Positions 1 through 64,000 of a stretch of 64,000 bases of DNA are shown here, one piece after another (positions within the stretch are counted from its first letter, which is position 1; each line of letters starts with the position of its first letter). Source of the DNA: an archaeon (GTDB lineage Archaea; Nanobdellota; Nanobdellia; Woesearchaeales; GW2011-AR9); contig JABHQR010000011.1 of NCBI GenBank assembly GCA_018696395.1, positions 56,482 through 120,481 on the forward strand. The letters are read 5' to 3'. Under the pieces are notes generated by a model that did not search any database, was not told where the DNA came from, and was given only the letters and a program-made list of their open reading frames with translations. Made by a program: the position numbers and the translations under genes.

Positions 1-29
1 TAAATGAAAAATCACGAGGAATGATATAA

Positions 30-821
30 ATGCCAAGAAATGTAGTTACACCTGGAGTATTAGAGGTTGAAGATAAACCTTTAGATGGTCAAAATAATGA
101 TGATAGTTCTGGAACTGAACCTCAGCTTGGTTCTGGTTTAGAACAAGATGTTGATAGTTTAGTAAGTGATGATGTCAGTGAACTTGCTGATGAAGCAATT
201 GGGGAATGTTTTCAGAATTATTTAAGTACTTTTTTCTTTAACCTTGATGGTAATTTGTCCCCTATTGCCGGATTTATGTTTCCTAAATTATTAGAAATTT
301 CACCTTATTTAAAAAGTACTGGAAGAAATCCTTGTTCAATTAAATATAATTTGTCAGACAAAATTAATGTTGATTTAGCTAGAAAATTATTAGTTCTCTC
401 TTTAGGAGATTATGTTAAAAATCTTGATTTTTATGATGAAGTTGCAATAATTACTGATCCAAAACAATTATCTGAATATGTTTCTGAATTTGGTGCATTA
501 ATTAATCATATTAATCAAGATAAAAATGTGAGGGCTCGTATTCCTGTTTATGCTGTTGCAATGAATATGCCTAAGAAATATAGAGATTTAGTTGTATTGT
601 CAATAAAAGAAGATGTTGTAAATACTAATAATGTATTTCTTGAAGCTGATAATATAGGTAAAGATACTTTTTTACATAATATGGTGCCAAATTTAGGTAA
701 GATTGTTCATACAGCTGAAAAATATGATGTGGCTAAAGATAGAAAATTTCCAATAATGCCAATTATAAAATCATTGAATGAAGCAAGTGACAGATATATG
801 TCTACTTGGAATATCAAATAA
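30..821 (+). CDS. Hypothetical protein, N-terminally tagged paralog family (member 1)
   Basis: 263-aa ORF with GAGGA SD at 16-20. N-terminus VVTPGVLEVED followed by an acidic linker. Segment ECFQNYLSTFFFNLDGNL aligns with ECFSRVLSTYIISTDRNL of 2795..3700. Confidence 0.8.
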   Translation: MPRNVVTPGVLEVEDKPLDGQNNDDSSGTEPQLGSGLEQDVDSLVSDDVSELADEAIGECFQNYLSTFFFNLDGNLSPIAGFMFPKLLEISPYLKSTGRNPCSIKYNLSDKINVDLARKLLVLSLGDYVKNLDFYDEVAIITDPKQLSEYVSEFGALINHINQDKNVRARIPVYAVAMNMPKKYRDLVVLSIKEDVVNTNNVFLEADNIGKDTFLHNMVPNLGKIVHTAEKYDVAKDRKFPIMPIIKSLNEASDRYMSTWNIK

Positions 822-842
822 ATATTAATAGAGGATAAAAAA

Positions 843-2717
843 ATGTCAATACAATCAAAAACAATATCAAAAACTGAACAAGATCATTTGTTAACACAAT
901 TATTAAGGAATACACCTGGAAGTAAAGATACTGAGAAAGAAGAAATATTACATTCAGCAATGTTATTATCTTTCTACGCTGCGGCAAAGAAAGTTGTAAA
1001 AACTAGTATTTTATCTGCACCTTTTTACAGTATGAAATATGATCACGAGGTTAACAATTTAGAATTTAAAGTTTTAGGTGGCTCAACCACTGCTCCAAAA
1101 AAGAAAGGGGAATATGTGCTGGATGGGTTAGATATGATTTTTGCATGTCATAATCGAGACGTGCCTTTAATTTTACAAGGTGATACTGGTAAAGGTAAAA
1201 CTATTACTACTGAAGCTTATTTGAAAACAATTTTACCTGAAGAAAGTGTAATTATCATGAGTCTTAGTATGGATGATTTTTCTGACAGTCCAAGTGACCC
1301 ATTCAAAACAGATTCGTTTGGAGAAAATCAAGCTGGTATTCCTAAAAGAGTTATTGATTGGGAAAAGATGAGAACAATTGCAGCAGAGTATATTGATGAA
1401 TTTAATTTAGGTAACACTAATGAACTATTACAATTAACTTATGCGAGAATAATGGTTTCTCGTGAAAGAGGATGTGCAGGTATCCCTGTGCCAGAAGTAA
1501 CTTTGCAAGGAGCTAACTATCATGAAAAAAGTAATTTGAAAAGGTTATGGGTATCTGGTTCACAAAACCCACCAAAATCTCAAGATGAACAATTTACTGG
1601 GATAGAACTTAGTGCTTCCATGAAAAATAGAGTATTATTATTAGAATATCCAGGTATTTTACAAAGTGTAGCAGAAACTATGTGGTTAAAAGAATCATTA
1701 AATGGCCATCATAAAGATTTTTTAAAACAGTTTTGTAAAAATTATCAGAAACTTACTGGTCAAAATATTGATCAAGATGCTTTGAAAAAGGAATGGCTAA
1801 GCGTTTATGCTTACACCATGGATTCAAGTAGGACAGAAAAAGCTATTATAACTTCAAGTTTAGAATTTGGTGGATATTTAATGTTAGCTTTATCAGGTAA
1901 CATTGGTAAACTTTATGAAGGAGAAAAAGAAGTTGTGCGTGGTTGTAGTGAAAGATTAGGTAGTTTAGTAAATAACTTTAATTTAAGTAATAAAGTTGAT
2001 GATGGTTCTCAAGAAGTTAAGAACGTTAAGCAAATTTTATCTTCATTCAATAAAGATCTTACTGAAAGAGATGATCGTGCAATTAAAGATTTAGCAGATT
2101 TAATTGCAACTCAAAAAGCTTTAAAGAATGCTTATGCAGTGAGAAGAACTAATCCTAGTGGTGTATTACAAACTTATTTGAATGATTCAGGTTATATCAC
2201 TATTGAAGATGTAGCAGCTGCAACAACTCTGTTAGCAAGAAATAAGCAAAGAGATAGTACTAATGATCCATTAAATGTTGTTAATTCTATCTTGAAAACT
2301 TATACCAGGTTAGTTGATGACTTGGCAGATAAAATGAAAATTAAAGGTTACACCAGTTTTAGAACAGATAATCCTAATATTGGACTAAAATATTTCATAT
2401 ATACTACCTCTTTGATGGACTCAAAAAACACTGATGAAATAGTTAGAAAAATTGATCAAGGTGTTGGAAGACTTAAAAGAATCACTACTGGTTCAGAATT
2501 TGGAAAAGTAATTGTTGCTAGGACAGTAGCAGATTTAGCAGTATGTGCATCTTTCTTGAAAGATTATGAATCAGAAGTTAATCAGTATATCAAAGAATCT
2601 AGTGGAAATGAAATGGAACTAAGAGGAAAAATTCAATCTCTTTACGAACAAGAGTCTGGGGATGACCCTGATTTTGATCCATTGTATGAACACAGGTTAA
2701 CTAGAATCTTATTATAA
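843..2717 (+). CDS. MoxR-like AAA+ ATPase with long helical C-terminal extension
   Basis: Walker A GDTGKGKT, Walker B EYIDEFN, sensor-1 GSQNPP and an Arg-finger-like LSASMKNRV, in the order typical of MoxR-family AAA+ proteins. GAGGA SD at 831-835. Confidence 0.8.
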   Translation: MSIQSKTISKTEQDHLLTQLLRNTPGSKDTEKEEILHSAMLLSFYAAAKKVVKTSILSAPFYSMKYDHEVNNLEFKVLGGSTTAPKKKGEYVLDGLDMIFACHNRDVPLILQGDTGKGKTITTEAYLKTILPEESVIIMSLSMDDFSDSPSDPFKTDSFGENQAGIPKRVIDWEKMRTIAAEYIDEFNLGNTNELLQLTYARIMVSRERGCAGIPVPEVTLQGANYHEKSNLKRLWVSGSQNPPKSQDEQFTGIELSASMKNRVLLLEYPGILQSVAETMWLKESLNGHHKDFLKQFCKNYQKLTGQNIDQDALKKEWLSVYAYTMDSSRTEKAIITSSLEFGGYLMLALSGNIGKLYEGEKEVVRGCSERLGSLVNNFNLSNKVDDGSQEVKNVKQILSSFNKDLTERDDRAIKDLADLIATQKALKNAYAVRRTNPSGVLQTYLNDSGYITIEDVAAATTLLARNKQRDSTNDPLNVVNSILKTYTRLVDDLADKMKIKGYTSFRTDNPNIGLKYFIYTTSLMDSKNTDEIVRKIDQGVGRLKRITTGSEFGKVIVARTVADLAVCASFLKDYESEVNQYIKESSGNEMELRGKIQSLYEQESGDDPDFDPLYEHRLTRILL

Positions 2718-2794
2718 TTTTGCTTATGATTTTAGAAGCAATTGATTATGTATTAATTATGTGATAAATCAAAATAAATAAAATAATATAAAAA

Positions 2795-3700
2795 ATGGCA
2801 AAAATAATTCAACCAAAAACACTGGAACTTGAAGAACAAGTTCAAGGAGAAGATCCAACTAAATCAGATGCAGATGTTTCTGTTGATGGTATTGTGGGAA
2901 ATACAGATGTGAATTCTTTCAACACTGATGTTAAAGCAGAATGTTTTAGTAGAGTTTTAAGCACTTATATTATATCTACTGATCGTAATTTATTAAATAA
3001 CTATTCTAATGAAGATTTAAAAGCAGTATCTAAATATTTGACTTATGGTAATAGATTAACTTTATCATTTAAAGAATTAGACCGAGACTCGTTTATTGAT
3101 TTAGTTAATTTAGTGGACAAAGATTTAGGTGAATTATTAAGATTAACTAACTTAAAAGAATTATTCCCTGAAGAAGGAATAAGGTTGGATGGAACTACTA
3201 GAACTCAATCAAGAAATTCAGTATGTCTGACTGCATTTAATAATATTGAGACTACTTATGGTAGATTTCTCCGTGTTTCTGGAAGAGAAGTAATAATTCC
3301 AGATGTTCATGCACTTCCTTTATTCTTAACATCTGATAGAAGTGAATTACTTGCCAGTTTTTTGAAACATCAAGCAGGAGGTTCTGTTAGTAAAGTTAAT
3401 TCAATTGGTAATAGTATAGTTAAAATTCAACGTAGGGATGGCTCATATAAAGAATTTGGTCAAAAATTACCTAGTGTATATGATATTTTAAACCCTAAGG
3501 CAGTCTTAGATTATATTAAATATAAAAATGATAAGCCTGAAGATCTTGATTTTAAAGGATTAGCTGAAGAATTGCATGATATTAATCAACTATATGTTAG
3601 TAGTGCTTTAGGTTGGGATGATAATAGTGATGTTATTGTTGATAAAGATAAATTGACTGATGGGTTATTAGTTATTTACAAGAATGCAAATAAAGAGTAA
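2795..3700 (+). CDS. Hypothetical protein, N-terminally tagged paralog family (member 2)
   Basis: 301 aa, N-terminus MAKIIQPKTLELEEQVQGE. Clear paralog of 5365..6255 (LDRDSFIDLVNL..TNLKELFP vs LDRDDFLDLVEL..TNLKTLFP). Confidence 0.85.
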   Translation: MAKIIQPKTLELEEQVQGEDPTKSDADVSVDGIVGNTDVNSFNTDVKAECFSRVLSTYIISTDRNLLNNYSNEDLKAVSKYLTYGNRLTLSFKELDRDSFIDLVNLVDKDLGELLRLTNLKELFPEEGIRLDGTTRTQSRNSVCLTAFNNIETTYGRFLRVSGREVIIPDVHALPLFLTSDRSELLASFLKHQAGGSVSKVNSIGNSIVKIQRRDGSYKEFGQKLPSVYDILNPKAVLDYIKYKNDKPEDLDFKGLAEELHDINQLYVSSALGWDDNSDVIVDKDKLTDGLLVIYKNANKE

Positions 3701-3735
3701 TGATTAAACTAAATTAAAAATAAAAATACACAAAA

Positions 3736-5277
3736 ATGGTAAGCGTAATAACACCAGGAACTTTGGAAATTGAAGAACAAGTGCCAGAAGAAGAAGTTAT
3801 TCTAGAAGATAAAGTAATTGACTTTCTTAATTCAGAACAACATCAGTTACTTGATAGAGAAAAACTTATTGATTTTCATAAACTTCCTGTTATCAAAGCA
3901 TTTTATAATGCTAACAAAAGAGTAAGTAAAAATAGTACTTTTTGTTCAAGATTAGAAGATCATATCACTGAAGCAGTTAAATTGTATGATTTATTAGATC
4001 GTGGTCAAAAAGAAAATTTAGGAATTTTAACATCTTTGTACACAGAACTTAAATTTGGTCGTAATGCAGATCAGGTGTTACATTTAAAAAATCTTGACTT
4101 TTTGAATGATCTGGGTTTAGCTGGTAAAGATTATTTACTTAACAATTTAACAAATACAATCATTGAATATGTTGATTGTGAGGGTGGATCGAACATATTA
4201 TCTAATTGTAATGGTGTAATAATTGGTAAAGTCAGTTGTGAACATGTTGACTTTTTTGGTTCAAATTCTAATAATTTAAAAGTTTATGAAATTGATCACA
4301 GTGGAAGTAATTTTGGTGCCACTAGTAATAACTTATTAGTACAGTACATTAAAATGGCCGGATGTAGTTTTGGTTTCAGTAGTAAAAATTGTAAAGTTGA
4401 TGAAGTTGATATTACTGATAGTGGGTTTGCTGTTAAGAGTAAAGATTTTCATCTTACTAGTGCTAAAAAAGTAGGGATGAATTTTGGAACCAATTCAACA
4501 AATTTAAATTTTGTAAAAATAGGCGATGTTGGAGATCATTTTGGTTTAAGTTCATTAAATTTATCCGGAATAGAAATTACTGGTAAAGTTGGTACTGGTT
4601 TTGGTAGTGAGAGTAATGGTTTAACTGTTGATAAAATCAATGAAGTTGGTGACAGGTTTGGTTCTCTTTCTAAAACAATGACTATTGGTAGTATAAGTAA
4701 GGCACATTCTTCTTTAGGTATAGATAGTGAAGATTTGTCAATAGGTTATGTTGGAATAGCTTTAGAAAATTTTGGGAGAGAATCAAGATACTTGAAAGTT
4801 AAAAATATTGGGCTGGTTTTATCTGATAGATTTGGGGAAAAAAGTCATAATATGGAAATAGGAAGAGTAGGTGAATTTCTTCTGTACAAAAATGGAACTT
4901 TTGGTGGTTCTGCAGTAGGCATGTATGTTTTCAAAATTGATAAAATGAGTATATATAATCATAATGCAAATAATGCCTCTGTTGATTTCCGAAATTATGA
5001 AACTATTCTAAAAAATGGAAAATCAATTATTAGGTCCCCTTTTGAAATAGAAGAGATTGAATTTTTGTTTAGTGGGCAACATTCATTGAATAAATCAAAG
5101 ACAGTTGGGCCAAATGATTATGCATTTAGGGTTAAAGTTGAAAGTGAATATAAAATATTCACCGATCGAAAGGCAAACGAATGTTTGCCCCAGTTAGGAG
5201 AAAAATTTGGTTATGCTGAATATGATAAAACAATGAACTTGTTAAATGTATCAGTGGGTGATCCTGATGAATTATAA
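3736..5277 (+). CDS. Beta-helix repeat protein (GXGXG/FwdC-like 19-aa repeats) with the shared N-terminal tag
   Basis: About 11 tandem 19-20-aa repeats FGxxSxNLxVxxIxxVGxx. N-terminus MVSVITPGTLEIEEQV. Confidence 0.75.
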   Translation: MVSVITPGTLEIEEQVPEEEVILEDKVIDFLNSEQHQLLDREKLIDFHKLPVIKAFYNANKRVSKNSTFCSRLEDHITEAVKLYDLLDRGQKENLGILTSLYTELKFGRNADQVLHLKNLDFLNDLGLAGKDYLLNNLTNTIIEYVDCEGGSNILSNCNGVIIGKVSCEHVDFFGSNSNNLKVYEIDHSGSNFGATSNNLLVQYIKMAGCSFGFSSKNCKVDEVDITDSGFAVKSKDFHLTSAKKVGMNFGTNSTNLNFVKIGDVGDHFGLSSLNLSGIEITGKVGTGFGSESNGLTVDKINEVGDRFGSLSKTMTIGSISKAHSSLGIDSEDLSIGYVGIALENFGRESRYLKVKNIGLVLSDRFGEKSHNMEIGRVGEFLLYKNGTFGGSAVGMYVFKIDKMSIYNHNANNASVDFRNYETILKNGKSIIRSPFEIEEIEFLFSGQHSLNKSKTVGPNDYAFRVKVESEYKIFTDRKANECLPQLGEKFGYAEYDKTMNLLNVSVGDPDEL

Positions 5278-5364
5278 TCAAGTGGTATGGTGTGATGTTA
5301 AAAAAATAATTAGAATATAAAATAAACAAAATAAAAATAAAAATTAAAATAAAGGTAAATAAAA

Positions 5365-6255
5365 ATGGCAAAAGTAATACAACCAAAAACACCAGAAATA
5401 GAAGGGCCAGTTCAAGGAGAACAAGGAGATCTGTCTGATATAAGTGATGATGATAGAATTGTTGTAGCTAATAGTGAGTTTGAACTTCATTGTATTGGTA
5501 AGATGATTCAAGCCCATAGTAAAACTTTGAGAAAGGAATATGAGTTAAATCGTGGCGAGTCAATGTGTCTTGCAAAATATGTTGGTTTCAACGATAAGAT
5601 GGAATTATGTGCTTCAGATTTGGATAGGGATGATTTTTTAGATCTTGTTGAATTGGCTGATTCTAATTTAGGAAATATAATTAAAAATACTAATCTAAAA
5701 ACTTTGTTTCCAGATGTAATTAATGTAGAAATAGGCGAACCAATTCCACCAGATAATAGATTTTATCATAAAGCTGTAAATGCATACAAAGAAAAGTTTG
5801 GAAATGTATTAAAAAGATCTAAAGGTAGTTTAATCATTCCAGATATGTACTGTGTCCCTCTATTTTTTCCTGATGGTATGGGTCAATTATTTATAGAATA
5901 TCTTGGGTATATGGGGACTGATAAACCAAAAACTTACAATGGTGGAGACCCCATGTTTTTTGTTGCAAGTGATTTTCATGGAAATAAATACTTAGGATCA
6001 AATAATTTTTGGAGTGGCGTAAGTTTATTTTGCCCTGATAAGGTTTTAAACTTAATAAGTCAGTTAGATTCTAAATCAGAAGAGTTTGATTTAGTTGGTT
6101 TAATGGAGAAGTATGGTCAGTTCGAATCAACTTATCAGAAAGAGATTAAACAAAAAGATGGTACTGGGTTACAATTTGTTGACCTCACTAATTTAACTCA
6201 AAATTTACATGTAATGTATCAATCTAGGGTAGAGAGTCTTACAAAGAAAAGCTAA
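5365..6255 (+). CDS. Hypothetical protein, N-terminally tagged paralog family (member 3)
   Basis: 296 aa, N-terminus MAKVIQPKTPEIEGPVQGE. Paralog of 2795..3700 (IIPDMYCVPLFF vs IIPDVHALPLFL). Confidence 0.85.
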   Translation: MAKVIQPKTPEIEGPVQGEQGDLSDISDDDRIVVANSEFELHCIGKMIQAHSKTLRKEYELNRGESMCLAKYVGFNDKMELCASDLDRDDFLDLVELADSNLGNIIKNTNLKTLFPDVINVEIGEPIPPDNRFYHKAVNAYKEKFGNVLKRSKGSLIIPDMYCVPLFFPDGMGQLFIEYLGYMGTDKPKTYNGGDPMFFVASDFHGNKYLGSNNFWSGVSLFCPDKVLNLISQLDSKSEEFDLVGLMEKYGQFESTYQKEIKQKDGTGLQFVDLTNLTQNLHVMYQSRVESLTKKS

Positions 6256-6364
6256 ACATTTTCTTTTTAATTTTTATAACTCAAATTAAAATAAATTGGA
6301 AATAAAGTAAACAAAATAAAAACAATAAAAATACAATCTTGAGAAAATAAGCAAAACCAAAAAA

Positions 6365-8620
6365 ATGACTGCAATCGTAACAACTACATTGGAAGATGCC
6401 ATCAGAGGATGGGAAAGGATAGTCAAAGTAGAATGTCCACTGTTTCAAATGCCAGTAGTTACTGTTGATCCTGATCCAAACTCAAAATCGTTATGGTCAT
6501 TTGCAACAGATTGTAGTCAAGTGATGGCTAATTTGTATAAACCAGTAGAAATTGATAAAAAATTTGAAACTATTGTTGCTAAATTGTACCAAACTGCGTA
6601 TGGTAATCAAGCTAATACTACTGCTCAATCTTTAATAAGTTCAATATTTTCTAAAAAGAAAAACAATGATGATGAATTTAAAAGAACTTTATCTTTTCAT
6701 AACAGTTTATCTTTGTTAATCCATGAACTGTTTCATCCAAGATATATGCCTGATAGTACTAAAAGAATTGATGAAGAAACTAATGAAGTAATTTTAGGTG
6801 ATAAAGAGCTAATTCATAAAGCGATTTATGAAGGTATTAAAGAAGCTTTACCAACGGATTCTGAAAAAGATTTACTTACTAAAACCCGAAATGTAGAAAA
6901 TGCTGTATGGGATTTTTGTATTGACACATTTCAATATTATTTTATATCTCAAAATAAAGATTTGGCAAGAACTTTGTCTAGGGAATTGAAAAAGTCAGGT
7001 TACCAAATTGATGGGAAAGAAATCGGACATTTTCCAGAAGGAGTAATACCTATTTTTGATGTAGTAAGTTATTCAGATCAAGATAAGCTTGATAAAAGTG
7101 TAATTGGATTAAATAGATATACATATTCATTATTGTTTTGTGGAGATTTAGATACAAGAAAAAACTTGTTAAATTATTTCGGTGATAAAATTAGAAAAGG
7201 TGGAGTGCACAATATTGAAAATTTAGTTTCCAGTTCATTAAAAGGAATAATCTCTAAAATTGATAACGATACTTTACTAGAAAAAGGAATTGTTATGAAA
7301 AAGTATCAATATTCAGTTGATCAAATTTTAGCTGACCAATTATCTCAAAATTATGATAATCAATATCTTGTTGAAACCATGACTTCTTTGTTTATGGACA
7401 AAAAAACAAGGTATGATGCTATTAAAGGTTTTATCAAACCATTAGCACATTTAATTACAGTACAAAATTATGAACAAAGGGGTGGCGGTTCTGGTCAAGG
7501 ACAGGGTCAAGGTCAACCCGGACAACAACAACCTGGACAAGGTCAGGGACAGGGTCAAGGGCAGCAAGGTGATCAACCAGGACAACAACCAAGTCAAGGT
7601 GATGGTGGAAACAGTTCAGGTCCATCAGATTTAGGTGATGTACTTGATGCGATTATGAATGGAATGGATCAGAATCAGCAAAATCAGTTATTGAATGGTT
7701 TAGCAGCAGGTGGTGGCCAAGGTGGTAATCCTAATTCAGTAGAATTGCAAATGTTGGGCAGAGATAAGTATTACAAATTAAACTCTCCTGATGTTTCAAT
7801 ATCTTCACCTGATGAAGAACTGAAAACTTTTGATCAAGGTAAAATTAAGACTTGGGAAAAGCACAGATCTATCAGGGTGCCTGCAAACGAACTTCACAAA
7901 CATCATAAAATGATAGAAGTTGGATTAAGAAATGGTTTACCTGTACTAATACCTTTAGTAAAAGGAAAAGTTTTTGTTGTAAACTATTTCAAAAAGGTTG
8001 AAACTCACTTAGAATCATACTGTTTTCAAAGTAGAGGGATGGACATTGCAGATAATTTAATTTTTATCAATGACTCTTCTGGAAGTATGGGTGGTGGTAA
8101 ACCTGGAGGTGGTTCAAGTTGGGACGGTTTAATGCATGTTGAGTATGGTGTTATGAAAACTTTGTATCAAGCATTACAACAAAATCCTAAACCAGTTAGC
8201 GCTTGGGTTGGAAATTTTTCTAATAGTACATATTTAACTGGCCCACACGATTTTAAACAGTTTTATGAATCAGCAAAAAGTGATGGCAAAAGAAATTTAT
8301 TAATTCCTCAAGGTGGTGTGACCAATCTTAATACTAGAATATTTGATATGATTAAACCAAAATTAAGAGATGGTAGAACTGTTTGGAATTTTATCACTGA
8401 TGGTGGAATCTCTAATTCAGGTGCAGTTTATCAGGCAATTGAAAGTTTGACTAGGCAAGAAAATCATTGTTTCTTATACTTTGATATGTTTTGTAGTAGT
8501 TCATTAGGTGGACAATTGAAACAATTAAGTTCACAAAGAGAAAATGTAAGATACTTTTCAGTTAGAAACATGCAAGAAATTCTTAAAGGTAACATTGATG
8601 TTTTGATTAAGTATAAATAG
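6365..8620 (+). CDS. Putative metallopeptidase (HEXXH) + G/Q linker + VWA domain protein
   Basis: HELFH at 6722-6736, a Gly/Gln-rich linker, MIDAS DSSGS at 8072-8086, then a GGVT threonine and FITDG. Confidence 0.85.
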   Translation: MTAIVTTTLEDAIRGWERIVKVECPLFQMPVVTVDPDPNSKSLWSFATDCSQVMANLYKPVEIDKKFETIVAKLYQTAYGNQANTTAQSLISSIFSKKKNNDDEFKRTLSFHNSLSLLIHELFHPRYMPDSTKRIDEETNEVILGDKELIHKAIYEGIKEALPTDSEKDLLTKTRNVENAVWDFCIDTFQYYFISQNKDLARTLSRELKKSGYQIDGKEIGHFPEGVIPIFDVVSYSDQDKLDKSVIGLNRYTYSLLFCGDLDTRKNLLNYFGDKIRKGGVHNIENLVSSSLKGIISKIDNDTLLEKGIVMKKYQYSVDQILADQLSQNYDNQYLVETMTSLFMDKKTRYDAIKGFIKPLAHLITVQNYEQRGGGSGQGQGQGQPGQQQPGQGQGQGQGQQGDQPGQQPSQGDGGNSSGPSDLGDVLDAIMNGMDQNQQNQLLNGLAAGGGQGGNPNSVELQMLGRDKYYKLNSPDVSISSPDEELKTFDQGKIKTWEKHRSIRVPANELHKHHKMIEVGLRNGLPVLIPLVKGKVFVVNYFKKVETHLESYCFQSRGMDIADNLIFINDSSGSMGGGKPGGGSSWDGLMHVEYGVMKTLYQALQQNPKPVSAWVGNFSNSTYLTGPHDFKQFYESAKSDGKRNLLIPQGGVTNLNTRIFDMIKPKLRDGRTVWNFITDGGISNSGAVYQAIESLTRQENHCFLYFDMFCSSSLGGQLKQLSSQRENVRYFSVRNMQEILKGNIDVLIKYK
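7479..7625 (+). repeat. Low-complexity Gly/Gln coding repeat (GQGQGQ/GQQQP)
   Basis: Imperfect repeats of ggtcaagg/acagggtcaagg encoding GGGSGQGQGQGQPGQQQPGQGQGQGQGQQGDQPGQQPSQG. Confidence 0.85.
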
Positions 8621-8661
8621 TTTTTAATGATTAAATTTTTAATCAGTTCTAAAAAAGAAAA

Positions 8662-8777
8662 TGTGGGCGGCAGGGCTCGAACCTGCGTAGGCACTAAGCC
8701 AATAGGTATCTTCAAGTTGATAATGATTTATCAGTCTTGCCTAAGCCTATCCCGTTTGACCACTCCGGCACGCCCAC
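8662..8777 (-). tRNA. tRNA-Leu (anticodon TAG) with 32-nt intron at 37/38 (8708-8739)
   Basis: Acceptor stem GTGGGCG/CGCCCAC with discriminator A, D arm CCGGAGTGGTCAAACGG, anticodon stem ATAGG/CCTAT with loop CT-TAG-G|A, long variable arm, T arm GCAGG-TTCGAGC-CCTGC. Intron forms a relaxed bulge-helix-bulge. No encoded CCA. Confidence 0.95.
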
Positions 8778-8926
8778 ATTAATTATTCTGAATTTCATCA
8801 CTTATTTTTATATCTTTTGTTTTAAATTAAGTTAATTTGAACAATTTTATGTTTAAGATAAACAATACCCAAATCTTCACTCTAACCCCATAATATTTAT
8901 AAATTGGATTGTGTGTGAGAAATTCT

Positions 8927-9730
8927 ATGATAAACAAAAAAGTTAGTTTAGCATTAATCTTAACAGTTGTGTTAAGTTTGACTTTACTGTTAGTTGCTTG
9001 TAATGATACAGAAAGTATTGAAATCCCAACTTTTGATTACAGTGATTGTTCAGTATTAGAAGGTTCTGTAAAGGATGATTGTTACTTGACAAAATTACAA
9101 TGTAGTGAAATCAATTCAAGTTCAATTAAAGATTCATGTATCATTGAATTAGCATTTGAAGCTAAAAATATAGAAGTTTGCGAATTGGTACAGAGTGATT
9201 CTTCTGTAGATTATTGTTATTATAAATTTGCAATTGAAGATAATAATGCAGAGTTATGTGGAAATATTGATAGTGAATATTGGTTAAATAATTGTTATAA
9301 CACTTATGCATTAAACAATTCTGATGCGGATTATTGTAGTCTAGTAGTAAGGGGCGATCAGCAAACTGACTGTTATTATGATGTTGCAACTGATTCAAAT
9401 GAGGTAGGAGTTTGTACTTATTTGACTAACACAACAGATTTAGACAGATGTTTAATGATCATTTCAAAAGAGATTGCAGAAACTGATGGTTGTTATATGA
9501 TGAACTCTGGGCTTAATAAAGATGTATGTTTACTAAAAGTTGCTAAATTGGCTGATGACCAAGAAATTTGTGATGATATCTATATTGATGTAATTGAAGA
9601 AGATTGTAACAATTATTTTGATAGTATGGGTCAAGAAGAAGTTGTGGACGAAACAGAAACTGTAGAAGATGCTACTGAAGAAACTGACAGTGAACAAGAA
9701 CCAGAATTAACAGTTGAAGAAGAATTATAA
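8927..9730 (+). CDS. Secreted/lipoprotein-like Cys-rich repeat protein
   Basis: ATG 8927 lies 23 nt after TTTATAAA (8896-8903). Signal peptide ends LLLVAC. About 7 repeats of ~26 aa (C..I......D.CY...A......C) and an acidic tail. Confidence 0.8.
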   Translation: MINKKVSLALILTVVLSLTLLLVACNDTESIEIPTFDYSDCSVLEGSVKDDCYLTKLQCSEINSSSIKDSCIIELAFEAKNIEVCELVQSDSSVDYCYYKFAIEDNNAELCGNIDSEYWLNNCYNTYALNNSDADYCSLVVRGDQQTDCYYDVATDSNEVGVCTYLTNTTDLDRCLMIISKEIAETDGCYMMNSGLNKDVCLLKVAKLADDQEICDDIYIDVIEEDCNNYFDSMGQEEVVDETETVEDATEETDSEQEPELTVEEEL

Positions 9731-9821
9731 TTGATTTATTCTTATTCATTTTTCATTTTATTTTTCTTATCTCTAATTTAATATTTTTTCACATAAACTT
9801 ATATATTCTAACCTTTGTTTT

Positions 9822-10976
9822 ATGATTATCATGAAAAATTTAATCAATTTAAAGGATAAGGATAATAAAGATTTTAACAAGTTAGGTTTGAAAAAAAATA
9901 TTCTTCAAGTTTTATCTAGATTGAATTATAAAAAACCCCTTGATGTGCAGGACATTATTGTACCATTAGCATTAAAAGGGAAGAATGTGGTATTTACTTC
10001 TAAAACTGGAAGTGGAAAAACTTTAGCGTATATGTTAGGTTATTTAGGAAAAATCAATAAGAAACAATCTCTTCAGATGATTGTTCTTGTACCAACAAGA
10101 GAACTTTGTGTTCAAGTAGGTAAGGAGGTTAAAACAGTTTGTGATCCTCTTGATATTAATGTTGGGATGCTTTATGGTGGAAGAAATGTTGCTGGTGATT
10201 ATCGAACATTAATGAAAAAGAATCAAATACTTGTTGGGACCCCTGGAAGACTTTTATTGCATGTAAATGAAAAGAAAATTCGGGTTGGTGAAGTAAAATA
10301 TTTAGTATATGATGAGTCTGACCAAATGTTTGATCATGGTTTTTATCGGTCCTGTGCTTACTTAAAACAAAGGGTGAGTAAAGATGCACAAATAATATTA
10401 TCTTCAGCTACAATAACTGAAAAAGTTAAAGATTTTATTAACCAGGAAATTGTTGATTATGAATTATTAGAAATTGGGTATTTAATTCCAAAAAATATTT
10501 TACAAGAAAAAATATATTGTGATAAATTAGAAAAAAATTCTATCTTGTTAAATCTATTTTCAAAAACTAAATTTAAACGTGCAATGATTTTTTGTAATAC
10601 TAAACTTAAATCGTACAATATTTCAGAATTTTTTCAAACTAACGGTTTTAATGCTAAATCTCTTAGTAGTGATCTTAACCAAGATGAAAGGTTGAAACAT
10701 TTAAATTTATTCAAAGAGGGTAAAATTAAACTTTTAGTTACAACTGATGTTGCAGCTCGTGGGATTCATATTGAAGATGTTGATCTTGTAATTAATTATG
10801 ATGTCCCTACTAAAAATGAGTTTTATATTCATCGTGTTGGGAGGACTGGTAGAGTTGATAAGAACGGTTATTCATTAACATTAATTTGTCCTGAAGATGT
10901 CAAAAGGTTCTATAGGATTGAATATTTGTATGATCTAGAAATTGTTGAAATTGATAAAGGTGATTTTGAAGATTAA
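9822..10976 (+). CDS. DEAD-box RNA helicase
   Basis: KTGSGKT, PTREL, TPGR, motif II DESD, SAT, ARGIHI, HRVGRTGR. The true start may be ATG 9831. Confidence 0.95.
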   Translation: MIIMKNLINLKDKDNKDFNKLGLKKNILQVLSRLNYKKPLDVQDIIVPLALKGKNVVFTSKTGSGKTLAYMLGYLGKINKKQSLQMIVLVPTRELCVQVGKEVKTVCDPLDINVGMLYGGRNVAGDYRTLMKKNQILVGTPGRLLLHVNEKKIRVGEVKYLVYDESDQMFDHGFYRSCAYLKQRVSKDAQIILSSATITEKVKDFINQEIVDYELLEIGYLIPKNILQEKIYCDKLEKNSILLNLFSKTKFKRAMIFCNTKLKSYNISEFFQTNGFNAKSLSSDLNQDERLKHLNLFKEGKIKLLVTTDVAARGIHIEDVDLVINYDVPTKNEFYIHRVGRTGRVDKNGYSLTLICPEDVKRFYRIEYLYDLEIVEIDKGDFED

Positions 10977-10986
10977 AAAATATTTT

Positions 10987-11955
10987 TTAATCTTTGAATC
11001 CATAAGGATAAAATTTCTTTACAAATTCATCTGAAAATGCTAATTCAGTTAATTCTTCCATCTTTTCATTTAATGGTAAAATATAATTTTCTCCTCTTAT
11101 AACTCCTTGATTTATTTTAATAAATCCTAATGTTCTTCTTGGATGTGATAGCTCTTTAATTAAATAATCTTTTTCATCTACAGGGAATTTTTGTTCTCTG
11201 AATCTTTTTACACCTTCATTGAAATAACCTATCTGTGAAGCAGTAATAGCATCCCAATAATCATTAATCTCTTTGTTAGCTTTTTTGATTAAATTCATAC
11301 ATGCAGTTAAGTTAACACCTCTAGTTGCGATATCTTTTCTTTTTTCCTCTCCATTTTGATTAATATCCTTTTCTGTAACTAAATAAAACGGTTGTCCATA
11401 AAAAGGGTTGAGGTTAAATTTAATGGCATCTCTAGAAAACATTAATGAAAAAAGTGCATCTGAATATTGTTCAATCAGTTGATCTCCAATGATTAATTTC
11501 TCTGTTCCAGCTTTGTGACTAGATTTCCAATTTTGGGGTGGGGCTGGTGAAAATGTACCTTCGTTATGTTGATCCCTAGTCCAAGAGTGAGGTATTTTTA
11601 ATTTATGTTGATCGAGGGATCCATGATTATGGCATTTTACTATTCTGTAATCTTCTTGATTGTTACTATTAATATTAATATTAATATTAATATAAATATG
11701 GTGTTTTTTACCTTTTTCTAAATTGAATACTCCTTGAGAAGATAAATGTCCACCTGAAAGAAACAAGATTTTTTTGGTTATTTTTCCAGGTATGCCTGAA
11801 CCCATACCACTCCAAGAAAAGTTTTGTAACAATACTGGTGTTCCTGGTTCAATGATGTTATCAATAGTTTGCATAACTTCAGAATAATTCTTTCCATTAA
11901 TATCTATTTTTTTATTTTGAAGTTCTAGTTCAATATTGTGTGGTATGATATCCAT
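10987..11955 (-). CDS. Hypothetical protein
   Basis: 322-aa ORF with GAGG upstream; no motif recognised. Confidence 0.7.
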   Translation of the reverse strand: MDIIPHNIELELQNKKIDINGKNYSEVMQTIDNIIEPGTPVLLQNFSWSGMGSGIPGKITKKILFLSGGHLSSQGVFNLEKGKKHHIYININININSNNQEDYRIVKCHNHGSLDQHKLKIPHSWTRDQHNEGTFSPAPPQNWKSSHKAGTEKLIIGDQLIEQYSDALFSLMFSRDAIKFNLNPFYGQPFYLVTEKDINQNGEEKRKDIATRGVNLTACMNLIKKANKEINDYWDAITASQIGYFNEGVKRFREQKFPVDEKDYLIKELSHPRRTLGFIKINQGVIRGENYILPLNEKMEELTELAFSDEFVKKFYPYGFKD

Positions 11956-11984
11956 ATTTTAACCTCTGATTTTATGTGTGTTAA

Positions 11985-12827
11985 TTATAAATCTAACGTG
12001 TACCTACTTAAATTTCTATATTTTGGTTTTTGATTTAAAATTGTAATTAACTTTAATTCTTCAGTTCTAAATTCTACAAACACTGGCCTATCACGAGATT
12101 TAGCAACTATTAATTCATTTTCATAACTACGTTCTTGATTTTTAAAATTATATTTATTTACAACTTCAAAAGTTTCATCAAAACCACTGTGATAAAATAC
12201 TGTTTGATCAAAAGGATCTAAATTATGCCATTTGGGTGTAAAAGCTGCCTTTTCACCACACCTTCTATCAATATCTTCATTGAATTTGATTAAACCTCTT
12301 TCAAGAGGGGAACAATCATTATACATTGAAATTACTTTATCTTCATTTGAAACTTTTACTAAATTTGTAACTCTTCTATTATCCATGTCATTGATTTTAT
12401 TAGTTCCTTGAACTCTGAATAAAATGTATGAACTAGGACCACTAGTTCCATATCTAGGTAAATATGATCCAATTGTTTCAAGTAATTTTTGATTGGTTGA
12501 ACTTTTAAATTTGAAAACAGTTCCAATCTCAGAAAATTCATTCCATTGATTTTCCCAAATCTGATCTTGTTTTTTGACTTGACTCATTACATAATCAGAA
12601 AGAGCTTTGTGTTCTGTAATTCTTGTTCTTTGTTTTAAAATTTCAGCAGCTTGATCTCTAGTGGAATATAATTGTGCTGTGGATTTTTTAACAACATCTT
12701 TAGGGATTCTTCCATGTGATGCATCATGTCCAATTCTCCACGCTAATCCTTCAGTTTCATAAATTAAATTAGCTAAATTCATATTGTTAAGTTCTTCTAA
12801 GTTAGTTTTATCGGTTATGCTTGTCAT
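11985..12827 (-). CDS. Hypothetical protein
   Basis: 280-aa ORF starting 5 nt after the radical SAM gene. Confidence 0.7.
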   Translation of the reverse strand: MTSITDKTNLEELNNMNLANLIYETEGLAWRIGHDASHGRIPKDVVKKSTAQLYSTRDQAAEILKQRTRITEHKALSDYVMSQVKKQDQIWENQWNEFSEIGTVFKFKSSTNQKLLETIGSYLPRYGTSGPSSYILFRVQGTNKINDMDNRRVTNLVKVSNEDKVISMYNDCSPLERGLIKFNEDIDRRCGEKAAFTPKWHNLDPFDQTVFYHSGFDETFEVVNKYNFKNQERSYENELIVAKSRDRPVFVEFRTEELKLITILNQKPKYRNLSRYTLDL

Positions 12828-12832
12828 TTTTT

Positions 12833-14026
12833 TTATTTCACCTTTAATTTAACATCTGATCTAGTTACTTCTTTGTAACTTACACCATACTTTTCCTTCA
12901 AATAATTGTTTATTATTTCACAACTTTGTATGTAATTAGAGTTCCATGAAATTTGACGGTCAACAATGAACTTTACTTCATCAACACCTTTTCTTTGGGC
13001 TTCAAAAGTTAATCTTTTTGAATTTGGACCATACAATTTTAAAGGACCTATATGAATTCTTAATGAAATATTATCAATTATGTTATCTACATTTTCTAGG
13101 TAGTTTCTTAATTTTTTTGGGTCAGGATTATACATCTGTGGGAATATATCAAATCCAGAGTTAACAAATCTTTTAAGGGAATACATCTGATCTTCAATAC
13201 TAGTTACTGATTGTACATTCTGTTGTAAATTACAATCATCAACTCCTTTTAAGGCGGTAAGAACTTTGATTGGATATTCTGCTAATTTTTCTAATGTGAA
13301 CTTTTCAAATATCCTTTCACTTTCAAAATAATCTACTAAAGTTGCGGTTGAAAGGTTACTATCTAATTGCCCTACAAAATCTAAATTTCTCTTTTTAATT
13401 TCTCGCCATAAATTTAAAATCCAGTCTAGGACAATTGTGGGTTCTCCACCAGAAGTTCTTAATACCTTTAAATTAGTATCATGACCTAATCTTTGGTATT
13501 GGCTAACTATCTTTTTTCTAGCACTTAGCATACTATCAATAGTTTCATTAATCCCTAAGTTAACTTTACCTTGTCCTGGTAATCCATTATTATTTTTGTC
13601 ATCAACAAAACAATACCAACATCCACCTGATGAATTTCCTGTATGAAAATTACATCCTGCTATCTGTAATGTGAAAGGTGCATTATAAAAATTAACTTTT
13701 TTCATATTAAACTGACGTTCATGTTTGTACCATAAAGGGAAATCAAATTCTTGTTTTCTTAAAAATTTTTCAATTTCATTTTCTGTTTTTTTTGTAATGT
13801 CAAAAAATGGTGTTTCATACTTTTCAGAAGCTAATGGGTCAATTTCTTTAACATTTACCTTTGTTCTAAAAGGATAGTCTGTAGTACCAACTATTGGCAT
13901 TAAATCAATTACCTTTGATGTGTCTTCACCTTGTAATGTTCCTCTAAAATCTGCAACAAGAATTTTATCATTTTGAATTAAACTTTCTCTTAACATTAAT
14001 GCTCTGTCAATAGGATCAGTTTTCAT
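12833..14026 (-). CDS. Radical SAM superfamily protein with atypical CX10CX2C motif
   Basis: LQIAGCNFHTGNSSGGCWYCF, LRTSGGEPT (GGE motif), LDSN and ALKG strands. Confidence 0.8.
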   Translation of the reverse strand: MKTDPIDRALMLRESLIQNDKILVADFRGTLQGEDTSKVIDLMPIVGTTDYPFRTKVNVKEIDPLASEKYETPFFDITKKTENEIEKFLRKQEFDFPLWYKHERQFNMKKVNFYNAPFTLQIAGCNFHTGNSSGGCWYCFVDDKNNNGLPGQGKVNLGINETIDSMLSARKKIVSQYQRLGHDTNLKVLRTSGGEPTIVLDWILNLWREIKKRNLDFVGQLDSNLSTATLVDYFESERIFEKFTLEKLAEYPIKVLTALKGVDDCNLQQNVQSVTSIEDQMYSLKRFVNSGFDIFPQMYNPDPKKLRNYLENVDNIIDNISLRIHIGPLKLYGPNSKRLTFEAQRKGVDEVKFIVDRQISWNSNYIQSCEIINNYLKEKYGVSYKEVTRSDVKLKVK

Positions 14027-14268
14027 TAATTAAAATTAGTGAGTGATTATTTAATAACATTTACCTATGACTATATGTGTTTCATAATAGTTATTAGGGA
14101 TCATATTAAGAAAAATATTTTTCACAAAAAAAAACAATGCGCTTTGAACAATTAAACATTATGTTCATGTATATTAAATATGATGGTCTCCAATCATCTT
14201 TCAGTTTTCTTAACCCTACTCATTAATTACAATAAGCTTAAATAGAATTCACTTTCCCTAATGAATTA

Positions 14269-14613
14269 ATGGTACCTAGTCCAAGTTGGAAATTAGAAGA
14301 TACTGGATACAGTTTAGGAAGAATTGGGTCAGTATTTAGGAGATCTCTTCAAAGTAATGGTTTATCTTTAAGTGAAGGGGAAGTAAGTTTAGAAAAACAA
14401 GATTTGATCGGTTGCATTAAATGTTGTTATCACTCTGTTGATGATCAAATCTATTTTGCTGCTACAATGGATTTATCTTCAAGGGAATGTTATGATCTTG
14501 TACAAGAAGGTTGTTGTGATAATACTTTGTTTAGATTAAATTATTCTTTAGAAAAAACATGTGACCAATTAGGTTTGAAGTATTCTACAGCTTACAAGAA
14601 AGTACCTAATTGA
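14269..14613 (+). CDS. Small hypothetical protein (Cys-containing)
   Basis: 114-aa ORF with a TATA-like CTTAAATA about 24 nt upstream. Confidence 0.6.
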   Translation: MVPSPSWKLEDTGYSLGRIGSVFRRSLQSNGLSLSEGEVSLEKQDLIGCIKCCYHSVDDQIYFAATMDLSSRECYDLVQEGCCDNTLFRLNYSLEKTCDQLGLKYSTAYKKVPN

Positions 14614-15745
14614 TTTTATTTCTTGTAACTTTTTTTGTTTTATGATAAGCACCAATTGCTTCACTTAAAGAATTGTAACCTTCTTTCTTAAGGAGTTTAA
14701 CTAACCCTCTGTTAATTTCCTCAATAACTCCTGGCCCTTCATAAATCATTCCTGTAATCAGTTGTACTAAACTAGCACCACTTTTGATCATTTCATAAGC
14801 ATCTTTAGCTGAGAAAATTCCTCCAACTCCCATGATTATATATCTTCCTTCAGTTTTGGTATAAACTTTGTTTATCATGTCAATTGATTTTCTTCTAACT
14901 AAATTTCCACTTAATCCACCTGGTCCAACTTTACTAAACTCTGCTTTAAATTCTTTTTCTGGTATGTTAAGGTCTTCTCTTTTTTTTGATAAATTAGATA
15001 TCACAAACCCATCTACACGATGACTGTCACATACTTTAATTATATCATTAAGTTCTTTATCTGTCAAGTCAGGTGACATCTTGATAAATATCGGTTTATC
15101 GGTATGGACAGTTTCTAATTTTGTTAATAGTTCATTGAAACTTTTTTTGTCAGTAAATGGAAGCCCACCGAATGCGTTTGGGCAACTGATATTTATTGTG
15201 AAATAATCTCCAAATGGTTCTAACAATCTAAAACTTTTATAATAATCTTCAATTCCAACATTTAAATCAGCAGTTTCTTTACAATTAGTTTTGGCAATAC
15301 TAATCCCTAAAGTTAATTTAAACTTTTTTCCATATAACTTTTTAGCGATAGCTTGACACCCCGGATTTTTTAAACCATAATAAACTACTATTGATTTATA
15401 TCTCGGTAAACGCCACATCCTCGGTTTTTTGTTTCCTTTACATGGTTTAGCTGTAACTGATCCAATTTCTTGATGACCAAATCCTACATGTGGTAAAATA
15501 TTCATTAACCTTGCATCTTTATCAAAACCAGCAGCTAATCCTACCGGATTATTGAATCGTATTCCTTTAATATCTTGAACTAACATTGGATGTTGATAAT
15601 TGAACCAAAAATCTAACATATCTTTCAATAAAGGGGTTTTACCTAATAAATCTCCAACTTCAGTAATCAAATCATGAACAAATTCAGGATCAAATTTGAA
15701 AAAAATTGGTCTTAAAATTTTTGTATAAATTTTTGTATGAACCAT
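14606..15745 (-). CDS. pyrD: Dihydroorotate dehydrogenase, class 2-type scaffold
   Basis: N-terminal LRPIFFKFDPEFVH helix, GLAAGFDK, GSVT, NISCPN, KMSPD, GGLSG, GVGGI, LVQLITGMIYEGP. Start moved to ATG 15745 to avoid overlap with nth. Confidence 0.93.
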   Translation of the reverse strand: MVHTKIYTKILRPIFFKFDPEFVHDLITEVGDLLGKTPLLKDMLDFWFNYQHPMLVQDIKGIRFNNPVGLAAGFDKDARLMNILPHVGFGHQEIGSVTAKPCKGNKKPRMWRLPRYKSIVVYYGLKNPGCQAIAKKLYGKKFKLTLGISIAKTNCKETADLNVGIEDYYKSFRLLEPFGDYFTINISCPNAFGGLPFTDKKSFNELLTKLETVHTDKPIFIKMSPDLTDKELNDIIKVCDSHRVDGFVISNLSKKREDLNIPEKEFKAEFSKVGPGGLSGNLVRRKSIDMINKVYTKTEGRYIIMGVGGIFSAKDAYEMIKSGASLVQLITGMIYEGPGVIEEINRGLVKLLKKEGYNSLSEAIGAYHKTKKVTRNKIN

Positions 15746-15785
15746 TATAAACATCTTTTTTAGGAATATATTTAAAAATATTTTG

Positions 15786-16460
15786 ATGTTAGAAGATGTA
15801 ATGGTGAAAAATAAGGTGAGTGCTGAAACTAGCAATAAAATTATTTTAGTGTTAAAAATTCTTGAAAAAACTCATCAACCAACTATGTTAGAACAGTTAA
15901 GTAATTATACCTCATTTCAATTATTAGTGGCAACTTTGTTGAGTGCAAGATCAAAAGATTCTACTGTGATTCCAATTGTGAGAAAATTGTTTAAAGAATA
16001 TCCGTCTCCAGAAGATTTTATTAATATTGATGTGACTTTTTTAGAAAAAAAGTTATATCAAATTGGTTTTTATCGGGTTAAAGCAAGAAATGTCATTGAG
16101 CTTAGTAAAATTCTTATCGAAAAATTTAATGGTCAAGTTCCAGACAATATTCATAATTTAATCTCTTTACCTGGGGTTGGAAGAAAAACTGCTAATTGTA
16201 TCCTTTGTTATGTTTTTAACAAACCAGCAATTGCAGTAGATATTCATGTACATAGAATAACAAATTCTGGTAGGTTAAATTGGGTAAATACAAAAATCCC
16301 TGAATCAACAGAACAAGAATTAATGAAAATTGTTCCAAAACAAAATTGGAATGATATCAATCGTTTAATTGTAGATCATGGTCAAAGAATATGCTCTCCT
16401 GTGAAACCAAAATGTGAAATGTGTACTATCAAAGAATTTTGTAAATTTAATAAGAATTAA
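15786..16460 (+). CDS. nth: Endonuclease III (HhH-GPD DNA glycosylase, 4Fe-4S)
   Basis: LLSARSKD, HhH LPGVGRKTA, VDIHVHR and C-x6-C-x2-C-x5-C. Exact start uncertain (15786 or 15801). Confidence 0.95.
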   Translation: MLEDVMVKNKVSAETSNKIILVLKILEKTHQPTMLEQLSNYTSFQLLVATLLSARSKDSTVIPIVRKLFKEYPSPEDFINIDVTFLEKKLYQIGFYRVKARNVIELSKILIEKFNGQVPDNIHNLISLPGVGRKTANCILCYVFNKPAIAVDIHVHRITNSGRLNWVNTKIPESTEQELMKIVPKQNWNDINRLIVDHGQRICSPVKPKCEMCTIKEFCKFNKN

Positions 16461-16600
16461 TCATTTAAAGGATTTCTGTTTTATTTTTTCAAATATAAAT
16501 TATTCATTTACCCCCTTTAATTGACTGTTCCAATATCTGTGTCAGATACGTAGTATGCCTTCTTTAATTATATGATGTATATGTTAACCACTTAAAAATT

Positions 16601-16617
16601 ACAAAAAACTTTATAAA
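16601..16617 (+). promoter_or_regulatory. Putative BRE/TATA promoter of the 16758-23414 operon
   Basis: ACAAAAAAC-TTTATAAA, purine-rich BRE-like element plus TATA box, about 140 nt upstream of ATG 16758, which has a GAGGA SD. Confidence 0.45.
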
Positions 16618-16757
16618 TGGAGCTTGTTATTAGGTATAGGTAGGTATTATTATACATATTAATGTTCGAGAATTGGTGTGATATAAGAGTTTTAGATGTT
16701 CTAAAGAGTGATAGGTAAATTATGTTAAAATTAATGTAAACATGTGAGGAAATTAAA

Positions 16758-17636
16758 ATGCAAAATTTAAAAGATTTTTTTGATGGGTTAAGCTATGAAG
16801 TGGCTAGATTGTCAATGGGTGATAGTTATGGTATACTTAATGGGGTAATTCAAGATACTGAAATACCTGAAAAATATTCAACTGTATTAGATTTAGCTAA
16901 GGGTTTAGTTGGTGCATTAGGTGGTGTTGGTGATGAAGATAGTAATGATCTTATGACTCAAATCCAAACTTATTGTACTGATAAAGAGGATGCATTAGGA
17001 AATAGAAGATCCATAAAAAATAGGGAAGTTAATATCATTATTAATCAGTATAATGGTACATTAGATGTGATAATGCCTGTTAAAGAAGATGATTTAGAAA
17101 GTAATGGTTTGCCAAATAAACTTTATGAGTCTGTTGAAAAAGTTTGTACAAAATTAGAAGCTGAATATCAATGTGTATGTGACCATAAAATTTGGGAGGG
17201 ATATGTTCTATTTTCAGTGCCAAATGTTGTTGATAGAAGTGATTTAGCTAAGAGAATTATGGATAATGCACCTAAACAATTAGGTGGAACAAATGGGGAC
17301 GGTCGAAGAATTGCTTATTTAAGAATTGCAGACAATTTTGCGTTTAAATATAAAGGAAATTCTGTAAATGAACTACAAGATTTAGGGTCAGTTGTTGAAA
17401 TAGAACCTGTTGGTAGGTCAAGGAATGATCTAAATGAGAAAAACATTAGTCAATCTTATAGTTCTTTGCCTAAAAAAGAAAAAATTAGGTTAAGAAAAGA
17501 GATTAAAGTTTTGTTTGAAAATGGTATTGACAAAAATGTTATCAGACAAACATATTCACAAGTTCCAATACAAGCAATTGCTGGTGTAGAAGCTGCAATG
17601 ACTCTCGCAAATAAGAAAAAAGATCAATCAAGTTAA
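16758..17636 (+). CDS. Hypothetical protein with shared operon domain and C-terminal HTH-like module
   Basis: LDVIMPVK..LPNKLY..EGYVLF..NAPKQL resembles segments in the next two ORFs. C-terminal LPKKEK..LFENG..IRQTY..QAIAG resembles the C-terminus of 21411..23414. Confidence 0.75.
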   Translation: MQNLKDFFDGLSYEVARLSMGDSYGILNGVIQDTEIPEKYSTVLDLAKGLVGALGGVGDEDSNDLMTQIQTYCTDKEDALGNRRSIKNREVNIIINQYNGTLDVIMPVKEDDLESNGLPNKLYESVEKVCTKLEAEYQCVCDHKIWEGYVLFSVPNVVDRSDLAKRIMDNAPKQLGGTNGDGRRIAYLRIADNFAFKYKGNSVNELQDLGSVVEIEPVGRSRNDLNEKNISQSYSSLPKKEKIRLRKEIKVLFENGIDKNVIRQTYSQVPIQAIAGVEAAMTLANKKKDQSS

Positions 17637-17708
17637 TATTTTTTATTTTTTATTATCTTAACTAATCTATTAAAAAAATTAATTATATGATTTTTCATGA
17701 GGATAAAA

Positions 17709-18575
17709 ATGTCCAGATTAGAACAACTATTAAGAAAAAATTTAGAAGCAAGAAGAGATTTGCAGTTAGATTTATCTCAAATGAATTCTCAATTAGAATC
17801 TAGTCAAGGTACATATTCTCAATTAATTGAAGAAAAAACAATATTGCAAAAGGATTCTGATCCTAAACCTTTGAAAGAAATTATGCTTGAAAATCTAGAA
17901 ATAATGACTTCAAAGTTTGAAGAAAGGGCAAGGATTAGTTATGAAATGACTCAGCAGGATAAAGGGATGGATCTATTTGGTTACCATATTATTCTTAACG
18001 ATTTGATGTTAGAAATAGCTGAGGAGAAATGTATTGAAAAAAATCAAGATATCCCCATCCCATTTCAAAAGATGATTGAATTATCTAAAGAAAGAAACAG
18101 AATCAGGAATGAATTATATGACAGTATGCTTGAAACTTTATATCTTGGTCCGATAATTTATCCTGTAAGTAGAACCGAAATTAATATCTATTTGCCAATT
18201 AAGTCAACAACCGACCCATTTAATTTTCCTTTATTGAATGTATTGATGGAAAGAGTTGGAAGAAAAGTTATTGATAATAATGGTAATTTGGATTATGATC
18301 ATTCCGATGGGTTTATTTCTTTAGTCTATATAGGTGGGAGAAATAAAATTAACAATATGGTGAATTCTCTTTACCCAAGTATTTCAAATCTCAACCCATC
18401 AGAATATTTTACATCTGCAAATGTAGTTTATTCAGTACTGGATTTAAGAAAAAATGTTCAAATTAAAACTGCTCAAGATTTTTTTGATAAAGTTGGTGGT
18501 TCAAGACATTTAAGAAGAATTAGTAGGACTTATGATCAAATTGAGCGTGCATTTAGTGATAGGAATAATAATTAA
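17709..18575 (+). CDS. Coiled-coil protein with shared operon domain
   Basis: GAGGA SD before ATG 17709. N-terminal heptads, then INIYLPIK..DGFISL..NPSEYFTSANVVYSVLDL. Confidence 0.75.
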   Translation: MSRLEQLLRKNLEARRDLQLDLSQMNSQLESSQGTYSQLIEEKTILQKDSDPKPLKEIMLENLEIMTSKFEERARISYEMTQQDKGMDLFGYHIILNDLMLEIAEEKCIEKNQDIPIPFQKMIELSKERNRIRNELYDSMLETLYLGPIIYPVSRTEINIYLPIKSTTDPFNFPLLNVLMERVGRKVIDNNGNLDYDHSDGFISLVYIGGRNKINNMVNSLYPSISNLNPSEYFTSANVVYSVLDLRKNVQIKTAQDFFDKVGGSRHLRRISRTYDQIERAFSDRNNN

Positions 18576-18601
18576 AATTAATACCAAGGAGAAAATTCAA
18601 A

Positions 18602-20161
18602 ATGAAAGATTTGGCTGAAAGGTTAAGAAATAACCAACAAAAGAGGGTAGGTGCTAAAGTAGAATTGTCTGAGTTAGATCAAAGAATAAAAAAATTAGAA
18701 CAAGAGATTAATCAATATCAAATTAGAAAAGAAGATCTTACTCAAAATCTTAATCAGTTAGGTAGTTCATTGATCGATGACCTAGTTGATGAAGTTAGAT
18801 CTTATACTGTTCAATTACAAGAAAGGGTAAGTGATTATGATTCAGTTGTAATCAAAAAGGATCTTCTTTGGGTTAATGTTGGACTTAAAAGAGATAAACT
18901 TGAAATTTCAACACAAAATTTTGAAAAAGATGATTTTGGAAAATTAATTTCAGTTTATGAACAAAATAAACATATTAAAATTATTGCAGATCAATTACAA
19001 CCTCAATATGATTTGGCATTAGAATTAAAAAATAGTATTGAAACATTAACAACAGATATTTCTAGCTTTGAACAAGAATTAGAACAAATCCAAAATTTAC
19101 CTGAACTAGAAGTGGGTAGTGTTGTATATCAAAAAGAAGATGGTTCTGTTGATGTATATCTTCCTGTAATGTTTATTATTGAAGAAGATCAAATAAAAAA
19201 TAATTTATTAGTTGATTCTTTAAATCATCATTTTTTGAATGCATTAACTGATATTGAATTTGGTGATGTTGATGAATTAGAAATTGAAGGTGTTACTAGG
19301 TATAATATTGATAATGTAAATAAATCTCAATTGATTAAAGAATTAAGAGAAAGAAATCCATCGCATTTTATTGAACATAATGTGAAATATCATATTATTG
19401 ATTTGAATGAATTAGAACAAGAGATATTAGGAATTAAGGATGTAAAAGATAATTTTGACCCTGCAAAGTTTGATGCAGAATTAGGAACTAACTTTTATTC
19501 GGTTACTAGGCTCAAACCAGGTGATTTTATTCCTATAACTGATACTGAAAAATTTACTGGAATGAAATATACCTCTCTCTATAGGTTTTTGGATCATGCA
19601 GGTGGTAATATGATCTCAAAGACTAATGGTGGTGTAGGGAGGAAAAGTGCAACCTTAATTGAAGTAAATTCTTTGTATGTTTCGTTTACTCAACATTATG
19701 ATACTAAATTAAACTTTATCTTTGCTGAGCAAGTTAAGTCTTTGTTTGATGAAAAATCAAGGGGGTTTAAGTATGAAATTAATGAGTCTAGGGACATTGT
19801 TAAAGAAATGGAAGAAAGAGGTTATTTAGCAGCAATAAAAACTTCAAAGGGTGATGTTGAAATTAATGCTTATTCAGAAAGATTAGTTCAGATTGGTATG
19901 GGTAATTATTTTATAGAAGTTTATTTTGAAGACCATAAAGCTGATTCTTTTAATTTTGACCAATTGAAAGATTTATTAGGTTATACAAACGATAAATCTT
20001 TAGTGTCTAAACTAGAAAAATTAGATGGATATCAAATTAATAAAAATAATACTGTGTCTGGTGAAATTATGTGTGATTTTATTAGGAAATTTAAATATTC
20101 TAGTAATGGGAAATGGATGAATCGTTCTTCATCCGATAGATATCAAAAAGTTAAATCATAA
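18602..20161 (+). CDS. Coiled-coil protein with shared operon domain and possible C-terminal HTH motifs
   Basis: AGGAG SD, ~165-aa coiled coil, VDVYLPV..EGVTRY..NPSHFIEHNVKYHIIDL, and IPITDTEKFTGMKYTSLYRFL (HTH-like). Confidence 0.75.
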   Translation: MKDLAERLRNNQQKRVGAKVELSELDQRIKKLEQEINQYQIRKEDLTQNLNQLGSSLIDDLVDEVRSYTVQLQERVSDYDSVVIKKDLLWVNVGLKRDKLEISTQNFEKDDFGKLISVYEQNKHIKIIADQLQPQYDLALELKNSIETLTTDISSFEQELEQIQNLPELEVGSVVYQKEDGSVDVYLPVMFIIEEDQIKNNLLVDSLNHHFLNALTDIEFGDVDELEIEGVTRYNIDNVNKSQLIKELRERNPSHFIEHNVKYHIIDLNELEQEILGIKDVKDNFDPAKFDAELGTNFYSVTRLKPGDFIPITDTEKFTGMKYTSLYRFLDHAGGNMISKTNGGVGRKSATLIEVNSLYVSFTQHYDTKLNFIFAEQVKSLFDEKSRGFKYEINESRDIVKEMEERGYLAAIKTSKGDVEINAYSERLVQIGMGNYFIEVYFEDHKADSFNFDQLKDLLGYTNDKSLVSKLEKLDGYQINKNNTVSGEIMCDFIRKFKYSSNGKWMNRSSSDRYQKVKS

Positions 20162-20179
20162 ATAAAATAAGGATATAAA

Positions 20180-21421
20180 ATGACAACTGGAAATCAAGAC
20201 AAAAACTTAACTTATGTTGAAGCAGCAAGATTACTAGAAGTTAAACCATTAGATATATTTAAAGAAGTTAGGCCAGGAAATTTAGAAACTGTAATGTTAT
20301 CTGATGGGATGTCTTATGTTTCAGAATCTGTAATTACCAATATGTTATTGGAAAGAGTTAAAGAAAATGTTTCTTATATCGTTGAAGAACCAGGAGTACA
20401 AAAATTAACTGAAGAAGAACATGTAGGCGCAGAAATTATTGGAGCTGGATCTATTTTTGAAGAAATTGATAGTTCTAGTTCTGTAGATAATGACCCTGTT
20501 ATACCTATATCTGAAAAGACCACCACCTTGTTATCTGATTCTTCAACTGTTATCAATAAACAAGGTTATAAAAAAATCGGTTCAACTAATGTTAATCCTG
20601 TTGTTGATTTAGAAAAAACACTTTTAGGAAGTAAAGTATTGGAATATAAAAAAGAACATGGTGAAATGAATGTTGGAAATTTAATTCCTTGTTTAGGACA
20701 ATATTTTGGTATTGTGGGTTTAAGTAAGTTGAAACAAATTTGTGATAAAAATAATGATTATTCTTTAATTAAATCATTTTTTGATGAAATTAAAAATGAT
20801 ACCTTTTGGTCAGGATATATTGTTGATCTTGATAAAGTATACAACTTGATTGTTAACAATTATCTTGAGATTGGTATTCCTGAAAAATATGATATTGAAC
20901 TAAACCCTCAAATATTTTCTCCTGAAAATATTAAAAAATTAGAATCTCAATTACAACAAGATTTAGTATCTATTACCAATAATGGAAATGGTGTAAGTGA
21001 TGGAAATAAGTTGCAATCTGAACTTGAGATTGGGAAAATATCTCAAGAAATTGGTTGCCCAATTGAAATAGTAAAGAATTTAATTAGTGAACAATATGAC
21101 CCAATATATCTATATGCTGGAATAATTAAAGCCTTGGATTTAGATAAAAGTAGTAGTAATCCGAGAATTGGCAATAATACATTAAGTGTGACTAATGTAA
21201 ATAAAAATTTTAGAAGAGCATTAAATACTGGTGGCGTTCATTGTATAAAAACCCCATTTGAATCGATATTTAAGTCTTTACCAAATGAGTTATTATTCAC
21301 TAAACGTAATAGGGCTAAGGAGACTTGTTATTCATTAAATCCTGCTTGGGGAGTAATCACTGAAGGAACTGTTCTTTACGATTTTTTAAATCATTATTTA
21401 GAAGGAAGAAATGAAAACTGA
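20180..21421 (+). CDS. Protein with N-terminal excisionase/MerR-like HTH
   Basis: LTYVEAARLLEVKPLDIFKEVRPGNLE..GMSYVSESVI, homologous to the N-terminus of the next ORF. Confidence 0.7.
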   Translation: MTTGNQDKNLTYVEAARLLEVKPLDIFKEVRPGNLETVMLSDGMSYVSESVITNMLLERVKENVSYIVEEPGVQKLTEEEHVGAEIIGAGSIFEEIDSSSSVDNDPVIPISEKTTTLLSDSSTVINKQGYKKIGSTNVNPVVDLEKTLLGSKVLEYKKEHGEMNVGNLIPCLGQYFGIVGLSKLKQICDKNNDYSLIKSFFDEIKNDTFWSGYIVDLDKVYNLIVNNYLEIGIPEKYDIELNPQIFSPENIKKLESQLQQDLVSITNNGNGVSDGNKLQSELEIGKISQEIGCPIEIVKNLISEQYDPIYLYAGIIKALDLDKSSSNPRIGNNTLSVTNVNKNFRRALNTGGVHCIKTPFESIFKSLPNELLFTKRNRAKETCYSLNPAWGVITEGTVLYDFLNHYLEGRNEN

Positions 21422-23414
21422 AATCTTTAATTATATCAGTGCAGCAAGAAGGTTAGGGTTAAGACCACTAGAAGTTATTTCTAAAGTGAAATCTGGTGAT
21501 TTAGAAGTTATTGTTGGTGATGATGGGATTAATTATATCGTTGGAAGTTCTATCCATAATTATCTTAATCCAATTGAAGAATCTCCTTTAATAGAAGTTA
21601 CTCCTGTTGTTGGCATGCAAAAATTGATTGAAGATGTTGTTGAAAATAGTAAACAAAAATCAAAAAATCTTTTTAACAGGCGAAACTTTTCATCAGAAAT
21701 ATCTGAACCTAAAGTTGATTCTAGAATCTCTGTTCCTCGAAAAATTTATGATGAAAGTGAAATGGAAGAAAAAGTATTAGGTACACTACATAAATTATTG
21801 TTAAGAAAAGGTAAAAGTGTCCATTCAGTTTACAGTAATTTTAATAGTTGGTTTAGAAAAAACTTTCCAGATTATGATCCGGTTGAGTATACTACTAAAT
21901 TGCAAAGTGAAAGTAAATTAATATCTAAGCCTAGGAAAGGGGGTGTTGCTATATTTCCCCCAGTTGATGAATTATCTTTTATTGAAGTTACTGATCATGA
22001 GGAATTAGAATTATTAATTAATAGATATTTGGAGGGGGATGATATCACCAGGTATGATTATCCAAATAAAAAATTAAATCGTGAAAGGGAAATCTCTTTT
22101 TTAGAAAATAATATATTAATTACTCCTAAAACTTCGTTAGTTTATTTGTCTGGCCCACAAGCTTTAGAACAACCTTATTTTGACGGATTAAATATTCGTA
22201 GAGAAAATGTAACTAGTGTAGAAAGAAAAATTGCCTATGCTGAATTGATTAAAAGAGATGTTCCTGGCATAAATTTATTTAAAGGAGAATTGTCGCACTT
22301 TGTATCTATTGATAACAATCAGAAAGATGCTTATTTGATTGATTATGATGGTTATGTTAAAGAAGATACTGTAAGGATTCTTGAAAAAATAGTTAGAAGA
22401 CAATTATTAAAAGATAAATCTGTATTAATGACAAACTATTTTGGAAATAGGGAACAAGAAGAACAAAAATTTTTTTATCTTGAACCTTTAGTTTGTTCTG
22501 ACTTAGACTCTTTTAAATTAGTTGGTGGGGATTCAGTAACTGACCATTTTGAAGATGACATTATTGATCAAAAGAAAGAAAATGGTTATCATGATTTAAG
22601 AGATAATGGGATTACCGCATTATCCATGAAAATTTTAATGGGTAAAGATACATTTCAATTAAATGAAAGAGTTCTTCGTATTATGCCTGATGAAATGAAA
22701 GAAAAATTTGGTAATTATCATGATTCTCATCATGATTGTAATAAAGATTATGCATGGTATATTGGAACTAATGATCTTATGAGAAAAGGGTTAATGGAAT
22801 ATTTTATAGGTGAAGAGCAAGAAACATTAGCTAAACTGGTTTTTTTAGTTGGTGTTGCAGAATCTCAACCTTATTTTATTACTAATCTTGAAAGAAATTG
22901 TTATTATACAAAAGATGGCCATAATCTATTTTATACTGATATGTTTGCTCTTGACAGGAAGGCTGAAACATTGAATATGTTAATTCAAGAAGAAAAAATA
23001 AGGCCTTTATATTTTGGAGAAAAAAATGTTGAGGAGTATAATGATTTTTTTAATACTTTAAAATTGAGGGAGCAAAATAGATTAACAAAAATTATTGATA
23101 ATGCTTATGATGAAATTTCTAATTTATATCGTAATTTCTTTTTAGTTAAGGATTTATCTGAACGAAGATTGTTAGGCGATGGGAAGAAAAAGAGAAGTAA
23201 AGTTGTTGAAGTTGAAGGACTAGGAACAATTAATCCTAGAGTTAAAAAGAAAAGAAAATTATCTAAAGATGATAAGGTTGAATTATACCACATGTTTAGT
23301 GAGGGATCTGGTAATTATGAAGCAGTAAAAGAAAGGTTTAATATCTCTTCTCAGCAATATGCTGCATTTAAACAGAGTTGGTATAGGAAACATAGTTCTG
23401 GAATAGAAAATTAA
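21411..23414 (+). CDS. Multidomain protein: Xis-like HTH, winged-helix-like domain, putative class I SAM methyltransferase fold, C-terminal HTH
   Basis: FNYISAARRLGLRPLEV; HSVYSNFNSWFRKNF..KLISKPRKGGVAIF; LVYLSGP..VTSVER..LFKGEL..DAYLIDYDG; LSKDDKVELYHMF..ERFNISSQQYAAFK. Overlaps the upstream gene by 11 nt. Confidence 0.6.
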   Translation: MKTEIFNYISAARRLGLRPLEVISKVKSGDLEVIVGDDGINYIVGSSIHNYLNPIEESPLIEVTPVVGMQKLIEDVVENSKQKSKNLFNRRNFSSEISEPKVDSRISVPRKIYDESEMEEKVLGTLHKLLLRKGKSVHSVYSNFNSWFRKNFPDYDPVEYTTKLQSESKLISKPRKGGVAIFPPVDELSFIEVTDHEELELLINRYLEGDDITRYDYPNKKLNREREISFLENNILITPKTSLVYLSGPQALEQPYFDGLNIRRENVTSVERKIAYAELIKRDVPGINLFKGELSHFVSIDNNQKDAYLIDYDGYVKEDTVRILEKIVRRQLLKDKSVLMTNYFGNREQEEQKFFYLEPLVCSDLDSFKLVGGDSVTDHFEDDIIDQKKENGYHDLRDNGITALSMKILMGKDTFQLNERVLRIMPDEMKEKFGNYHDSHHDCNKDYAWYIGTNDLMRKGLMEYFIGEEQETLAKLVFLVGVAESQPYFITNLERNCYYTKDGHNLFYTDMFALDRKAETLNMLIQEEKIRPLYFGEKNVEEYNDFFNTLKLREQNRLTKIIDNAYDEISNLYRNFFLVKDLSERRLLGDGKKKRSKVVEVEGLGTINPRVKKKRKLSKDDKVELYHMFSEGSGNYEAVKERFNISSQQYAAFKQSWYRKHSSGIEN

Positions 23415-23420
23415 TTTAAA

Positions 23421-23660
23421 TTAATCTGTTCTCAAAATCTTAACTAACTTAACTACTGCAACTATTAACCAAATCGCATTTAATATGATGAATGGCCATG
23501 ACATAATCATGAAAGAATATAATGTTAATAATCCTGCTCCAATGATGTTGATAAGATTATAATTTTTATTTTCTTGATTAAAATTTTCATAAAATTCATT
23601 TAATAAAAATGCTAGAAGAATTAATATCATACCAATTAATCCAATTATTGTGTTTATCAT
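23421..23660 (-). CDS. Small membrane protein (CBU_0592-like)
   Basis: 79 aa, three hydrophobic helices, IGLIGMILILLAF..YNLINIIGAGLL..WPFIILNAIW. Confidence 0.75.
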   Translation of the reverse strand: MINTIIGLIGMILILLAFLLNEFYENFNQENKNYNLINIIGAGLLTLYSFMIMSWPFIILNAIWLIVAVVKLVKILRTD

Positions 23661-23693
23661 CTTGTTATAGTTTATATTTATTTTATCAGTTAA

Positions 23694-24401
23694 TTATATC
23701 ACTCTTGACCTAGAATAACTTTCTGCTTTTTGAAATGCTTGTTCTCTTCTATTGAATAAACCTTGTAATTCTAAAAAGTGGTCTCCTAAATTTTTGATAA
23801 TATCTTTTCTTTGTTCTGATGTTTTCTTTAAACTAGCCAAATATTTTCTATGTGGCATTTCTAACAGTGCCACTGAATGTTCTAATGAAAGTTTTTGACT
23901 TAAGAACAAATTTATTTCATCATAAATTGATGCCAATTTTGTTAAATGATTATCAAATCCTTTAACCTCTTCTATTGTTGTTTGAAATCCATGGAAATCA
24001 TCTTTTAAGATTTTATTACTTAAATAGTCTACTTTTCCTTGCATTACAACTGAATCTTTAATTTGTGATCCATTATTTTTTGATTGAAAATTAAGAAGTT
24101 TTATTTCAGTAATAGCATTACTAATACCTCTCATTTTTTGGTGGGTAGAATTTCCATTTTTTAGATTTTCAAATGAATTATAACATTTAACTAGTTTATC
24201 ATGAAGTTGTTTTTGTTCTTCGGCATTAAGATGTTCTAAAATTTGGTGAGCTTTACTTTTAGATAATTTTTTATTTATGCTACCAGATTGAGTTAAAAAT
24301 GGTTGTAACCAATTTTCTTTAAAAGAATTTAAGTTGGTATCTACGCAGCTTAAGCTATCTATCTCTCTTTTTATGTCCTTGATGCACATGGTAGTTAGCA
24401 A
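23694..24401 (-). CDS. Hypothetical helical protein
   Basis: 235-aa ORF; start may be ATG 24389. Confidence 0.7.
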   Translation of the reverse strand: MLTTMCIKDIKREIDSLSCVDTNLNSFKENWLQPFLTQSGSINKKLSKSKAHQILEHLNAEEQKQLHDKLVKCYNSFENLKNGNSTHQKMRGISNAITEIKLLNFQSKNNGSQIKDSVVMQGKVDYLSNKILKDDFHGFQTTIEEVKGFDNHLTKLASIYDEINLFLSQKLSLEHSVALLEMPHRKYLASLKKTSEQRKDIIKNLGDHFLELQGLFNRREQAFQKAESYSRSRVI

Positions 24402-24515
24402 AAAGTAAGGTTATTTAAAGGTTGTGATTAAGATCACTTTTTTGTTAAACGCAAACATATATAAATGAAAACATCTTTTCTAAAATTATTATAATTAAGT
24501 AAATTTAAGTGGTGG

Positions 24516-25055
24516 GTGAAAATAGTACAAAACAAAAAGAAGTCTAAAAAAAATAATGTTGTATCTAAAAATGCACCATCTTTAGACTTTAGAGGGAAAT
24601 TATCTTATCTATTCAAATTAAAAAATAATAACAATAGTAAAATTAATTCTAATTCTAAAAAAAATGGTAAACATCCATTATTCAAACAGAAACTTGAATT
24701 TGGTCAAAGAGCGGCTGATTTTATTGCATATTGGGGAGGTTCATGGCATTTTATCATTTCATTGATTTTAATACTGATTATTTGGATGATACTTAATACT
24801 TGTATTGTGATATTTAAATGGGATCCTTATCCTTTTATTTTAATGAACTTATTTTTATCATGCTTAGCGGCATTACAAGCACCAATTATCTTGATGAGTC
24901 AGAATAGACAAACAGAACGAGATAGGTTAGATGCTAAATATGATTATATAGTTAATCGAAAAGCAGAACGTGAAATCCAAGCAGTTCAAAAAGATCTAGA
25001 GGAAATAAAAAGAATATTGAAAAGAGTTGATAAAGGTGGAAAACGTTGGTGGTAA
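24516..25055 (+). CDS. DUF1003-family membrane protein
   Basis: GQRAADFIAYWGGSWHFI..WDPYPFILMNLFLSCLAALQAPIILMSQNRQ. Confidence 0.9.
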   Translation: MKIVQNKKKSKKNNVVSKNAPSLDFRGKLSYLFKLKNNNNSKINSNSKKNGKHPLFKQKLEFGQRAADFIAYWGGSWHFIISLILILIIWMILNTCIVIFKWDPYPFILMNLFLSCLAALQAPIILMSQNRQTERDRLDAKYDYIVNRKAEREIQAVQKDLEEIKRILKRVDKGGKRWW

Positions 25056-25063
25056 GGTTTATC

Positions 25064-25642
25064 TTAACTTGTATACTCCTCTTTTAAATTAGTTAAATGT
25101 GTGAAATAAGCGCCAATACCATTATTAACAATATCTAACATCATATCTATAAGGGATTTTTTTTCATAATGTTCTTCTGTTAAGTTGTTCCTGATTTCTG
25201 TTAATTTGTCTCTACCACTTTTTTGATAATCTAAGTATAATTTTTTCTCAACTTCAATTAAATCTTTAGTTAAAGATTCTTTACCATAATCTGTTTTGTA
25301 TAAATTAGCTAAAATTTCTAAATCTTGATCTTCATAATCAATTTCAATATTAACAAAGTTTCTTAATGATTCTCTTCTTGTTTTATCTGGGATTGCTCTT
25401 AATGCTTTTTCGATAAAGGTCGTTCTAATGAGGTTGAAACAATCATATCTTTTATTAAAATCATCAGCATAATTTCTGACATTTCTATCAAAATAATTTA
25501 TAACAATTTGTTTTCCAAATTGAATAACATCTTCTTTTTTAAAATTAGGATCATAATCTAATGATTGTAATTGTTTTCTATATTCATTCACTGTACTATA
25601 TTCTGCTAGAATTTGTGCAAGTGTTAATTGTTTGTTTGTCAT
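25064..25642 (-). CDS. Hypothetical protein
   Basis: 192-aa ORF; no motif recognised. Confidence 0.65.
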   Translation of the reverse strand: MTNKQLTLAQILAEYSTVNEYRKQLQSLDYDPNFKKEDVIQFGKQIVINYFDRNVRNYADDFNKRYDCFNLIRTTFIEKALRAIPDKTRRESLRNFVNIEIDYEDQDLEILANLYKTDYGKESLTKDLIEVEKKLYLDYQKSGRDKLTEIRNNLTEEHYEKKSLIDMMLDIVNNGIGAYFTHLTNLKEEYTS

Positions 25643-25754
25643 ATTATTTATTATTGTAACCTTATTTATTTACTTATCTGCTGATTTCTCTGTTTATCTA
25701 TTTTAAATGAAGTATAATTGTTAATATTAGAATTAAAGAAAAAAAGAAAAAAAA

Positions 25755-27758
25755 TTAAAATAATGTTAATCCATAAACCACTAACAATGGTGCGAAAACT
25801 ATCGCGAATGTGTTAATTACTTTGATTAACGCGTTTAATGCAGGTCCAGCAGTATCTTTGAATGGGTCACCTACAGTGTCACCAACTACGGCAGCTTTGT
25901 GTGCTTCACTACCTTTACCGCCAAAGTTCCCATCTTCAATGTACTTCTTAGCATTATCCCAGATTGCTCCAGCATTTGCCATGAATAAAGCCATTAACAA
26001 ACCTGATAAAATTACACCAATTAGTAATGCTCCTAACGCTTTTACTCCAAGGAAATATCCCACTAATAATGGTGCTAAGATTGCTAATACAGCTGGTAAT
26101 ATCATACTTTTTAATGCTGCACTTGTTACGATATCAACACATTTAGCATATTCTGGTTTGCCGCTACCATCCATGATACCTTTAATTTCTTTAAACTGTC
26201 TTCTAACTTCTACAACAATTTTCTGAGCAGTGTTTCCTACTGCAGTCATACATAATGCTGAAAAGATAAAAGGTAACATACTACCAATGAATAAACCTAC
26301 CAGAACAATTGGGTCAGTTAATCTGAAAACTAGTTCTTCAGTTAATACGTGACTAATCTCTTCAGTAAATGCTACGAATAATGCTAGTGCTGCTAATGCT
26401 GCAGAACCAATTGCGTAACCTTTAGTAACAGCTTTTGTGGTGTTACCTACTGCATCTAACTCATCAGTAATATTTCTTACAGATTTATCTAAACCACTCA
26501 TTTCAGCAATACCACCAGCATTGTCGGTAATTGGACCATAACTATCTAATGCAATGATCATTCCTGTTAATGATAACATTGATACTGCTGCGATAGCGAT
26601 ACCATAAACACCTGCAAATTGGTAAGATGCTAAAATTCCTGCACAGATAACTAATACCGGTAATAGGGTTGACTGTAAGCCAAAAGCTAAACCTGTAATC
26701 AAGTTTGTACCCGCTCCAGTAGTTGAAGCTTCAGCAGTTTTTCTAACTGGTGCATATTTTGTACTGGTATAATACTCAGTAATAACATTGATTAATAATG
26801 TGATTACTAAACCAACAATTGCTGCTAAGAACAAATTTAATGGGTTATTAGTGTACATAGTTGCAAAGTAAAATCCTACTGCTGCAATAACACCAGAAGC
26901 AATTAAACCTTTATACATAGCTCCCATAATATTTTTAGATTTACCTAACTTAACAAACCAACTTCCAATAATGGACGAAATTATTGCAATTCCCCCTAAG
27001 ATTAAAGGATATTCAATTGCCATATTATAAGTTGCTGATACGCTTGGAATTGTTGCTAATAACATTGCTGCAAGTAAAGTTACAACATAAGTTTCGTAAA
27101 GGTCTGCACCCATACCTGCACAATCACCTACGTTATCGCCAACATTATCTGCGATAGTTGCTGGATTTCTAGGATCATCTTCAGGGATGCCTGCTTCAAT
27201 TTTACCAACTAAGTCTGCGCCAACATCAGCGGCTTTAGTAAAAATTCCACCACCTACTCTTGCGAATAAGGAAATCAATGATGCTCCAAATCCAAGACCT
27301 ACAAGTAATGCTGGTTCTGGATATATTGCATAAAATAAACTTACTGCGAATAAAGCAAGACCAACTACTGCCATTCCTGTTACTGCTCCGCCTTGGAACG
27401 CTACAGATAAAGCTTCTTTAAGTCCTGTCTTTGCAGTTTCTGCGGTTCTTACGTTAGCTCTTACCGAAATATTCATTCCAATATAACCTGATGCTGCGGA
27501 TAATAATGCACCAAGTACGAAACCTGCTGCGATAGGAAATCCAAATAAAACCCATAAGATTGCTGTAATAATTACTGCGAAAATTGAAATAGTTTTGTAT
27601 TGTCTAGCCATGTAAGCCATAGCTCCTTCTTTAATAGCGTTAGAAATTTCTTGCATCTTTTCTGATCCCGCTGGAATTTTTAGGATCTTGAAAGAAAGGT
27701 ATGCAGAATATAGTAATGCTATTAAACTCATTATAATTGCAAAAATTGCTACTGACAT
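25755..27758 (-). CDS. hppA: Membrane-bound ion-translocating pyrophosphatase (K+-independent type)
   Basis: [46 protein letters not shown] (Lys at the K+-dependence position) and [17 protein letters not shown]. Confidence 0.97.
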
Positions 27759-27988
27759 TTTCAGTATACCCCCTAAGTTATCTTATTTTTTGATTATTAT
27801 TCTTAACGTTGTTTAATATAATTTTTCATAATATTTTATTCTCGGTTAAGTAGTAAGAATTGCGAACTCCTATTATTTATATATTTTACTATAGAGGGGG
27901 CACTTATTCGTAACTAAGTGGTGTGGAAAAAAGGGTTATTTTTAAATGTGTGTGTGTTAAGAATTAAATTAATAATAAAAAAATAAAT

Positions 27989-28294
27989 CTATTCATCATC
28001 GTCTCCTTCATCAGTGCCATCTTTGATTTTTTTAGCAGCTTCTTTGAAGGTTTCAATTTGTTTTTCAGTAAGTTCTTCATACATTAAGTATGCTTGCCTA
28101 ATGTTTCTTAGAAATCGAGATTTTTCATAAACATCTTTATCAATGTTTAAGAAGATATATTTTTTATCTGTAACTTCTTGTCTAAATATTTGTTTCATGT
28201 GACAATCAACACAAATGGGATAATCTCTTCTAGTTTTAAGAACCCAATTAGTTTTACATATTCTACATTTTTCTTTAAATTTTAGTCTTGCCAT
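27989..28294 (-). CDS. Small Zn-ribbon protein
   Basis: CRIC..CVDC motif and acidic tail. Confidence 0.75.
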   Translation of the reverse strand: MARLKFKEKCRICKTNWVLKTRRDYPICVDCHMKQIFRQEVTDKKYIFLNIDKDVYEKSRFLRNIRQAYLMYEELTEKQIETFKEAAKKIKDGTDEGDDDE

Positions 28295-28405
28295 GTATAT
28301 CGGTTTCTATAAAATGCAACAGAATTAATCAAAAACTATCGCTATAATAACTTAAAATAGAGGTTTAGTTATATATCTTTCGGGGAGATGGTTGTTTTTA
28401 GAGGA

Positions 28406-28774
28406 TTATTTGTTTTTTTTGATTAAATTTAAAAAATATTTTTTACTTTTGTTTTCTCCATAATATTTATAATAATCTGGTTTGAGGTTTATTTTTTCAA
28501 TTAATCTTTCTTTTATAATTTTGAAATCTCTTTGGTTAGGTTTGTAATCTCTTTTAATCATTTCTTTTTTGAGAAGTTCAAACTTTTTTTTGTAAATATT
28601 TTAACTTGTTTTTGAAGAATTTAATATGTCCTGGTCCAAGGAGTAATTTTCTGGTTGGTTTTTGATCTTTGGATGCTTTTTCACATGTTTAAGAAGCATT
28701 AGTATTTCATTATATTCTGCAATGAGATGTTGGTCTGCTAAGTATTTTGGTTGGATTAAATTAATTCGTACCAT
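28406..28774 (-). pseudogene. Pyrimidine-dimer DNA glycosylase (T4 DenV/endonuclease V-like), disrupted
   Basis: Manual translation gives MVRINLIQPKYLADQHLIAEYNEI. The conserved LGPGHIKFFKNKLKYL segment is in a shifted frame, with an in-frame TAA at 28601-28603. Frame is restored at an A8 run, giving ..IKERLIEKINLKPDYYKYYG. Not in the ORF track. Confidence 0.85.
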
Positions 28775-28874
28775 TGTTTATAAGATAAATTAATTTGTAT
28801 AAATAGTTCTTGAAACTACTTAATGGGAGCAACATTACAAAAAATTTATAAAAGAACTTAATTATTATACTAAT

Positions 28875-29357
28875 ATGAAGATTAATTTTGAATATAATGG
28901 TGAGTTAAAAGATAGATTAACAAGATTCTCCCCTGAAACAGATAAATCTCTAAATCAATATTGTAGTTCTTCTGAAATGCATAGTTTATTTGATCAAAAT
29001 AAAGTCCATAGGGAATTATATGATTTAGTAAGCGGATTGCCTGATATTTGTGATGAAAAATTAAAAACTTATGGTGGGATTGTTAGAAATGTTGTGTTAC
29101 CTCTTCAATTAGGAATTAATACCAGGTCATTTTCTGTTGATAGAACATTAAAATCTCACTTTAGAAAATCAAGATATTCTTTAAATAAAAAATTAATTGA
29201 TGATTTTTCAATTGTATTGGCAAGAAGTATTCCTTCTTTTGTTTTAGAATTATTATCTAATGAACCAAGGTATGATCTTTTTAGTATGAAGACAGGGGAA
29301 GTGTATCATTTCTTAAAAATCCCTAGAATTAATGAATATAAATCAATCTTTAATTAA
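28875..29357 (+). CDS. Hypothetical protein
   Basis: 160-aa ORF with TTTATAAA at 28845-28852. Confidence 0.65.
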   Translation: MKINFEYNGELKDRLTRFSPETDKSLNQYCSSSEMHSLFDQNKVHRELYDLVSGLPDICDEKLKTYGGIVRNVVLPLQLGINTRSFSVDRTLKSHFRKSRYSLNKKLIDDFSIVLARSIPSFVLELLSNEPRYDLFSMKTGEVYHFLKIPRINEYKSIFN

Positions 29358-30577
29358 GCAACATTTTTCATAATTTCAGTATATTCAACTTGAATGCCAT
29401 TTGGATATGTTTCAGAACGTACTTTTTCTAATTTTTTCATGATGTTTTTGAATGCTTTCTTAATGTTTTTAATGTCTTTTATGTTAAATGCTTGGCCACT
29501 TTTTGACATTTTTTCACCTTTGATTGTAATCAAGGGTCCTCCAAATAAGAATTTTTGTTGTCCTGTTTTTTCTTCAAGATAATCAAACATAATTTTAATT
29601 TTTTGAGCTCCAGTGATTCCTTTAATATTTGGAAGTTGAAAATAATCTCCTCCATAAATATGGCAATCTGCTTTAAATGGGTCATAAAAATCTCGCATTG
29701 GATCTAGCATAAAATGGAATTCGGTCATATCTAACTCTTGTTTTAAATTTCTATAAACATACCCATCATATCCTACTGTTTTAAGTGCCCTAGGGCAATT
29801 ACCTCTTGTATTTTTACAAGGTGCTGCTAATGTGGGTCCATGGTGGTATGGGTGTCCAAATACCATTACTGCCCAATCTCTACATAATTGATGACAATTT
29901 GGACAATATAATCTAACTGGGATCTGAAAACAATTTGCTTGATAGATTTTAGTACCTATCTTAACTTGACTAGCAAATCTTTTCCATCTTGGTTTAATTC
30001 CACACATCGGTGCAACTTGTTTTGCAAATTCAAAATCAGTTAAGTTTTTAATCATCTTTCTTCTAAATGCTCGATCTTTTTCTAACATTCTCATGAAACT
30101 ATAAACATAAATTTGTGTTCCAAAAACATGAAATACTTTATTTTCTTTTAGTTCTAGAAATCTTTTGTGTTTTGGAGGTATGAAACTTTTTTTAATTTTT
30201 CTTTTTTCATCTTCTGTAGTTTCATCAAACATTGCTGCAAGTTTCCAAATTAAACTTGTAATCTCTCCTTGTACTCTTCTACCCGCACTATTTCTAGAAA
30301 TTAATTGGTTATAATCTTTTGGAATAAGTAAATCTCCCTCTTCTAAATATTGAAAACGTAAAGGTACTCCATTATATTTTTCTACACTTGATGACAACGA
30401 ATTTTCAATATTTGTAATCGTTAAATGTGTGTGAGGATGTTCTCTTAGATACATAAATGCACATGCTAATGTTGAAAGAAAGCCTAAATGTATGTGGCCA
30501 GAAGGTGTTAATCCCATTGCTAATGATTTGAAATTTCTTGTCATAAATTCGTTAAAATCCCAAATTAAACTTGCCAT
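29354..30577 (-). CDS. Class I lysyl-tRNA synthetase-like protein, catalytic domain only
   Basis: GLTPSGHIHLG (HIGH), CPNC zinc motif, YGGDY and EKMSKS. The ORF ends about 45 aa after KMSKS. Confidence 0.7.
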   Translation of the reverse strand: MASLIWDFNEFMTRNFKSLAMGLTPSGHIHLGFLSTLACAFMYLREHPHTHLTITNIENSLSSSVEKYNGVPLRFQYLEEGDLLIPKDYNQLISRNSAGRRVQGEITSLIWKLAAMFDETTEDEKRKIKKSFIPPKHKRFLELKENKVFHVFGTQIYVYSFMRMLEKDRAFRRKMIKNLTDFEFAKQVAPMCGIKPRWKRFASQVKIGTKIYQANCFQIPVRLYCPNCHQLCRDWAVMVFGHPYHHGPTLAAPCKNTRGNCPRALKTVGYDGYVYRNLKQELDMTEFHFMLDPMRDFYDPFKADCHIYGGDYFQLPNIKGITGAQKIKIMFDYLEEKTGQQKFLFGGPLITIKGEKMSKSGQAFNIKDIKNIKKAFKNIMKKLEKVRSETYPNGIQVEYTEIMKNVA

Positions 30578-30655
30578 TGATTATTAATTAATATCAATAT
30601 GTTTATATATTTTTCTAAATTAATAAAATTGTAATTATAATTTTAAACAACTGAG

Positions 30656-31060
30656 GTGAATAAAATGATAAGACATCATGTAACATTAGAAAATTTAATG
30701 CATCATATTTTTATGGGAGATTTTAGTGGTGATGAAGGTACAATAAGGGTCATGTTAGGTATGTTAATTAGTGATGCAAGACGTTTAATAAATCAATATA
30801 AAAAATTAGGTTTAAAGTATAATAATAATGATTTCAATTTTGAGAAATACTTAACATTATTATTAAATGCCAAGAAATTATATGAATCAAAAGACGAAGC
30901 TGATTTTATTGATGCAAATCAATTACTAGCTGAAGCAAGTGAAGTATTTATTAAATTGGTTAACCAGAACAGAGAGTTATTACATGGGAAAGGAATCATG
31001 CATAAGGATATGAAATTATTTAATCATATTGAATTATGTGAACATTACAATAAACAATGA
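30656..31060 (+). CDS. Hypothetical protein
   Basis: 134-aa ORF; GAGGTG SD suggests ATG 30665 as the start. Confidence 0.6.
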   Translation: MNKMIRHHVTLENLMHHIFMGDFSGDEGTIRVMLGMLISDARRLINQYKKLGLKYNNNDFNFEKYLTLLLNAKKLYESKDEADFIDANQLLAEASEVFIKLVNQNRELLHGKGIMHKDMKLFNHIELCEHYNKQ

Positions 31061-31077
31061 TTTTTTTATTTTTTCTT

Positions 31078-33606
31078 TCAAAACCCATCCAAACTTAACT
31101 GCTCTTTCTCCTTCTTAGCTTTGATTTTCTTGACCATTTCGTCTTCTGCTTCTAAAACTGATTGAATTTCTTTAGCTCTATCTACAACAGAACTTGGCAT
31201 CCCCGCAAGTTTAGCTACATGGATTCCATGACTTTGGTCAGTTCCACCTTCTATTAATTTTCTTAAATAAATGATCTCATGACCTTTTTCTTTTACTGCA
31301 ACATTGAAATTTTTGATTTTGTCAAATTTATCTGAAATTTTGTTAAGAACATGATAATGTGTCGCGAACATAGTTTTTGCTTTAATGTTTTTGTAAATAT
31401 GTTCTACTGTACTCCACGCAATAGCAACACCATCAAATGTTGATGTGCCTCGGCCAATTTCGTCTAGGATTATTAAACTTTTATCAGTAGCATTGTTAAG
31501 AATGTTAGCTGTTTCCAACATCTCTACCATAAATGTTGATTGGCCAAAACTTAAATCATCTTGGGCACCAACCCGAGTAAATATTTGATCAACAATATGT
31601 GATGAAGTATTATCTGCTGGGACAAAACTTCCAACTTGTGCCATTAAAATAATTAGCGCAGTTTGTCGCATGATAGTACTTTTACCTGATGTGTTTGGTC
31701 CGGTAATTATCATGATCTCATTATTTTCTAGTTTAACATTATTAGAAATAAATTTTTGTTCAATAGTTTCAATTACTGGATGTCTTCCATTAGTAATTTC
31801 AATCATATTTAATTCGTTAAAATGTGGTTTACAATAATTGTTGTCCATTGAAACTTTACTGAAAGAAGATAGTACATCTAGTAAAGCTAATTTTTGTGAT
31901 GCTTCTTGAACAATTTCTGTAGACCTTTTTAGTTCTTCACAAATTGCTTGAAATAATTTAAATTCTAATTCATAAATTTTTTCTTCTGCTCCTAAGATTT
32001 TTTCTTCTTCTAATTTTAATTCTTCTGTGATGTAACGTTCGGCATTAGCAGTAGTTTGTTTTCTAATGTAACTTTTTGGAACTAAATGTACATTTTTTTT
32101 CGTAACTTCAATAAAATATCCAAACACTCGGTTGAAAGAAACTTTTAATGCATTAATCCCAGTTTTGGCTTTTTCTCGATCTTCAATTTCTCTTAAGAAC
32201 TTTTTAGAATTTGTTTTAATTTCAACCAGTTCTTTTAATTCTTGATTAAAACTACTTTTAATAATTCCGCCTTCTCTAATTGTTGTAGGTGCATCATCTT
32301 TGATTGATCTTTCTAAAAGTAAAAATTGTTCTTGCATTGATCCAATCAAACTAACCTCTTTTAGTAAATTAGAATTAAAACTAGAAATTATTTTTTTAAT
32401 TAAAGGAATCTTTTGTAATGTGTTTTTTAATGAAAGTAAATCTTTTGGATTGGCATTACCATAATTAACCCTGCCAATTAACCTTTCTAAATCATAAACT
32501 TCTTTTAATAAATCTCTTAATTCTTCTCTTTCAATAACTTTTTCATTTAATTCTTCTACTGAGTTAAGTCTTTGAACTATTTTTTGTTTGTTTAGTAAGG
32601 GTTCTTTGATAATCTTTTTCAACATTCGTGAACCAATAGAACTTACTGTGTGATCAAGAACTGATAATAAGGTTCCTTCTTTACCTTGATTACGAATATT
32701 TTGACTAATCTCTAAATTGATTAATGTTCTTCTATCAAGTAACATTATTTCAGTATCATTAATAGAATTAATTGATTTGAAATGTGCTAAAGAGTTTTTT
32801 TGTGTGTCTTGTAAATATTTCATTAATGCTCCAGCTACACTAATTTCATTTTTTTTATTTATGTTAATTTCATCCAAACCAAATCCCGTTAAACTTTTAA
32901 CATCAAAATGTTCTAGTAAAATTGCTTTGGCATTATCAAACTGAAAATAATAATCTGGGAATTTGTTTACAAAAGAGCCTAACTTTCTAATTGTGGAAAT
33001 TAATTCAGTATTAACCATCATTGATTCAGGTACAATGCATTCAGAAATATTTCTTCTTTGAATCTCTGCTAAAATTGATTCTGTGGATCTTGCTTGTCCA
33101 CATAACAATTCTCCTGTTGATAAATCAGCGATTGAGTAAACATAAGATTCTCCATAAGATTTAATTGTTATAATATAATTATTTTCGTTAGCATTAAGAA
33201 GTGTTGATTCAATTAAAGTTCCTGGGGTAACTATTCTTACTAATCCTCTTTTAACAAGACCTTTAGCTAATTTTGGGTTTTCTAATTGTTCAACAATAGC
33301 CACTTTGTGACCTTTCTTAACTAACTTTCCAAGATAAGTTTCTAGAGCATGATATGGTAATCCAGATAATGGGGCGGCTTTTTCTCCTTTACCTCTGGAA
33401 GTTAATGTGATCTCTAAATCTCTGGCTGCAGCAATGGCATCTTCATAAAACATTTCATAGAAATCCCCCATTCGAAGCATGATCAGACAATCAGGATTTT
33501 CTTTTTTAGCATCCCTGTATTGTTTCATACCTGGAGTTAACAAATGTTCAGGTATATCTAATACACTTACTATCTTTTTTGTTTGCCCTGCTGCTGGTTC
33601 AGTCAT
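31078..33606 (-). CDS. mutS: DNA mismatch repair protein MutS (MutS1)
   Basis: TPGMKQY, RMGDFYEMF mismatch-binding motif, GPNTSGKS, STFMVEM, DEIGRGTST, ATHYH, SHGIHVAKLAG. Confidence 0.97.
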   Translation of the reverse strand: MTEPAAGQTKKIVSVLDIPEHLLTPGMKQYRDAKKENPDCLIMLRMGDFYEMFYEDAIAAARDLEITLTSRGKGEKAAPLSGLPYHALETYLGKLVKKGHKVAIVEQLENPKLAKGLVKRGLVRIVTPGTLIESTLLNANENNYIITIKSYGESYVYSIADLSTGELLCGQARSTESILAEIQRRNISECIVPESMMVNTELISTIRKLGSFVNKFPDYYFQFDNAKAILLEHFDVKSLTGFGLDEININKKNEISVAGALMKYLQDTQKNSLAHFKSINSINDTEIMLLDRRTLINLEISQNIRNQGKEGTLLSVLDHTVSSIGSRMLKKIIKEPLLNKQKIVQRLNSVEELNEKVIEREELRDLLKEVYDLERLIGRVNYGNANPKDLLSLKNTLQKIPLIKKIISSFNSNLLKEVSLIGSMQEQFLLLERSIKDDAPTTIREGGIIKSSFNQELKELVEIKTNSKKFLREIEDREKAKTGINALKVSFNRVFGYFIEVTKKNVHLVPKSYIRKQTTANAERYITEELKLEEEKILGAEEKIYELEFKLFQAICEELKRSTEIVQEASQKLALLDVLSSFSKVSMDNNYCKPHFNELNMIEITNGRHPVIETIEQKFISNNVKLENNEIMIITGPNTSGKSTIMRQTALIILMAQVGSFVPADNTSSHIVDQIFTRVGAQDDLSFGQSTFMVEMLETANILNNATDKSLIILDEIGRGTSTFDGVAIAWSTVEHIYKNIKAKTMFATHYHVLNKISDKFDKIKNFNVAVKEKGHEIIYLRKLIEGGTDQSHGIHVAKLAGMPSSVVDRAKEIQSVLEAEDEMVKKIKAKKEKEQLSLDGF

Positions 33607-33731
33607 AGTGATTAAGGCAAAAGTTAGCTTTTATTAATTTTCTTATTATTTAATACAACAATAATACTATCCTCTAAACGATAAATTTAAAACATTATAA
33701 CATATTACTCTTATTAAAAGAGGCATACTGT

Positions 33732-34892
33732 ATGAAAGGTGATTTAGAATTATTCAAGATATTTGGGATTGAAGTAAAGGTACATTTCTCATGGTGGATA
33801 ATTCTTGTTCTTTTAGCATGGGGATTAGCTTCAAGTTTCTTTCCAATATATTATCCCGGTTTATCTTTAATGCAATATTGGATAATTGGGTTAGTATCAG
33901 CTTTCTTGTTGTTTGTTTCAGTATTATTACACGAATTTGCACATTCATTAGTTGCAAAGTCAAGAAAAGTTGTAGTTAATAGTATAACTTTATTTTTTTT
34001 TGGTGGTGTGGCAGAAATTAATACTGAAGATTTGAAACCTTGGGACGAGATTTTAATTGCTTCAGCAGGTCCAATATTTTCCCTCTTACTTGGAATTATT
34101 TTAATGTTTTTTTACTTTAATATTTCAAATGCTTACTTTAACGCTATCACATTTTATCTTTACCAAATAAATTTTGTATTAGCAATATTTAACATGATTC
34201 CTGCATATCCTTTGGATGGTGGAAGGGTATTACGGGCTATCTTACATTATTTTACTAAAAGTTTGAAAAAATCAACATATTTTGCTTCATTGTTAGGAAA
34301 AGGTTTTGCTTGGTTTTTAGGATCAGTAGGTTTTTTTAGGATTCTAAGTGGTGATTATGGTGGGATTTGGTTAATGTTTTTAGGTATATTTTTACATTTC
34401 TTGGCTGGGATGAGTTTTGAACAAGTACTTTATTCTGAAATTTTAAAGAAATGGAAAGTTAAAGATTTGATGGAAAAAAAGTTTCCAGTAGCGTATGGTG
34501 ATGAAGATTTAGCACATTTCTTAACAAGAAATTTTTCTTCTAAATATGATTCATTTTTAGTTGTTAAAGGAAAAAAGTCAACTAAAAAAGAAATTTCTTC
34601 ATTTTCAAAAAAGAATTTATTAGGTGTTCTTGATTTAAAGAAAATGGGTGAAATGACCATAGAGGTTGAAGAGAGAATTAAAGTAAAACAGGTTGCATAC
34701 CCATTAAAGTATTTGAAAACATTGAGTTCTAACCAAAAGTCAGATGTTGCATTAAGAACTTTACTTAAGCAAGGATTGAATATCTTACCAGTAATTGATA
34801 AAAGTAAAGTTGTTGGTTTAATGTGGAAAGAAAGATTAATCAGAAGTTTAGTCTGGGAAAGGAAGTATGGGGTTGTAATGAAGAAAAAGTGA
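33732..34892 (+). CDS. Site-2 protease (M50) with degenerate CBS pair
   Basis: HEFAH, FFFGGVA, AGP, FNMIPAYPLDGGR and a C-terminal VKDLM..LPVID..VVG. Confidence 0.93.
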   Translation: MKGDLELFKIFGIEVKVHFSWWIILVLLAWGLASSFFPIYYPGLSLMQYWIIGLVSAFLLFVSVLLHEFAHSLVAKSRKVVVNSITLFFFGGVAEINTEDLKPWDEILIASAGPIFSLLLGIILMFFYFNISNAYFNAITFYLYQINFVLAIFNMIPAYPLDGGRVLRAILHYFTKSLKKSTYFASLLGKGFAWFLGSVGFFRILSGDYGGIWLMFLGIFLHFLAGMSFEQVLYSEILKKWKVKDLMEKKFPVAYGDEDLAHFLTRNFSSKYDSFLVVKGKKSTKKEISSFSKKNLLGVLDLKKMGEMTIEVEERIKVKQVAYPLKYLKTLSSNQKSDVALRTLLKQGLNILPVIDKSKVVGLMWKERLIRSLVWERKYGVVMKKK

Positions 34893-34903
34893 CTTGTAAT
34901 GTG

Positions 34904-34942
34904 GCCACTCTTAAGTGACAAATTATTAAAAACATTTAAATA
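34904..34942 (+). promoter_or_regulatory. Operator-like quasi-palindrome GCCACT-N4-AGTGAC plus TATA (copy 1)
   Basis: gccact-ctta-agtgac at 34904-34919, TTTAAATA at 34935-34942, ATG at 34965. Confidence 0.55.
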
Positions 34943-34964
34943 AAACCTTTCTTTTTAAAGTATT

Positions 34965-35735
34965 ATGAGTAATACATTACCTAATTTATTTGATTCAGAA
35001 GTTTATGTTAAGAGAGAATTTGATAGATTGAAATCTGAAGGTAAATTCCCCGAAAAAATAGTGGAACCAATTGATACTAGGTTATTGGGTGGTTTTAAAG
35101 AATGGGTTGCATGGCTTCCTTTTGGAGCATTAAGTCCAGGGACTCGTTTTCCACATAGGGGTTATGACTTTGCTGCATATTTAACAAAAAATGGTGTGTG
35201 TAGATTTAGTTTACCAAAAGAGCTTCCTGTAAGAGCAATTGCTGATGGGAAAGTATTGTTTACTGTTGAAAAAGGATACGCTTCTTCAATATATATTGAT
35301 CATACCATTAGAAATTCTGAAAATCTTAAAAAAAGAAGAAAGTATGAGGGTTTAGTCTGTAATTATGGGCATGTTGAAACTTGTATTGATGAGGGTGATT
35401 ATATTAAGCAAGGTCAAGTAATTGGCCATTTATATGGTGATGATGATTCTGAATTATTTTCAAGGTTAGTTCATTTACATTTTGATATTGAAATTATTAA
35501 TAGTAATATGTCATTAAATACGTCATGCTTATTTCCTAACTTAGAAAAAAATAATGTTGATTCTAGGGGTAATCCTTATTTTAAATTAATCAAATCAGAT
35601 GCCGAAATTTTACCTTCAAAAAGAAGGATTTTTGCAAATACAATCAATGCAACTTATTTTAAGCATGAACCTTATCAAGATATATCTCAACATTATGCTG
35701 AAACACATTTGGGTAAATGGGGGAAACTTTTTTAA
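34965..35735 (+). CDS. M23-family metallopeptidase
   Basis: HRGYD (HxxxD), PVRAIADGKV, YGHV, GQVIG, HLHF (HxH). Confidence 0.9.
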   Translation: MSNTLPNLFDSEVYVKREFDRLKSEGKFPEKIVEPIDTRLLGGFKEWVAWLPFGALSPGTRFPHRGYDFAAYLTKNGVCRFSLPKELPVRAIADGKVLFTVEKGYASSIYIDHTIRNSENLKKRRKYEGLVCNYGHVETCIDEGDYIKQGQVIGHLYGDDDSELFSRLVHLHFDIEIINSNMSLNTSCLFPNLEKNNVDSRGNPYFKLIKSDAEILPSKRRIFANTINATYFKHEPYQDISQHYAETHLGKWGKLF

Positions 35736-35771
35736 TATATTAATCACATTATTGAATTATAACTTAATATC

Positions 35772-36602
35772 ATGACCTCATTAAAAATGAATTTGTCACA
35801 AATAAAAGAGTCTGTACTGAAAGAAATTAAACAAAGAACAAATTATGAATATGTGGAAGTTCTTAATAGGGCTAATTCTGCAATCTTATTATCTTTATCT
35901 GTATTAGGTCAGAAAGTGTTTTATCCAGAAGAAGGTGGGTGGATGACTTATCATAAATATGCCAAGAATCTTGGGAAAGAAGTTGTTTCTATCAAATGTC
36001 ATGATGCTAGAATTGATTTAAATGATTTGAAAAATAGATTGGAAGAAAAATGTGTTTTTATTTATCATCCTTTAGGTGGTTATTTTGCCGAGCAGGATAT
36101 TGAACAAATTTATAAAATCTGTAAAGAAAAAAATTGTTTAGTAATTATGGACGTTTCTGGAACAATCGGAACAAGATTATGTGATGGGAAATATGCTGAT
36201 ATCTGTTTAGGAAGTTTTGGTGATTGGAAATTAATTGATTATGGGCAAGGTGGGTTTATTTCGTTTCAAAATCCTAAATTGTTTAATCATTTTAAACCTT
36301 TATTTTCAGCAATGACTTTTCGAGGAGATTATGAAAAATTATTACATCATTTTAATATTCTTGATGGCCGGATCAAGTTTTTATTAGATAAGAGGACAGA
36401 GATTATTAATGATCTAAAAGAATTTGAAATTATTGGCAAAGATAATGAACTTGGATTTGTTGTTATAGTAGTGCCAAAAAGTGAAACAGATAGGTTAAAG
36501 ATTGTGGCTTATTGTACGAAAAATAATCTTGAATATACGATGTGTCCAAGGGAAATTAGAATTAATAGGGATGCAGTTTCTATTGAATTGAAAAGGTTGT
36601 AA
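35772..36602 (+). CDS. PLP-dependent aminotransferase-like protein (DegT/fold type I)
   Basis: NRANSAI, VIMDVSGTIG, SFGDWKLIDYGQGG (PLP lysine). Confidence 0.8.
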   Translation: MTSLKMNLSQIKESVLKEIKQRTNYEYVEVLNRANSAILLSLSVLGQKVFYPEEGGWMTYHKYAKNLGKEVVSIKCHDARIDLNDLKNRLEEKCVFIYHPLGGYFAEQDIEQIYKICKEKNCLVIMDVSGTIGTRLCDGKYADICLGSFGDWKLIDYGQGGFISFQNPKLFNHFKPLFSAMTFRGDYEKLLHHFNILDGRIKFLLDKRTEIINDLKEFEIIGKDNELGFVVIVVPKSETDRLKIVAYCTKNNLEYTMCPREIRINRDAVSIELKRL

Positions 36603-36659
36603 TGTTGTTAATATTTTGTTATATTTTATGCAATTTTAACATGCTTCACAATCTTTTGT

Positions 36660-36697
36660 GCCACTAATCAGTGACAAATAACCAAAAGGTTTAAATA
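36660..36697 (+). promoter_or_regulatory. Operator-like quasi-palindrome GCCACT-N4-AGTGAC plus TATA (copy 2)
   Basis: gccact-aatc-agtgac at 36660-36675, TTTAAATA at 36690-36697, ATG at 36720. Confidence 0.55.
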
Positions 36698-36719
36698 TTC
36701 TGATATATTATAATAAATA

Positions 36720-37205
36720 ATGTTACAAGGAAATTTAAATGAAGCAAATAAATATTTTAACAAGGTTATTGATGATTCAAGTATATTCTCATGTATATGG
36801 GATTTGGGAAAAGCTATGAAATATGTTGGTGTTGAAAATTCTGGGGAAGATCAAAGATTAAAAGATCTAAGGTCAAAAATTTTGACAAAAGGAATTGAAA
36901 CTGCAATTAGAAAAGAAGTTGTTCTTTTTGGAAATGCTATCGCTAGAAATGATATAAATACGGCAATGTTAATAATCAAAAATACTGAATATTGTAGGGA
37001 TACTAACCTGGCAGAAGATGGGAGATCTGATATTAATCGAAGATTAATGAACGGTGGATTAGGTGTTAATATCAATGTTGCAAGTGTTTACCAAAGAATG
37101 TTAGATAAAATGTATCAAAGAATTAATTTGCCTGCTTTAGCTAATCCTGAACATATGAAAGATCCAACCATGGGCACATATGTCTTAGAGTTAATTTTTG
37201 AATAA
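36720..37205 (+). CDS. Hypothetical protein
   Basis: 161-aa ORF directly downstream of a TATA box. Confidence 0.65.
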   Translation: MLQGNLNEANKYFNKVIDDSSIFSCIWDLGKAMKYVGVENSGEDQRLKDLRSKILTKGIETAIRKEVVLFGNAIARNDINTAMLIIKNTEYCRDTNLAEDGRSDINRRLMNGGLGVNINVASVYQRMLDKMYQRINLPALANPEHMKDPTMGTYVLELIFE

Positions 37206-37206
37206 T

Positions 37207-38424
37207 TCAATATCTATTAATTGTTTTACCTAGTGTGATAAAATGGATATTACCTTGGAAACCTTTTTCTCTAGCAATTATACCTAAAGCCTTTGCTTGG
37301 GTTCCAGTAGTATATATGTCATCAAAAATGATCAAATTATTTGCATGAGATAAATAATCTAAATCTTCTTCTATGCCAATTGTTTCAAGATGATCATAGA
37401 TAGTATTTCTGTTGTTTGAAGAATGTGATTCTCGGCAAGGGTGGACTCTTTCGAATATTCTGTCTGGGTAAAATTCATAATTTTGTTCTTCAGCAATAAT
37501 TCCTGCTACTAAATTGTTAACATCAGTTTTGTAACAGTAATGGGGGCAAGAGTTTGGAGATGCCATTACTTCTGTTTTTCCTTTTAAATTTAAATTGTTA
37601 ACTAAATGATTTAGTCTATGTTGAAATTTTGCCAAGTTAGTTTTTAAAGCGTACCTTTCATTTATGATTTTTCCATTATAAAAAAATTCTTCTTTAGCCC
37701 AACTTTCAATTTGGTCATGGGTGAAATTTTTTGTTTTCTTAAAACTTAGAACCCAGTTAGTAAACGGGTTTCTATTACCACCATTCCAAGGGAAATATTC
37801 TTCTAAAAAGTGATGTTCTATTCCCGGATCATAATTTCCATCCATAAAAAAATCTTTATCAAATGGTACTGTTCTAGGTTGGTATTCTAATATGCCATTT
37901 GAAATATAACTTAATAAATTTAAAAATTCATCTTGGGTATTAACAATCTTTCTTGCTTCTGCGTTAGCTAATTGTTGTTGCGATGAATAACCCCAAGTTA
38001 CACCGATTGGTACTATTGATACTTGATGTGCGTTAAGAATATCTTTTGCTGAATCACCAATTAAGTATGTTCTTTGTTTATGGATTCCAGATCCTTCAAT
38101 AATCTTTTCTAATAATTCTTTGTTAGGTTTTTTAGCATTTCCAATAATTTGAACTTCGGGTAAGCTATGTTTTTTAATAATTGCTCTAGCGTAAGCTTCG
38201 GGAGAATTAGTATAAATAGTTAACTTGTGGTGTTTAGCAATTCTGTGGAGCATTATTTCTATTCTTCTGGAATAGGTGTCAGACCTAATCATATTAAGAT
38301 TATTTTTTAAGTAATTTCTTCCAGCAGGATTTGTCAAGTAAGGTTGAAGGTTTTTTGTATCAACAATAGTTTCATCTAAATCAAGTATGAAATGTTTTTT
38401 TGGCATAGCAAATCTTTTTACCAT
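37207..38424 (-). CDS. HAD hydrolase + phosphoribosyltransferase fusion (ShosT-like toxin)
   Basis: HAD motifs LDLDETIVDT, YTNS, KKP, IGDSAKD, GVTWG. C-terminal PRPP-binding LIIFDDIYTTG. Confidence 0.85.
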   Translation of the reverse strand: MVKRFAMPKKHFILDLDETIVDTKNLQPYLTNPAGRNYLKNNLNMIRSDTYSRRIEIMLHRIAKHHKLTIYTNSPEAYARAIIKKHSLPEVQIIGNAKKPNKELLEKIIEGSGIHKQRTYLIGDSAKDILNAHQVSIVPIGVTWGYSSQQQLANAEARKIVNTQDEFLNLLSYISNGILEYQPRTVPFDKDFFMDGNYDPGIEHHFLEEYFPWNGGNRNPFTNWVLSFKKTKNFTHDQIESWAKEEFFYNGKIINERYALKTNLAKFQHRLNHLVNNLNLKGKTEVMASPNSCPHYCYKTDVNNLVAGIIAEEQNYEFYPDRIFERVHPCRESHSSNNRNTIYDHLETIGIEEDLDYLSHANNLIIFDDIYTTGTQAKALGIIAREKGFQGNIHFITLGKTINRY

Positions 38425-39372
38425 TTAATCTATTTTCCCCGACATTTGATTTTTAATCACGTTAATTTTATTTTTATGTGTCTTGATCCAATTATAATCC
38501 TGACACATATTATTTTCTAAAACGTACAATGGTTTTTCTTGATCAATGCAATGTCTTACTGCATGTAAGGTGCCGCTACTATCACTTGCACGAATTACAA
38601 CCACTCCGTGTGTTGATAAACAAGATACAGTATAATTTCTTTCAACAAAACCTGTGCCTTTAAAAGGATTAAATCCAATTGGATATTGGGATAGAACTAA
38701 ATGGTTGGTAGAGATATACTCTTGAAGTGTTTGATTTTCTGCTGGAAAATATCTGTCTAAAGCAGTTCCAATAACAGCAATGGTTGACCCATGATCTTTG
38801 ATGGCAGTTTTATGTGCCAATGTGTCACAACCTTTTGCAAGACCACTTACAATACAATAACCTGTTCCTTCTGTGTTGAACTTTGCTTTTTCACCATAAA
38901 TTAATCTCTCTAAGACAGATTTACCGTGGATTATGTCTTTTTGTTCTTCTAATTTTCGTGTGCCTATAACTACCATTGATGGTCTTTTAAGTAATTCTAA
39001 ATCTCCTCTATAATATAAAACCGGTGGGGAGTCATCATATTTTTTTAATGTTTCTGGATATTCTTTATCTTTGATTGTAATGGTGCCAAAATTGAAACTT
39101 GTTTGGTCTAATCTTTTCATGATTGTTTCAAATCCTGGAAATTGTGTTATTGGATCAGCAAATTGTCCAAACATATCTTTTGGTTTGTGTGCATAGAATG
39201 TATTTTCAAGATTACCGTAAGTTTCTAGCAAATTTCTTAAATGTTTATTTGATTTACGACTGATTCCTATCTTTTTAAGTTTAGGATTGTCTTTGCTAAG
39301 AATTAGGGCACAATGGTATAACGATTCCCTTCTTGATTTATCATTGAACATAAAAATGTTTGTGCGCGTCAT
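38425..39372 (-). CDS. DprA/Smf-family protein (ShosA-like)
   Basis: YPETLK..PPVLYYRGD, VVIGTR, IVSGLAKGCDTLAH, TIAVIGT, FVERN, SGTLHA. No C-terminal winged helix. Its stop codon abuts the next ATG. Confidence 0.9.
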   Translation of the reverse strand: MTRTNIFMFNDKSRRESLYHCALILSKDNPKLKKIGISRKSNKHLRNLLETYGNLENTFYAHKPKDMFGQFADPITQFPGFETIMKRLDQTSFNFGTITIKDKEYPETLKKYDDSPPVLYYRGDLELLKRPSMVVIGTRKLEEQKDIIHGKSVLERLIYGEKAKFNTEGTGYCIVSGLAKGCDTLAHKTAIKDHGSTIAVIGTALDRYFPAENQTLQEYISTNHLVLSQYPIGFNPFKGTGFVERNYTVSCLSTHGVVVIRASDSSGTLHAVRHCIDQEKPLYVLENNMCQDYNWIKTHKNKINVIKNQMSGKID

Positions 39373-39491
39373 ATTTTTAAGCTTTTATATTATATTTGAT
39401 ATAATCATGCTTGTGTGTTTGTATTTTAATATCTCCCGATATATCCACCACAATGAAAATTCTTATATAATCAGTTTGAAAATAGTTTAAT

Positions 39492-39803
39492 ATGGCAATA
39501 TTTGAAGGGATGTATGGGCTTTTTACTTTATTCAATTATGGGCACACTATTAGTGGTAAAATAAAAAAAGAGCATTTTAAAAATGAAGTTAATTTCTCTA
39601 ATTTAGAAAAATTGACTCTAGGTGGTTCTGTTTTGATTGGTATTGATGCGGTAATCACACCTTTATTTATTGGTGAATCTTTACATAATCTGTTGGGTGT
39701 CAATTTGGATTACAGTCATGAACAAGGAATTATGTCATTAGAATTTTTAGGTGCTTATTCTGGTATGTTTTATCATGCTGCAAAAAATTTTAAACAAGTT
39801 TGA
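39492..39803 (+). CDS. Small hypothetical protein, possibly membrane-associated
   Basis: 103-aa ORF with moderately hydrophobic segments. Confidence 0.55.
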   Translation: MAIFEGMYGLFTLFNYGHTISGKIKKEHFKNEVNFSNLEKLTLGGSVLIGIDAVITPLFIGESLHNLLGVNLDYSHEQGIMSLEFLGAYSGMFYHAAKNFKQV

Positions 39804-39897
39804 AATTAAATTATTTTTAATAAATTAATAATGTGTTAGTTTTTTTCCAATATAACTTAAATAGTAATCTTTAAATACCTGACAAATTTAATTTTAC

Positions 39898-41247
39898 ATG
39901 ATGGCAAACAAAATAATCCCAAATCAAAATAAGCAATTTGAAAAATCAATTAAAAATGTCAAAGTATTACATGATTTTTTAATGAGGGAATTTTATCAAT
40001 CAAGAAAATTATTACATCTAATCTCTCATGCTAAGAAAGGTAATAAAAAATTAGCAAAAAAATGTTTAAAAGAATTAAGGGGTATGTTTGGTATCGAGAG
40101 GGTTGAAAGGCGTGAAGGAAGAGTTTTTAATTCAATGGTTACTACGGTAAAATCTTTACAAACTAAATATAAAAAAAAGTTCCCTGGTGAAGTAGAAAAA
40201 ACTTTAAAATTATTAGAACAAGCAAAGATATATCACAATTTTTTTGTTAAAACTCTTTCTCGTGGTGGTAAAATTGAGGTCATGTTAAAAGAGGCAGAAA
40301 AAGACGATTCTAAATTATCTGATGTTGTTAAAGTAATTGAGGATGAACTTAAAAAGTTTCCTTCTTTTGAAGGTGTATTAGGATCAATTGAATCTAGTTT
40401 AAACTCAGAATTAAAACATTCTATGGTGGGCGAAGTTGATTTAGAACTAGAATTAGAAGTTAAGATTAAAGAGTTAGATGCTAAAATTGGCATATTACAA
40501 AAAGAATTAAAACAGGTCAGGTCAAGGTTTGGGTTTACTGAAACTTTTTTAGGTGGTATTTTCAGTAGTGATAAGGCGTCAGTTAAAAGAGAAAAAGAAA
40601 TTATAAGTACGCTTTGGGGAACTTCTATTTTTCGTGTTGGTGAGGGGATAGAAGGGGAGATTAGTAAGCTTAGAAATAAGTTGAACAAAATTAAAATTGC
40701 AAATGGTGAGAAAATTCATAATGGCCTAGTTCAGTTTGACGATATGTACATTGAAATTACTGATGCTAAGAAAAAAGCTGATTGGACTTTAAAATATGTC
40801 ACTAATTATTTGAAATTGTTAGAAGGTACGCTTAGTTCTTTAAGTTTTTCAGAAGGTTTAGAAGTGGGTGATTTATTTAGTAAAAATAAATCTATTTCTA
40901 TGGCTTCTTCTATGTCCAATCTTAGTTCTCAGTCAATGTTAAACAATGTGGCTAAAGAAACTAAACAATTAAAATTAGAATTAAAAAATTTTGATCTATT
41001 TTTTGAAAAATCTGATGTTCCAGTTGTTGGTCTTTATGACAGTTTAGATTTGTGTGCGGATCTTTTAGGTGTTCTTTCATTTGATATTACTAGTATATTT
41101 ACTTTAGATAATTTAAGTAAAAACAAGGCTAAAATTAGGAAGCTTAAAAATGCTGCAACGAAATTTAAGTTGCATATGGAAGATGAGTGTAACAGTTTTA
41201 ATATCTTGGTTACTAAATTTCATAATTCGATTAAACATGGGTCATAA
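39898..41247 (+). CDS. Coiled-coil/helical hypothetical protein
   Basis: 449 aa, K/E/L-rich heptads; TATA at 39870-39877. Confidence 0.75.
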   Translation: MMANKIIPNQNKQFEKSIKNVKVLHDFLMREFYQSRKLLHLISHAKKGNKKLAKKCLKELRGMFGIERVERREGRVFNSMVTTVKSLQTKYKKKFPGEVEKTLKLLEQAKIYHNFFVKTLSRGGKIEVMLKEAEKDDSKLSDVVKVIEDELKKFPSFEGVLGSIESSLNSELKHSMVGEVDLELELEVKIKELDAKIGILQKELKQVRSRFGFTETFLGGIFSSDKASVKREKEIISTLWGTSIFRVGEGIEGEISKLRNKLNKIKIANGEKIHNGLVQFDDMYIEITDAKKKADWTLKYVTNYLKLLEGTLSSLSFSEGLEVGDLFSKNKSISMASSMSNLSSQSMLNNVAKETKQLKLELKNFDLFFEKSDVPVVGLYDSLDLCADLLGVLSFDITSIFTLDNLSKNKAKIRKLKNAATKFKLHMEDECNSFNILVTKFHNSIKHGS

Positions 41248-41410
41248 TTTTTCATTATTTTTTCTTTTTTAAAAACAGGTGTTCTTTAACTTAAATATTT
41301 GATATAATTCAATACTTTTAATCAATTGAAACATTAATTGTTTATTAACTAACTATCAATACTTTAATTAATCGAAAAGAATATAAACTACTTCTTGCTT
41401 TTTCTTTATT

Positions 41411-42133
41411 ATGGAATCTACAAATTATATTCAAAAAATAATCGATAAGAAAACAGATGATGCTGTTCATCGAAAATTTATCCGGTTTAGCATTGGCGAA
41501 TTTCCTCGTGAAAAAATCATTATCAAACAAATGGCTAAAAAGTTACAAATTCAAACTGGGTTTGAGTTGGCAATTGATCTTTATTTACTAACTGCAGATT
41601 TGTTAGTTAAAGAAGATGTTACAATTGAAGGTAAGGGCGTTGTGTTTTCTACCACTAAAGGTTTGGAAAAAGATATTGAAAGTGCTGGGTTTGAATTGAT
41701 AGATAAAAAAGGTAAAAAGTATAACATTAAATTTGAAATGCCTGTATCTAAATTTAGGGAAGCGGTAGTTTCATTATCTCAATATTTTATGCTATTAAAT
41801 TATTCTGTGGCAGGTATTACTATGAAAGTTAAAGGATCATTACCTAAACCTGGTAAAATTGTGGAAAAATTTGCTACATTTAAAGTTGATAATAAATATG
41901 CTACTCCAATACTTGAAAACTTTTTGTTTGATATCGATAAAAGTGAATATTCCAAAGCAAAATCAATTGATGTCGACATCACTTTTATTATTGATGGTGC
42001 GGAAATACCTAAAGAATACCAGGACGATTTTGCTTTAGCAAGATTACATGCTAAGAAAAAAGGTAAGATTAAACGGGTAATCACTGTTGATGCTAATGTT
42101 GTAAAAGAGCATGAGTTTGATTTCTGTGTTTGA
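41411..42133 (+). CDS. Hypothetical protein
   Basis: 240-aa ORF with normal codon usage (VHRKFIRFSIGEF, LPKPGK). Confidence 0.75.
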   Translation: MESTNYIQKIIDKKTDDAVHRKFIRFSIGEFPREKIIIKQMAKKLQIQTGFELAIDLYLLTADLLVKEDVTIEGKGVVFSTTKGLEKDIESAGFELIDKKGKKYNIKFEMPVSKFREAVVSLSQYFMLLNYSVAGITMKVKGSLPKPGKIVEKFATFKVDNKYATPILENFLFDIDKSEYSKAKSIDVDITFIIDGAEIPKEYQDDFALARLHAKKKGKIKRVITVDANVVKEHEFDFCV

Positions 42134-42213
42134 TTTTTTTTCTATTTTTTAACTTAATTCAAACTTCTTCCTAGTTAACTTTATAAAATATTGAACTACT
42201 ATAATTCTTTATC

Positions 42214-44472
42214 ATGGCAAGTATAAAAAAATTGTTAGAATCAAAAGAGAAAATTGTCGTAACTGCAGCATTACCTTACGCAAATGGAGAAATGCATGTG
42301 GGGCATGTCTTAGAACATATTCAAGTAGACATCTATACTAGATTTTTAAGATTGATTGGAAAAGATGCAATATTAATTTGTGCTTCTGATATGCATGGTA
42401 CTCCTATTGAAGTTAATGCAAAGAAAGTAGGTAAACAACCAGAAGAATATGCTTTACCTTTTTGCAAAAAACATCAAAAAGATTTTGCTAAATATTTAGT
42501 GAAATATGATAATTATTACAAAACTCATTCTCCTGAAAATAAAGAAATGGCTTACTATTTTTACAAAATTTTGAAAGATAAAGGTTACATTTACATTAAA
42601 GAAATTCCTACTGTGTTTTGTTCTTCTTGTAACCGTCATTTGCCTGATCGGTTTGTGAAAGGTATTTGTCCTCATTGTAATGAAGAAGATCAGTACGGTG
42701 ATATCTGTGAAAAATGTTCAACTGCACTGAAAGGGATAGATTTAGTTAACCCTAAATGTACTTTATGTGGTAACGAACCTGAACATAAAAATAGTTCTCA
42801 TTACTTTTTCAAGTTAAAAGATTTTTCTTTAGAATTACAAGCATGGTTTAATGATGATAATTCTTTGATACAAAAAGAAATTAAAAATTGGATCACTAAC
42901 TGGATAAAAGGCGGGTTAGATGATTGGTGTATCTCTCGTGATGAACCTTATTTTGGGTTTGAAGTTCCGGACTGTTTAGATGAAATAGGTGAGAAAAAGT
43001 ATCTATATGTGTGGTTAGATGCACCTATTGGATACATTTCTTCAACAGTAAATTATTGTGATAAAATGTCCAGTGAAAATAAAGATCTTAATTGGGAAGA
43101 TTATTGGAAGTCTGACAAAGGGCAAGTATTACATTTCATCGGTAAAGATATTGCTTATTTCCATTACTTGTTTTGGCCAGCTGTATTGAAAGGTGCTGGT
43201 TTTCCATTACCAGTATTAACTACTCATGGTTTTGTTAATTTGAACAGTTCTAAAATGAGCAAATCTCGTGGAAACTATTTTTCTGCTGCAGAATTTTTTG
43301 AATTGTTTGGAGCGGAAGGATTAAGATTTTATTATGCTAATCGGTTGGATCGTTCAATTGTAGACTTAGATTTAAGTTTAGATGATTTTGAAGCTGTGAA
43401 CAATAAAGTTTTAATTGCTAATTTGGGTAATTTTTGTTATCGGAGTTTAAGTTTTGCTGCTAAGAATTACTCTCAGGGGTTTGATAAAGTTGCTAATGGT
43501 GACGATGAACAGAAATTGGTTGAGGAGTTTAATAAGTTAGTTCATAGTCCGAATGGTGTTAAAGATTGTTATTATGGACAAAATTTTAAAGGTGCAGTTA
43601 AACTTATTTTACAAATTTCTGATCTGGGTAATGTTTATTTTCAAAAATTAGAACCTTGGAAGAAAAGGGAAAGTGAGGAAGGTGAAAAACTGGTTTGTGA
43701 GAAAATTGCTTTTATATTAAATCTGGCCCGGAACTTATCAATTTTAATTAAACCAATTTTACCAGAATTTTCTGCTAAAATTGAAAAATCATTCGGTGTA
43801 GAATCTGTTGTTGGTAAGGGTTGTGATGGGTTACAATGGGAAGATATCAATTTTGATTGGACTGGCCATATTGAAATGGTAGATAAATTAGTTGATCGGA
43901 TTGATGCTAAAATTGCAAAAGAAAGATTGAATGTTGTAACTGGTGGAGATGTTAAAAGTGATTCTAAAAAAGAGAATTGTTTACCTTTAAGTTTACGAGT
44001 GGGTCAAGTTGTAGAAATTAAAAATCATTCCAATGCAGAAAAATTGTATGTTTTGCAAGTAGATTTTGGTGGGGAGATCGGTAAAAAACAAATAGTTTCA
44101 GGGTTACGTGGTCATTTTGAACCTAACGATCTTTTATTTCACAAATTTTTATTTTGTATCAACTTACAACCCGTTAAACTGCGTGGTGAAATGAGTGAAG
44201 GGATGATACTTGTTGCTGAAGAAAAGGATGAAGGTGGTGAAAAGCTTACCTTGCTTGAATTGAAACCAAGCCAGTTTGAAAATGTTGAATTGGGTGAATT
44301 TGCTACTTTTGGTGATTTAATTGTTTGTGAAGATGAAATTGATTACAAACAATTCTTGAAAGTTAAAATGAAAATTTTGGGTTGTAAAGTTGTTTGGAAA
44401 GAGAAAAGTCTTAATGTTGCTGGGAAAGAATTAGGATTGCCTGATGTAAGTGATGGTGCTAAGATCAGTTAA
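42214..44472 (+). CDS. metG: Methionyl-tRNA synthetase with C-terminal tRNA-binding domain
   Basis: TAALPYANGEMHVGH, DMHGTPI, zinc knuckles, YVWLDAPIGY, GKDI, KMSKS and C-terminal LRVGQV..HSNAEKLY..SEGMIL. Confidence 0.97.
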   Translation: MASIKKLLESKEKIVVTAALPYANGEMHVGHVLEHIQVDIYTRFLRLIGKDAILICASDMHGTPIEVNAKKVGKQPEEYALPFCKKHQKDFAKYLVKYDNYYKTHSPENKEMAYYFYKILKDKGYIYIKEIPTVFCSSCNRHLPDRFVKGICPHCNEEDQYGDICEKCSTALKGIDLVNPKCTLCGNEPEHKNSSHYFFKLKDFSLELQAWFNDDNSLIQKEIKNWITNWIKGGLDDWCISRDEPYFGFEVPDCLDEIGEKKYLYVWLDAPIGYISSTVNYCDKMSSENKDLNWEDYWKSDKGQVLHFIGKDIAYFHYLFWPAVLKGAGFPLPVLTTHGFVNLNSSKMSKSRGNYFSAAEFFELFGAEGLRFYYANRLDRSIVDLDLSLDDFEAVNNKVLIANLGNFCYRSLSFAAKNYSQGFDKVANGDDEQKLVEEFNKLVHSPNGVKDCYYGQNFKGAVKLILQISDLGNVYFQKLEPWKKRESEEGEKLVCEKIAFILNLARNLSILIKPILPEFSAKIEKSFGVESVVGKGCDGLQWEDINFDWTGHIEMVDKLVDRIDAKIAKERLNVVTGGDVKSDSKKENCLPLSLRVGQVVEIKNHSNAEKLYVLQVDFGGEIGKKQIVSGLRGHFEPNDLLFHKFLFCINLQPVKLRGEMSEGMILVAEEKDEGGEKLTLLELKPSQFENVELGEFATFGDLIVCEDEIDYKQFLKVKMKILGCKVVWKEKSLNVAGKELGLPDVSDGAKIS

Positions 44473-44633
44473 TTAAATATAGTTCACTGCAATTATTTTA
44501 TTTATTTATTATGTTATATTCTTCTTTTATTATATACTTTTAATACTTTTATAAAATAAAAACATTTATAAATCTTCAGAGATTGTTTTTAATATAAATT
44601 TCGAGATAGATTTTTGGCTCAAAGGGGTAATGG

Positions 44634-47081
44634 ATGTTGAAAAAGGGGCAAGTTACAGTATTTATGATTATAGGAATTCTAATTCTTGCTATTATGGGTG
44701 TTATGTTGTATGTCAGCAACACATTTATTACTGAAGAATTTGCAGCTGAAGGTCAACCAATAGTTGATACTGTTACTCAAGAGTTTGTTGCAATTCAAGG
44801 ATATACTGAAACTTGCTTATACAGCACAGCTCAAAATGGTTTGATTCTTCTTGGCCAACAAGGTGGCTACATTTATCCAACTTCATTAGGCGATTTCTCA
44901 ATAACAAATCCAACAGATTCAATTGGGATCTCTATTGATCCTTTACTAATCCCATACTGGCATTACAATTCTGAATATAATGGTAATCCTAGCGTTTCAT
45001 TGGCTAGTTTACAACCTTCACTTTATGATTCTGATTTAGATAAAGATTATGCTGGTGGTGAGTATATGAGTATTGAAGCTCAACTTGGTCGTTATATTGA
45101 AGAGGAGATTAATGATTGTTTAAACGATTACGAAGTTTTCAGTGGTCAGGGATTTAATGTTTCAGCAGATTTTTCTGGAATGCAAGCTACTGCTAGGGTT
45201 TGGGACAGCGGTTATGTTGATTTTATTTTAGAACTTGATTTAAGTGCGGTTAAAGGTGGTGCTCAACAAGAAATGACCACTTTTTATGCGAGCCATGATT
45301 TAGATTTAGCACACATTTACGATATTGCTAACCAGATAACTGAAGCAGAACAGAACTATACCTTTTTAGAAAATCAAGCTTTGGAGTTGCTGAGTATTTA
45401 TTCACGTTTAGATTCAGATTTTTTAGCGCCAATGTCTTCAATGGATGTTGGTGATACCTCAGATAGTGTTACTTGGTCAGCTACTGAAATTAAATCTAAG
45501 GTTATTGGTTTGTTAAGTTCATATGTTCCTGTGTTAAGATATTATGGGAGTGAAAATTTTATGCGTTATGAATATTCTGATGATGAACTGTTAACTGACT
45601 TATATCAACAAATATCTGATAATATGGTAGTTCCATTAGGTGGTGCTGAAGATTTAGGTGTAAGTTTTAGTTATTTTTCATGGGAACCTTACTTGAGTAT
45701 GAATGGTGGCCAAGAAGAAATTGAACCGAGTGGGATGGTAGTTACCAGTCCTTTTGATGTTGTTCCATTTAAGTTTGGTTTTTTAAATTATTATAACACT
45801 TACGATTTAAGTTATCCTGTACTTGTAACAATTGAAGATGATGGAGCTTTCAAAGGTGAAGGTTACACTTTTAATCTTGCATTAGAATCAAACATAATTA
45901 ATAATATCCCTGCTGAATCTACTGAAAGTTTACCAATTCCAACAGTTTCATCTAACAAGGCAAGTTTGGCTTGTGATGAAGAACAAAGAAATACTGAACT
46001 AATTCAAACTATCGTGGTTGATGCTTATACTAATGAACCTATTGAAATGGTGGATGTAGTATTTGAACTTCCTGGATTTGACAGTTGTTATATGGGTGAA
46101 ACTGATAATTTAGGAAGTTTAGAAGATAATTATCCTTCAGCTTATGGTGGGGTACTTGAATTGTCACATGATGATTATTTAACAACTGAATACTTGATAG
46201 ATACTAATTTCTTTAAAGAGTCTGGTGGACTTTATGGGTATTCAATTGCTGGATTAGATTATCAAGTATTAATGATGTATCAAGAACAAGAATTAGAAGT
46301 TAGTATTGATGGTTTGTTTTTGAGAAAATGTATCACTCCAAAAGTTTGTATTAGTAAGTGGAATTATAGGCAAGATGATTGTAATGAAGATGCTGACCAA
46401 ATCTGTTTCAGTAATGGTAATGTTTCAATGTTAGGTTCAGCATTCTTTTCAGATTCAGTTTTAACTTTAACAGCTAATGGTAGTATTACCAGAAGTAACG
46501 AATATTATGCTAACTCAGGTTCAATTGAATTTTTACCTGAATATTATCAAGCAACATTAATTTTGGAAAGAGTTAGTCCTCTTGTAGAAGATTATGGTAG
46601 TGCTCAATATACTCAGTTTGTTAATTTAGAGGGAAATGAAACAAACACAATTACATTAGTTCCTGGGATTTACAAAGTAGATTTGAATGTAATGATTAAT
46701 GACGATGTTTTAATATATGAGGATGATCGTTGTTTATACGATGATGAAGAAGATGATTATACTTGTAATAATATGACTGGTTTAACATTAGACAATTATG
46801 TTGGTGGATCTTATTCATGGGATACAGAAGATACTTACTGGTATGTTTATCCTGAAGATTTATACAGTTCAGACGAATTAACTTTCCATGCATTATTGTA
46901 TGATATTAATGATGCACCTCAATCAACAATAAGTTATGATGACGATAATGATGAAATTGAAATTAATGTTCAAACGCATGAAGATTTGATGGTTTCTGGA
47001 TATATCTCTGAAATCGCTGCGATGGAAAATGCTCGAGCAACTCTTGAACCAGAATGGAGTTCAAGTTGGATTGAGGAATAA
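44634..47081 (+). CDS. Large acidic surface protein with class III (pilin-type) signal peptide
   Basis: MLKKG|QVTVFMIIGILILAI.., Y.E.CL......GL.L.GQQG motif shared with 56308..58797, D/E-rich. Confidence 0.85.
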   Translation: MLKKGQVTVFMIIGILILAIMGVMLYVSNTFITEEFAAEGQPIVDTVTQEFVAIQGYTETCLYSTAQNGLILLGQQGGYIYPTSLGDFSITNPTDSIGISIDPLLIPYWHYNSEYNGNPSVSLASLQPSLYDSDLDKDYAGGEYMSIEAQLGRYIEEEINDCLNDYEVFSGQGFNVSADFSGMQATARVWDSGYVDFILELDLSAVKGGAQQEMTTFYASHDLDLAHIYDIANQITEAEQNYTFLENQALELLSIYSRLDSDFLAPMSSMDVGDTSDSVTWSATEIKSKVIGLLSSYVPVLRYYGSENFMRYEYSDDELLTDLYQQISDNMVVPLGGAEDLGVSFSYFSWEPYLSMNGGQEEIEPSGMVVTSPFDVVPFKFGFLNYYNTYDLSYPVLVTIEDDGAFKGEGYTFNLALESNIINNIPAESTESLPIPTVSSNKASLACDEEQRNTELIQTIVVDAYTNEPIEMVDVVFELPGFDSCYMGETDNLGSLEDNYPSAYGGVLELSHDDYLTTEYLIDTNFFKESGGLYGYSIAGLDYQVLMMYQEQELEVSIDGLFLRKCITPKVCISKWNYRQDDCNEDADQICFSNGNVSMLGSAFFSDSVLTLTANGSITRSNEYYANSGSIEFLPEYYQATLILERVSPLVEDYGSAQYTQFVNLEGNETNTITLVPGIYKVDLNVMINDDVLIYEDDRCLYDDEEDDYTCNNMTGLTLDNYVGGSYSWDTEDTYWYVYPEDLYSSDELTFHALLYDINDAPQSTISYDDDNDEIEINVQTHEDLMVSGYISEIAAMENARATLEPEWSSSWIEE

Positions 47082-47144
47082 TGTTAAAAAGACAAGAAAT
47101 TTATGTTTAAATAAAAAAATTAAAATTTTAAAAAAAATGATAAG

Positions 47145-50100
47145 ATGGATTTAGAAAGTTTGAACAGGCCAATTGAAAGGCAAAATGTTATTGAAAATGA
47201 ATCAACTAATTGGGAATCTGCTCAAAGTATAAGGTCGAAAAAGATTTGGTCTTTTGTGGGTTTATTTATTATATGTTTAGTTGTAAGTTTACCAATCTAT
47301 TCTGCTAATGCAATGGCAACATCACTTTCAGTTACATCCAATACAGGTAATAGTAATTATGAAGGTTACCTTAATGCTGAAGGTGATACTTGGAATTTAG
47401 AAGCTACCATCACTGATTATGAATCGGATTTTGGTGAAACTGCGATTAGTCCAGATCAAGTTATTGCTGAAATTGGAAGTTCTCAAGTGGAATTTAATTC
47501 TTGTTCAGCAAGTTCTGGAAATACAGTCTGTAAATTTCAAAGTGTACTTGAAGATGGTATTGCAGAAGGTACTTACAGTTTTGATGTTGTCATTTATGAT
47601 ATGGTTGAAGGTTCTAATAGTAGTGATTTAGGAGGTATGTTGGCATCAGATTCTGAAACTATTACTGCAGATGGTTCTGAACCAAGTATTTCTATTAGTG
47701 ACATATATCAAATGGACGGTAATGTTTATCTTGACTTTACTGTTGAAGATCAACCTGATGGATTATGTTCTGGGTTAAGTGAAATTGAAATTCTTGATTC
47801 TGAAACTGGAACCTCACTAGAAACTATTAGTTTAAGTGAAGAAGATTGGTTAGGTGTTTGTGAATTTGATTATATTAATGATGGAGATAATGCTGGTGTG
47901 TTATCTGTTGAACTTGATGGTGAAGGTACTAGATATATTAAAGTTCAAGCAACAGACTTTTTAGGTCATACAGAAACCAGTTCCGCTTACAGTTTCGCAA
48001 CAGACTTTGTTGCACCGGTGATTCAAACTGGAACTTTAGCACTTCTAGATTTTGGCGCTTATGTTGGTGAAGAAATTCAAGCAAGTGATGTTGCAATTAA
48101 CATTACTGAATGTGACGAAATTGCAGATGTTACTGCAACTTCTGACGATATGGAATTTTATAGTCAATCTGCTGATTGTGACGAGATTGATGATGAAGAA
48201 TGTATCTGGGAATGTATCTGGGAAGATATTTCAATTAATGCTGATGGCAGTTCAGTTTCTGCTGAAATCACTGCAGTTGACGAAGCTGGCAATTCTGCAA
48301 GTTCAACTGTAAGTTCAACTTTTGATCTTGATTCAGATGCTCCTGAAGTAATATATTTCGGATCTCAGTATCAATATGATGATTATAGTTACGTTCCTGC
48401 TGATGGCGATTCTGTGTTATACATGCAAATTTCTGAAAGTGGTTCAGGGATTGACGAAGATAGTATCGCATTAAATTTGTACGCGTTCGGCGAAAGTGAT
48501 TGGCAAGAACCTGACGTTTGTGAAAATTCTACTTCAGGAAGTTATGATTATGAATGTCAATGGGAAATTGACGATGCTGGAACTGATGGCATGACTACTA
48601 CTGAAGAAGTTAATTTAAGGTATGTTAGTGATAAAGTTGGTAATGATGGAACTTTAACATCTTATGAAATTATTGTTGATGGTGTTCAACCGCAAATTAC
48701 AGAATTGGAAGTGTATGGTTTTTCTGCTATCGGTCAGAAAGATTATTTTCAAAGTAATGATGATTTAGTAATTGAAATGACTGTTACTGAAACTTCTGGA
48801 TTAGCAGTTTATGTTGACGTTAACGATATTGTTATGGACGCTGAAAATAAGTATCTGTACGACGATTTGAAGTATGGCAAGAACATGACTGGTTGGGTAG
48901 AGTTTGATGAAAGTAGTTGTTCAAGAGATGAAGAAACTATTGATTGGGAATGTTCATTCAGTGTAGATTCTATTAAAAGTGGGTACGATAGTCATGCAAA
49001 TTTTGAAGTGTTGATTATGGACACTGCTGGTAATTCTGCTAACTGGGAATATCTTGACAGTAACGATGATGCTCAGAACGTTATCGGTGGAAGTGAAGGA
49101 GAATATTCTATCGAGATATATGCTTTGGACGAAGAAACTCAGCCAGACTTTTGGGAACAGTCAAGTGGTTCTTCAACATTGAATAGTGCGTTTGTAGATT
49201 TAGATATTGTAGGATTAACTTATCCGCAAATTGCTCTTACTACTAGTTTAAGGTCAGACAATGATGCTAAAGCTACTTTAATTGAATTGGATGAATGTTA
49301 TCCAAGTGAAGATGAAACTGGATATACCCCTACAATTTCAAGATCATTATTGTTTGGCGGTAGTGCTTCTGGTGAGCCAGATTCTAGTCCTGACTTAACA
49401 ATCATTTTAGAATTTGAATCTTTCGCAGCTTCAGAAGTGGTAGATTTAGGGGCATTAGCTGAAGATGGTGATGATGAGTTTGATGGTATTGATTTAGAGT
49501 ATACTTGTCAGATGAGGATTTATTCTGTGCTTGACGATACTGCATTAAGTTATGCAGAAACTCAAGAAATTGATTTAGTAATACCTTTTGAATATTCAGA
49601 AATGGGTGCATTGGACGAAAATGTTGATTTGTTAATGTACGAAGCTGTAGATAAGGGTTGGTTCAGATTTTTAAACGTTATGGGTAAGATTCAGAAAATA
49701 ATTAATTGGATCCAGTGGGGTGGTAAAATTATCACTGCATTTATGACGTTAATAAATGTTATAGATATTATTCAGATTGGATTTGATAAAACTAGGGTAT
49801 TAAGTAGTGGTGGTTATTTCTTTGCATCAAATGCTTGTATAGTTTCTAATGTAGGGATTAAAGAAAATTTAATCAATTTTTTTGACGATTTTGGAGTTGT
49901 ATTTCAAATATTGTCTTGTAACCCTAGTCCTACTAAAATAGATGGTGGTACTGGAGCTGCAACTGCAGTACATAATTATCAACAAGGTGTACTTGAAATT
50001 TGGAAAGTTGCTAAAGGCGATTGGATTGGAAATGCTTTCGCTGATAAAATTGGTGATTCTGGAGAAAAAACAGCTTCAGGAGAAGCTTGGAGTGATATTG

Positions 50101-50750
50101 TTTCAATAACTGCTAACACTGGAAGTGCAAGATTAGATGATAATATAATTACTTCATTTATAGGATTGTGTATCCCTGGGATATTTTATCAATTTGATCA
50201 GATGAGACAGATTGAATGTACTTATATCAAATGCCTTAAAGAAAATGTAGCTAATGGAATTACTACAGTTGACATATGTCAGAAAACTAAAGGGTACTTA
50301 TATTGTAAATATATCTTGGGTGAAGTAATGGAAATGTTACCTTTTGACATATTAACTATGGGAGTTCAATTCTTAATGAATATAGTTAAAAATCCAACAG
50401 GAGTATTTTTTGCAGTATTAAATAAATTGTGTTCTCTAGAAGGTTGTTTGTTACCTGTGGAAGGTGGTCTTTGGGTAAAAATTTGTGGGTTTTTTGGTTA
50501 TTTTTACAAATTATTAGATATTGCTAATGATGTTGTTGGTGTTGTACAAGGATTTAAAGTTACTCAATATGATGTCTGTGCAGAAGCTGGTGTCCAAGAA
50601 ATGTTGGATGAAGTTAATGCAAATAAAGCGGGTGAAGAAGAAGCTGAATCAGTAACTACTGACGATTTGGATAGTAGTTCAAGTGATGGTGATTCAAGTA
50701 GTAGTGATAGTTCAGGTGAAGATGAATCAAGCGATAGTGGGGATGAATAA
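47145..50750 (+). CDS. Giant acidic membrane-anchored protein (Ig-like repeats, Cys-rich hydrophobic C-terminal region)
   Basis: N-terminal TM/signal segment, repeated D..(A/E/Q)P.I and D.AGN Ig-like motifs, C-terminal CIPGI..RQIEC.Y..CL..C...K.Y..CKY, Ser/Asp tail. Confidence 0.85.
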   Translation: MDLESLNRPIERQNVIENESTNWESAQSIRSKKIWSFVGLFIICLVVSLPIYSANAMATSLSVTSNTGNSNYEGYLNAEGDTWNLEATITDYESDFGETAISPDQVIAEIGSSQVEFNSCSASSGNTVCKFQSVLEDGIAEGTYSFDVVIYDMVEGSNSSDLGGMLASDSETITADGSEPSISISDIYQMDGNVYLDFTVEDQPDGLCSGLSEIEILDSETGTSLETISLSEEDWLGVCEFDYINDGDNAGVLSVELDGEGTRYIKVQATDFLGHTETSSAYSFATDFVAPVIQTGTLALLDFGAYVGEEIQASDVAINITECDEIADVTATSDDMEFYSQSADCDEIDDEECIWECIWEDISINADGSSVSAEITAVDEAGNSASSTVSSTFDLDSDAPEVIYFGSQYQYDDYSYVPADGDSVLYMQISESGSGIDEDSIALNLYAFGESDWQEPDVCENSTSGSYDYECQWEIDDAGTDGMTTTEEVNLRYVSDKVGNDGTLTSYEIIVDGVQPQITELEVYGFSAIGQKDYFQSNDDLVIEMTVTETSGLAVYVDVNDIVMDAENKYLYDDLKYGKNMTGWVEFDESSCSRDEETIDWECSFSVDSIKSGYDSHANFEVLIMDTAGNSANWEYLDSNDDAQNVIGGSEGEYSIEIYALDEETQPDFWEQSSGSSTLNSAFVDLDIVGLTYPQIALTTSLRSDNDAKATLIELDECYPSEDETGYTPTISRSLLFGGSASGEPDSSPDLTIILEFESFAASEVVDLGALAEDGDDEFDGIDLEYTCQMRIYSVLDDTALSYAETQEIDLVIPFEYSEMGALDENVDLLMYEAVDKGWFRFLNVMGKIQKIINWIQWGGKIITAFMTLINVIDIIQIGFDKTRVLSSGGYFFASNACIVSNVGIKENLINFFDDFGVVFQILSCNPSPTKIDGGTGAATAVHNYQQGVLEIWKVAKGDWIGNAFADKIGDSGEKTASGEAWSDIVSITANTGSARLDDNIITSFIGLCIPGIFYQFDQMRQIECTYIKCLKENVANGITTVDICQKTKGYLYCKYILGEVMEMLPFDILTMGVQFLMNIVKNPTGVFFAVLNKLCSLEGCLLPVEGGLWVKICGFFGYFYKLLDIANDVVGVVQGFKVTQYDVCAEAGVQEMLDEVNANKAGEEEAESVTTDDLDSSSSDGDSSSSDSSGEDESSDSGDE

Positions 50751-51216
50751 AAAGATGAGTAAAATCAGTTGGTGTTGGAAACAGAAAAATGGGTTTGAAA
50801 TAATTGAACCTAACACTAACCTTAGTAATGCTTATCTAATCGAAGCAAGAACAACATTGAAAAAAATAGTACAAGATGGTAATCGAACTAATTACGATAA
50901 ATGGGACCTTATCATGTCTTATTATTCATGTTACAATGCTTTATATTCAATATTGATGAAAGCTGGAATTAAATGTGAATTACATTCTTGTACGATTGAA
51001 ATGATGAAATTTATTGAGTCATTTACTGATGAAGATTATGAATTTTTAATGAATTTAAAAGATAAAAGGATTGATGTACAATATTATTTGAAAGATTACA
51101 AAATTAATGAAAATCAGATTAAAAAAGTTAAATTATTTGTCCATAAGTGTGAAGTTATATTGAACAAAACTGATTTGTCTAAACTAAGAGGTGAACTTGA
51201 TGGTACAAAAAAATAG
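50743..51216 (+). CDS. HEPN-domain protein
   Basis: YYSCYNAL..CELHSCTI..KRIDVQYY (R-x4-Y variant). Start at ATG 50743 or 50755. Confidence 0.8.
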   Translation: MNKKMSKISWCWKQKNGFEIIEPNTNLSNAYLIEARTTLKKIVQDGNRTNYDKWDLIMSYYSCYNALYSILMKAGIKCELHSCTIEMMKFIESFTDEDYEFLMNLKDKRIDVQYYLKDYKINENQIKKVKLFVHKCEVILNKTDLSKLRGELDGTKK

Positions 51217-51793
51217 ACATATGTCTAAAAAAATAGACATAACCTCTTTATACTTGTCTGATTATAATTTATATTTTTCAGGGAGAGAAATTGGACGTTT
51301 AGTAAAGATTAACCACCAAACTGCTATGAACCTCTTAAAACAGTTAGTTAAAGAAAAAGTTTTGACAATAGTTAAGAAAGGTAGAAGTAATTTATATTAT
51401 TTGAACCTTGACAGTTTTGAATGTACTTATTATCTTCAAATTGCTGAAATTGTTAAAGCAAGAAATGCTTTAAGTAATGTTGAATTAAAATTAGTTATTG
51501 AAAAAATTGTTAGTTTATGTGAAACTGTAATTGTGTTTGGAAGTTTTTCTTCTGGAAAACAGAAAAACAGTTCAGACATTGACTTGGTTGTAGTATCTCC
51601 TAGAAGTAAAGTTAAAATTCAGGACGAAATAAAGATTTTTCCAAGAGAAATTAATATTGAATATGTTACTTGGAACAGTTTTGCAAAATCGTTAAATAAA
51701 AAGAATCATTTAGCTATAGAGATTAAGAAAAATCATTTGGTGTATGGGAATGTTCATGGACTAGTTGAAATTTATAAGGATTATCAAAAATGA
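51191..51793 (+). CDS. wHTH + minimal nucleotidyltransferase (MNT)
   Basis: SGREIGRLVKINHQTA..L..LV wHTH and VFGSFSSG..SDIDL (GS-x10-DxD). Start may be 51200 or 51221. Confidence 0.9.
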   Translation: MNLMVQKNRHMSKKIDITSLYLSDYNLYFSGREIGRLVKINHQTAMNLLKQLVKEKVLTIVKKGRSNLYYLNLDSFECTYYLQIAEIVKARNALSNVELKLVIEKIVSLCETVIVFGSFSSGKQKNSSDIDLVVVSPRSKVKIQDEIKIFPREINIEYVTWNSFAKSLNKKNHLAIEIKKNHLVYGNVHGLVEIYKDYQK

Positions 51794-54237
51794 AACATAA
51801 ACTATTCGCGATTGGAATTGTAATGATGTTGGTAATGTCTGGGTTAGTTGTTGGTGCTACTTTTGGGGGAACTACGAGTGGTAGTAGTGGTAATGGTGCT
51901 GGTTCAACAGAGGATTGTATTTTTTTACCTGGTAATGTTTGTATCCATCCAGGTTTAGAAGATTCTGTTATGAACAATGGTGTTGATGTTGATGATTCTG
52001 ACCATGGCACTAAATGTGCTGATGGTGGATATACTGCTTGTTGGTATGTTGATGATCGGACTAAAAAAGTTATGTGGGATGAAGATGGGTTAAGTGGTGA
52101 TCAAAAAGGAAAAGTTGCTACCAGTAGTAATGATATCATGTCAGAAAGTTTGAAAACAGAAGATGGTGCAGTTGTTTTTACTCCTGAAACTGGATTTGTT
52201 AGAACTGCAAAGAGAGATAAAGTAACTTATTATTATACTCCAGATGGGATTGTTATTGGTAGTAATGGTAATGTTTATGTCCAAAGTTCTACTGATGATG
52301 CTCAAAACCCAGATGGACATAAAAACCAGAAAATAGGATCTGGCGTTGACTTTGGTAATATTAAATCAATAGATTATATAGGTGATATGCCTTACATTGT
52401 TACTGGTGAAGGTGATGGTGCAACGCATTATTTTATGCAATCTGAGTCTAGTAAGACTGATGTAACTCTATCTCAAAGAGAGTACGATGCTGTTGGTGAA
52501 ACAATACAAGGCGCTGGTGGATTTAGTGATTATTATGAAAGTAAGGATGGTATTAAATCATTTACTTTTGGTGAACCAGAGGATGGTAGAACTAGAACTT
52601 CAGTAGGAGAATCTGATGGTGTCTTGTCTATATATCATGCTTCAAGTGAAGCTGGAAAAGTTGAGTTCAAACAAACTTCTGGCGAATACCAGTTTACAGA
52701 TGGTAGTACTATCACTTTTGATGAAGAATTTGAAGCAATCTTAGATTCAGGTGGAAGTAGAGTGAAGGGAACATTAAAATATGCTTCAAAACTTAAAGAA
52801 TATACCATAGTAAATGATGATGGGGATGTGTTAGCAAGAGTTAGTAATAAAGCTGAAGATGGCACTACCACTGAATATGTTAATGATGGCGTAACATACA
52901 AAAAGACAATCGATGATGGTGAAGGTAATAGAAGGGCTGAGAATTATAATGATGGGCAAATAACTTCTGATTATGGTACAACGAGTGATGGGTTGCAGTA
53001 TGAAACTGAGTATGAACTTAAAGGAACTACTGGTGGTTTTGGAGATCAATTGAAAAGTGGAACAAGATATGTATATGATGGTGATGGTAATTTGATTGGT
53101 TTTAATTATGATGATGCTGCTGCAAATGGCATGGGTAATCTTGAGTATGTACAATATTATATTAAAATTGATAATGAAGGTAATGTTCAATTTAGTAGTA
53201 ATGAAGGAACTAATTGGGGTGATACTCTATCAACTTGTACTGGTTCATGTTTAGAAGCACTTGAATCAGCAGCACAAAAGAAACAGCATGAAGAAAATAT
53301 TATCTCATTTGCAGAAGGTTATGATGAAGTTGCAAATATATTTTCATTATCAAATGATCTGTACTCTATCAATAGCTTAATCTTCTCACAGATTGATGGT
53401 TATAATGAATTAGTTAATAAGATTGATTCTTGGTTTGCAAGTTCAATTTTAGGTAACCCTGAAAAAGCGTTAACTTCACTAATTTGTGATCATATGTTTT
53501 TCGATAGTCCACAAGATATGGCTTCTGATGGGATTGCTGTGATTGAAAATTCTTATGGTAACAAACAAGCAATTGCAATGATTAATGCAGAAGTTACTGA
53601 AAGTAGTGCTTTACTTTGTTCGTTGGAATTTGATGAAGATGATGAAGGAGAGTACAGTTGTCCTGAAGGATTGGAATGTAACGAAAATGATGGTTTTTGT
53701 TATAATGAAAATGATGAACGAGCAAATGGTTATTTTTATAAAGTTACTTGGGGTATGAGTGCACCTGCAGATGAAGCTTTAACACCTGAAGTCATGGAAG
53801 GAAATTTGGCTGTAGAATATAATGTTGTATTAGATAAAGATGATAATGATTATTATAACTTTTATGAATCGGATTCTTCTGAAGATTGTCCTTTAAAATT
53901 GTCTAATGGTGAATCTGATGGAGCAGTGATTACTTGGTGGAGTGATCAGGACTATACCGGACATGAAGTTTGTATCTTGTGGGAAAGGTGCGGTACTAGA
54001 ATATATACTTCTGGTGGTGATGCGATGCGTACTGATTTCTGGAAATCTCAAAATCCTGGGACTTTGATTACTGGGAATTTAGTTGAAATGTCTGACATAT
54101 GCAATACCATCGTAAAAGCTAAAACTGGTATAGTACAACTAACTAACCCTGATGGTTATAGTCTAAGCACGAAAAGTTCAAATAGTGATGACGATGTAGA
54201 TTCTAATGATGATGATATTGAAGTAAATTATCCTTAA
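51790..54237 (+). CDS. Large secreted acidic protein
   Basis: Signal peptide MKHKLFAIGIVMMLVMSGLVVG, G/D/T-rich beta-strand-like repeats, Cys-containing C-terminal part. ATGA overlap with MNT. Confidence 0.85.
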   Translation: MKHKLFAIGIVMMLVMSGLVVGATFGGTTSGSSGNGAGSTEDCIFLPGNVCIHPGLEDSVMNNGVDVDDSDHGTKCADGGYTACWYVDDRTKKVMWDEDGLSGDQKGKVATSSNDIMSESLKTEDGAVVFTPETGFVRTAKRDKVTYYYTPDGIVIGSNGNVYVQSSTDDAQNPDGHKNQKIGSGVDFGNIKSIDYIGDMPYIVTGEGDGATHYFMQSESSKTDVTLSQREYDAVGETIQGAGGFSDYYESKDGIKSFTFGEPEDGRTRTSVGESDGVLSIYHASSEAGKVEFKQTSGEYQFTDGSTITFDEEFEAILDSGGSRVKGTLKYASKLKEYTIVNDDGDVLARVSNKAEDGTTTEYVNDGVTYKKTIDDGEGNRRAENYNDGQITSDYGTTSDGLQYETEYELKGTTGGFGDQLKSGTRYVYDGDGNLIGFNYDDAAANGMGNLEYVQYYIKIDNEGNVQFSSNEGTNWGDTLSTCTGSCLEALESAAQKKQHEENIISFAEGYDEVANIFSLSNDLYSINSLIFSQIDGYNELVNKIDSWFASSILGNPEKALTSLICDHMFFDSPQDMASDGIAVIENSYGNKQAIAMINAEVTESSALLCSLEFDEDDEGEYSCPEGLECNENDGFCYNENDERANGYFYKVTWGMSAPADEALTPEVMEGNLAVEYNVVLDKDDNDYYNFYESDSSEDCPLKLSNGESDGAVITWWSDQDYTGHEVCILWERCGTRIYTSGGDAMRTDFWKSQNPGTLITGNLVEMSDICNTIVKAKTGIVQLTNPDGYSLSTKSSNSDDDVDSNDDDIEVNYP

Positions 54238-54272
54238 CATTATGAATAACTTGTAGATCTTAATTATAAAAA

Positions 54273-55151
54273 ATGAAAAAGTTTAATCTCAGTTTTGTCA
54301 AATCAAGTATAAGTAATTATTTCAACCTACTCAGAGAACTGAAATCTGATAAGTTCATGAAAACTTTTAGCATAGACTTTATTTCAATTTTATTCTTTTC
54401 ATTATTAGCAACAATTTATGGGTTTTATTTGAACAAAATTTCTGCAAATTTGTTAGAAACATGGGATTTAACTAATCTGAATATTAATATTTTTGAAAAA
54501 AGTGCCGAAGAGTTAGAATTGTTTTCTAATGATTTACAGTTTTTTTTAATATTTTTTCTAATTGGATTAACAGTAATTATAATCTCTGGATTAGTGATTT
54601 ACACTTATTCTAGGTATCGAATTTGGAAAGAATTATCTCCCACTAAAAAACATAAACATTACTTTTTAAAATGGATTGTAATGGTCCTTTCTTTAGGGTT
54701 AATTATAATCTCATTCTTATTACTTTTATCATCTTTAATTGTAATGATTAGAGAATTTTTATTATTATTCTATTACTCCGAAATATATTATTATGTTGCA
54801 CAACTAATTTCCAGTTTTATAGGATTATATCTAATGGTTATGTTTATCAATGTAATGTTTGCAATCAAGTTCAGTTTTAATCAATCGTATAAAGTGTGGG
54901 ATTCAATTGGTAAAGGGTTTGGATTGATTAGAAATAATCTCAAAAAATCTCTTAAAATTTGCTTATTTGAATGGTTAACATTAATTTTGTTAACTGTTAT
55001 AATTTTTTTACCTTTAAATTATTTCTTTACTTTAAGTGAGTTAGTTAGTTATCTAATCAAGTTAATCATTTTTGTACTTATACTTGCTTGGTACAGAATA
55101 GTCTTTGTAAAACATATTGTCAAAAAAGAAATTCATCATAAAAAAGAATAA
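54273..55151 (+). CDS. Polytopic membrane protein
   Basis: About 6 hydrophobic segments. Confidence 0.8.
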   Translation: MKKFNLSFVKSSISNYFNLLRELKSDKFMKTFSIDFISILFFSLLATIYGFYLNKISANLLETWDLTNLNINIFEKSAEELELFSNDLQFFLIFFLIGLTVIIISGLVIYTYSRYRIWKELSPTKKHKHYFLKWIVMVLSLGLIIISFLLLLSSLIVMIREFLLLFYYSEIYYYVAQLISSFIGLYLMVMFINVMFAIKFSFNQSYKVWDSIGKGFGLIRNNLKKSLKICLFEWLTLILLTVIIFLPLNYFFTLSELVSYLIKLIIFVLILAWYRIVFVKHIVKKEIHHKKE

Positions 55152-55187
55152 ACTGAAGAATAAAAAATAAAAATTAAAATAATATCA

Positions 55188-56162
55188 TTATTCACCTAAA
55201 TACTCCTTAACCACATCTTTCTCTGGACAAACAAGTAATCCAATAGAATAATCTCCCCCTTCAACTTCCAGGCCTTGCGCTTCTAAACTTAACTCTACAG
55301 TTTCTCTTTGTGTTTGTGTTTTGATGTAATTTAATGCACGTTGTCTTTGACTGGAAGGTAACCAACTTAAATTTACATTATCTAAACTCATATCGCTGAT
55401 ACTTTCAGAAATGATGTGAGGATAACCAATGTTCATATCAATTTCAATTGCACCTTCATTGTCTGAGGTATAAGTTCTATCTAACCCTTCAGGAAACAAT
55501 ATACTAGCTTTTGCACTAACAGCTATTTCAATACCTGGTGCTGGTGAGGAAGATAAGATTTTTGGTTCCAGTTCAACTTCCCTAATTTCATTTTCAGTTC
55601 TGTCTGGAAGATCTTCTCTATTAGTTCTGCTTTTAGTATTATTTAACACATAAGCAAATACTGATGATGTCATTTGGTATGAATTGTTTGGATCTCTACC
55701 TACTTGAAAATTGTGTGAGCTAACTGCTTCACATTCATAAATATAATCTTTATATTCTCTAATCATAATTCTTTCTCTGTCCCAACTAACTTTCTCAGTT
55801 CTGACTGTTTTCTCAATATCTTGTCCTTGAACCATTACAACTAATTTATCATTATCTAAATCTGCAAAATAATTATTAGAAAAAGCGTACCTAAACCTTT
55901 GTGTGATATTATCGCTATGGTCAGTAACTCTTTCATTACTTCTTCTTTCAACCCATTCATACCTTTCACTGATTAAATCAGTTTCAGTAACACTAGGATA
56001 CTTTTTTAATGGATTATTACAAGCTTCTCCTTCAATTTGGCTTTTGTGTGCTCTGTTTCCTTGAGCATTTGTATTACCTAACGCAGCTCCATCAACATTT
56101 CCACTCAACCCCAACACACCTACAAAAGTTGATCCTAACAATATTTGATTTAATTTATTCAT
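55188..56162 (-). CDS. Secreted hypothetical protein
   Basis: N-terminal signal-like MNKLNQILLGSTFVGVLGLSG. Confidence 0.7.
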   Translation of the reverse strand: MNKLNQILLGSTFVGVLGLSGNVDGAALGNTNAQGNRAHKSQIEGEACNNPLKKYPSVTETDLISERYEWVERRSNERVTDHSDNITQRFRYAFSNNYFADLDNDKLVVMVQGQDIEKTVRTEKVSWDRERIMIREYKDYIYECEAVSSHNFQVGRDPNNSYQMTSSVFAYVLNNTKSRTNREDLPDRTENEIREVELEPKILSSSPAPGIEIAVSAKASILFPEGLDRTYTSDNEGAIEIDMNIGYPHIISESISDMSLDNVNLSWLPSSQRQRALNYIKTQTQRETVELSLEAQGLEVEGGDYSIGLLVCPEKDVVKEYLGE

Positions 56163-56307
56163 TTTAATTTTTCCCCAAATTTACATATAATCAGAACATA
56201 ATTCTTCTAATAACAAGTTATAACCAAAATTATATTTAAATATTATTGTAATATCTTATCTAGTCAACAAAAAACATTTATAAGCATTAATAATATCTTA
56301 TTAATAG

Positions 56308-58797
56308 ATGTTGATAAAAAGGGGATTAAGTCAAAGTAGATGTAATAATAAAGGTCAAGTGACTGTTTTTATAATACTAGGTATAGTTATACTAGCTTCA
56401 GTAATGTTTCTCTTATTTATTATTAGTCAAACCAGATTGAATCAATTAGAAACTGGGCAAGAACAAATTATCTCTGACAGTTTTAAAGGTGAAAGTTTAA
56501 GATTGTACGTTGAAGATTGTTTAATGGACAGTTTAGAAGATGGTTTAACTCTTATTGGTCAACAAGGAAGATTATGGGACGGTCAACCTGGAAGTACATT
56601 AACTTTTGTTGAAGGGGAAAATGGTCTCAGTTTTACTTTGGGCGAATTTTCACAAGTTTATTATGGTATTACTTACAATGAACAAGATCCAGAAAACAGT
56701 TATCCTTGTGAAGAAAATATTACCAACTTACCAGACTTTTGTAGGTACGTGACTGGTGATGATGGGAAGTTTGGTACTAAACAAAAACTTACTAAATCTA
56801 ACGTTGAAAATGATTTGGAAGATTATATGATTAACGAAAGTGTATTCTGTGTGCAAGAATTGTTGTATGGTGAAAATTCTTTAGTAACTAATGTTTTAAC
56901 AGAAGATATTGAATTGGATGTTAGTTTTGAACCGGATGGAATTATGATAAAAGTTGAATATCCTATTAATATTTACACTGAAGGTAAAAATTATTTTCAT
57001 ATGGAAGATTTTAGTTTTATTTACTTATCAGAAATTAGTGATTTTTTAACTAGGGCTGTAACTACTCCCTTAAATTCTGATCAAGGTGATGTGACTTATG
57101 TGATTGATGAAGATACTTTGCAAGAATCGCACATATATGAAGAATTATCTCCAATACTTGTTAGGGAAGAAACTGGTGAAGGTGATAACGTTTTTATCTT
57201 TACTTTAGGTTCAGGCATTATTTTACAGAACGATGAATATTTGTTTCAGTATGCTGTTCAAAACAGACCACCCGCGTTAGATTATATCTCTCGTGATAGT
57301 TGTGGTGGGTACGATTATTTGGCAATTAATGGATATGAAACTGAATATGGGTTCATAAACATTACACCTAACGCACTTGATCCAGATGATGATAACGTTA
57401 GTTATCGATATGATTATTCTAATTTGTTAAGTGGATATAATGTTTTCATAAATCCTTATGATCATTTTTATATGGATTTAAGTAATTATAATTTAAATCC
57501 TGGCTTGTACAATTTCACAGTTTACGCTGACGATGAACATGGTTTAATGGATTGGCAAGTTGTACGTGTCTTGCTTGATAGAAATATGGAAGTTAATATT
57601 AGTATTGCTACGCCTTACGAAACTTTTACTTCTGGTCAAGCGATATTATCTATCGAAGATCCAGTGTTCATTAACATTACTGCTCCGGAAAGTTCTGTTG
57701 ACGAAGAAACTTTCGAAATGTTAATTTTGGATTATGAAGGTAACAATGATGAGAATTTTAGTTTAACAATTCCTTACTTTGAACCGGGGGAACAATGTTT
57801 AAGTTTGCCTAATGTTGCGGGGGAAGGCGGTTTAAGTTGCGATTTGGAAGAATACAGTGATGGTGTGGCAGTAGGTTCTAACATAGAAGGTTGGGATACT
57901 AATTTTTTACAAACATTAGATTTACCTTACTTCCAACAATTAACTGATACTGGTGTGATGGAAATAACATTTACTGCAAATTATTGTTCGCAATATCAAC
58001 AAGAACGTGATGATTCGATTAAAGTTAAAGTGCAGGAATGTATTGATTGGCCTGGTGTACCCCTTCATCCGTATCCATATGTTCCTGGAAAAACTTATCA
58101 TAATTATGTTTATGTTGATTCTAGTACTGATGAACTAAAGTTAGATTCAGTAAATCATGAACCAGTGGAAGAAGAAATAAATCCTTTCCTAGCAAGGCAT
58201 GAATGTTGTGCAAGTGATGGAACTTATGAACCAACTTCTACCATCTGTTACCAAAGTGAACCTGGTTGTTATAATAAGTTAGGCAATGGTTATTTTTATT
58301 CTGATTATGAAACTGGTTATGTTTTAGAAGAACACTACATCAATTGTAGTGGTGATCGAGGTAATATCTGTGATGGTGATTCTAATTATCAATTAGCGGG
58401 AGGAGAATTAAGGTGTGGTCATTATGGTGAAAATCAGTGTGATAAAGTAAGTCCTAAATGTGAAGATGATCTAGCATGGGGTTACAGAGATTCAAATGAT
58501 GATGGTCAGAATGATTATTGGTGTCATGGAAAGATGGGATGTGAAATGGCTTGTACGAGTGCTGTTGTATATGTGGGTGATTATTACACAACCCCTGGTC
58601 ATGATGAAGAAATTAATAAATGGGCTATAGAAACATTTGCAACTTCTGATTCTGAGAGTGATTTAGTTCCAGGTAAATTTAATTTTAGATGTGGTTGTTA
58701 TGATTCAGATGTTGATGTTGGTGATTATTGTGATTCTAATATGGACGGTTTGTTTAGTGGTTACTGTAATCAAAATGGAGAATGCTCGGAGAGTTAA
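56308..58797 (+). CDS. Large acidic surface protein with class III signal peptide, Ig/cadherin-like domain and Cys-rich C-terminus
   Basis: NNKG|QVTVFIILGIVIL, YVEDCL..GQQG, NRPPALD..ALDPDDDNVSY and many C-terminal cysteines. TATA at 56277-56284. Confidence 0.85.
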   Translation: MLIKRGLSQSRCNNKGQVTVFIILGIVILASVMFLLFIISQTRLNQLETGQEQIISDSFKGESLRLYVEDCLMDSLEDGLTLIGQQGRLWDGQPGSTLTFVEGENGLSFTLGEFSQVYYGITYNEQDPENSYPCEENITNLPDFCRYVTGDDGKFGTKQKLTKSNVENDLEDYMINESVFCVQELLYGENSLVTNVLTEDIELDVSFEPDGIMIKVEYPINIYTEGKNYFHMEDFSFIYLSEISDFLTRAVTTPLNSDQGDVTYVIDEDTLQESHIYEELSPILVREETGEGDNVFIFTLGSGIILQNDEYLFQYAVQNRPPALDYISRDSCGGYDYLAINGYETEYGFINITPNALDPDDDNVSYRYDYSNLLSGYNVFINPYDHFYMDLSNYNLNPGLYNFTVYADDEHGLMDWQVVRVLLDRNMEVNISIATPYETFTSGQAILSIEDPVFINITAPESSVDEETFEMLILDYEGNNDENFSLTIPYFEPGEQCLSLPNVAGEGGLSCDLEEYSDGVAVGSNIEGWDTNFLQTLDLPYFQQLTDTGVMEITFTANYCSQYQQERDDSIKVKVQECIDWPGVPLHPYPYVPGKTYHNYVYVDSSTDELKLDSVNHEPVEEEINPFLARHECCASDGTYEPTSTICYQSEPGCYNKLGNGYFYSDYETGYVLEEHYINCSGDRGNICDGDSNYQLAGGELRCGHYGENQCDKVSPKCEDDLAWGYRDSNDDGQNDYWCHGKMGCEMACTSAVVYVGDYYTTPGHDEEINKWAIETFATSDSESDLVPGKFNFRCGCYDSDVDVGDYCDSNMDGLFSGYCNQNGECSES

Positions 58798-60011
58798 TTA
58801 TTATCCAATAAAACATAATTTGATTCTAAACCTTCTGAACATTGCAAACCTATTACAACATAACTTACTTCTTGAGGTGTGATATTACAATTAGGTTCAT
58901 TAAATACTTCTTCTCCATTTAAGTAGCCTTTAGAACCTGTTTCTCCAATTTGTAATTCTAATTCTTTAAATGAGTCTCCTAAATCAATATCTCCTTCAAA
59001 ATAATCTTCTTCAGTAGAACAAATAATTGAATTGTTATTGTTAATTCCAAAATTAAACGAAGAAGTATAATCTGATTTCAATCCAGTAAATCCTATTTTA
59101 GCATTACTATTACTATTAACTCTTACTGGGCTTTTAAGATATATTGTTTCCCCGCTAAAATTAATTTCGCCAGTCTGAATTCCGCCTACTTCCAAAAATA
59201 GATAACCATCATTAAGATTGTACTCCCCTGCAACCTGAGGCCATTTCCCGCTATCCAACGCACTTCCATTAAAATCATCACAAAACAATTCATCACCAGT
59301 ACACACATCCACACTCTCGCAAGGTTCTTCTCGGCATACTAACAGTTCTGACATTGTCCAGTTGTTAGCTACATAATAATCGAAATAGTCACACTTATCA
59401 ACCAATTCATAATCTGCTAAAATGTCGGCAATAAGTTCAAGTTGATCTTTGATACTTTCCATCTTACTAACAAATTCATAACCTGCTTGTCCACTGGTAA
59501 GTCCTGCACCGATTTTCAAAACTTTCATTGCATTATCTGCTTGAGCTTCTAGTTCTTCTTTAGAATAACAACCTAAATATTGATACTCATCAAAACTTCC
59601 ATCTTCAATAGATTCTGACCATTCGTCTAACGCAGAAACATCGTCAGGATTACTTTCGTGGATAGAATCCCAATATACTAAATTGTCAGACTTGGCAAAC
59701 AATTCTAAGTCTAATCCGGAATTGTGATCTCTACATTTAAAATTTTCAAAATAATTTCCATTAGGGTCAGAAACAGAAAATGCTTCAAACCTGTTACTGT
59801 CAGCAAAAGTTACCAAAACTCCTTCGATTGGTTGTTCAGTTTCAGAATCGAAAATGTATACAGGAACATCTTCTTTAGATTGATCATCGTAATGGTTAGC
59901 GATACCTTGAGAATTGGTAGTTGCTTCTTTAACAAGAATTTCAAGATCTTGATTGCTAGGATCTTTACAATTGATTGCAGTTAATGCCAGTAATGGAATG
60001 TATTTTTTCAT
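58794..60011 (-). CDS. Lipoprotein-like secreted protein with C-terminal ConA/lectin-like domain
   Basis: Likely start MKKYIPLLALTAINC (ATG 60011), QPIEGVLVT, and FCDDFNGSALDSGKW. Confidence 0.7.
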   Translation of the reverse strand: MKKYIPLLALTAINCKDPSNQDLEILVKEATTNSQGIANHYDDQSKEDVPVYIFDSETEQPIEGVLVTFADSNRFEAFSVSDPNGNYFENFKCRDHNSGLDLELFAKSDNLVYWDSIHESNPDDVSALDEWSESIEDGSFDEYQYLGCYSKEELEAQADNAMKVLKIGAGLTSGQAGYEFVSKMESIKDQLELIADILADYELVDKCDYFDYYVANNWTMSELLVCREEPCESVDVCTGDELFCDDFNGSALDSGKWPQVAGEYNLNDGYLFLEVGGIQTGEINFSGETIYLKSPVRVNSNSNAKIGFTGLKSDYTSSFNFGINNNNSIICSTEEDYFEGDIDLGDSFKELELQIGETGSKGYLNGEEVFNEPNCNITPQEVSYVVIGLQCSEGLESNYVLLDNN

Positions 60012-60073
60012 GAGTTTCACCTTTACTACTTGAAAGTGTGAATTTTTATTTAAATATTGTGGTGGGAAATGAA

Positions 60074-60089
60074 TTGAACATATGTTCAA
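60074..60089. promoter_or_regulatory. Perfect 16-bp palindrome between divergent genes
   Basis: TTGAACATATGTTCAA, followed by a second AACATATGT. Confidence 0.45.
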
Positions 60090-60182
60090 CATATGTGTCG
60101 TATAATACTATATGGCTTAATTATTTATACCTCTTAGATAGATTTAGATCATTTTAAACAAATGAGGGGTTAAAAAACAAAA

Positions 60183-60524
60183 ATGGTTGAAGCATTAGAA
60201 AGAATGTTAGAATTAGTTCCTAAAATTGGGACAACACGAGAATATAACACTATTGACATTTTAACAAGTGGATATTCTCAAATGGATTGTGGTAAGTGTG
60301 GTTTTTTCTGTCATCACGATAGGTATCATATGGATCAAAGTGATTTTGGTCAAATTAAACCAACTCCAATTGGTGGTGTAATACCTTATGGGAATTTGAC
60401 TGAATTAGGGGGAGATGTGCACGATACATTTAAAAATGATCGTTATGATAATATTTATGGTGGTCATACTACAATTAAATTGCCTGAAGTAAAACCATTA
60501 AGAATACCTTGGAAAGATGATTAA
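60183..60524 (+). CDS. Small hypothetical protein (Cys/His-rich)
   Basis: 113 aa, GAGGGG SD, CGKCGFFCHH and VHDTF..GGHTT. Confidence 0.7.
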   Translation: MVEALERMLELVPKIGTTREYNTIDILTSGYSQMDCGKCGFFCHHDRYHMDQSDFGQIKPTPIGGVIPYGNLTELGGDVHDTFKNDRYDNIYGGHTTIKLPEVKPLRIPWKDD

Positions 60525-60843
60525 ACTTAAATTAATTGGATTAGGAAATAATGGGTATTGGAATTATTTTATATTTCAAAAGGATAATCATTTCTTATCT
60601 ATTTTTCCAACATTATTAGAAAAGCTAGATCTAAGCAAAACTAGTTCTTTACATGAATTTGTAGAAGAGAAATATGATATTAATGAAAAAGTAGACTTAT
60701 TAGAACAAACTCAAAACCAATCTTATGATTTAGAAATATTTTACGGAAAAGACAAAATAATCGTAGTGATTAGAACTGAAGAAAAAAATAGAGAAGATGT
60801 TCTTGATAAAATAAAAGATATCTCTGAATTTAAAGGATTTTAA
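60517..60843 (+). CDS. Small hypothetical protein
   Basis: 108 aa, 8-nt overlap with the upstream gene. Confidence 0.7.
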   Translation: MIKLKLIGLGNNGYWNYFIFQKDNHFLSIFPTLLEKLDLSKTSSLHEFVEEKYDINEKVDLLEQTQNQSYDLEIFYGKDKIIVVIRTEEKNREDVLDKIKDISEFKGF

Positions 60844-60855
60844 ATCTTAAATAAA

Positions 60856-61437
60856 ATGTTAGATCATTACCTGCCAGAAAGTTCTTCATTAATTATTCAT
60901 AGTTCTGACTCTTGGTTAAGATTCATTAAACATAGAAAATCTAACAAAAATTTAGATGGGACTTATTTACCAAGAACGTTAACTGCTCACCTAAAAGAAG
61001 ATACACCTTATTTTGAAATTAATAAATTCCATGAGTATTATGGACATGGTGGTTTTTGTGAACATTCTCAAATTGGAGATAGAATTGTTCAGTATGAATT
61101 AGAACTTAAAGAAATTGAAAAACAAATTATTGGGTCTGATAAGTTTCAAGATAATTCATCATTCAAATTATCAAAAAATCATCAACAATTTAATCAATAT
61201 GTTACATTAAGAAAAGAGTTTGATAATTATTTTAATCAGCATCATAATTATTATGAAGGTTATGCTTATTGGTTAGAAAAATATTTTTCATTAGAATCTG
61301 GTTTGGGTGAATTATATCAAATAAGGGAAAGAACATTCATTGAACCATTTTATTTACAATTAGTTGCTTCTTTCAATGATTTTGTTAAGAAAAATTCTAT
61401 CAATGCTTTGTTGGACAAGATGGGTTTTTTAGTTTAA
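60856..61437 (+). CDS. Hypothetical protein
   Basis: 193-aa ORF. Confidence 0.65.
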   Translation: MLDHYLPESSSLIIHSSDSWLRFIKHRKSNKNLDGTYLPRTLTAHLKEDTPYFEINKFHEYYGHGGFCEHSQIGDRIVQYELELKEIEKQIIGSDKFQDNSSFKLSKNHQQFNQYVTLRKEFDNYFNQHHNYYEGYAYWLEKYFSLESGLGELYQIRERTFIEPFYLQLVASFNDFVKKNSINALLDKMGFLV

Positions 61438-61602
61438 TTCTATCACTAACTTAACCTTTTCCCCAACTTGTAATTTACAATTCACTTCTCTGCCTTCAAA
61501 GAATCCTTCTGCATGTCTTAGGTGTTTGATTAAGTACAAATAAGGCACGCCTTTTTTTACTTGAACTTTCCTAGTAAATTCAAATATAGTTTTATCGATC
61601 AA
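61429..61602 (-). CDS. 57-aa protein, AbrB/swapped-hairpin-like
   Basis: Manual translation from TTG after a GAGGAGG SD: MIDKTIFEFTRKVQVKKGVPYLYLIKHLRHAEGFFEGREVNCKLQVGEKVKLVIELN. Below the ORF-track cut-off. Confidence 0.55.
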   Translation of the reverse strand: MIDKTIFEFTRKVQVKKGVPYLYLIKHLRHAEGFFEGREVNCKLQVGEKVKLVIELN

Positions 61603-61756
61603 ATAGCCCTCCTCTTCTTAGGCTATCACCCCATTTTTTTTACAAAAGCTCTGATTACAGTATATTTAGCTTCACCATCTTCACTGATTCTTGAAGGAAC
61701 TTCTTTAAGATAAACAAGATAATTTTCATTTGTTAACTTTTTTTACTTGGATTTTT

Positions 61757-62083
61757 TTAATTAAACTTAATCTCAAATGGGTCATGGCAAGAGTCGTAAA
61801 GTCTAACACCTATAGGGTGATCATTATCTAAATGCCAAGTACATACCATATATTCATTTCCATAACTACAATCTACTTGATCAGCTTTACAATCATGATT
61901 TTTTGTAATCAAATACATCCCATAAATTGTTTCTGGTGCAGCAACTGTAACATCATAATTACTTAATGTTGTATGTTCAACATTATAATAAATTTCGTTA
62001 ATAATTGGATTTTCTGTATCGCAAACATTTTCTTTGCATCCAATTGTTAATGCTAATAATCCCATTAATAGTTTTTCTTTCAT
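61757..62083 (-). CDS. Small lipoprotein-like protein
   Basis: MKEKLLMGLLALTIGC lipobox-like N-terminus; several cysteines. Confidence 0.7.
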   Translation of the reverse strand: MKEKLLMGLLALTIGCKENVCDTENPIINEIYYNVEHTTLSNYDVTVAAPETIYGMYLITKNHDCKADQVDCSYGNEYMVCTWHLDNDHPIGVRLYDSCHDPFEIKFN

Positions 62084-62106
62084 TTTTATCTCGTTAATTT
62101 AATGTT

Positions 62107-63066
62107 TTATAATTGATCTAATAAAGAAGAAGTTAATTTTCCAGTAACCAATTTGATAGTTCCATTTTTTAAGTTTCTATCAATTTCAGGATAGGAAACA
62201 TTTTTTAGTCTAGCATGCATTAGGTATAATAAATCATGAGCATAAGTTACATTTCCATCCCAACCAAAACCATCTCTTAATTGCCAAGATTCTTTTGTTA
62301 ATTTTTCATATTCTGATAAGTGATTATATAAGAATGCTCTAAGGATTTTAGGAGCATTTTCTGAATCAGGAGATTCAAAATGAATTGAAAATAAAGTAAA
62401 CAGTTCATTAATATATCTTTTTGCTAAATTAAACTTTTTCCTGAATATTAACCCTTCAACAATATGTTGGTACCAAAGGAAAAGGAAAAGTAAAGCTTCA
62501 GGGAGGTGAGGGATTGTAAGAATTTCATCATATTTTTTTTCAATTACTTTTATGATTGGATATAAACTTGTACTTTTAGGGCCAGAATAGTATGTTTTTA
62601 TCCATCTACCCATATCATCTTGGTCCATTTGAAGTAATCTTTGACCTAAATCTTGCCAATCTGTCTTTGGTGAAACTCCTGCTAATTCACAGATTTCAAT
62701 ATAAATAGGAGATTCTGTGTAATCTCTTTTTTTAATTAGTTCATCTAACTTTTCAGAAATTTGCTCTTCCTCACCAACAAAGATTGATAATTTTTCTAAA
62801 TGTCTATCTTTTAATTCAGAAACTTCTTTTTTGTAAATTGCTTGTAATTCAGCAAGTAGAACATAAATTTTTGATTTTTCTTGATGTGATAATTCTTTAT
62901 TTTTTCTAACTCTTTTGTAAATGTTTCTTTCTAATTTTCTTAACTGTTCAATTAATTGTTTAATTTGTTCTTCATTTTTTGATTTAATAGCATTCAATAA
63001 AGAAATGGAGTTTGCTCTAACTGTTTTTATTAAATCAATTATCACTTTTTCTTTATTAGTTACCAT
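62107..63066 (-). CDS. Hypothetical protein with N-terminal coiled coil
   Basis: 319-aa ORF. Confidence 0.7.
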   Translation of the reverse strand: MVTNKEKVIIDLIKTVRANSISLLNAIKSKNEEQIKQLIEQLRKLERNIYKRVRKNKELSHQEKSKIYVLLAELQAIYKKEVSELKDRHLEKLSIFVGEEEQISEKLDELIKKRDYTESPIYIEICELAGVSPKTDWQDLGQRLLQMDQDDMGRWIKTYYSGPKSTSLYPIIKVIEKKYDEILTIPHLPEALLFLFLWYQHIVEGLIFRKKFNLAKRYINELFTLFSIHFESPDSENAPKILRAFLYNHLSEYEKLTKESWQLRDGFGWDGNVTYAHDLLYLMHARLKNVSYPEIDRNLKNGTIKLVTGKLTSSLLDQL

Positions 63067-63119
63067 TTTTTTTAATTTTGGTTGATAATAATATAAATAA
63101 TCTTCTATAATAGCCTAAC

Positions 63120-64000
63120 TTAATCTCCCTTAACTAACTTTTGTTTTGTATTACAATATTTTCTAACTGAGCCCATACTCGGTCCAATGAAAACTGGAAT
63201 GGTATAAGATTTATGGTCTAGTTCGGTTAAATAATCTGAGGGGTTATTTAGTTTTGTTCTAACATAAATTTCCATATCGATTTGTTCTGCTTGAGAAATA
63301 ATCGCTTGTTTAGCTATATCTTTACAACTTTCATCTAACCAAGATAAATCAACTTTATTTTCAATACTATCTTTTTCTGAGGTGAATATAACTGGATATT
63401 GTGATGGATATTCAAATGTAACATGTCCTTCCAGGCTTTGATATTGGCCACTGAAGTTCAAACTAGTTTCAATCATAATCTGAACATCAACTTCTTCAGA
63501 AGACCTTGATTCTAAAATTTCCCCATACAAAAAGATTTCTCTTTGAGCTAAATTATGCCATAAGATTTGTTCATCAATAAAATGTGATGGGTTAATTGAT
63601 TTTAAAAATTCATAACTAATGGTGTGTTCTGTATATTTCTCTTCTGATTCTAAAACATTAACATTATCTAAATCTAAGGTGTACATAACAACTTCTTCAA
63701 TGTTATAAACTTCAACGACATCTTCAATATTAACTCCAAATCTGACTAAATTTAGATCATAATTTACTGCAATAGAATCTGATAATTGATGTCTCGGATG
63801 TTCTCTTGTTTCTAAACTGGTTCTTATTACTTTGGTCCAAGTAGCACGATTATCATAAATTCTAACTTCTGGTGAGTTTTCATCTAACATTTTCAATGTA
63901 GGGTAATAAATTACTTCTTGGTTTGAACCTTTTTGAGTTAAATAATAAGTATAATCAGAATTAAAATTATCAGAATTCATTCCTACTGTAAGTAATAATG
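63120..64000 (-). CDS. Hypothetical protein, probably 5'-truncated by the window edge
   Basis: The frame stays open from ATG 63980 to the window end (..LLLTVG-M). Confidence 0.65.
   Translation of the reverse strand, partial: LLLTVGMNSDNFNSDYTYYLTQKGSNQEVIYYPTLKMLDENSPEVRIYDNRATWTKVIRTSLETREHPRHQLSDSIAVNYDLNLVRFGVNIEDVVEVYNIEEVVMYTLDLDNVNVLESEEKYTEHTISYEFLKSINPSHFIDEQILWHNLAQREIFLYGEILESRSSEEVDVQIMIETSLNFSGQYQSLEGHVTFEYPSQYPVIFTSEKDSIENKVDLSWLDESCKDIAKQAIISQAEQIDMEIYVRTKLNNPSDYLTELDHKSYTIPVFIGPSMGSVRKYCNTKQKLVKGD

Follow-up and report, generated by a model that had tools for sequence, protein, structure and literature searches.

Six co-oriented genes form a self-contained operon

The window, i.e., the whole 64,000-nucleotide (nt) stretch of DNA that was analyzed, carries six open reading frames (ORFs) on the + strand at positions 30 to 8620, and these calls confirmed the six co-oriented genes described in an earlier reading made from the sequence alone (the sequence-only reading). 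In order, the genes encode a tagged accessory protein named T1 (30..821, 263 amino acids), an AAA+ ATPase (843..2717, 624 amino acids), three further tagged accessory proteins, T2 (2795..3700, 301 amino acids), BH (3736..5277, 513 amino acids), and T3 (5365..6255, 296 amino acids), and a HExxH-VWA protein (6365..8620, 751 amino acids). With gene starts as given by a simple ORF caller, the gaps between the genes are 21 to 109 nt, and the operon is self-contained.

Next upstream lies a divergently transcribed phosphoribosyltransferase (PRTase)-like ORF, preceded by class I LysRS, which refuted the suggestion that the locus might continue to the left of the window, and the downstream flank holds a DEAD-box helicase. 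The 3′ boundary of the operon is marked by a tRNA gene on the − strand (8662..8777; Rfam RF00005, 44.7 bits, E 1.4e-8), which lies outside the system. The variable arm of this tRNA is long, its anticodon region contains an insert of about 32 to 35 nt, and both ARAGORN and the Rfam run on the whole window missed the gene.

No protein of the six passes the thresholds of Pfam, PADLOC, or PHROG. In PADLOC-DB 2.0, matches were obtained for only two of the six, to PtuB (E 0.054) and to mad8 (E 0.0052), both short and partial. The locus as a whole matches no PADLOC, Pfam, or PHROG model, in line with the sequence-only reading, which did not recognize it as a named system. The host is a small marine archaeon with a genome of 1.38 Mb. 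It looks DPANN-type, as proposed before, given its archaeal housekeeping genes and the presence of homologous loci in Nanoarchaeota, Woesearchaeota, and Pacearchaeota records.

The core pairs a divergent ATPase with a HExxH-VWA protein

The ATPase had been read as a MoxR-type AAA+ protein. Its Walker A (GDTGKGKT), Walker B (DEFN), and SGSQNP motifs are conserved in 13 homologues, and G(D/E)TGxGKT, DE(L/I/F)N, and an invariant N-P, corresponding to the P-loop, Walker B, and sensor-1 Asn, are present in 13/13 aligned sequences. When the protein was compared by hhalign with an alignment of only three AAA_5 proteins, a probability of 82.7 (E 9.5e-6) was obtained over residues 103 to 272, and in the Atlas the 10 nearest named clusters all belong to AAA_5/AAA_3 (score 0.93 to 0.94, with 176 to 186 features in common). 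Pfam, however, gave no AAA_5 or AAA_3 match at E ≤ 0.1 and only AAA_7 at E 0.055; the remaining matches, to mad8, to phrog_249 ("cobS-like," E 0.0096), and to NorQ in a PDB profile search (E 0.13), are also weak. These data supported the assignment of the ATPase to a divergent AAA_5/MoxR-like class below Pfam thresholds, such that the earlier reading is upheld by the motifs, the profile alignment, and the Atlas neighbors but not by Pfam. The C-terminal half, of about 300 amino acids, is helical and carries a conserved C-terminal Y-x-H-R motif. A word-based search of 5.8 billion proteins with the ATPase returned 12 proteins, the query included.

The layout proposed for the second core protein, a HEXXH motif, a G/Q linker, and a VWA domain, was recovered in full: HELFH at residues 120 to 124 is invariant in 22/22 homologues, a G/Q-rich disordered linker spans residues ~374 to 420 between the zincin-like domain (1 to 373) and the VWA/MIDAS domain (~476 to 751), and the VWA fold was seen on an AF2 model. 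The pLDDT was 82.8 for the full-length protein and 92.3 for the N domain alone. In the model, the C-terminal domain matched the collagen VI N2 domain (VIA, AF2 model; Z 16.3, root mean square deviation [rmsd] 2.5, 168 aligned residues) and, by Foldseek, integrin I domains (probability 1.00, E 3.8e-4, TM 0.58 by target), which confirmed a predicted Rossmann-like VWA fold; Pfam VWA_2 matched weakly in 4 of 17 family members, with a best E of 0.0056. As read from the alignment, the domain carries a complete MIDAS motif, D-x-S-x-S ... T ... D. D570, S572, and D679 are invariant in 17/17 sequences, the fifth position is occupied by S or T, and the MIDAS Thr (GGT segment) is kept in most of the 17 rows and substituted in several.

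In the N domain, H120, E121, H124, and D146 are invariant in 22/22 HExxH-VWA homologues. The AF2 model of this domain places HExxH inside a helix (residues 97 to 127) and D146 where the following helix begins, and from its spacing we infer that D146 is the third metal ligand. The best Z score VIA-wide was 6.1, under the tool's noise guide of about 8, and was shared by ZMPSTE24 (rmsd 4.9, 151 aligned) and DPP III (rmsd 4.8, 214 aligned); no match at E ≤ 0.001 came from Foldseek against the PDB or from BFVD. At least 29 of the 50 VIA rows listed are zinc metallopeptidases by title. Since the structural scores are weak, the assignment leans on this enrichment among the rows listed and on the invariant HExxH and D146, and the N domain is best described as a zincin-like HExxH domain, i.e., a predicted metalloprotease. 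In a set of 1.84 billion, the HExxH-VWA family has 77 representatives at E ≤ 1e-30. Across 401 genomes of the phylum, a VWA-protein profile gave matches in 26, G000 included, at E ≤ 1e-10, and in 17 of these the match extends past the VWA core.

The accessory proteins carry a common N-terminal tag

All four accessory proteins begin with a tag of about 14 to 20 residues, in which a hydrophobic pair and a Gly/Pro turn are followed by a stretch where hydrophobic and acidic residues alternate; the tag is joined to a globular domain by a linker that is acidic or rich in Pro. In T1 the tag MPRNVVTPGVLEVED is followed by an acidic linker (10 D+E versus 1 K+R at residues 15 to 50) and by a domain of its own family. 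T1 has no Pfam, PADLOC, or PHROG match, but homologues occur in two related loci described below, among the tagged genes of L012 and upstream of the ATPase gene in L011 (hhalign 99.7). T2 (tag MAKIIQPKTLELEEQVQGE) and T3 (tag MAKVIQPKTPEIEGPVQGE) are paralogs with 28% identity over 300 amino acids, and a word search with T2 gave no homologue besides T2 itself, nor did the Atlas yield a usable neighbor for it. When tags and linkers were removed, profile-profile comparison (hhalign) of T1 with T2/T3 gave a probability of only 0.4. Thus, of the three paralogs of one family that had been claimed, only T2 and T3 are paralogs, and T1 belongs to a separate family. BH (tag MVSVITPGTLEIEEQVPEE) contains 12 tandem repeats of 19 to 20 residues each at approximately residues 166 to 400, with the solenoid-like pattern G-x-x-F-G-x-x-S-x-N-L-x-V, for which the earlier description as a beta-helix protein is a reasonable reading. 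In L011 and L012, a BH orthologue (30% and 25% identity, respectively) is likewise encoded between the ATPase and the VWA protein. The tags of the locus sit on three sequence-unrelated families, namely, T1, T2/T3, and the 19-residue-repeat protein, and tagged proteins of other loci add further families.

A loose regular expression for the tag, run on the six-frame translation of the whole 1.38-Mb genome, gave six matches, and in five of them the match starts at ORF residue 4 or 5. Four of these ORFs are T1, T2, BH, and T3; the fifth lies on a different contig, with no ATPase or VWA gene near it. The scan bore out the claim that four proteins of the locus have a common N-terminal motif, and the N-terminal tag is real. 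Synonymous codons differ between the tags, and the DNA upstream of them is not conserved, so conservation, and with it selection, is at the peptide level. At the level of sequence comparison the tag is also portable, occurring on families with no detectable relation beyond it and on the unlinked fifth gene.

The arrangement recurs with locus-specific tags

A constant AAA+/peptidase-VWA core with variable tagged neighbors, which the sequence-only reading had named as the pattern that would support its proposal, was found in 27 further loci, which come from DPANN-type archaea, from proviruses of these archaea, and from a single viral contig. In 25 of them a HExxH-VWA gene lies downstream of the ATPase gene on the same strand, with no gene (14 loci), one (7), two (3), or three (1) in between; in L020 and L022 the contig ends before the position of the VWA gene. 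Most of the related loci contain 1 to 14 accessory genes with a common locus-specific tag, and in L012 at least 14 tagged genes stand in tandem arrays. In some loci the core proteins are only 25 to 35% identical to those of the window, and yet the arrangement is the same, with different tags. Pfam matched none of 10 accessory proteins from the other loci (E ≤ 0.01). The operon is rare, and the tagged-protein layout recurring in archaea and viruses has no earlier description.

The tag is alike within one locus and different from locus to locus. We compared the mean pairwise identity of residues 1 to 14 with that of the remainder of the protein in eight loci, and in six of these the tag is much better conserved: 0.73 versus 0.18 in L012 (14 genes), 0.60 versus 0.23 in L011, 0.43 versus 0.20 in the window, 0.86 versus 0.53 in L010, 0.90 versus 0.50 in L020, and 1.00 versus 0.38 in L021. 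The exceptions are L013 (0.29 versus 0.41) and L014 (0.21 versus 0.30), in which residues 1 to 14 resemble each other less than the remainder does. In these two loci a common motif is visible by eye, only with an offset. Further locus-specific tag sets were read from gene maps, seven in L060 and two each in L054, L059, and L058, and none was seen in L055 or L018; for this reading, the L009 contig stops just upstream of the ATPase gene and the start of the upstream gene in L061 is uncertain.

These values bear on an explanation by which the common N-termini would have no function in themselves and would merely reflect common ancestry or gene conversion between tandem duplicates, the accessory genes being unrelated passengers beside a generic MoxR-VWA chaperone pair. 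T2 and T3 are indeed true paralogs, tandem arrays such as those of L012 favor gene conversion, and the N-termini of L013 and L014 are no better conserved than what follows them. However, descent of this kind does not fit a tag that is common to families unrelated outside it and to an unlinked gene on another contig, that exceeds the remainder so far in 6/8 loci, and that is replaced by other tags where the arrangement recurs at 25 to 35% core identity, and the differences at synonymous sites and in upstream DNA argue against recent conversion tracts. This explanation is already disfavored, and we regard it as very improbable.

Tagged genes in viral loci are targets of diversity-generating retroelements by template matching

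The module also occurs in integrated head-tail viruses, among their head-morphogenesis genes; in L010, it lies near a terminase (5.8e-47), a portal (2.3e-27), a major head protein (1.7e-24), and an integrase. L077 is a copy of the module on an IMG/VR viral contig. Three viral-type loci (L010, L058, and L077) lie on contigs that include the reverse transcriptase, the two tagged genes, and the sequence following them, and in all three a template repeat is matched by the tagged genes at their 3′ ends. Mismatches fall at template adenines in 15/15, 21/21, 16/17, 12/12, 15/15, and 4/4 cases, the last resting on a match of only 30 nt, for a total of 83/84. The reverse transcriptase matches phrog_1423 at 9e-115. 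By this pattern, the tagged proteins in the three loci are targets of diversity-generating retroelements (DGRs). A tblastn search of the window's own genome with the viral reverse transcriptase gave no match at E ≤ 0.01, which indicates that the tagged genes of the window are not DGR targets.

Comparison with viral MoxR-VWA pairs

A MoxR ATPase paired with a metallopeptidase-vWA protein has been reported in group 2.2 jumbo phages and proposed to serve virion assembly with proteolytic processing (Iyer et al. 2021, Viruses 13:63, PMC7824862). Since this architecture is already in print, the core of the window is not unprecedented; the likeness covers a MoxR-class ATPase, a vWA co-chaperone with an N-terminal metallopeptidase, and carriage by viruses. 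The jumbo-phage proteins (ASV44729.1 and ASV44728.2) were likened by their described architecture, the sequence comparison being indirect, through phage records and PHROGs: tblastn with both core proteins found nothing in 50,697 phage records at E ≤ 1e-3, and PHROGs contained no family for the VWA protein and chance-level matches only for the ATPase. Unlike the loci studied here, the jumbo-phage pair, as far as the available part of its description goes, is given neither tagged clients nor a DGR link (PMC7824862). The window ATPase is also about twice the usual MoxR length.

In Acidianus two-tailed virus (ATV), ORF618 (MoxR-like) and ORF892 (VWA) are said to be chaperones of extracellular tail development. 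The likeness lies in an archaeal-virus MoxR-like ATPase of similar size (618 versus 624 amino acids) and a large partner with a C-terminal VWA domain, the client in ATV being structural. By hhalign, however, the ATPase profile matched ORF618 with a probability of 6.8 over the P-loop only and the VWA profile matched ORF892 with a probability of 49.7 over the VWA core only, and the two ATV genes are not adjacent. The ATV pair has been proposed to be needed for tail development (PMC7824862, PMC7159879) and, according to the former source, has no peptidase domain.

A structural role would follow the same lines. The ATPase-VWA pair would be an assembly chaperone coupled to a maturation protease, in the style of a virion or tail, and the tag a targeting peptide or pro-peptide on structural or fibre (e.g., receptor-binding) proteins, which the pair would fold or assemble and from which the zincin would remove the pro-peptide; the window copy would be cellular, or domesticated, and build an attachment structure. 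The hydrophobic-x-acidic pattern of the tag may be akin to the short N-terminal capsid-targeting/cleavage motifs of T4 internal proteins. The same module stands among the head-morphogenesis genes of L010 and on the viral contig L077, the viral tagged proteins are DGR targets, and viral DGR targets are usually tail-fibre receptor-binding proteins, as stated for the ANMV-1 virus (PMC4372165); proposals for the ATV tail and the jumbo-phage virion are likewise in print (PMC7824862). The window locus, however, sits amid housekeeping genes (LysRS, the PRTase-like ORF, and the DEAD-box helicase), its composition is native (tetranucleotide distance at the 59th percentile of 149 windows), a search for att-like repeats found none, and no capsid, portal, or tail gene was seen in the 16 kb upstream or the 4 kb downstream. 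Moreover, the likeness to ATV is limited to generic P-loop and VWA cores, and the 50,697 phage records gave no match. No membrane segment (maximum 19-residue Kyte-Doolittle mean, 1.45) and no obvious signal peptide was predicted in the six proteins, and a surface role would therefore require an unknown export route. We consider a structural role unlikely, albeit one that keeps appreciable weight.

Comparison with bacterial conflict systems

Bacterial MoxR-vWA ternary conflict systems include VMAP, iSTAND, FtsH, and beta-propeller types, and in general MoxR ATPases work with VWA co-chaperones that capture a peptide of the substrate (Kaur et al. 2020, eLife, PMC7159879). In bacteria, a role as antigen sensors has been proposed for DGR-diversified proteins encoded beside MoxR ATPases and vWA genes (Doré et al. 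2024, PNAS, PMC10907252). The loci described here resemble these systems in the MoxR-vWA core, in variable, fast-evolving extra components, in an occasional DGR link, and in a patchy distribution. They could be read as a ternary-type conflict system acting inside the cell, in immunity or abortive infection, with the tagged proteins as a tag-docked sensor repertoire, the ATPase relaying ligand binding, and the zincin as effector protease.

The occurrence of the VWA profile in 26/401 genomes, the expansion and fast diversification of sensor-like paralogs, the absence of an export signal from every component, the bacterial antigen-sensor proposal (PMC10907252), and the general logic laid out for such systems (PMC7159879) are all in line with this reading. 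Nevertheless, Pfam and PADLOC revealed no VMAP, iSTAND, Trypco, TIR, caspase, or other hallmark domain, and the PADLOC mad8 match is weak (E 0.005). The sequence-only reading had placed the locus among ternary-type systems, but their defining third component (VMAP or iSTAND) was not detected by Pfam: the four window accessory proteins matched no VMAP or STAND family at E ≤ 0.1, and the one match to VMAP-M8 among 17 VWA proteins (E 0.19) is at chance level. Here the peptidase precedes the VWA domain in the chain, whereas in ternary systems the effector is fused on the C-terminal side of that domain (PMC7159879). The variable parts are small, separate proteins bearing a tag, where the bacterial systems have EAD adaptor domains or fused domains; the module occurs in DPANN-type archaea and their viruses, not in multicellular bacteria, and viruses carry it inside their own structural gene block. 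A conflict system thus strikes us as rather improbable.

A tag-directed client-handling machine

The reading we prefer is that the locus encodes a tag-directed client-handling machine, a proposal for which we hold belief and doubt to be about equal. The tagged proteins may be clients, sensors, or subunits, as the sequence-only reading proposed; in the reading preferred here they would be clients. The tag would be an address label, read by the core of its own locus. The likeliest reader, by analogy, would be the MIDAS site of the VWA domain, which binds an acidic client residue in Rea1 and CbbO, and an acidic side chain also in integrins; the alternative would be the substrate cleft of the zincin. 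The ATPase would then remodel or release the bound client, and the predicted metalloprotease would probably cut the tag or the linker. Clients would be interchangeable, fast-evolving binding proteins and, in the viral relatives, the DGR variable proteins. With clients of this kind, the role would most likely be the maturation, assembly, or deployment of partner-recognition proteins for contacts between a DPANN cell, or its virus, and host cells or invaders. For this reading too, a role at the cell surface would call for an unknown export route.

A wider proposal, which we put forward as doubtful, is that DPANN archaea and their head-tail viruses share an undescribed modular "address-tag" system. 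A short locus-specific N-terminal peptide would commit its bearer, including products of unlinked genes and DGR-hypermutated binding proteins, to the MoxR-like ATPase/zincin-VWA machine, which would process them and bring them into use as an exchangeable set of recognition or effector proteins for contact with host cells. If true, this would give organisms whose way of life is to attach to other cells a new route of protein targeting.

An AAA_5-class ATPase with a VWA partner is also found in NorQ-NorD, CbbQ-CbbO, RavA-ViaA, CobS-CobT, and the Rea1/midasin MIDAS. CobT and ChlD have the layout of the window VWA protein, with an N domain, an acidic or low-complexity linker, and a C-terminal VWA domain. 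These cellular pairs serve a single fixed client enzyme, whereas the window locus has several tagged proteins, and we know of no cellular MoxR-VWA pair with a HExxH domain or a tagged client family. Sequence similarity to them is marginal (the NorQ match at E 0.13 and phrog_249 at E 0.0096). In structural comparison, the VWA model aligned with the Rea1 MIDAS domain at Z 14.6 (rmsd 3.4, 195 residues) and with the NorD VWA domain at Z 13.5 (rmsd 7.8, 217 residues).

A six-gene operon with a defined start

The window (C16:56482-120481, where C16 is a contig of a 24-contig genome of 1.38 Mb and ~29% G+C) carries six consecutive plus-strand ORFs, T1 (30-821), a 624-aa ATPase (843-2717), T2 (2795-3700), the 513-aa repeat protein BH (3736-5277), T3 (5365-6255), and a 751-aa HExxH-VWA protein (6365-8620), and they are separated by gaps of 21-109 nt. 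None of the six products reached a family threshold in Pfam, PADLOC, or PHROG, consistent with the view in the sequence-only reading that this is not a named system, and no membrane segment was predicted in any of them. When the 16 kb upstream of the window was inspected, the nearest gene to the left of the operon was a phosphoribosyltransferase-like ORF in divergent orientation, preceded by genes for a class I lysyl-tRNA synthetase, an Sm-like protein, and SRP54. Therefore, the operon starts at position 30 and does not continue beyond the left edge, as had been thought possible, and the genome is that of an archaeon. On the 3′ side, the operon is followed by a minus-strand tRNA gene, a Cys-rich protein, and a DEAD-box helicase, and the remaining window contains housekeeping genes, including those for MutS, an H+-pyrophosphatase, MetRS, and dihydroorotate dehydrogenase.

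An ATPase assigned to the AAA_5/MoxR class and a putative zincin-VWA protein

The Walker A, Walker B, and sensor-1 motifs of the 624-aa protein are invariant among 13 homologues. A profile-profile comparison with three AAA_5 proteins of related genomes gave a probability of 82.7 (E = 9.5e-6), and all 10 of its language-model neighbours belong to AAA_5/AAA_3 clusters (0.94). Marginal matches were to NorQ (E = 0.13 in a profile search of PDB sequences), dynein AAA_7, mad8, and a CobS-like PHROG. Based on the profile-profile match, the neighbours, and the marginal matches, we assigned the protein to the AAA_5/MoxR class of ATPases.

A 17-sequence alignment gave a model of the 751-aa protein with a pLDDT of 82.8. 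Its C-terminal part is a predicted VWA domain, since the model matched integrin I domains with a Foldseek probability of 1.00 and gave a VIA Z of 16.3; the MIDAS residues are invariant in the same alignment. Residues 374-420 form a disordered, G/Q-rich linker, and many homologues have an acidic linker here. When modelled separately from 22 sequences (pLDDT 92.3), the N-terminal 373 residues matched no solved structure at E ≤ 0.001 in Foldseek, with a best VIA Z of 6.1. Among the 50 VIA rows listed for this domain, at least 29 were zinc metallopeptidases, drawn from many different clans, and all 22 sequences have H120-E121-x-x-H124 and D146. We read the domain as a putative, very divergent zincin. 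A profile search of the whole protein against PDB sequences yielded no meaningful match. HCTV-2 gp79 was considered as a relative and set aside (hhalign probability 1.9); because it appeared only as a weak BFVD row, no relation is claimed.

A shared N-terminal tag in this genome

A loose pattern for the tag, run on the six-frame translation of the entire genome, was found at six places, five of which begin at ORF residue 4 or 5. These five are the four genes named by the sequence-only reading (T1, T2, BH, and T3) and a 256-aa ORF on contig C2. The tag is conserved to about residue 19, as M-x-K-[IV]-I-[QT]-P-[KG]-T-[LP]-E-[LI]-E-[EG]-[QP]-V-[QP]-[GE]-E, and is followed by an acidic linker with 8-10 D+E versus 1-4 K+R in residues 15-50. 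Its codons vary at synonymous sites and the DNA upstream of the tagged genes is unrelated, indicating that conservation acts on the tag peptide.

Judged by sequence comparison, the carriers belong to several families rather than one. T2 and T3 are paralogs (28% identity), but T1 is a separate family, with an hhalign probability of 0.4 after removal of tag and linker, and BH consists mostly of 12 repeats of 19-20 residues each. Thus, what had been described as three paralogs and a beta-helix protein comprises three unrelated families (T1; T2/T3; the repeat protein), and the C2 protein matches neither T1 nor T2/T3. A word-based homologue search with T2 retrieved T2 itself only, and its Atlas features scored 0.81 with no family. 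The N terminus of the VWA protein (MTAIVTTTLEDA) is itself slightly tag-like; this candidate was dropped, as the likeness is absent, by eye, in other loci.

The fifth tagged protein (MVRVITPKMPEIEE, 256 aa) is encoded on the minus strand of C2 (L002 ~9218-9990). Its gene sits in a same-strand ORF run (6100-13900) for apparently secreted Cys-rich proteins, several of which have N-terminal hydrophobic segments, and no ATPase or VWA gene lies nearby.

The core pair and its variable tagged partners in related loci

The HExxH-VWA/ATPase family is rare. Word-based searches of 5.8 billion proteins returned 12 entries for the ATPase and 11 for the VWA protein, the query included in each. HMMER with the VWA-protein profile against 1.84 billion representatives gave 271 matches at E ≤ 1e-3, of which 133 passed E ≤ 1e-10 and 77 passed E ≤ 1e-30; many are fragments, and below about rank 112 the match is confined to the VWA core. 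Among 401 genomes sampled phylum-wide, 26 matched this profile at E ≤ 1e-10, 17 of them beyond the VWA core, and the ATPase is present in 4 of 40 close relatives.

We compared 27 further loci with the window, namely, L008-L010, L011-L022, L054-L064, and L077 (from IMG/VR); L053 is on the same contig as L011, and G409, one of the matching genomes, was left out. The source records are Nanoarchaeota, Woesearchaeota, and Pacearchaeota, with a few bins labelled otherwise. In 25 of the 27 loci, the HExxH-VWA gene comes after the ATPase gene on the same strand, with 0-3 intervening genes, and in the other two (L020 and L022) the contig ends before a VWA gene could appear. The core of ATPase and putative zincin-VWA protein is conserved. 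In the window's own clade the gene order is kept, with T1-family gene(s) upstream of the ATPase and the repeat protein plus a T2/T3-family gene between the ATPase and VWA genes. The six-gene observation is real and more general than could be seen from one stretch of DNA, and the neighbourhoods bear out, in outline, the proposal of a constant core with variable tagged partners.

The tag is specific to each locus or clade (gene starts in the relatives are approximate, having been set by a simple ORF caller). L011 has three tagged genes (MAKVIQGEGAEVE), L012 has 14 and one cut by the contig end (MAILIDGEMMEAE), and L060 has three upstream (M.VLKPGDIAFDP) and four downstream (M..VLKP..V.F). Two are found in L054 (MKLLVE.DYT.FGDTP) and two in L059 (M.KVI...(D/E)L(D/E)F), and there is one in each of L056 and L057 (RI(I/V)QGGEL.L) and one in each of L008, L015, L016, L017, and L019, which have the motif KVV.GG(D/E)LFFKDDI in common. 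The members of a viral-type clade (L010, L020, L021, L058, L064, and L077) have 1-3 each (M.(K/R)IIP...L.K...W.PGQ). Mean identity in residues 1-14 versus the remainder was 0.73 versus 0.18 in L012, 0.60 versus 0.23 in L011, and 0.86-1.00 versus 0.38-0.53 in three viral-type loci, and none of 10 further accessory proteins had a Pfam family. A short, locus-specific, portable N-terminal tag is carried by unrelated, fast-evolving proteins.

Counter to this pattern, similarity over residues 1-14 is lower than over the remainder in L013 and L014, where a common motif, T-I-x-P-D..GW..IL-G, was recognized by eye and only with an offset. No tag was seen in L055 or L018; the L009 contig ends directly upstream of the ATPase, and in L061 it is uncertain where the upstream gene starts. 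A reading in which the tag has no function is very improbable in our estimate.

Diversity-generating retroelements in viral relatives

By PHROG matches to terminase, portal, major head protein, and integrase, L010 is an integrated head-tail virus. L058 and the IMG/VR contig L077 show the same order as L010, i.e., reverse transcriptase (RT), ATPase, tagged gene, VWA gene, and tagged gene. In all three, the 3′ ends of tagged genes match a downstream template repeat, and 83 of the 84 mismatches between template and variable repeats fall at template adenines. Hence, the tagged proteins of these viral relatives are the variable proteins of diversity-generating retroelements (DGRs). A DGR in the window's own genome was considered and rejected, no RT being found.

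The ATPase alignment found one locus among viral contigs (L077), the VWA alignment gave 28 pattern matches of which none was confirmed, PHROG scans of all members of both alignments produced scattered chance-level matches only, and no GenBank phage record matched the core pair at E ≤ 1e-3. In the L010 provirus, two tandem 56-nt direct repeats of 71% identity lie in the RT-ATPase spacer (8720-8834); the DGR template repeat is elsewhere (14962-15047).

Comparison with described systems

The closest published description that we found concerns group 2.2 jumbo phages, in which a MoxR ATPase is paired with a vWA co-chaperone that carries a metallopeptidase at its N terminus; a role in virion assembly with proteolytic processing has been proposed for this pair (PMC7824862). 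The same passage also cites the MoxR-vWA pair of Acidianus two-tailed virus (PMC7824862), whose proteins bear only a generic similarity to the window's pair. An assembly chaperone would be in line with this precedent and with the head-tail virus at L010, and the window's operon stands among housekeeping genes; we consider this reading rather unlikely, if a serious candidate.

The window's operon has a logic in common with the MoxR-vWA ternary systems of bacteria (PMC7159879) and with versions of these that are linked to DGRs (PMC10907252), but their defining third components were not found among its proteins or among 10 accessory proteins of other loci. We consider a conflict system unlikely. 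The link of DGRs to MoxR and vWA proteins is here extended from multicellular bacteria to archaeal viruses. The targets of the many DGRs of DPANN archaea have been reported as orphan genes by Paul et al. 2015 (PMC4372165); an ATPase or VWA protein beside the nanoarchaeal DGRs is unmentioned there, a full-text search returning zero occurrences. In the main texts searched, we found no description of the tag or of this module in DPANN archaea; related loci may figure in supplementary files of PMC7159879, PMC7824862, and PMC10907252. Of the candidate undescribed system, the core architecture has a published viral precedent (PMC7824862).

Proposed handling of tagged clients by the core pair

DPANN archaea have very small cells and rely on direct physical contact with their hosts, and little is known about how the proteins for this contact are produced and varied. 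The locus family gives orphan variable proteins of these archaea a context, a conserved pair of an ATPase and a putative protease-VWA protein and a tag that would mark its clients. To a generic tag-directed mechanism of client handling we give an even chance. In it, the tag would be an address read by the core. MIDAS sites in known MoxR-VWA and integrin systems bind acidic side chains, and acidic residues in a beta-hairpin-like pattern are present in every tag, so the MIDAS site would be the best candidate reader. The zincin cleft would be the second, as an extended strand would fit into it and it could cleave the tag or the linker. The ATPase would then remodel or release the client. Complex prediction for the whole VWA protein with T2 residues 1-60 returned no verdict (score 0.00 in both runs, made without controls) and counts neither for nor against binding. 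The biological role could lie in assembling virions or appendages, in sensing inside the cell, or in supplying a repertoire of effectors.

Should the tag prove to be a genuine targeting signal, sequence alone would suffice to list the clients in any such genome. A biochemical handle would then be offered by binding of the tag at the MIDAS site or in the zincin cleft, by ATP-dependent release, and by cleavage, and chaperone-type MoxR-VWA pairs, viral assembly chaperones, and bacterial ternary conflict systems would be linked.

Further features of the loci and the window

In the clade with adjacent ATPase and VWA genes, a conserved gene run precedes the locus (L008 3086-7028, L017 3683-7961, and L019 3426-8385). 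By eye, it encodes a small VWA-like protein, a HAM1-like NTP pyrophosphatase, a thymidylate-synthase-like protein, and a QueC-like PP-loop ATPase, a combination that would point to a mobile element's module for nucleotide or DNA modification. L012 and L016 are two contigs of one MAG record, CAZWBB01, so that two versions of the system occur in one bin, one with at least 14 MAILIDG-tagged genes (L012) and one of the adjacent-pair type (L016). L016 also has paralogs beginning with M..(S/R)(D/T)I(Y/H)IPT.EEIAR, and the ORF called for the L016 ATPase opens similarly (METSDIHIPTVEE), possibly because its start was mis-called or because the ATPase itself is tagged. A larger set of ~590- to 750-aa proteins, comprising the HMMER matches from about rank 113 down and nine of the 401 sampled genomes, matches only the C-terminal VWA core (profile ~540-700). 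Two of 10 scanned had a VWA or VWA_2 match at E ≤ 0.001, and the set possibly forms a sister family that has another domain at its N terminus.

The minus-strand tRNA gene beside the operon (8662-8777; Rfam RF00005, 44.7 bits in a search space of 321 bases only) has a long variable arm and an intron (an insert of ~32-35 nt in the anticodon region) and is tRNA-Leu(UAG)-like by reading of the loop. It was missed by ARAGORN and by the Rfam gathering-threshold run on the whole window. In other metagenomes aligned to the window, a sequencing-depth peak of up to 595 lies over it (8401-8800), and many short skips with anticodon-stem-like inserts occur at 8698-8755. An integration island beside this tRNA was considered and rejected; there is no integrase, the tetranucleotide composition is ordinary, and no att-like repeat of >12 nt was found in the 3 kb upstream and the first 900 nt of the window. 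Four more marine runs were compared with window positions 1-12000; their Logan contigs were short, with the longest listed pieces identical to the window, and are uninformative on variation of the tagged genes. Among sequencing runs, no RNA dataset containing the locus was listed.

Two further same-strand ORF runs lie in the window, at 16758-23414 (292, 292, 519, 413, and 667 aa) and 44634-54237 (815, 1201, 177, 200, and 815 aa). No Pfam family was found at E ≤ 0.001 for the seven ORFs scanned from the two runs, the 177- and 200-aa ORFs being excluded. By eye, the 413- and 667-aa proteins of the first run have similar helix-turn-helix-like starts.

What the first reader, a model, noticed from the sequence alone, without database searches (positions are those of the whole stretch)
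30..5421. Shared ~15-aa N-terminal tag on proteins with unrelated bodies
Seen: MPRNVVTPGVLEVED (30), MAKIIQPKTLELEEQVQGE (2795), MVSVITPGTLEIEEQVPEE (3736) and MAKVIQPKTPEIEGPVQGE (5365). Consensus is [VI][VI][TQ]P[GK][TV]LE[IVL]E, each followed by an acidic, probably disordered linker. The 3736 protein has a different body, so the tag is modular rather than simple paralogy. Weaker echoes occur in the ATPase (MSIQSKTI) and the VWA protein (MTAIVTTTLE). I found it on no other ORF in the window. Inference: a docking, targeting or degron peptide, with Glu residues that could complete the VWA MIDAS site or be a peptidase-cleaved leader. It also loosely resembles the beta-strand N-termini of contractile sheath proteins (xxPG[VI]xxxE), which may be coincidence.
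Basis: partly seen in the sequence, partly recalled or inferred. Interest (0 to 1): 0.85.

Follow-up and report, generated by a model that had tools for sequence, protein, structure and literature searches.

The report
Shared address tag on ATPase-VWA clients
Several unrelated proteins encoded around an archaeal ATPase and its adaptor protein all begin with the same short peptide, which looks like an address label directing them to that machine, and related gene clusters elsewhere use labels of their own.

Summary
Four window ORFs, plus a fifth on another contig, start with M-x-x-[VI][VI][TQ]P[GK]x[LP]E[IVL]E. An acidic disordered linker follows, then bodies of at least four unrelated families. 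The motif occurs nowhere else in the 1.38-Mb genome in six frames.

The neighbours are a divergent MoxR-like AAA+ ATPase and a 751-aa protein with an invariant HExxH N-domain, a low-complexity linker and a C-terminal VWA domain with a full MIDAS motif.

The pattern generalises. I read 26 related loci from this archaeal phylum, its viruses and metagenomes. In 14 of them, 2 to 8 neighbouring genes share an N-terminal peptide. The peptide is specific to the locus, not to the body family. In one subgroup the tagged proteins are AvpA-like DGR variable proteins. Those carry the tag only when they sit next to the ATPase/VWA pair (5 of 5 tagged, against 1 of 24 untagged).

My best reading, at confidence 0.5, is a co-evolving docking peptide that addresses clients to the ATPase/peptidase-VWA machine. 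Binding to the MIDAS site and cleavage are inferred, not shown. The supposed "echoes" in the ATPase and VWA proteins are chance, and the sheath resemblance is unsupported. I found no description of such tags in the papers I searched.

The parts
30..821 (+). T1, tagged client of body family B (263 aa). Tag is residues 1-15 (nt 30-74), followed by an acidic linker.
   Evidence: Body family B also occurs in the loci of G412, G085, G263 and G347, each time with that locus's own tag (alignment A8).
843..2717 (+). Divergent MoxR/McrB-like AAA+ ATPase (624 aa). Walker A GDTGKGKT at nt 1179-1202; Walker B IDEF at nt 1392-1403.
   Evidence: Motifs are invariant in homologues. Sub-threshold AAA_7/AAA_5 hits. 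Weak profile hits to McrB and NorQ chains.
2795..3700 (+). T2, tagged client of body family A (301 aa). Tag at nt 2795-2851; residues 1-43 are disordered in the model.
   Evidence: No fold match in the PDB.
3736..5277 (+). T3, tagged client of body family D (513 aa). Tag at nt 3736-3792. The body has about 10-12 repeats of ~19 residues centred on FG, which looks like a beta-solenoid.
   Evidence: Its only body relative among the loci read is the 464-aa tagged protein at the same position in G412.
5365..6255 (+). T4, tagged client of body family A (296 aa) and a paralogue of T2. Tag at nt 5365-5421.
   Evidence: 28% identity to T2 over the full length, E 1e-31.
6365..8620 (+). Adaptor protein (751 aa). 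N-domain with HELFH (nt 6722-6736); Gly/Gln-rich disordered linker (residues 373-421, about nt 7481-7627); long beta-hairpin and VWA domain (residues ~484-751) with MIDAS DSSGS (nt 8072-8086) and TDG (nt 8396-8404).
   Evidence: H120, E121, H124, D570, S572 and D679 are invariant in 10 of 10 homologues. AF2 model pLDDT 78.8. Foldseek probability 1.00 to integrin I domains and ITIH1 VWA. The N-domain resembles DUF2201_N clusters, as a lead only.

Best explanation
The peptide is the local version of a locus-specific N-terminal address tag.

Anatomy. It is a short linear motif (hydrophobic-hydrophobic-x-[P/G]-x-x-hydrophobic-x-hydrophobic-acidic) held on a ~30-residue disordered acidic linker. 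It marks otherwise unrelated proteins as clients of the gene pair they are encoded with. That pair is a MoxR-like AAA+ ATPase plus an adaptor built of an HExxH domain, a disordered linker and a VWA/MIDAS domain.

Shown here:
- the tag exists and is unique in the genome;
- it sits on unrelated bodies;
- in related loci every client set carries its own tag version;
- tags track the locus, not the body.

Inferred:
- The tag docks as an extended strand on the adaptor, most likely with an acidic tag residue (E11 or E13 here) completing the MIDAS metal site. This is how VWA partners of MoxR ATPases are thought to hold their targets.
- The ATPase ring then remodels or assembles the client, and/or the HExxH domain cuts within the linker and removes the tag.

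What the clients do is unknown. In a sister group of loci they are DGR-hypermutated lectin-fold binding proteins, so the machine probably deploys or activates arrays of diversified binding proteins.
For: 1. Uniqueness and N-terminal position.

2. Unrelated bodies. blastp of residues 31 onward groups 38 tagged proteins from 9 locus groups into families A (11), B (9), AvpA-like (8), D (2) and others. hhalign of family A against family B gives probability 18%.

3. Tag follows locus. Mean local BLOSUM62 score of the first 16 residues is 46.7 for same locus/different family (26 pairs) and 15.7 for different locus/same family (75 pairs). Bodies behave the opposite way, 40.0 against 91.3. The null from 128 flanking ORFs (1204 pairs) has mean 12.2, 99th percentile 24 and maximum 47.

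4. The orthologous locus in G412 has the same gene order, and its three clients begin MAKVIQGDGADAD, MAKVIRGEGAQVD and MAKIVQGEGAEVE. That tag-coding pattern occurs 3 times in that genome, all in the cassette, and the G347 pattern occurs 8 times, all in its cassette. Reversed controls give 0, and synonymous codons vary.

5. Adaptor architecture is conserved. HExxH and DxSxS..T..D are invariant in 10 of 10 homologues, and both HExxH and DxSxS are also present in each of the three distant variants whose loci carry shared N-termini (G263, G347, G150). The VWA fold is confirmed.

6. Natural experiment. Of 29 loci with an AvpA-like protein, the 5 with the M[TR][KR]IIP tag all have the ATPase and/or the VWA gene within 1.5 kb. 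Of the 24 without the tag, 1 does (Fisher p 5e-5, overstated because kin are not independent). Crystallised AvpA lacks the ~55-residue extension.

7. Literature, passages read:
- NorD has the same N-domain, disordered linker and VWA-with-finger layout, and uses MIDAS to hold acidic residues of its target (PMC9976466).
- A MoxR plus metallopeptidase-vWA pair is reported in jumbo phages (PMC7824862).
Against: - No direct or predicted contact between the tag and any subunit was obtained, so the receptor (VWA, HExxH domain, ATPase, or another client) is not identified.
- Concerted tag evolution within a locus would also arise if tags bind each other, or through 5' gene conversion.
- In the G028-type loci (L006, L017) only one neighbour has a tag-like N-terminus, and the genes beside it do not share it.
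- Single clients in G088 and G265 have dissimilar N-termini.
- In the seven G338 tags the acidic residue is not at a fixed position, which weakens a strict MIDAS-ligand reading.
- The fifth tagged gene lies on another contig, among genes for proteins with hydrophobic N-termini.
- The ATPase and VWA proteins do not reach Pfam thresholds.
Confidence: 0.5

Rival explanations
1. Homotypic assembly tag. The N-terminal strands of the clients bind one another, by strand exchange or a shared beta-sheet. Clients of one locus would then co-assemble into a hetero-oligomer or filament. The ATPase/VWA pair would act only as an assembly chaperone, not as the tag receptor.
For: Tags evolve in concert within a locus, which fits self-recognition as well as a shared receptor. 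The motif alternates hydrophobic and polar residues around a P/G turn. Up to 8 clients occur in tandem.
Against: Loci with a single client still keep a tag of the same pattern (G222, G279, G302), although a homo-oligomer remains possible. AvpA-like proteins gain the tag only beside the ATPase/VWA pair. The long disordered linker suits a tethered docking motif better than a structural strand.
Confidence: 0.15
2. Export or particle-targeting signal. The tag directs clients out of the cytoplasm or into a virion or vesicle, in the manner of cargo signals. The ATPase would be the loading motor and the peptidase would remove the signal.
For: The DGR-type cassette sits inside virus-like regions with capsid-like, portal-like and terminase-like genes, named from position and size only (L008, L009, L062), and L009 is a contig of the IMG/VR viral collection. 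DGR variable proteins are usually surface binders (PMC5006420, passages). Jumbo-phage and ATV MoxR-vWA pairs are proposed to act in virion assembly (PMC7824862). T5 lies in an operon of proteins with hydrophobic N-termini.
Against: None of the seven window/C2 proteins has a membrane-spanning segment or signal peptide (maximum 19-residue Kyte-Doolittle mean 1.45). The window cassette lies among cellular genes. No encapsulin shell or sheath family is found in the genome, with positive controls ringing.
Confidence: 0.15
3. No function of its own. The shared 5' end is a by-product of duplication or gene conversion, or of a shared translation-initiation region.
For: the repeat finder reports the tag region plus ~24 A/T-rich upstream bases as an 81-nt direct repeat at 68-78% identity.
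Against: Upstream regions are generic A/T-rich spacers with no conserved block. Conserved residues use different codons. The same arrangement recurs with different sequences in 14 of the 26 loci read. The tag sits on bodies with no detectable homology.
Confidence: 0.03

Closest known systems
MoxR AAA+ / VWA chaperone pairs such as NorQ-NorD and CbbQ-CbbO (PMC9976466, passages read; CbbQO seen only as a search listing, PMC4660213)
   Same: An AAA+ ATPase gene lies next to an adaptor with an N-domain, a disordered linker and a C-terminal VWA domain carrying DxSxS-T-D MIDAS. The model shows a long beta-hairpin at residues 484-556, like the NorD 'finger'. In those systems MIDAS is thought to hold an acidic residue of the target.
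   Different: Here the adaptor N-domain carries an invariant HExxH. The presumed targets are several small proteins marked by a linear N-terminal tag, not one metalloenzyme recognised by a folded surface patch. Sequences fall below Pfam thresholds.
MoxR plus vWA fused to an N-terminal metallopeptidase in group 2.2 jumbo phages, and the ATV MoxR-vWA tail system (PMC7824862, passages read)
   Same: The two-gene architecture is the same (ATPase plus metallopeptidase-VWA). Related cassettes occur in archaeal virus contigs (L009, L062).
   Different: The passages I read describe no shared client tag. The window cassette is in a cellular context, and homology to the phage proteins was not tested.
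vWA-MoxR ternary conflict systems and DGR-diversified sensors (PMC7159879; PMC10907252; passages read)
   Same: MoxR and vWA genes are linked to rapidly diversifying proteins, including DGR lectin-fold targets.
   Different: No Pfam family, and so no VMAP, TIR, caspase or trypsin effector domain, was found in the four tagged window proteins. The lectin-fold protein is a separate small protein with a tag, not fused to the vWA domain. These are archaeal and viral loci. [quoted passage not shown]
Cargo address peptides: encapsulin cargo-loading peptides, the phage T4 capsid-targeting sequence, N-terminal payload signals of Photorhabdus virulence cassettes (recalled, not from any call)
   Same: A short terminal peptide on a flexible linker is shared by unrelated proteins encoded beside the machine that handles them.
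   Different: No shell or sheath family is found in the genome. The tag has no sequence relation to those signals.
AvpA, nanoarchaeal DGR variable protein, PDB 5IOO (PMC5006420, passages read)
   Same: The clients of the DGR-type sister loci are AvpA homologues (phmmer E 3e-7).
   Different: AvpA (255 aa) aligns from client residue ~71 and lacks the tag and linker. The term 'N-terminal' does not occur in that paper's main text, and it says AvpA's function is unknown.

Membership tests
MoxR-clade AAA+ ATPase (Pfam AAA_5/AAA_3) | Walker A GxxGxGK[ST] and Walker B hhhhDE | tested here: met
   GDTGKGKT at residues 113-120 and IDEF at 184-187. G113, T115, G116, G118, K119, T120, D185 and E186 are invariant in 4 of 4 homologues.
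MoxR-clade AAA+ ATPase (Pfam AAA_5/AAA_3) | Pfam model at or above its gathering score | tested here: not met
   Window protein: AAA_7 13.4 bits against a cut-off of 25.8. Homologues: AAA_5 21.2 and 18.8 bits against 22. A MoxR of another subfamily in the G263 locus does pass (AAA_5 44.5 bits).
MoxR-clade AAA+ ATPase (Pfam AAA_5/AAA_3) | Helix-2 insert, arginine finger, hexameric ring | not tested
VWA domain with MIDAS | DxSxS ... T ... D metal-site motif | tested here: met
   D570, S572 and D679 are invariant. S571, G573, S574 and T678 are conserved in at least 90% of 10 sequences.
VWA domain with MIDAS | alpha/beta VWA fold | tested here: met
   AF2 model pLDDT 78.8. Foldseek probability 1.00 to ITIH1, integrin I domains and complement C2a/factor B. 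TM-score normalised by target reaches 0.65, with E-values from 2e-4.
VWA domain with MIDAS | Pfam VWA model above threshold | tested here: not met
   No VWA family was listed for 6 of 6 homologues at E up to 1 or for 4 of 4 at E up to 0.1. G263's distant variant gives VWA_2 at 18.5 bits against 27.
Zincin-like metallopeptidase / DUF2201_N-type domain fused to VWA | HExxH | tested here: met
   H120, E121 and H124 are invariant in 10 of 10. HExxH is also present in all five more distant VWA variants examined, from G263, G347, G150, G088 and G265.
Zincin-like metallopeptidase / DUF2201_N-type domain fused to VWA | Zincin fold with a third metal ligand; family-model match | tested here: inconclusive
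   No Pfam hit. ESM Atlas feature score is 0.89 to clusters carrying PF13203 on 23-94% of members, which is a lead only. The N-domain was not folded or searched alone.
vWA-MoxR-VMAP ternary conflict system | A VMAP protein and effector domains (TIR, caspase, trypsin and the like) | tested here: inconclusive
   The Pfam scan of the four tagged proteins lists no family above threshold. That Pfam holds VMAP models is recalled. Only PF20030 (bpMoxR), which is described as the MoxR domain of the MoxR-vWA-beta-propeller ternary systems, was seen in a listing.
Diversity-generating retroelement cassette | Reverse transcriptase plus template/variable repeats differing at template adenines | tested here: not met
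   Window: no RT found with the L012 RT as query (0 matches; genome 98.9% complete), and no TR/VR-like repeat in 1-9000. Sister locus L012 does meet it: RVT_1 at 92.6 bits, and 34 of 35 TR-VR mismatches lie at TR adenines.
Encapsulin cargo-loading peptide | An encapsulin shell gene in the genome | tested here: not met
   PF04454 gives 0 matches in G000. The control rings in 3 of 14 reference genomes.
Contractile sheath protein N-terminus | Sheath family protein or sheath-like fold | tested here: not met
   PF04984 gives 0 matches in G000, and the control rings in 3 of 14. The T2 model has no Foldseek match at E <= 0.001.

The most novel reading that the evidence does not exclude
The tags are a locus-specific addressing code of a previously undescribed client-delivery system in DPANN-type archaea and their viruses. 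A MoxR-like ATPase with a peptidase-VWA adaptor would capture, through a co-evolving N-terminal 'zip code', whole arrays of fast-diverging proteins. In some lineages these are DGR-hypermutated lectin-fold proteins. The machine would then activate, assemble or deploy them. If so, the client list of a MoxR/VWA machine could be read from sequence alone, and archaeal DGR variable proteins would be tied to a defined molecular machine.
Probability: 0.3. Interest if true: 0.85.

Novelty: new variant of a known kind. Interest (0 to 1): 0.7.

Why it matters
The substrates of most MoxR/VWA chaperone pairs are unknown. Here the presumed clients identify themselves by a shared tag, which makes substrate recognition directly testable with tag-reporter fusions, MIDAS and HExxH mutants, and tag swaps between loci.

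It also gives a first functional handle on AvpA-like DGR variable proteins of nano-sized archaea. The structural paper I read (PMC5006420) calls their function unknown. A subset of them is now linked by a dedicated tag to an ATPase/peptidase-VWA machine, including in virus genomes.

Finally, within-locus sharing of N-terminal peptides is a simple rule that can be computed. It could uncover client sets of other orphan machines in genomes where family-based annotation fails: all six window proteins lack any significant Pfam or NCBIfam hit.

Tried and rejected
Co-fold. The full adaptor (751 aa, alignment A2) was folded with the first 45 residues of T2 (alignment A4), plus Mg and Zn. Score 0.00 in both runs, verdict 'no answer'. 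This is neither for nor against binding.

Family scans of the window proteins.
- Pfam and NCBIfam list only sub-threshold matches, best E-value 0.00073 at 19 bits against a cut-off of 256.
- PHROGs lists only weak phrog_249 'porphyrin biosynthesis' matches for ATPases, at E about 0.001-0.01.
- PADLOC lists only weak matches, at E 0.001 or worse.

Homologue searches.
- The word-indexed search with T2 found only itself.
- The exhaustive profile search found 12 distant relatives but gives no genomic context.
- The T5 body has no homologue in 5 genomes that hold a cassette.

T2 fold. Foldseek against the PDB gave 0 matches at E <= 0.001. VIA-align against 48,161 chains gave a best Z of 4.3. This does not show a new fold. 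Profile searches of families A and B against PDB sequences gave only chance-level hits.

ESM Atlas for T3: best score 0.80, uninformative.

Expression. No RNA holder was listed, so expression and the true start could not be checked.

Population variation. Contigs of four further marine or seawater runs hold pieces identical to the window, with no variant listed. The listed joints have sides of only 20-39 letters (20-27 for all but one) and were not interpreted.

Other readings rejected.
- T4-type capsid-targeting sequence with cleavage at L/I-x-E (recalled): the tag does not fit that spacing.
- Degron: no specific evidence.
- Signal peptide: no hydrophobic segment.

Limits of the literature check.
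- Searches found no description of shared N-terminal tags on MoxR/VWA neighbours.
They may list such loci or accessory genes.
- Paul et al. 2017 (Nature Microbiology), on CPR/DPANN DGRs, is not held and is only recalled.

Unpublished genomes. The tallies of 19 of 401 and 54 of 401 each include one genome flagged as unpublished (G409 and G262). I analysed no sequence from them: L055 and L059 were not opened, and L090 was excluded.

Full report
OBSERVATION

The window is G000:C16:56482-120481, from a 1.38-Mb, 29% G+C genome in 24 contigs.

A six-frame scan of the whole genome finds the strict motif [VI][VI][TQ]P[GK][TV][LP]E[IVL]E only at those four places, each 3-4 residues behind the Met. A looser form adds a fifth N-terminal case on contig C2 (MVRVITPKMPEIEE..., 256 aa, here T5) and one internal chance hit.

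With a PSSM built from the five cores, which is circular for them, they score 26-32 bits. The next best of 2171 ORF N-termini scores 11.5. The ATPase and VWA 'echoes' rank 136th and 155th.

In-frame stops lie 0-4 codons upstream of each ATG. The upstream spacers are generic A/T-rich sequence. Conserved residues use different codons. So the peptide, not the DNA, is what is conserved.

Residues 15-45 are acidic (6-9 D+E against 1-3 K+R). Residues 1-43 of T2 are modelled with pLDDT below 50. None of the seven proteins has a membrane-like segment.

THE NEIGHBOURS

No window protein of the cassette reaches a Pfam or NCBIfam threshold.

The 624-aa protein has Walker A GDTGKGKT and Walker B IDEF, both invariant in homologues. 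It has sub-threshold dynein-related AAA hits and weak profile hits to McrB and NorQ chains. I read it as a divergent MoxR/McrB-like AAA+ ATPase.

The 751-aa protein has four features:
- HELFH at residues 120-124;
- a Gly/Gln-rich disordered stretch at 373-421;
- a long beta-hairpin;
- a C-terminal domain with DSSGS at 570-574 and TDG at 678-680.

H120, E121, H124, D570, S572 and D679 are invariant in 10 of 10 homologues. The AF2 model (pLDDT 78.8) matches integrin I domains, ITIH1 and complement VWA domains with Foldseek probability 1.00.

The N-domain resembles DUF2201_N 'putative metallopeptidase' clusters in the ESM Atlas, at score 0.89, which is a lead only.

The layout of N-domain, disordered linker and VWA with a protruding hairpin is the one described for NorD (PMC9976466, passages). 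A MoxR partnered with a vWA that is fused to an N-terminal metallopeptidase has been noted in jumbo phages (PMC7824862, passages).

THE TAG GENERALISES

How common the genes are:
- ATPase homologues occur in 5 of 41 related genomes, counting G000, and were not found in the genome of the same genus (93% complete).
- The adaptor family occurs in 19 of 401 genomes sampled from the phylum.
- Body family A occurs in 8 of 401.

The cassette is therefore a patchy accessory element.

I read 26 loci from these searches and from the viral, genome and metagenome collections. In 14 of them, two or more neighbouring genes share an N-terminal peptide:

- G000: 4 local genes plus 1 remote.
- G412: 3 genes, MAK[VI][IV][QR]G[ED]GA.., with the same gene order as the window.
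- G085: 3 genes, ..VI[RK]G+DLEF[AS]S.
- G273: 2 genes, KLLVE.[DE]YT.FGDTP.
- G338: 7 genes, .[VI]LKP...
- G263: 5 genes, M.T.DDALE.LP.G.
- G347: 8 genes in tandem, MAIDDAI[DE].M.
- Seven DGR-type loci (G022, G229, G192, L009-L012): M[IT][KR]IIPR[ED].I[KR]HLEW.

The remaining loci:
- One (G150) has two ORFs with identical first 60 residues, which may be a duplication.
- Nine show only one candidate client, or lie on short contigs. Several of these still fit the pattern, for example RIIQGGELELEE in G279, RIVQGGELDL in G302 and SLIVEGEELL in G222.
- In two (G028/L006 and L017), genes of similar size beside the ATPase do not share an N-terminus.

The G263, G347 and G150 loci use a different adaptor subfamily, and G263 also a different MoxR subfamily. 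Their adaptors still have HExxH near residue 100-115 and DxSGS.

Distant family-A homologues from the exhaustive profile search also mostly begin with such a motif, for example MAKGIIQGEG.., MAILIDGEMM.., MGDKIIEGEG...

TAG FOLLOWS THE LOCUS, BODY FOLLOWS THE FAMILY

After removing the first 30 residues, blastp groups 38 tagged proteins into these families:
- family A: 11 members, including T2 and T4;
- family B: 9 members, including T1;
- AvpA-like: 8 members;
- family D: T3 plus the 464-aa G412 protein;
- a pair from G028/L017;
- five singletons, including T5.

Families A and B are not detectably related (hhalign probability 18%).

For the 22 proteins of families A, B and D, the mean local score of the first 16 residues is:
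- 46.7 for same locus, different family (26 pairs);
- 50.0 for same locus, same family (17 pairs);
- 15.7 for different locus, same family (75 pairs);
- 16.3 for different locus, different family (113 pairs).

Body scores run the other way: 40.0, 196.9, 91.3 and 36.7.

A null from 128 flanking ORFs (1204 pairs) has mean 12.2, 99th percentile 24 and maximum 47.

The tag-coding pattern of G347 occurs 8 times in that genome and that of G412 occurs 3 times. All copies lie in the cassettes, with synonymous variation, and reversed controls give 0.

THE DGR LINK AND A NATURAL EXPERIMENT

In the sister loci a reverse transcriptase lies divergently upstream (RVT_1 at 92.6 bits).

In L012 an 87-nt repeat occurs at the 3' ends of the three tagged genes, with a fourth, A-rich copy downstream. 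Of 35 differences from that copy, 34 lie at its adenines. These tagged proteins are therefore DGR variable proteins.

They are homologues of AvpA (PDB 5IOO, E 3e-7). AvpA aligns only from client residue ~71 and so lacks the tag and linker.

I examined 29 loci with an AvpA-like protein, leaving out one locus from an unpublished genome. The 5 whose protein starts M[TR][KR]IIP.. all have the ATPase and/or adaptor gene within 1.5 kb. Only 1 of the 24 without that tag does, namely G088, whose N-terminus is different. Fisher p is 5e-5, but it is overstated: two of the five are near-identical, and kin are not independent.

The window genome has no RT detectable with this query and no TR/VR repeat. 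Its cassette is a DGR-less relative.

Three DGR-type cassettes sit within virus-like regions holding capsid-like, portal-like and terminase-like genes (L008, L009, L062). Those gene names rest on position and size only, and I ran no family scan on them. L009 is a contig of the IMG/VR viral collection.

MECHANISM

What is shown: a unique N-terminal peptide, under selection at the peptide level, on a disordered tether. It is shared by unrelated proteins. It changes from locus to locus together with the ATPase/adaptor genes. It is gained by a known protein family only next to those genes.

This is the signature of a short linear motif that co-evolves with a receptor encoded in the same locus.

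Which receptor is inference. The best candidate is the VWA MIDAS face of the adaptor. MIDAS sites bind extended acidic peptides or acidic target residues (PMC7159879 and PMC9976466, passages). The motif's hydrophobic/acidic alternation..LE[IVL]E, recalls integrin L/I-D/E-V/T ligands, but that comparison is recalled and not tested.

The invariant HExxH suggests the adaptor also cuts its clients, most simply within the linker. The ATPase would supply remodelling.

Rival readings remain open: tags that bind each other, or a signal for export or particle loading.

What the clients do is unknown. T2 has no match among solved structures. T3 looks like a beta-solenoid with ~19-residue FG repeats.

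COMPARISON AND NOVELTY

The machine works like a MoxR/VWA chaperone pair and has the jumbo-phage type of architecture. It does not reach the family thresholds of Pfam. It also lacks the VMAP and effector parts of the bacterial ternary conflict systems.

The new element is the tag itself and its locus-specific code. I found no description of it in six literature searches or in the passages read from eight papers. Supplements and one key paper could not be seen.

VERDICT

I rate it a new variant of a known kind, with interest 0.7.

Noticed in passing
L012:7782-16338 (also L008, L009, L010, L011, L062, L063): A complete DGR cassette: an RT with an HTH_40 domain, a MoxR-like ATPase, a peptidase-VWA adaptor, 2-3 AvpA-like variable proteins and a template repeat. 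The same cassette occurs in cellular contigs and inside virus-like regions that have capsid-like, portal-like and terminase-like genes.
   Followed up: partly
L036:6464-12940 (G347:C6): Eight tandem genes of 253-279 aa all begin MAIDDAI[DE].M. They sit next to one HExxH-VWA gene. A ChlI-like AAA+ gene and a second VWA gene lie about 1.5 kb away on the other strand.
   Followed up: partly
G000 contig C2:33127-40886, minus strand (L020): The fifth tagged gene (T5) sits in a run of about ten same-strand genes. Many of them begin with hydrophobic, signal-like N-termini and are Cys-rich. None was identified.
   Followed up: no
L017:11800-15785: Three small proteins around the adaptor gene share an N-terminal region, M[AP]RKVEYY[KE]CDC..G[KR]LE.., with paired cysteines. 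This may be a zinc-ribbon version of a shared N-terminal module.
   Followed up: no
L079, L080 (G340, G165): AvpA-like proteins without an ATPase/VWA neighbour share a different N-terminus, MKSKQDYL[RK]MLFGEP[KR]ARE.. G340 has six matches and G165 has four, some of them short fragments. This may be another shared N-terminal module with another partner.
   Followed up: no
window 150-230, 2930-2990, and the equivalent region in family A and B homologues: Just after the linker, families A and B both start with an amphipathic helix of similar pattern..ECF.NYLSTF in T1..ECFSRVLSTY in T2, A.EI.G..LV.YF.G in family B. This accounts for the weak T1-T2 match over the first 100 residues. Whether it is a second shared module is open.
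   Followed up: partly
window 7481-7627: A Gly/Gln-rich low-complexity linker in the adaptor, encoded by imperfect GGTCAAGG-type repeats. Homologues have acidic or Lys/Gly-rich linkers at the same place.
   Followed up: no
window 8909-9730: Directly downstream of the cassette lies a 273-aa protein with a hydrophobic N-terminus, many regularly spaced Cys/Tyr residues and a very acidic C-terminal tail. It has no significant family hit.
   Followed up: no
L066:12688-14305 (G279): A 251-aa paralogue lies next to the tagged 286-aa client. It starts right at the body and lacks the tag and linker, so it is a natural tag-less copy.
   Followed up: no
window 1-8700: Short contigs identical to the cassette occur in marine or seawater metagenome runs of at least four further studies. 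The organism therefore recurs in marine samples.
   Followed up: partly

Follow-up and report, generated by a model that had tools for sequence, protein, structure and literature searches.

A rarely seen, fast-changing archaeal operon encoding DNA-binding-type proteins around a methyltransferase-like protein

Results

Gene content of the locus

The window (the whole stretch of DNA analysed, 64,000 nt) originates from an archaeon of the DPANN type, as judged from its ribosomal protein S8e and from the titles of related records. Between positions 16758 and 23414 the ORF list contains five reading frames, all on the + strand: g1 (16758-17636, 292 aa), g2 (17697-18575, 292 aa), g3 (18602-20161, 519 aa), g4 (20180-21421, 413 aa) and g5 (21411-23414, 667 aa). 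The coordinates agree exactly with those of the first-pass annotation, which had described five co-oriented genes, none of them recognisable as housekeeping, and had seen no nuclease, ATPase or integrase motif. Both statements held, as none of the five proteins reached the curated cut-off of any Pfam, NCBIfam, PHROGs or PADLOC model. The genes are separated by 60 (g1/g2), 26 (g2/g3) and 18 nt (g3/g4), and g4 and g5 overlap by 11 nt. All five starts had been described as led by a Shine-Dalgarno (SD) sequence; SD-like purine-rich words were found upstream of four of them, the exception being the start of g2.

Upstream of g1 there is an AT-rich intergenic leader of 297 nt (16461-16757, + strand, delimited by reading the sequence), in which the word TTTATAAAT near position 16609 could be a putative archaeal TATA box. 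A scan for sigma-70 promoters gave no more sites than were found in shuffled sequences. The G+C content is flat (0.27-0.29) over the block and its flanks. Contigs of run X6, which comes from a separate study, span positions 14913-17743 and also 22769-23496, differing from the window at no more than one position. Since these contigs extend across both ends of the block, the ends are not assembly artefacts.

Domain architecture of the five proteins

All features described here lie on the + strand. The g1 protein begins with a short helix, followed by an alpha/beta domain, designated 'LPV' (residues ~84-195, nt 17007-17342), which aligns with g3, and by a C-terminal HTH-like module (residues ~244-288, nt 17487-17621), which aligns with the C-terminus of the g5 family. 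In g2 a helical N-terminus precedes the 'LPV' domain (residues 124-250, nt 18066-18446, as placed by hhalign against the g3 family). This protein looks like a shortened paralogue of the N-terminal half of g3, judging from its sequence, and no orthologue of it was found: phmmer across all fetched loci returned g2 alone. The N-terminus of g3 (residues 2-165) is coiled-coil-like, with weak matches to coiled-coil proteins including SMC (E 3.4e-4); it is followed by the 'LPV' domain (~153-272, nt 19058-19417) and by a C-terminal region of repeated HTH-like units (~300-519), a unit of which gave three matches within the orthologue from locus L047. For g1 and g3 orthologues were aligned. In g4 an excisionase-like HTH lies near the N-terminus (residues 8-52, nt 20201-20335), and the C-terminal part is conserved. 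The largest protein, g5, has an HTH at its N-terminus (residues 4-56) and another at its C-terminus (617-662, nt 23259-23396). Between them lie a second, small domain (118-182) and the methyltransferase-like core (~213-589, nt 22047-23177).

Modules shared between the proteins

The first-pass annotation had proposed that g4 and g5 share an N-terminal HTH, that g1 and g5 share a C-terminal HTH-like module, and that g1, g2 and g3 have a domain in common. The first similarity was evident already by BLASTP (E 7e-8, with 33% of residues identical across 70 aa), and an HMM built from the N-termini of the g5 family matched g4 (3e-4) and one g4 orthologue (1e-9). The C-terminal module shared by g1 and g5 was invisible to BLASTP but emerged at the profile level, where hhalign comparison of the g1 family with the g5 family gave an E-value of 9e-5, improving to 7e-7 after sequences were added. 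An HMM made only from g5-family C-termini matched two g1 orthologues (7.6e-11 and 8.6e-6); g1 itself was not matched at a domain E-value below 0.05.

The middle domain of g1-g3 gave weak BLASTP scores (E 0.003 and 0.017). In hhalign comparisons with the g3 family, E-values of 4e-4 were obtained both for the g1 family (103 columns) and for g2 (118 columns), whereas the controls, comprising 40 column-shuffled runs, three reversed runs and comparisons with unrelated alignments, gave 0.17-0.98. The direct comparison of g2 with the g1 family yielded only 0.065. At the level of profiles the shared modules are thus real, and they link all five proteins.

The terminal modules look like excisionase-type and resolvase-type HTHs. 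Those at the N-termini of g4 and g5 agree in size and pattern with the excisionase/MerR-like (Xis-like) family HTH_17 (PF12728), to which two of the 80 g5-family members showed weak matches (E at least 0.032). Neither g4 nor g5 matched this or any other Pfam model, and no similarity was above the cut-off. They differ from HTH_17 proteins also in that a recombinase partner is absent and the module is appended to far bigger proteins. A weak match of g5 to MamR (E 0.0011) was also seen.

The core of g5 belongs to a large methyltransferase-like family

The g5 core is a member of a large family (1171 clusters at 50% identity) that carries no annotation and has no curated model. A profile of 80 members found its best solved relative in 2ift_A (HI0767; E 1.6e-4), a class I SAM-dependent methyltransferase of the RsmD / Cons_hypoth95 (PF03602) group. 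The alignment spans from motif II to past motif IV. A glutamate conserved in the family (E271 of g5, at the end of strand 2, kept in 78 of 80 members) falls on the ribose-binding acid of motif II, the L-E of 2ift, and the family sequence L-D-Y-D-G falls on L-D-P-P-F, so that the two aspartates coincide. Motif IV reads L-D-Y-x-G in the family (D311 in 80/80, Y312 in 69/80, G314 in 70/80); (D/N)-P-P-(Y/F) is absent, the aspartate alone being in common. Neither the GxGxG loop of motif I nor a variant of it was recognisable after strand 1, where the consensus, V-x-C-F-P-G-x-E-A-L-E, keeps just one glycine (G248, 75/80).

Several other polar residues are nearly invariant and all are present in g5: K220 (79/79), E253 (76/80), R347 (79/80), E348 (77/80), R397 (76/80), Y498 (79/79) and D510 (78/79). 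Such conservation is compatible with a putative active or ligand site. Single members gave weak matches to Cons_hypoth95 (5/80), Methyltransf_35 (3/80) and the PP_RS20740 family (3/80). The PADLOC model mad2 was matched by 3/80 members at E <= 0.01 and by 2/79 at E <= 0.001, the best value being 6.6e-6, over the region from motif I to strand 4. By itself, g5 matched no methyltransferase model in searches that included Pfam and NCBIfam-type models, and when the profile of its family was compared with that of a small, canonical methyltransferase from this lineage, the similarity was not significant (hhalign E 0.17). The models nearest to the Atlas model of g5, itself of low confidence (pLDDT 0.60), among those with names were class I methyltransferases (TM 0.61-0.70).

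Judged by its sequence, the core of g5 resembles RsmD-type methyltransferases remotely. Of the SAM-methyltransferase-like core proposed earlier, the general likeness and the motif II acid were retained, and the glycine loop and the DPPF motif were not found. The family stays below the Pfam cut-off of RsmD and differs from it further by a big helical insertion, by ~200 extra conserved residues, by the HTH modules at both ends of g5 and by its sporadic occurrence. Because the SAM-binding glycine loop is unrecognisable, it is by inference only that g5 can be called catalytic.

A C-terminal HNH nuclease domain was present in 5 of 79 family members. Among the neighbours of stand-alone members, about 12 of 66 are translation genes, namely those for aminoacyl-tRNA synthetases, S7, S28e, eIF2-gamma, TruD, and diphthamide and deoxyhypusine synthases.

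Recurrence, synteny and divergence

A neighbourhood search recovered the set of g3-like, g5-like and g1-like genes from some eight further genomes or contigs of archaea. A g1-like gene immediately follows the g5-like gene in six distinct loci (L008, L009, L040, L044, L048 and L066; L048 and L049 are identical and were counted as one). Upstream of the g5-like gene, six loci (L008, L009, L043, L047, L048 and L066) have a g3-like gene or domain, and three (L043, L047 and L008) contain a g4-like gene or part of one. The modules have also been joined in natural fusions. A 498-aa protein of L008 combines the N-terminal half of g3 with the C-terminal part of g4, and in L066 a 590-aa protein consists of a g3-like coil and domain followed by a methyltransferase-like core ending in L-D-F-M-G, with a g1-like gene on its 3' side. 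Co-occurrence elsewhere and assembly by domain shuffling, both suggested by the first reading of the locus, were borne out by these findings.

The operon is confined to one DPANN lineage and is rare: of 401 genomes from the class, 17 had a match to the g5 profile, and of 401 from the order, 4 had a match to the g1 family. G009, which represents another genus, has the operon next to the same three genes (orf235, DUF1003 and H+-PPase); from the congener G001 it has been deleted. Between the genome studied (G000) and G009, g5, g1 and g3 share 35%, 26% and 24% identity, respectively, while the adjoining H+-PPase shares 79%. The operon is therefore chromosomal, inherited, syntenic across genera and quickly evolving. 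Its neighbours are housekeeping genes (ribosomal protein operon, primase, MutS, PPase); the ribosomal protein operon adjoins the system in L043 and L040. An AbrB-domain gene in divergent orientation adjoins it in seven loci, and a gene for a DUF676-like alpha/beta-hydrolase lies 3' of it in L042, L043, L047 and L048.

Discussion

The operon of five genes is real, seldom encountered and changing fast, and in it DNA-binding-type proteins surround the unusual methyltransferase-like g5. Most likely, the operon marks or organises DNA. Our preferred interpretation, to which we assign a probability of roughly 0.35, is that the proteins form a multi-HTH complex bound to DNA that directs a divergent enzyme of methyltransferase fold. 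The conserved anchor would be g5, a class I (RsmD-like) methyltransferase-fold protein with three DNA-binding-type modules, which most likely modifies, or at minimum binds, particular DNA sites. Its partners, g3 with the helper g4 and g1 with its local duplicate g2, would have no enzymatic role. Each combines a helical or coiled-coil stretch with the common alpha/beta domain and with HTH modules like those found in g5. They may oligomerise through the coil and the common domain, and could thereby bring g5 to the chromosome, aim it there or hold it in check. A DNA substrate, catalysis and contacts between the proteins are what we infer from these features.

Besides RsmD, close known systems include MAD2 and, more generally, orphan and restriction-modification DNA methyltransferases. 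In the accessible part of its description, mad2 is a predicted N6 DNA methyltransferase of MADS (10.1101/2023.03.30.534895), a system which the available text of the sources presents as having eight genes, including those for ATPases, nucleases and a kinase (PMC13662399; 10.1101/2023.03.30.534895). Both MADS and the present locus are multi-gene operons, and the mad2 model weakly matches a few g5-family members; however, g5 itself is unmatched, and ATPase, nuclease and kinase genes are absent here. BREX, DISARM and similar systems likewise consist of several genes, unite a methyltransferase-type protein with proteins of unclear role and are patchily distributed, but the present operon has no PglZ, helicase, ATPase, nuclease or PADLOC-recognised component and is not part of a defence island.

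A tentative and rather unlikely alternative is a new DPANN defence or conflict system, based on methylation or DNA sensing, in which g5 marks self DNA and the partners, perhaps helped by an effector from the adjoining gene, sense foreign DNA or block it. The patchy spread, the deletion from the congener, the very fast divergence, the varying gene order with the g2 duplicate and the fusions, the HNH domains and the hydrolase gene 3' of the operon would all suit it, as would the scarcity of restriction-modification and CRISPR systems, reported as under-represented in DPANN in the accessible portion of PMC12988326. However, none of the genes reached a PADLOC cut-off: the best score with PADLOC-DB 2.0 was that of PDC-M19A against g1 (E 0.0054, 14 bits, below cut-off), and g2, g4 and g5 gave no match at all. 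The operon encodes neither a nuclease nor an ATPase nor any other effector that could be recognised, no integrase, tRNA or further defence gene lies nearby, and searches of phage records and viral contigs found no relatives. With the locus chromosomal, syntenic between genera, set among housekeeping genes and away from mobile genes, the defence role suggested at first found no direct support. A bolder and unlikely extension is that the g5 family represents an undescribed DNA-modifying clade with a D-Y-x-G catalytic motif which, in one DPANN lineage, has recruited coiled-coil and HTH partners for nuclease-free marking of self/foreign or host DNA. If true, this would be an epigenetic immunity or host-interaction device of a type unknown from any organism.

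Alternatively, the complex could be structural, acting in chromatin, segregation or transcriptional regulation, with the methyltransferase fold as a non-catalytic scaffold or ligand sensor. HTH-type modules in every protein, helical or coiled-coil stretches in three, the lacking glycine-rich SAM loop, the syntenic chromosomal context and the divergent AbrB-domain gene are in line with this proposal. We consider it doubtful, as the acids of motifs II and IV and other polar residues are almost invariant in 80 diverse sequences, which is more enzyme-like, and a core role in chromatin is hard to square with the absence of the operon from most relatives.

RsmD, the 16S rRNA methyltransferase, is a universal bacterial rRNA enzyme. 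Since it acts on rRNA, and since translation genes neighbour family members, g5 could also be an rRNA or tRNA methyltransferase with RNA-binding or regulatory accessories; its nearest solved and curated relatives are of this type, and the ribosomal protein operon stands beside two of the loci. This seems improbable. The family occurs in only ~4% of the searched class genomes, unlike conserved RNA-modification enzymes, the attached HTH modules are of types usual for DNA binding, and some members carry an HNH fusion. In genomes this small, moreover, a sizeable fraction of the genes with an annotation serve translation, so that ~12 of 66 may be due to chance.

A relic of viral or plasmid integration, for which the excisionase-like HTH modules accompanied by a methylase, the absence of the block from the congener and two mostly viral clusters in the Atlas feature search (score 0.80-0.83, below the lead level of 0.9) might speak, is very improbable, because the window gave no Pfam match to integrase/recombinase, viral or plasmid hallmark genes and no tRNA or other Rfam match, capsid, replication and att-like features were not found, two queries against 50,697 phage records and a search of viral contigs gave no match, the G+C content is steady, and the same chromosomal neighbours occur in another genus.

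DPANN archaea have tiny genomes in which much of the retained content has no known function. An operon that is conserved, and that so small a genome retains and rapidly diversifies, offers a testable entry into this uncharacterised gene fraction, the more so as g5 belongs to a large methyltransferase-like family without a curated model. Should the g5 core not be an enzyme, the locus would still define four new protein families and a recurrent pattern of domain shuffling.

As regards the substrate, the HNH fusions and the excisionase- and resolvase-type HTHs were counted as a pointer to DNA. The activity of RsmD on rRNA and the many translation genes next to stand-alone members were counted against the interpretation as a DNA-bound complex.

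Organization of the g1-g5 operon

The five co-oriented genes proposed in the first-pass annotation were recovered, with identical boundaries, as plus-strand open reading frames: g1 (window 16758-17636, 292 amino acids), g2 (17697-18575, 292 amino acids), g3 (18602-20161, 519 amino acids), g4 (20180-21421, 413 amino acids) and g5 (21411-23414, 667 amino acids). Gaps of 60, 26 and 18 nt separate g1/g2, g2/g3 and g3/g4, respectively, whereas the last 11 nt of g4 are also the first 11 nt of g5. All five genes had been described as SD-led; a purine-rich SD-like word was found before four of them, the exception being g2. The leader 5' of g1 is AT-rich and 297 nt long. Since a convergent gene for a small membrane protein ends 6 nt past the end of g5, the block looks, as far as sequence can indicate, like a single transcription unit. 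Its G+C content is flat throughout, and contigs of an independent marine sequencing run (X6) span both ends with at most one difference; read joints with sides of only 20-25 letters were disregarded. None of the sequencing runs recorded as RNA contained this stretch. Scans of the g1-g5 block for repeats, promoters and terminators gave nothing above chance.

Ribosomal protein S8e, which a control search found in archaea only, is encoded in the genome (1.38 Mb in 24 contigs, about 29% G+C). Its presence ruled out a CPR bacterium, a host considered on account of the bacterial-type genes for MutS, DprA and an M23 peptidase in the window. The original assignment to a DPANN host was right. The MutS gene of this archaeal genome (window 31078-33606) encodes a bacterial-type protein with all five domains, and DprA is encoded at 38425-39372.

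Protein families and shared modules

None of the five proteins had a match above the cut-off in Pfam, PADLOC, PHROGs or NCBIfam. Below the cut-off, the first 165 residues of g3 matched coiled-coil families weakly (e.g. SMC, E 3.4e-4), and residues 4-53 of g5 matched MamR, an excisionase-like HTH (E 0.0011). A word-indexed homology search returned almost nothing besides the window's own proteins (one protein for g5, five for the g1 family), and PDB profile searches with the g1 family, the g3 family and the close g5 subfamily gave chance-level matches only. The Atlas model of g1 was too poor for use (pLDDT 0.41). No description of the operon or its families was found in the literature searched, which consisted mostly of listings and abstracts. 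The operon is real, conserved and apparently undescribed, and it comprises four new protein families and one protein from a large methyltransferase-like family that lacks annotation.

The N-terminal HTH previously noticed in both g4 and g5 was detected by BLASTP (E 7e-8) and with an HMM of g5-family N-termini, which matched g4 at 3e-4 and the g4 orthologue of locus L043 at 1e-9. The g1 and g5 families have in common a module of some 45 residues at the C-terminus (hhalign E 9e-5, and 7e-7 with 8 versus 18 sequences). An HMM built solely from g5-family C-termini matched the g1 orthologues of loci L048 (7.6e-11) and L044 (8.6e-6), and g1 itself gave no match to it at domain E < 0.05; the proposed module of g1 and g5 is supported at the level of family profiles.

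The domain ascribed to g1, g2 and g3 is a middle alpha/beta domain, whose hallmark is a hairpin with L-P-V/I at its end. The g1 family aligned with the g3 family over 103 columns and g2 with the g3 family over 118 columns (hhalign E 4e-4 in each case), both alignments falling on g3 residues about 133-272. Control comparisons gave E values of 0.17-0.98 (40 column-shuffled runs), 0.22-0.75 (three reversed runs) and 0.16-0.93 (unrelated alignments). The alignment of g2 with the g1 family was marginal (E 0.065). By its sequence, g2 resembles a truncated duplicate of the N-terminal half of g3. A strong hhalign match (1e-20) between the g3-family (A8) and g4-family (A10) alignments was rejected as an artefact, as a fused protein of locus L008 sits in both.

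Linkage of the genes in other genomes

Loci with close g5 relatives came from two genomes of the same family (G009, locus L008; G003, locus L009), other archaeal MAG records (L040, L042, L043, L044), metagenome contigs (L047 and L048, the latter with an identical copy, L049) and genome G515 of a different family within the order (locus L066). A g1-like gene directly follows the g5-like gene in L008, L009, L040, L044, L048 and L066. A g3-like gene is located ahead of it in L009, L043, L047 and L048 and occurs as a fusion in L008 and L066, and a g4-like gene lies between the g3 and g5 counterparts in L043 and L047. Since g1-, g3- and g4-like genes recur beside g5 relatives, the predicted linkage extends beyond the window, and the objection that the genes do not occur together elsewhere fails. 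The gene order is g3-g4-g5-g1 elsewhere and g1-g2-g3-g4-g5 in the window. No g2 orthologue was found in any locus searched, and none of the 11 loci of distant, stand-alone g5-like genes (L010, L011, L030-L038) contained a g1 or g3 relative.

Two natural fusions join modules that are separate in the window. In L008 the N-terminal half of g3 is fused to the C-terminal part of g4; in L066 a g3-like coil and domain are fused to a methyltransferase-like core, and a g1-like gene follows.

The methyltransferase-like core of g5

A profile built from g5 and four relatives was run against 1.84 billion cluster representatives and matched 1171 proteins at E <= 1e-3, 682 at E <= 1e-10 and 174 at E <= 1e-30. 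Among genomes, it had matches in 6 of 41 that are closely related and in 17 of 401 from the class. Most of the matching proteins start at the core (about residues 213-589 of g5) and are about 450 amino acids long. On the core, the 60 members sampled yielded no Pfam domain at E <= 1e-3. An 80-sequence family profile matched the RsmD-like methylase 2ift_A (E 1.6e-4), a conserved E falling on motif II and L-D-Y-D-G on L-D-P-P-F. Nearest to the Atlas model of g5 (pLDDT 0.60) were unnamed proteins of about 500 amino acids, followed by class I methyltransferases. All residues that are near-invariant in the family are present in g5 (K220, R224, G248, E253, E271, D311, R347, E348, R397, Y498 and D510). 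Single family members weakly matched Cons_hypoth95 (5 of 80), Methyltransf_35 (3 of 80), Spermine_synth (2 of 80), the PP_RS20740 family (3 of 80) and RsmD (2 of 80). Weak matches to PADLOC mad2, described as the predicted DNA N6-methyltransferase of MADS (10.1101/2023.03.30.534895), were obtained for 3 of 80 members at E <= 0.01 and for 2 of 79 at E <= 0.001 (best 6.6e-6).

An HNH nuclease domain is located at the C-terminal end of 5 of 79 family members, which along with the HTH modules points to DNA. Proteins P0024, P0030, P0031, P0049 and P0052 represent a g5-like subfamily of about 590-600 amino acids with a C-terminal ZorE/IscB-like HNH nuclease domain.

The reading that we tentatively prefer, with a probability of roughly one in three, is a DNA-bound assembly with g5 as its working part and the other gene products as partners. 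The g5 protein would have a divergent methyltransferase fold and carry three modules of DNA-binding type; g3 and g4, as well as g1 and g2, would be partners having HTH modules in common with g5, and would probably oligomerise via the coil and the middle domain. Genes, linkage, modules, fusions, synteny and divergence were seen directly; we infer the substrate, catalysis and physical contacts between the proteins.

Genomic setting and evolution

In G009, which belongs to another genus, the operon has the orf235, DUF1003 and H+-PPase genes beside it, just as it does in the window. Endonuclease III is encoded there by a single-copy gene 7.4 kb upstream of the operon; it was therefore treated as a neighbour only and rejected as a member of the system. 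In the congener G001, about 470 nt separate pyrD from the small membrane-protein gene, behind which come orf235 and DUF1003. Endonuclease III and the five genes are therefore missing there: the segment opposite window 15836-23420 (G001:C34, locus L054) contains neither. No g5 relative was found in G001 (93% complete), and the window's endonuclease III protein matched nothing anywhere in that genome. Identities between the window's genome (G000) and G009 were 79% for PPase and 63% for DUF1003, versus 35% for g5, 26% for g1, 25% for g4 and 24% for g3. From the synteny in G009, the absence from G001 and the low identities it follows that the operon is inherited chromosomally, often lost and fast-evolving, with rearranged gene order.

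Two further genes recur at the operon. One encodes a protein of about 310 amino acids with an AbrB/MazE-type N-terminal domain and lies nearby, divergent to the operon, in seven loci (L008:16709-17686, L009:7135-8067, L040:7585-8481, L044:6404-7357, L047:1157-2089, L048:2662-3618 and L066:6694-7599). The window's genome has six paralogues, none of them within the window. This gene could be a regulator of the operon, or else a syntenic neighbour only. The other, an alpha/beta-hydrolase gene (G-H-S-K-G-G; weak match to DUF676 serine esterases, E 5e-6), comes immediately after the operon in four loci (L043:10484-11395, L042:1090-1998, L047:8520-9428 and L048:9325-10317), and is a possible effector in these versions. 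The window has no counterpart of it; the hydrolase gene was rejected as the counterpart of g2 (hhalign E 0.35).

The patchy distribution, the fast evolution, the HNH-fused g5 relatives and the hydrolase gene as operon neighbour favour a new defence or conflict system. However, the window's operon is without any effector, its chromosomal position is conserved, and its context is one of housekeeping genes, which elsewhere include a ribosomal protein operon in both L043 and L040, primase in L040 and MutS in L048, so that we consider this explanation doubtful. In L048 the distance from the operon to a downstream MutS gene is about 3.3 kb.

Other readings of the core

The glycine-rich loop is absent from the family core, judged by conservation of the aligned members, and motif IV of the family is without the prolines of methyltransferase motif IV. 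The family profile did not align significantly with that of a canonical small methyltransferase from this lineage (E 0.17). These features count against a plain methyltransferase. A non-catalytic chromatin or regulatory complex is unlikely. An RNA methyltransferase with accessory proteins appears quite improbable. A mobile-element remnant is very improbable, the window having no integrase, tRNA or other Rfam match and phage records and viral contigs giving no match. Tyrosine-integrase and LAGLIDADG endonuclease genes accompany the stand-alone g5-like gene of L034 (L034:5943-8092), the sole mobile-element context among the 11 stand-alone loci.

Three other regions of the window were recorded. 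Seven co-oriented plus-strand open reading frames (263, 624, 301, 513, 296, 751 and 273 amino acids) occupy positions 30-9730 and had no Pfam match at E <= 1e-5; they are probably the first candidate system of the first-pass annotation. Upstream of pyrD, the minus strand of 11985-14026 encodes a 397-amino-acid protein whose radical-SAM match is weak and under the cut-off (E 2.4e-4), followed by a 280-amino-acid protein without known family. Large co-oriented open reading frames of 815, 1201 and 815 amino acids, likewise without a Pfam match at E <= 1e-5, are located at 44634-54237, with two short ones between the 1201-amino-acid frame and the second 815-amino-acid frame.
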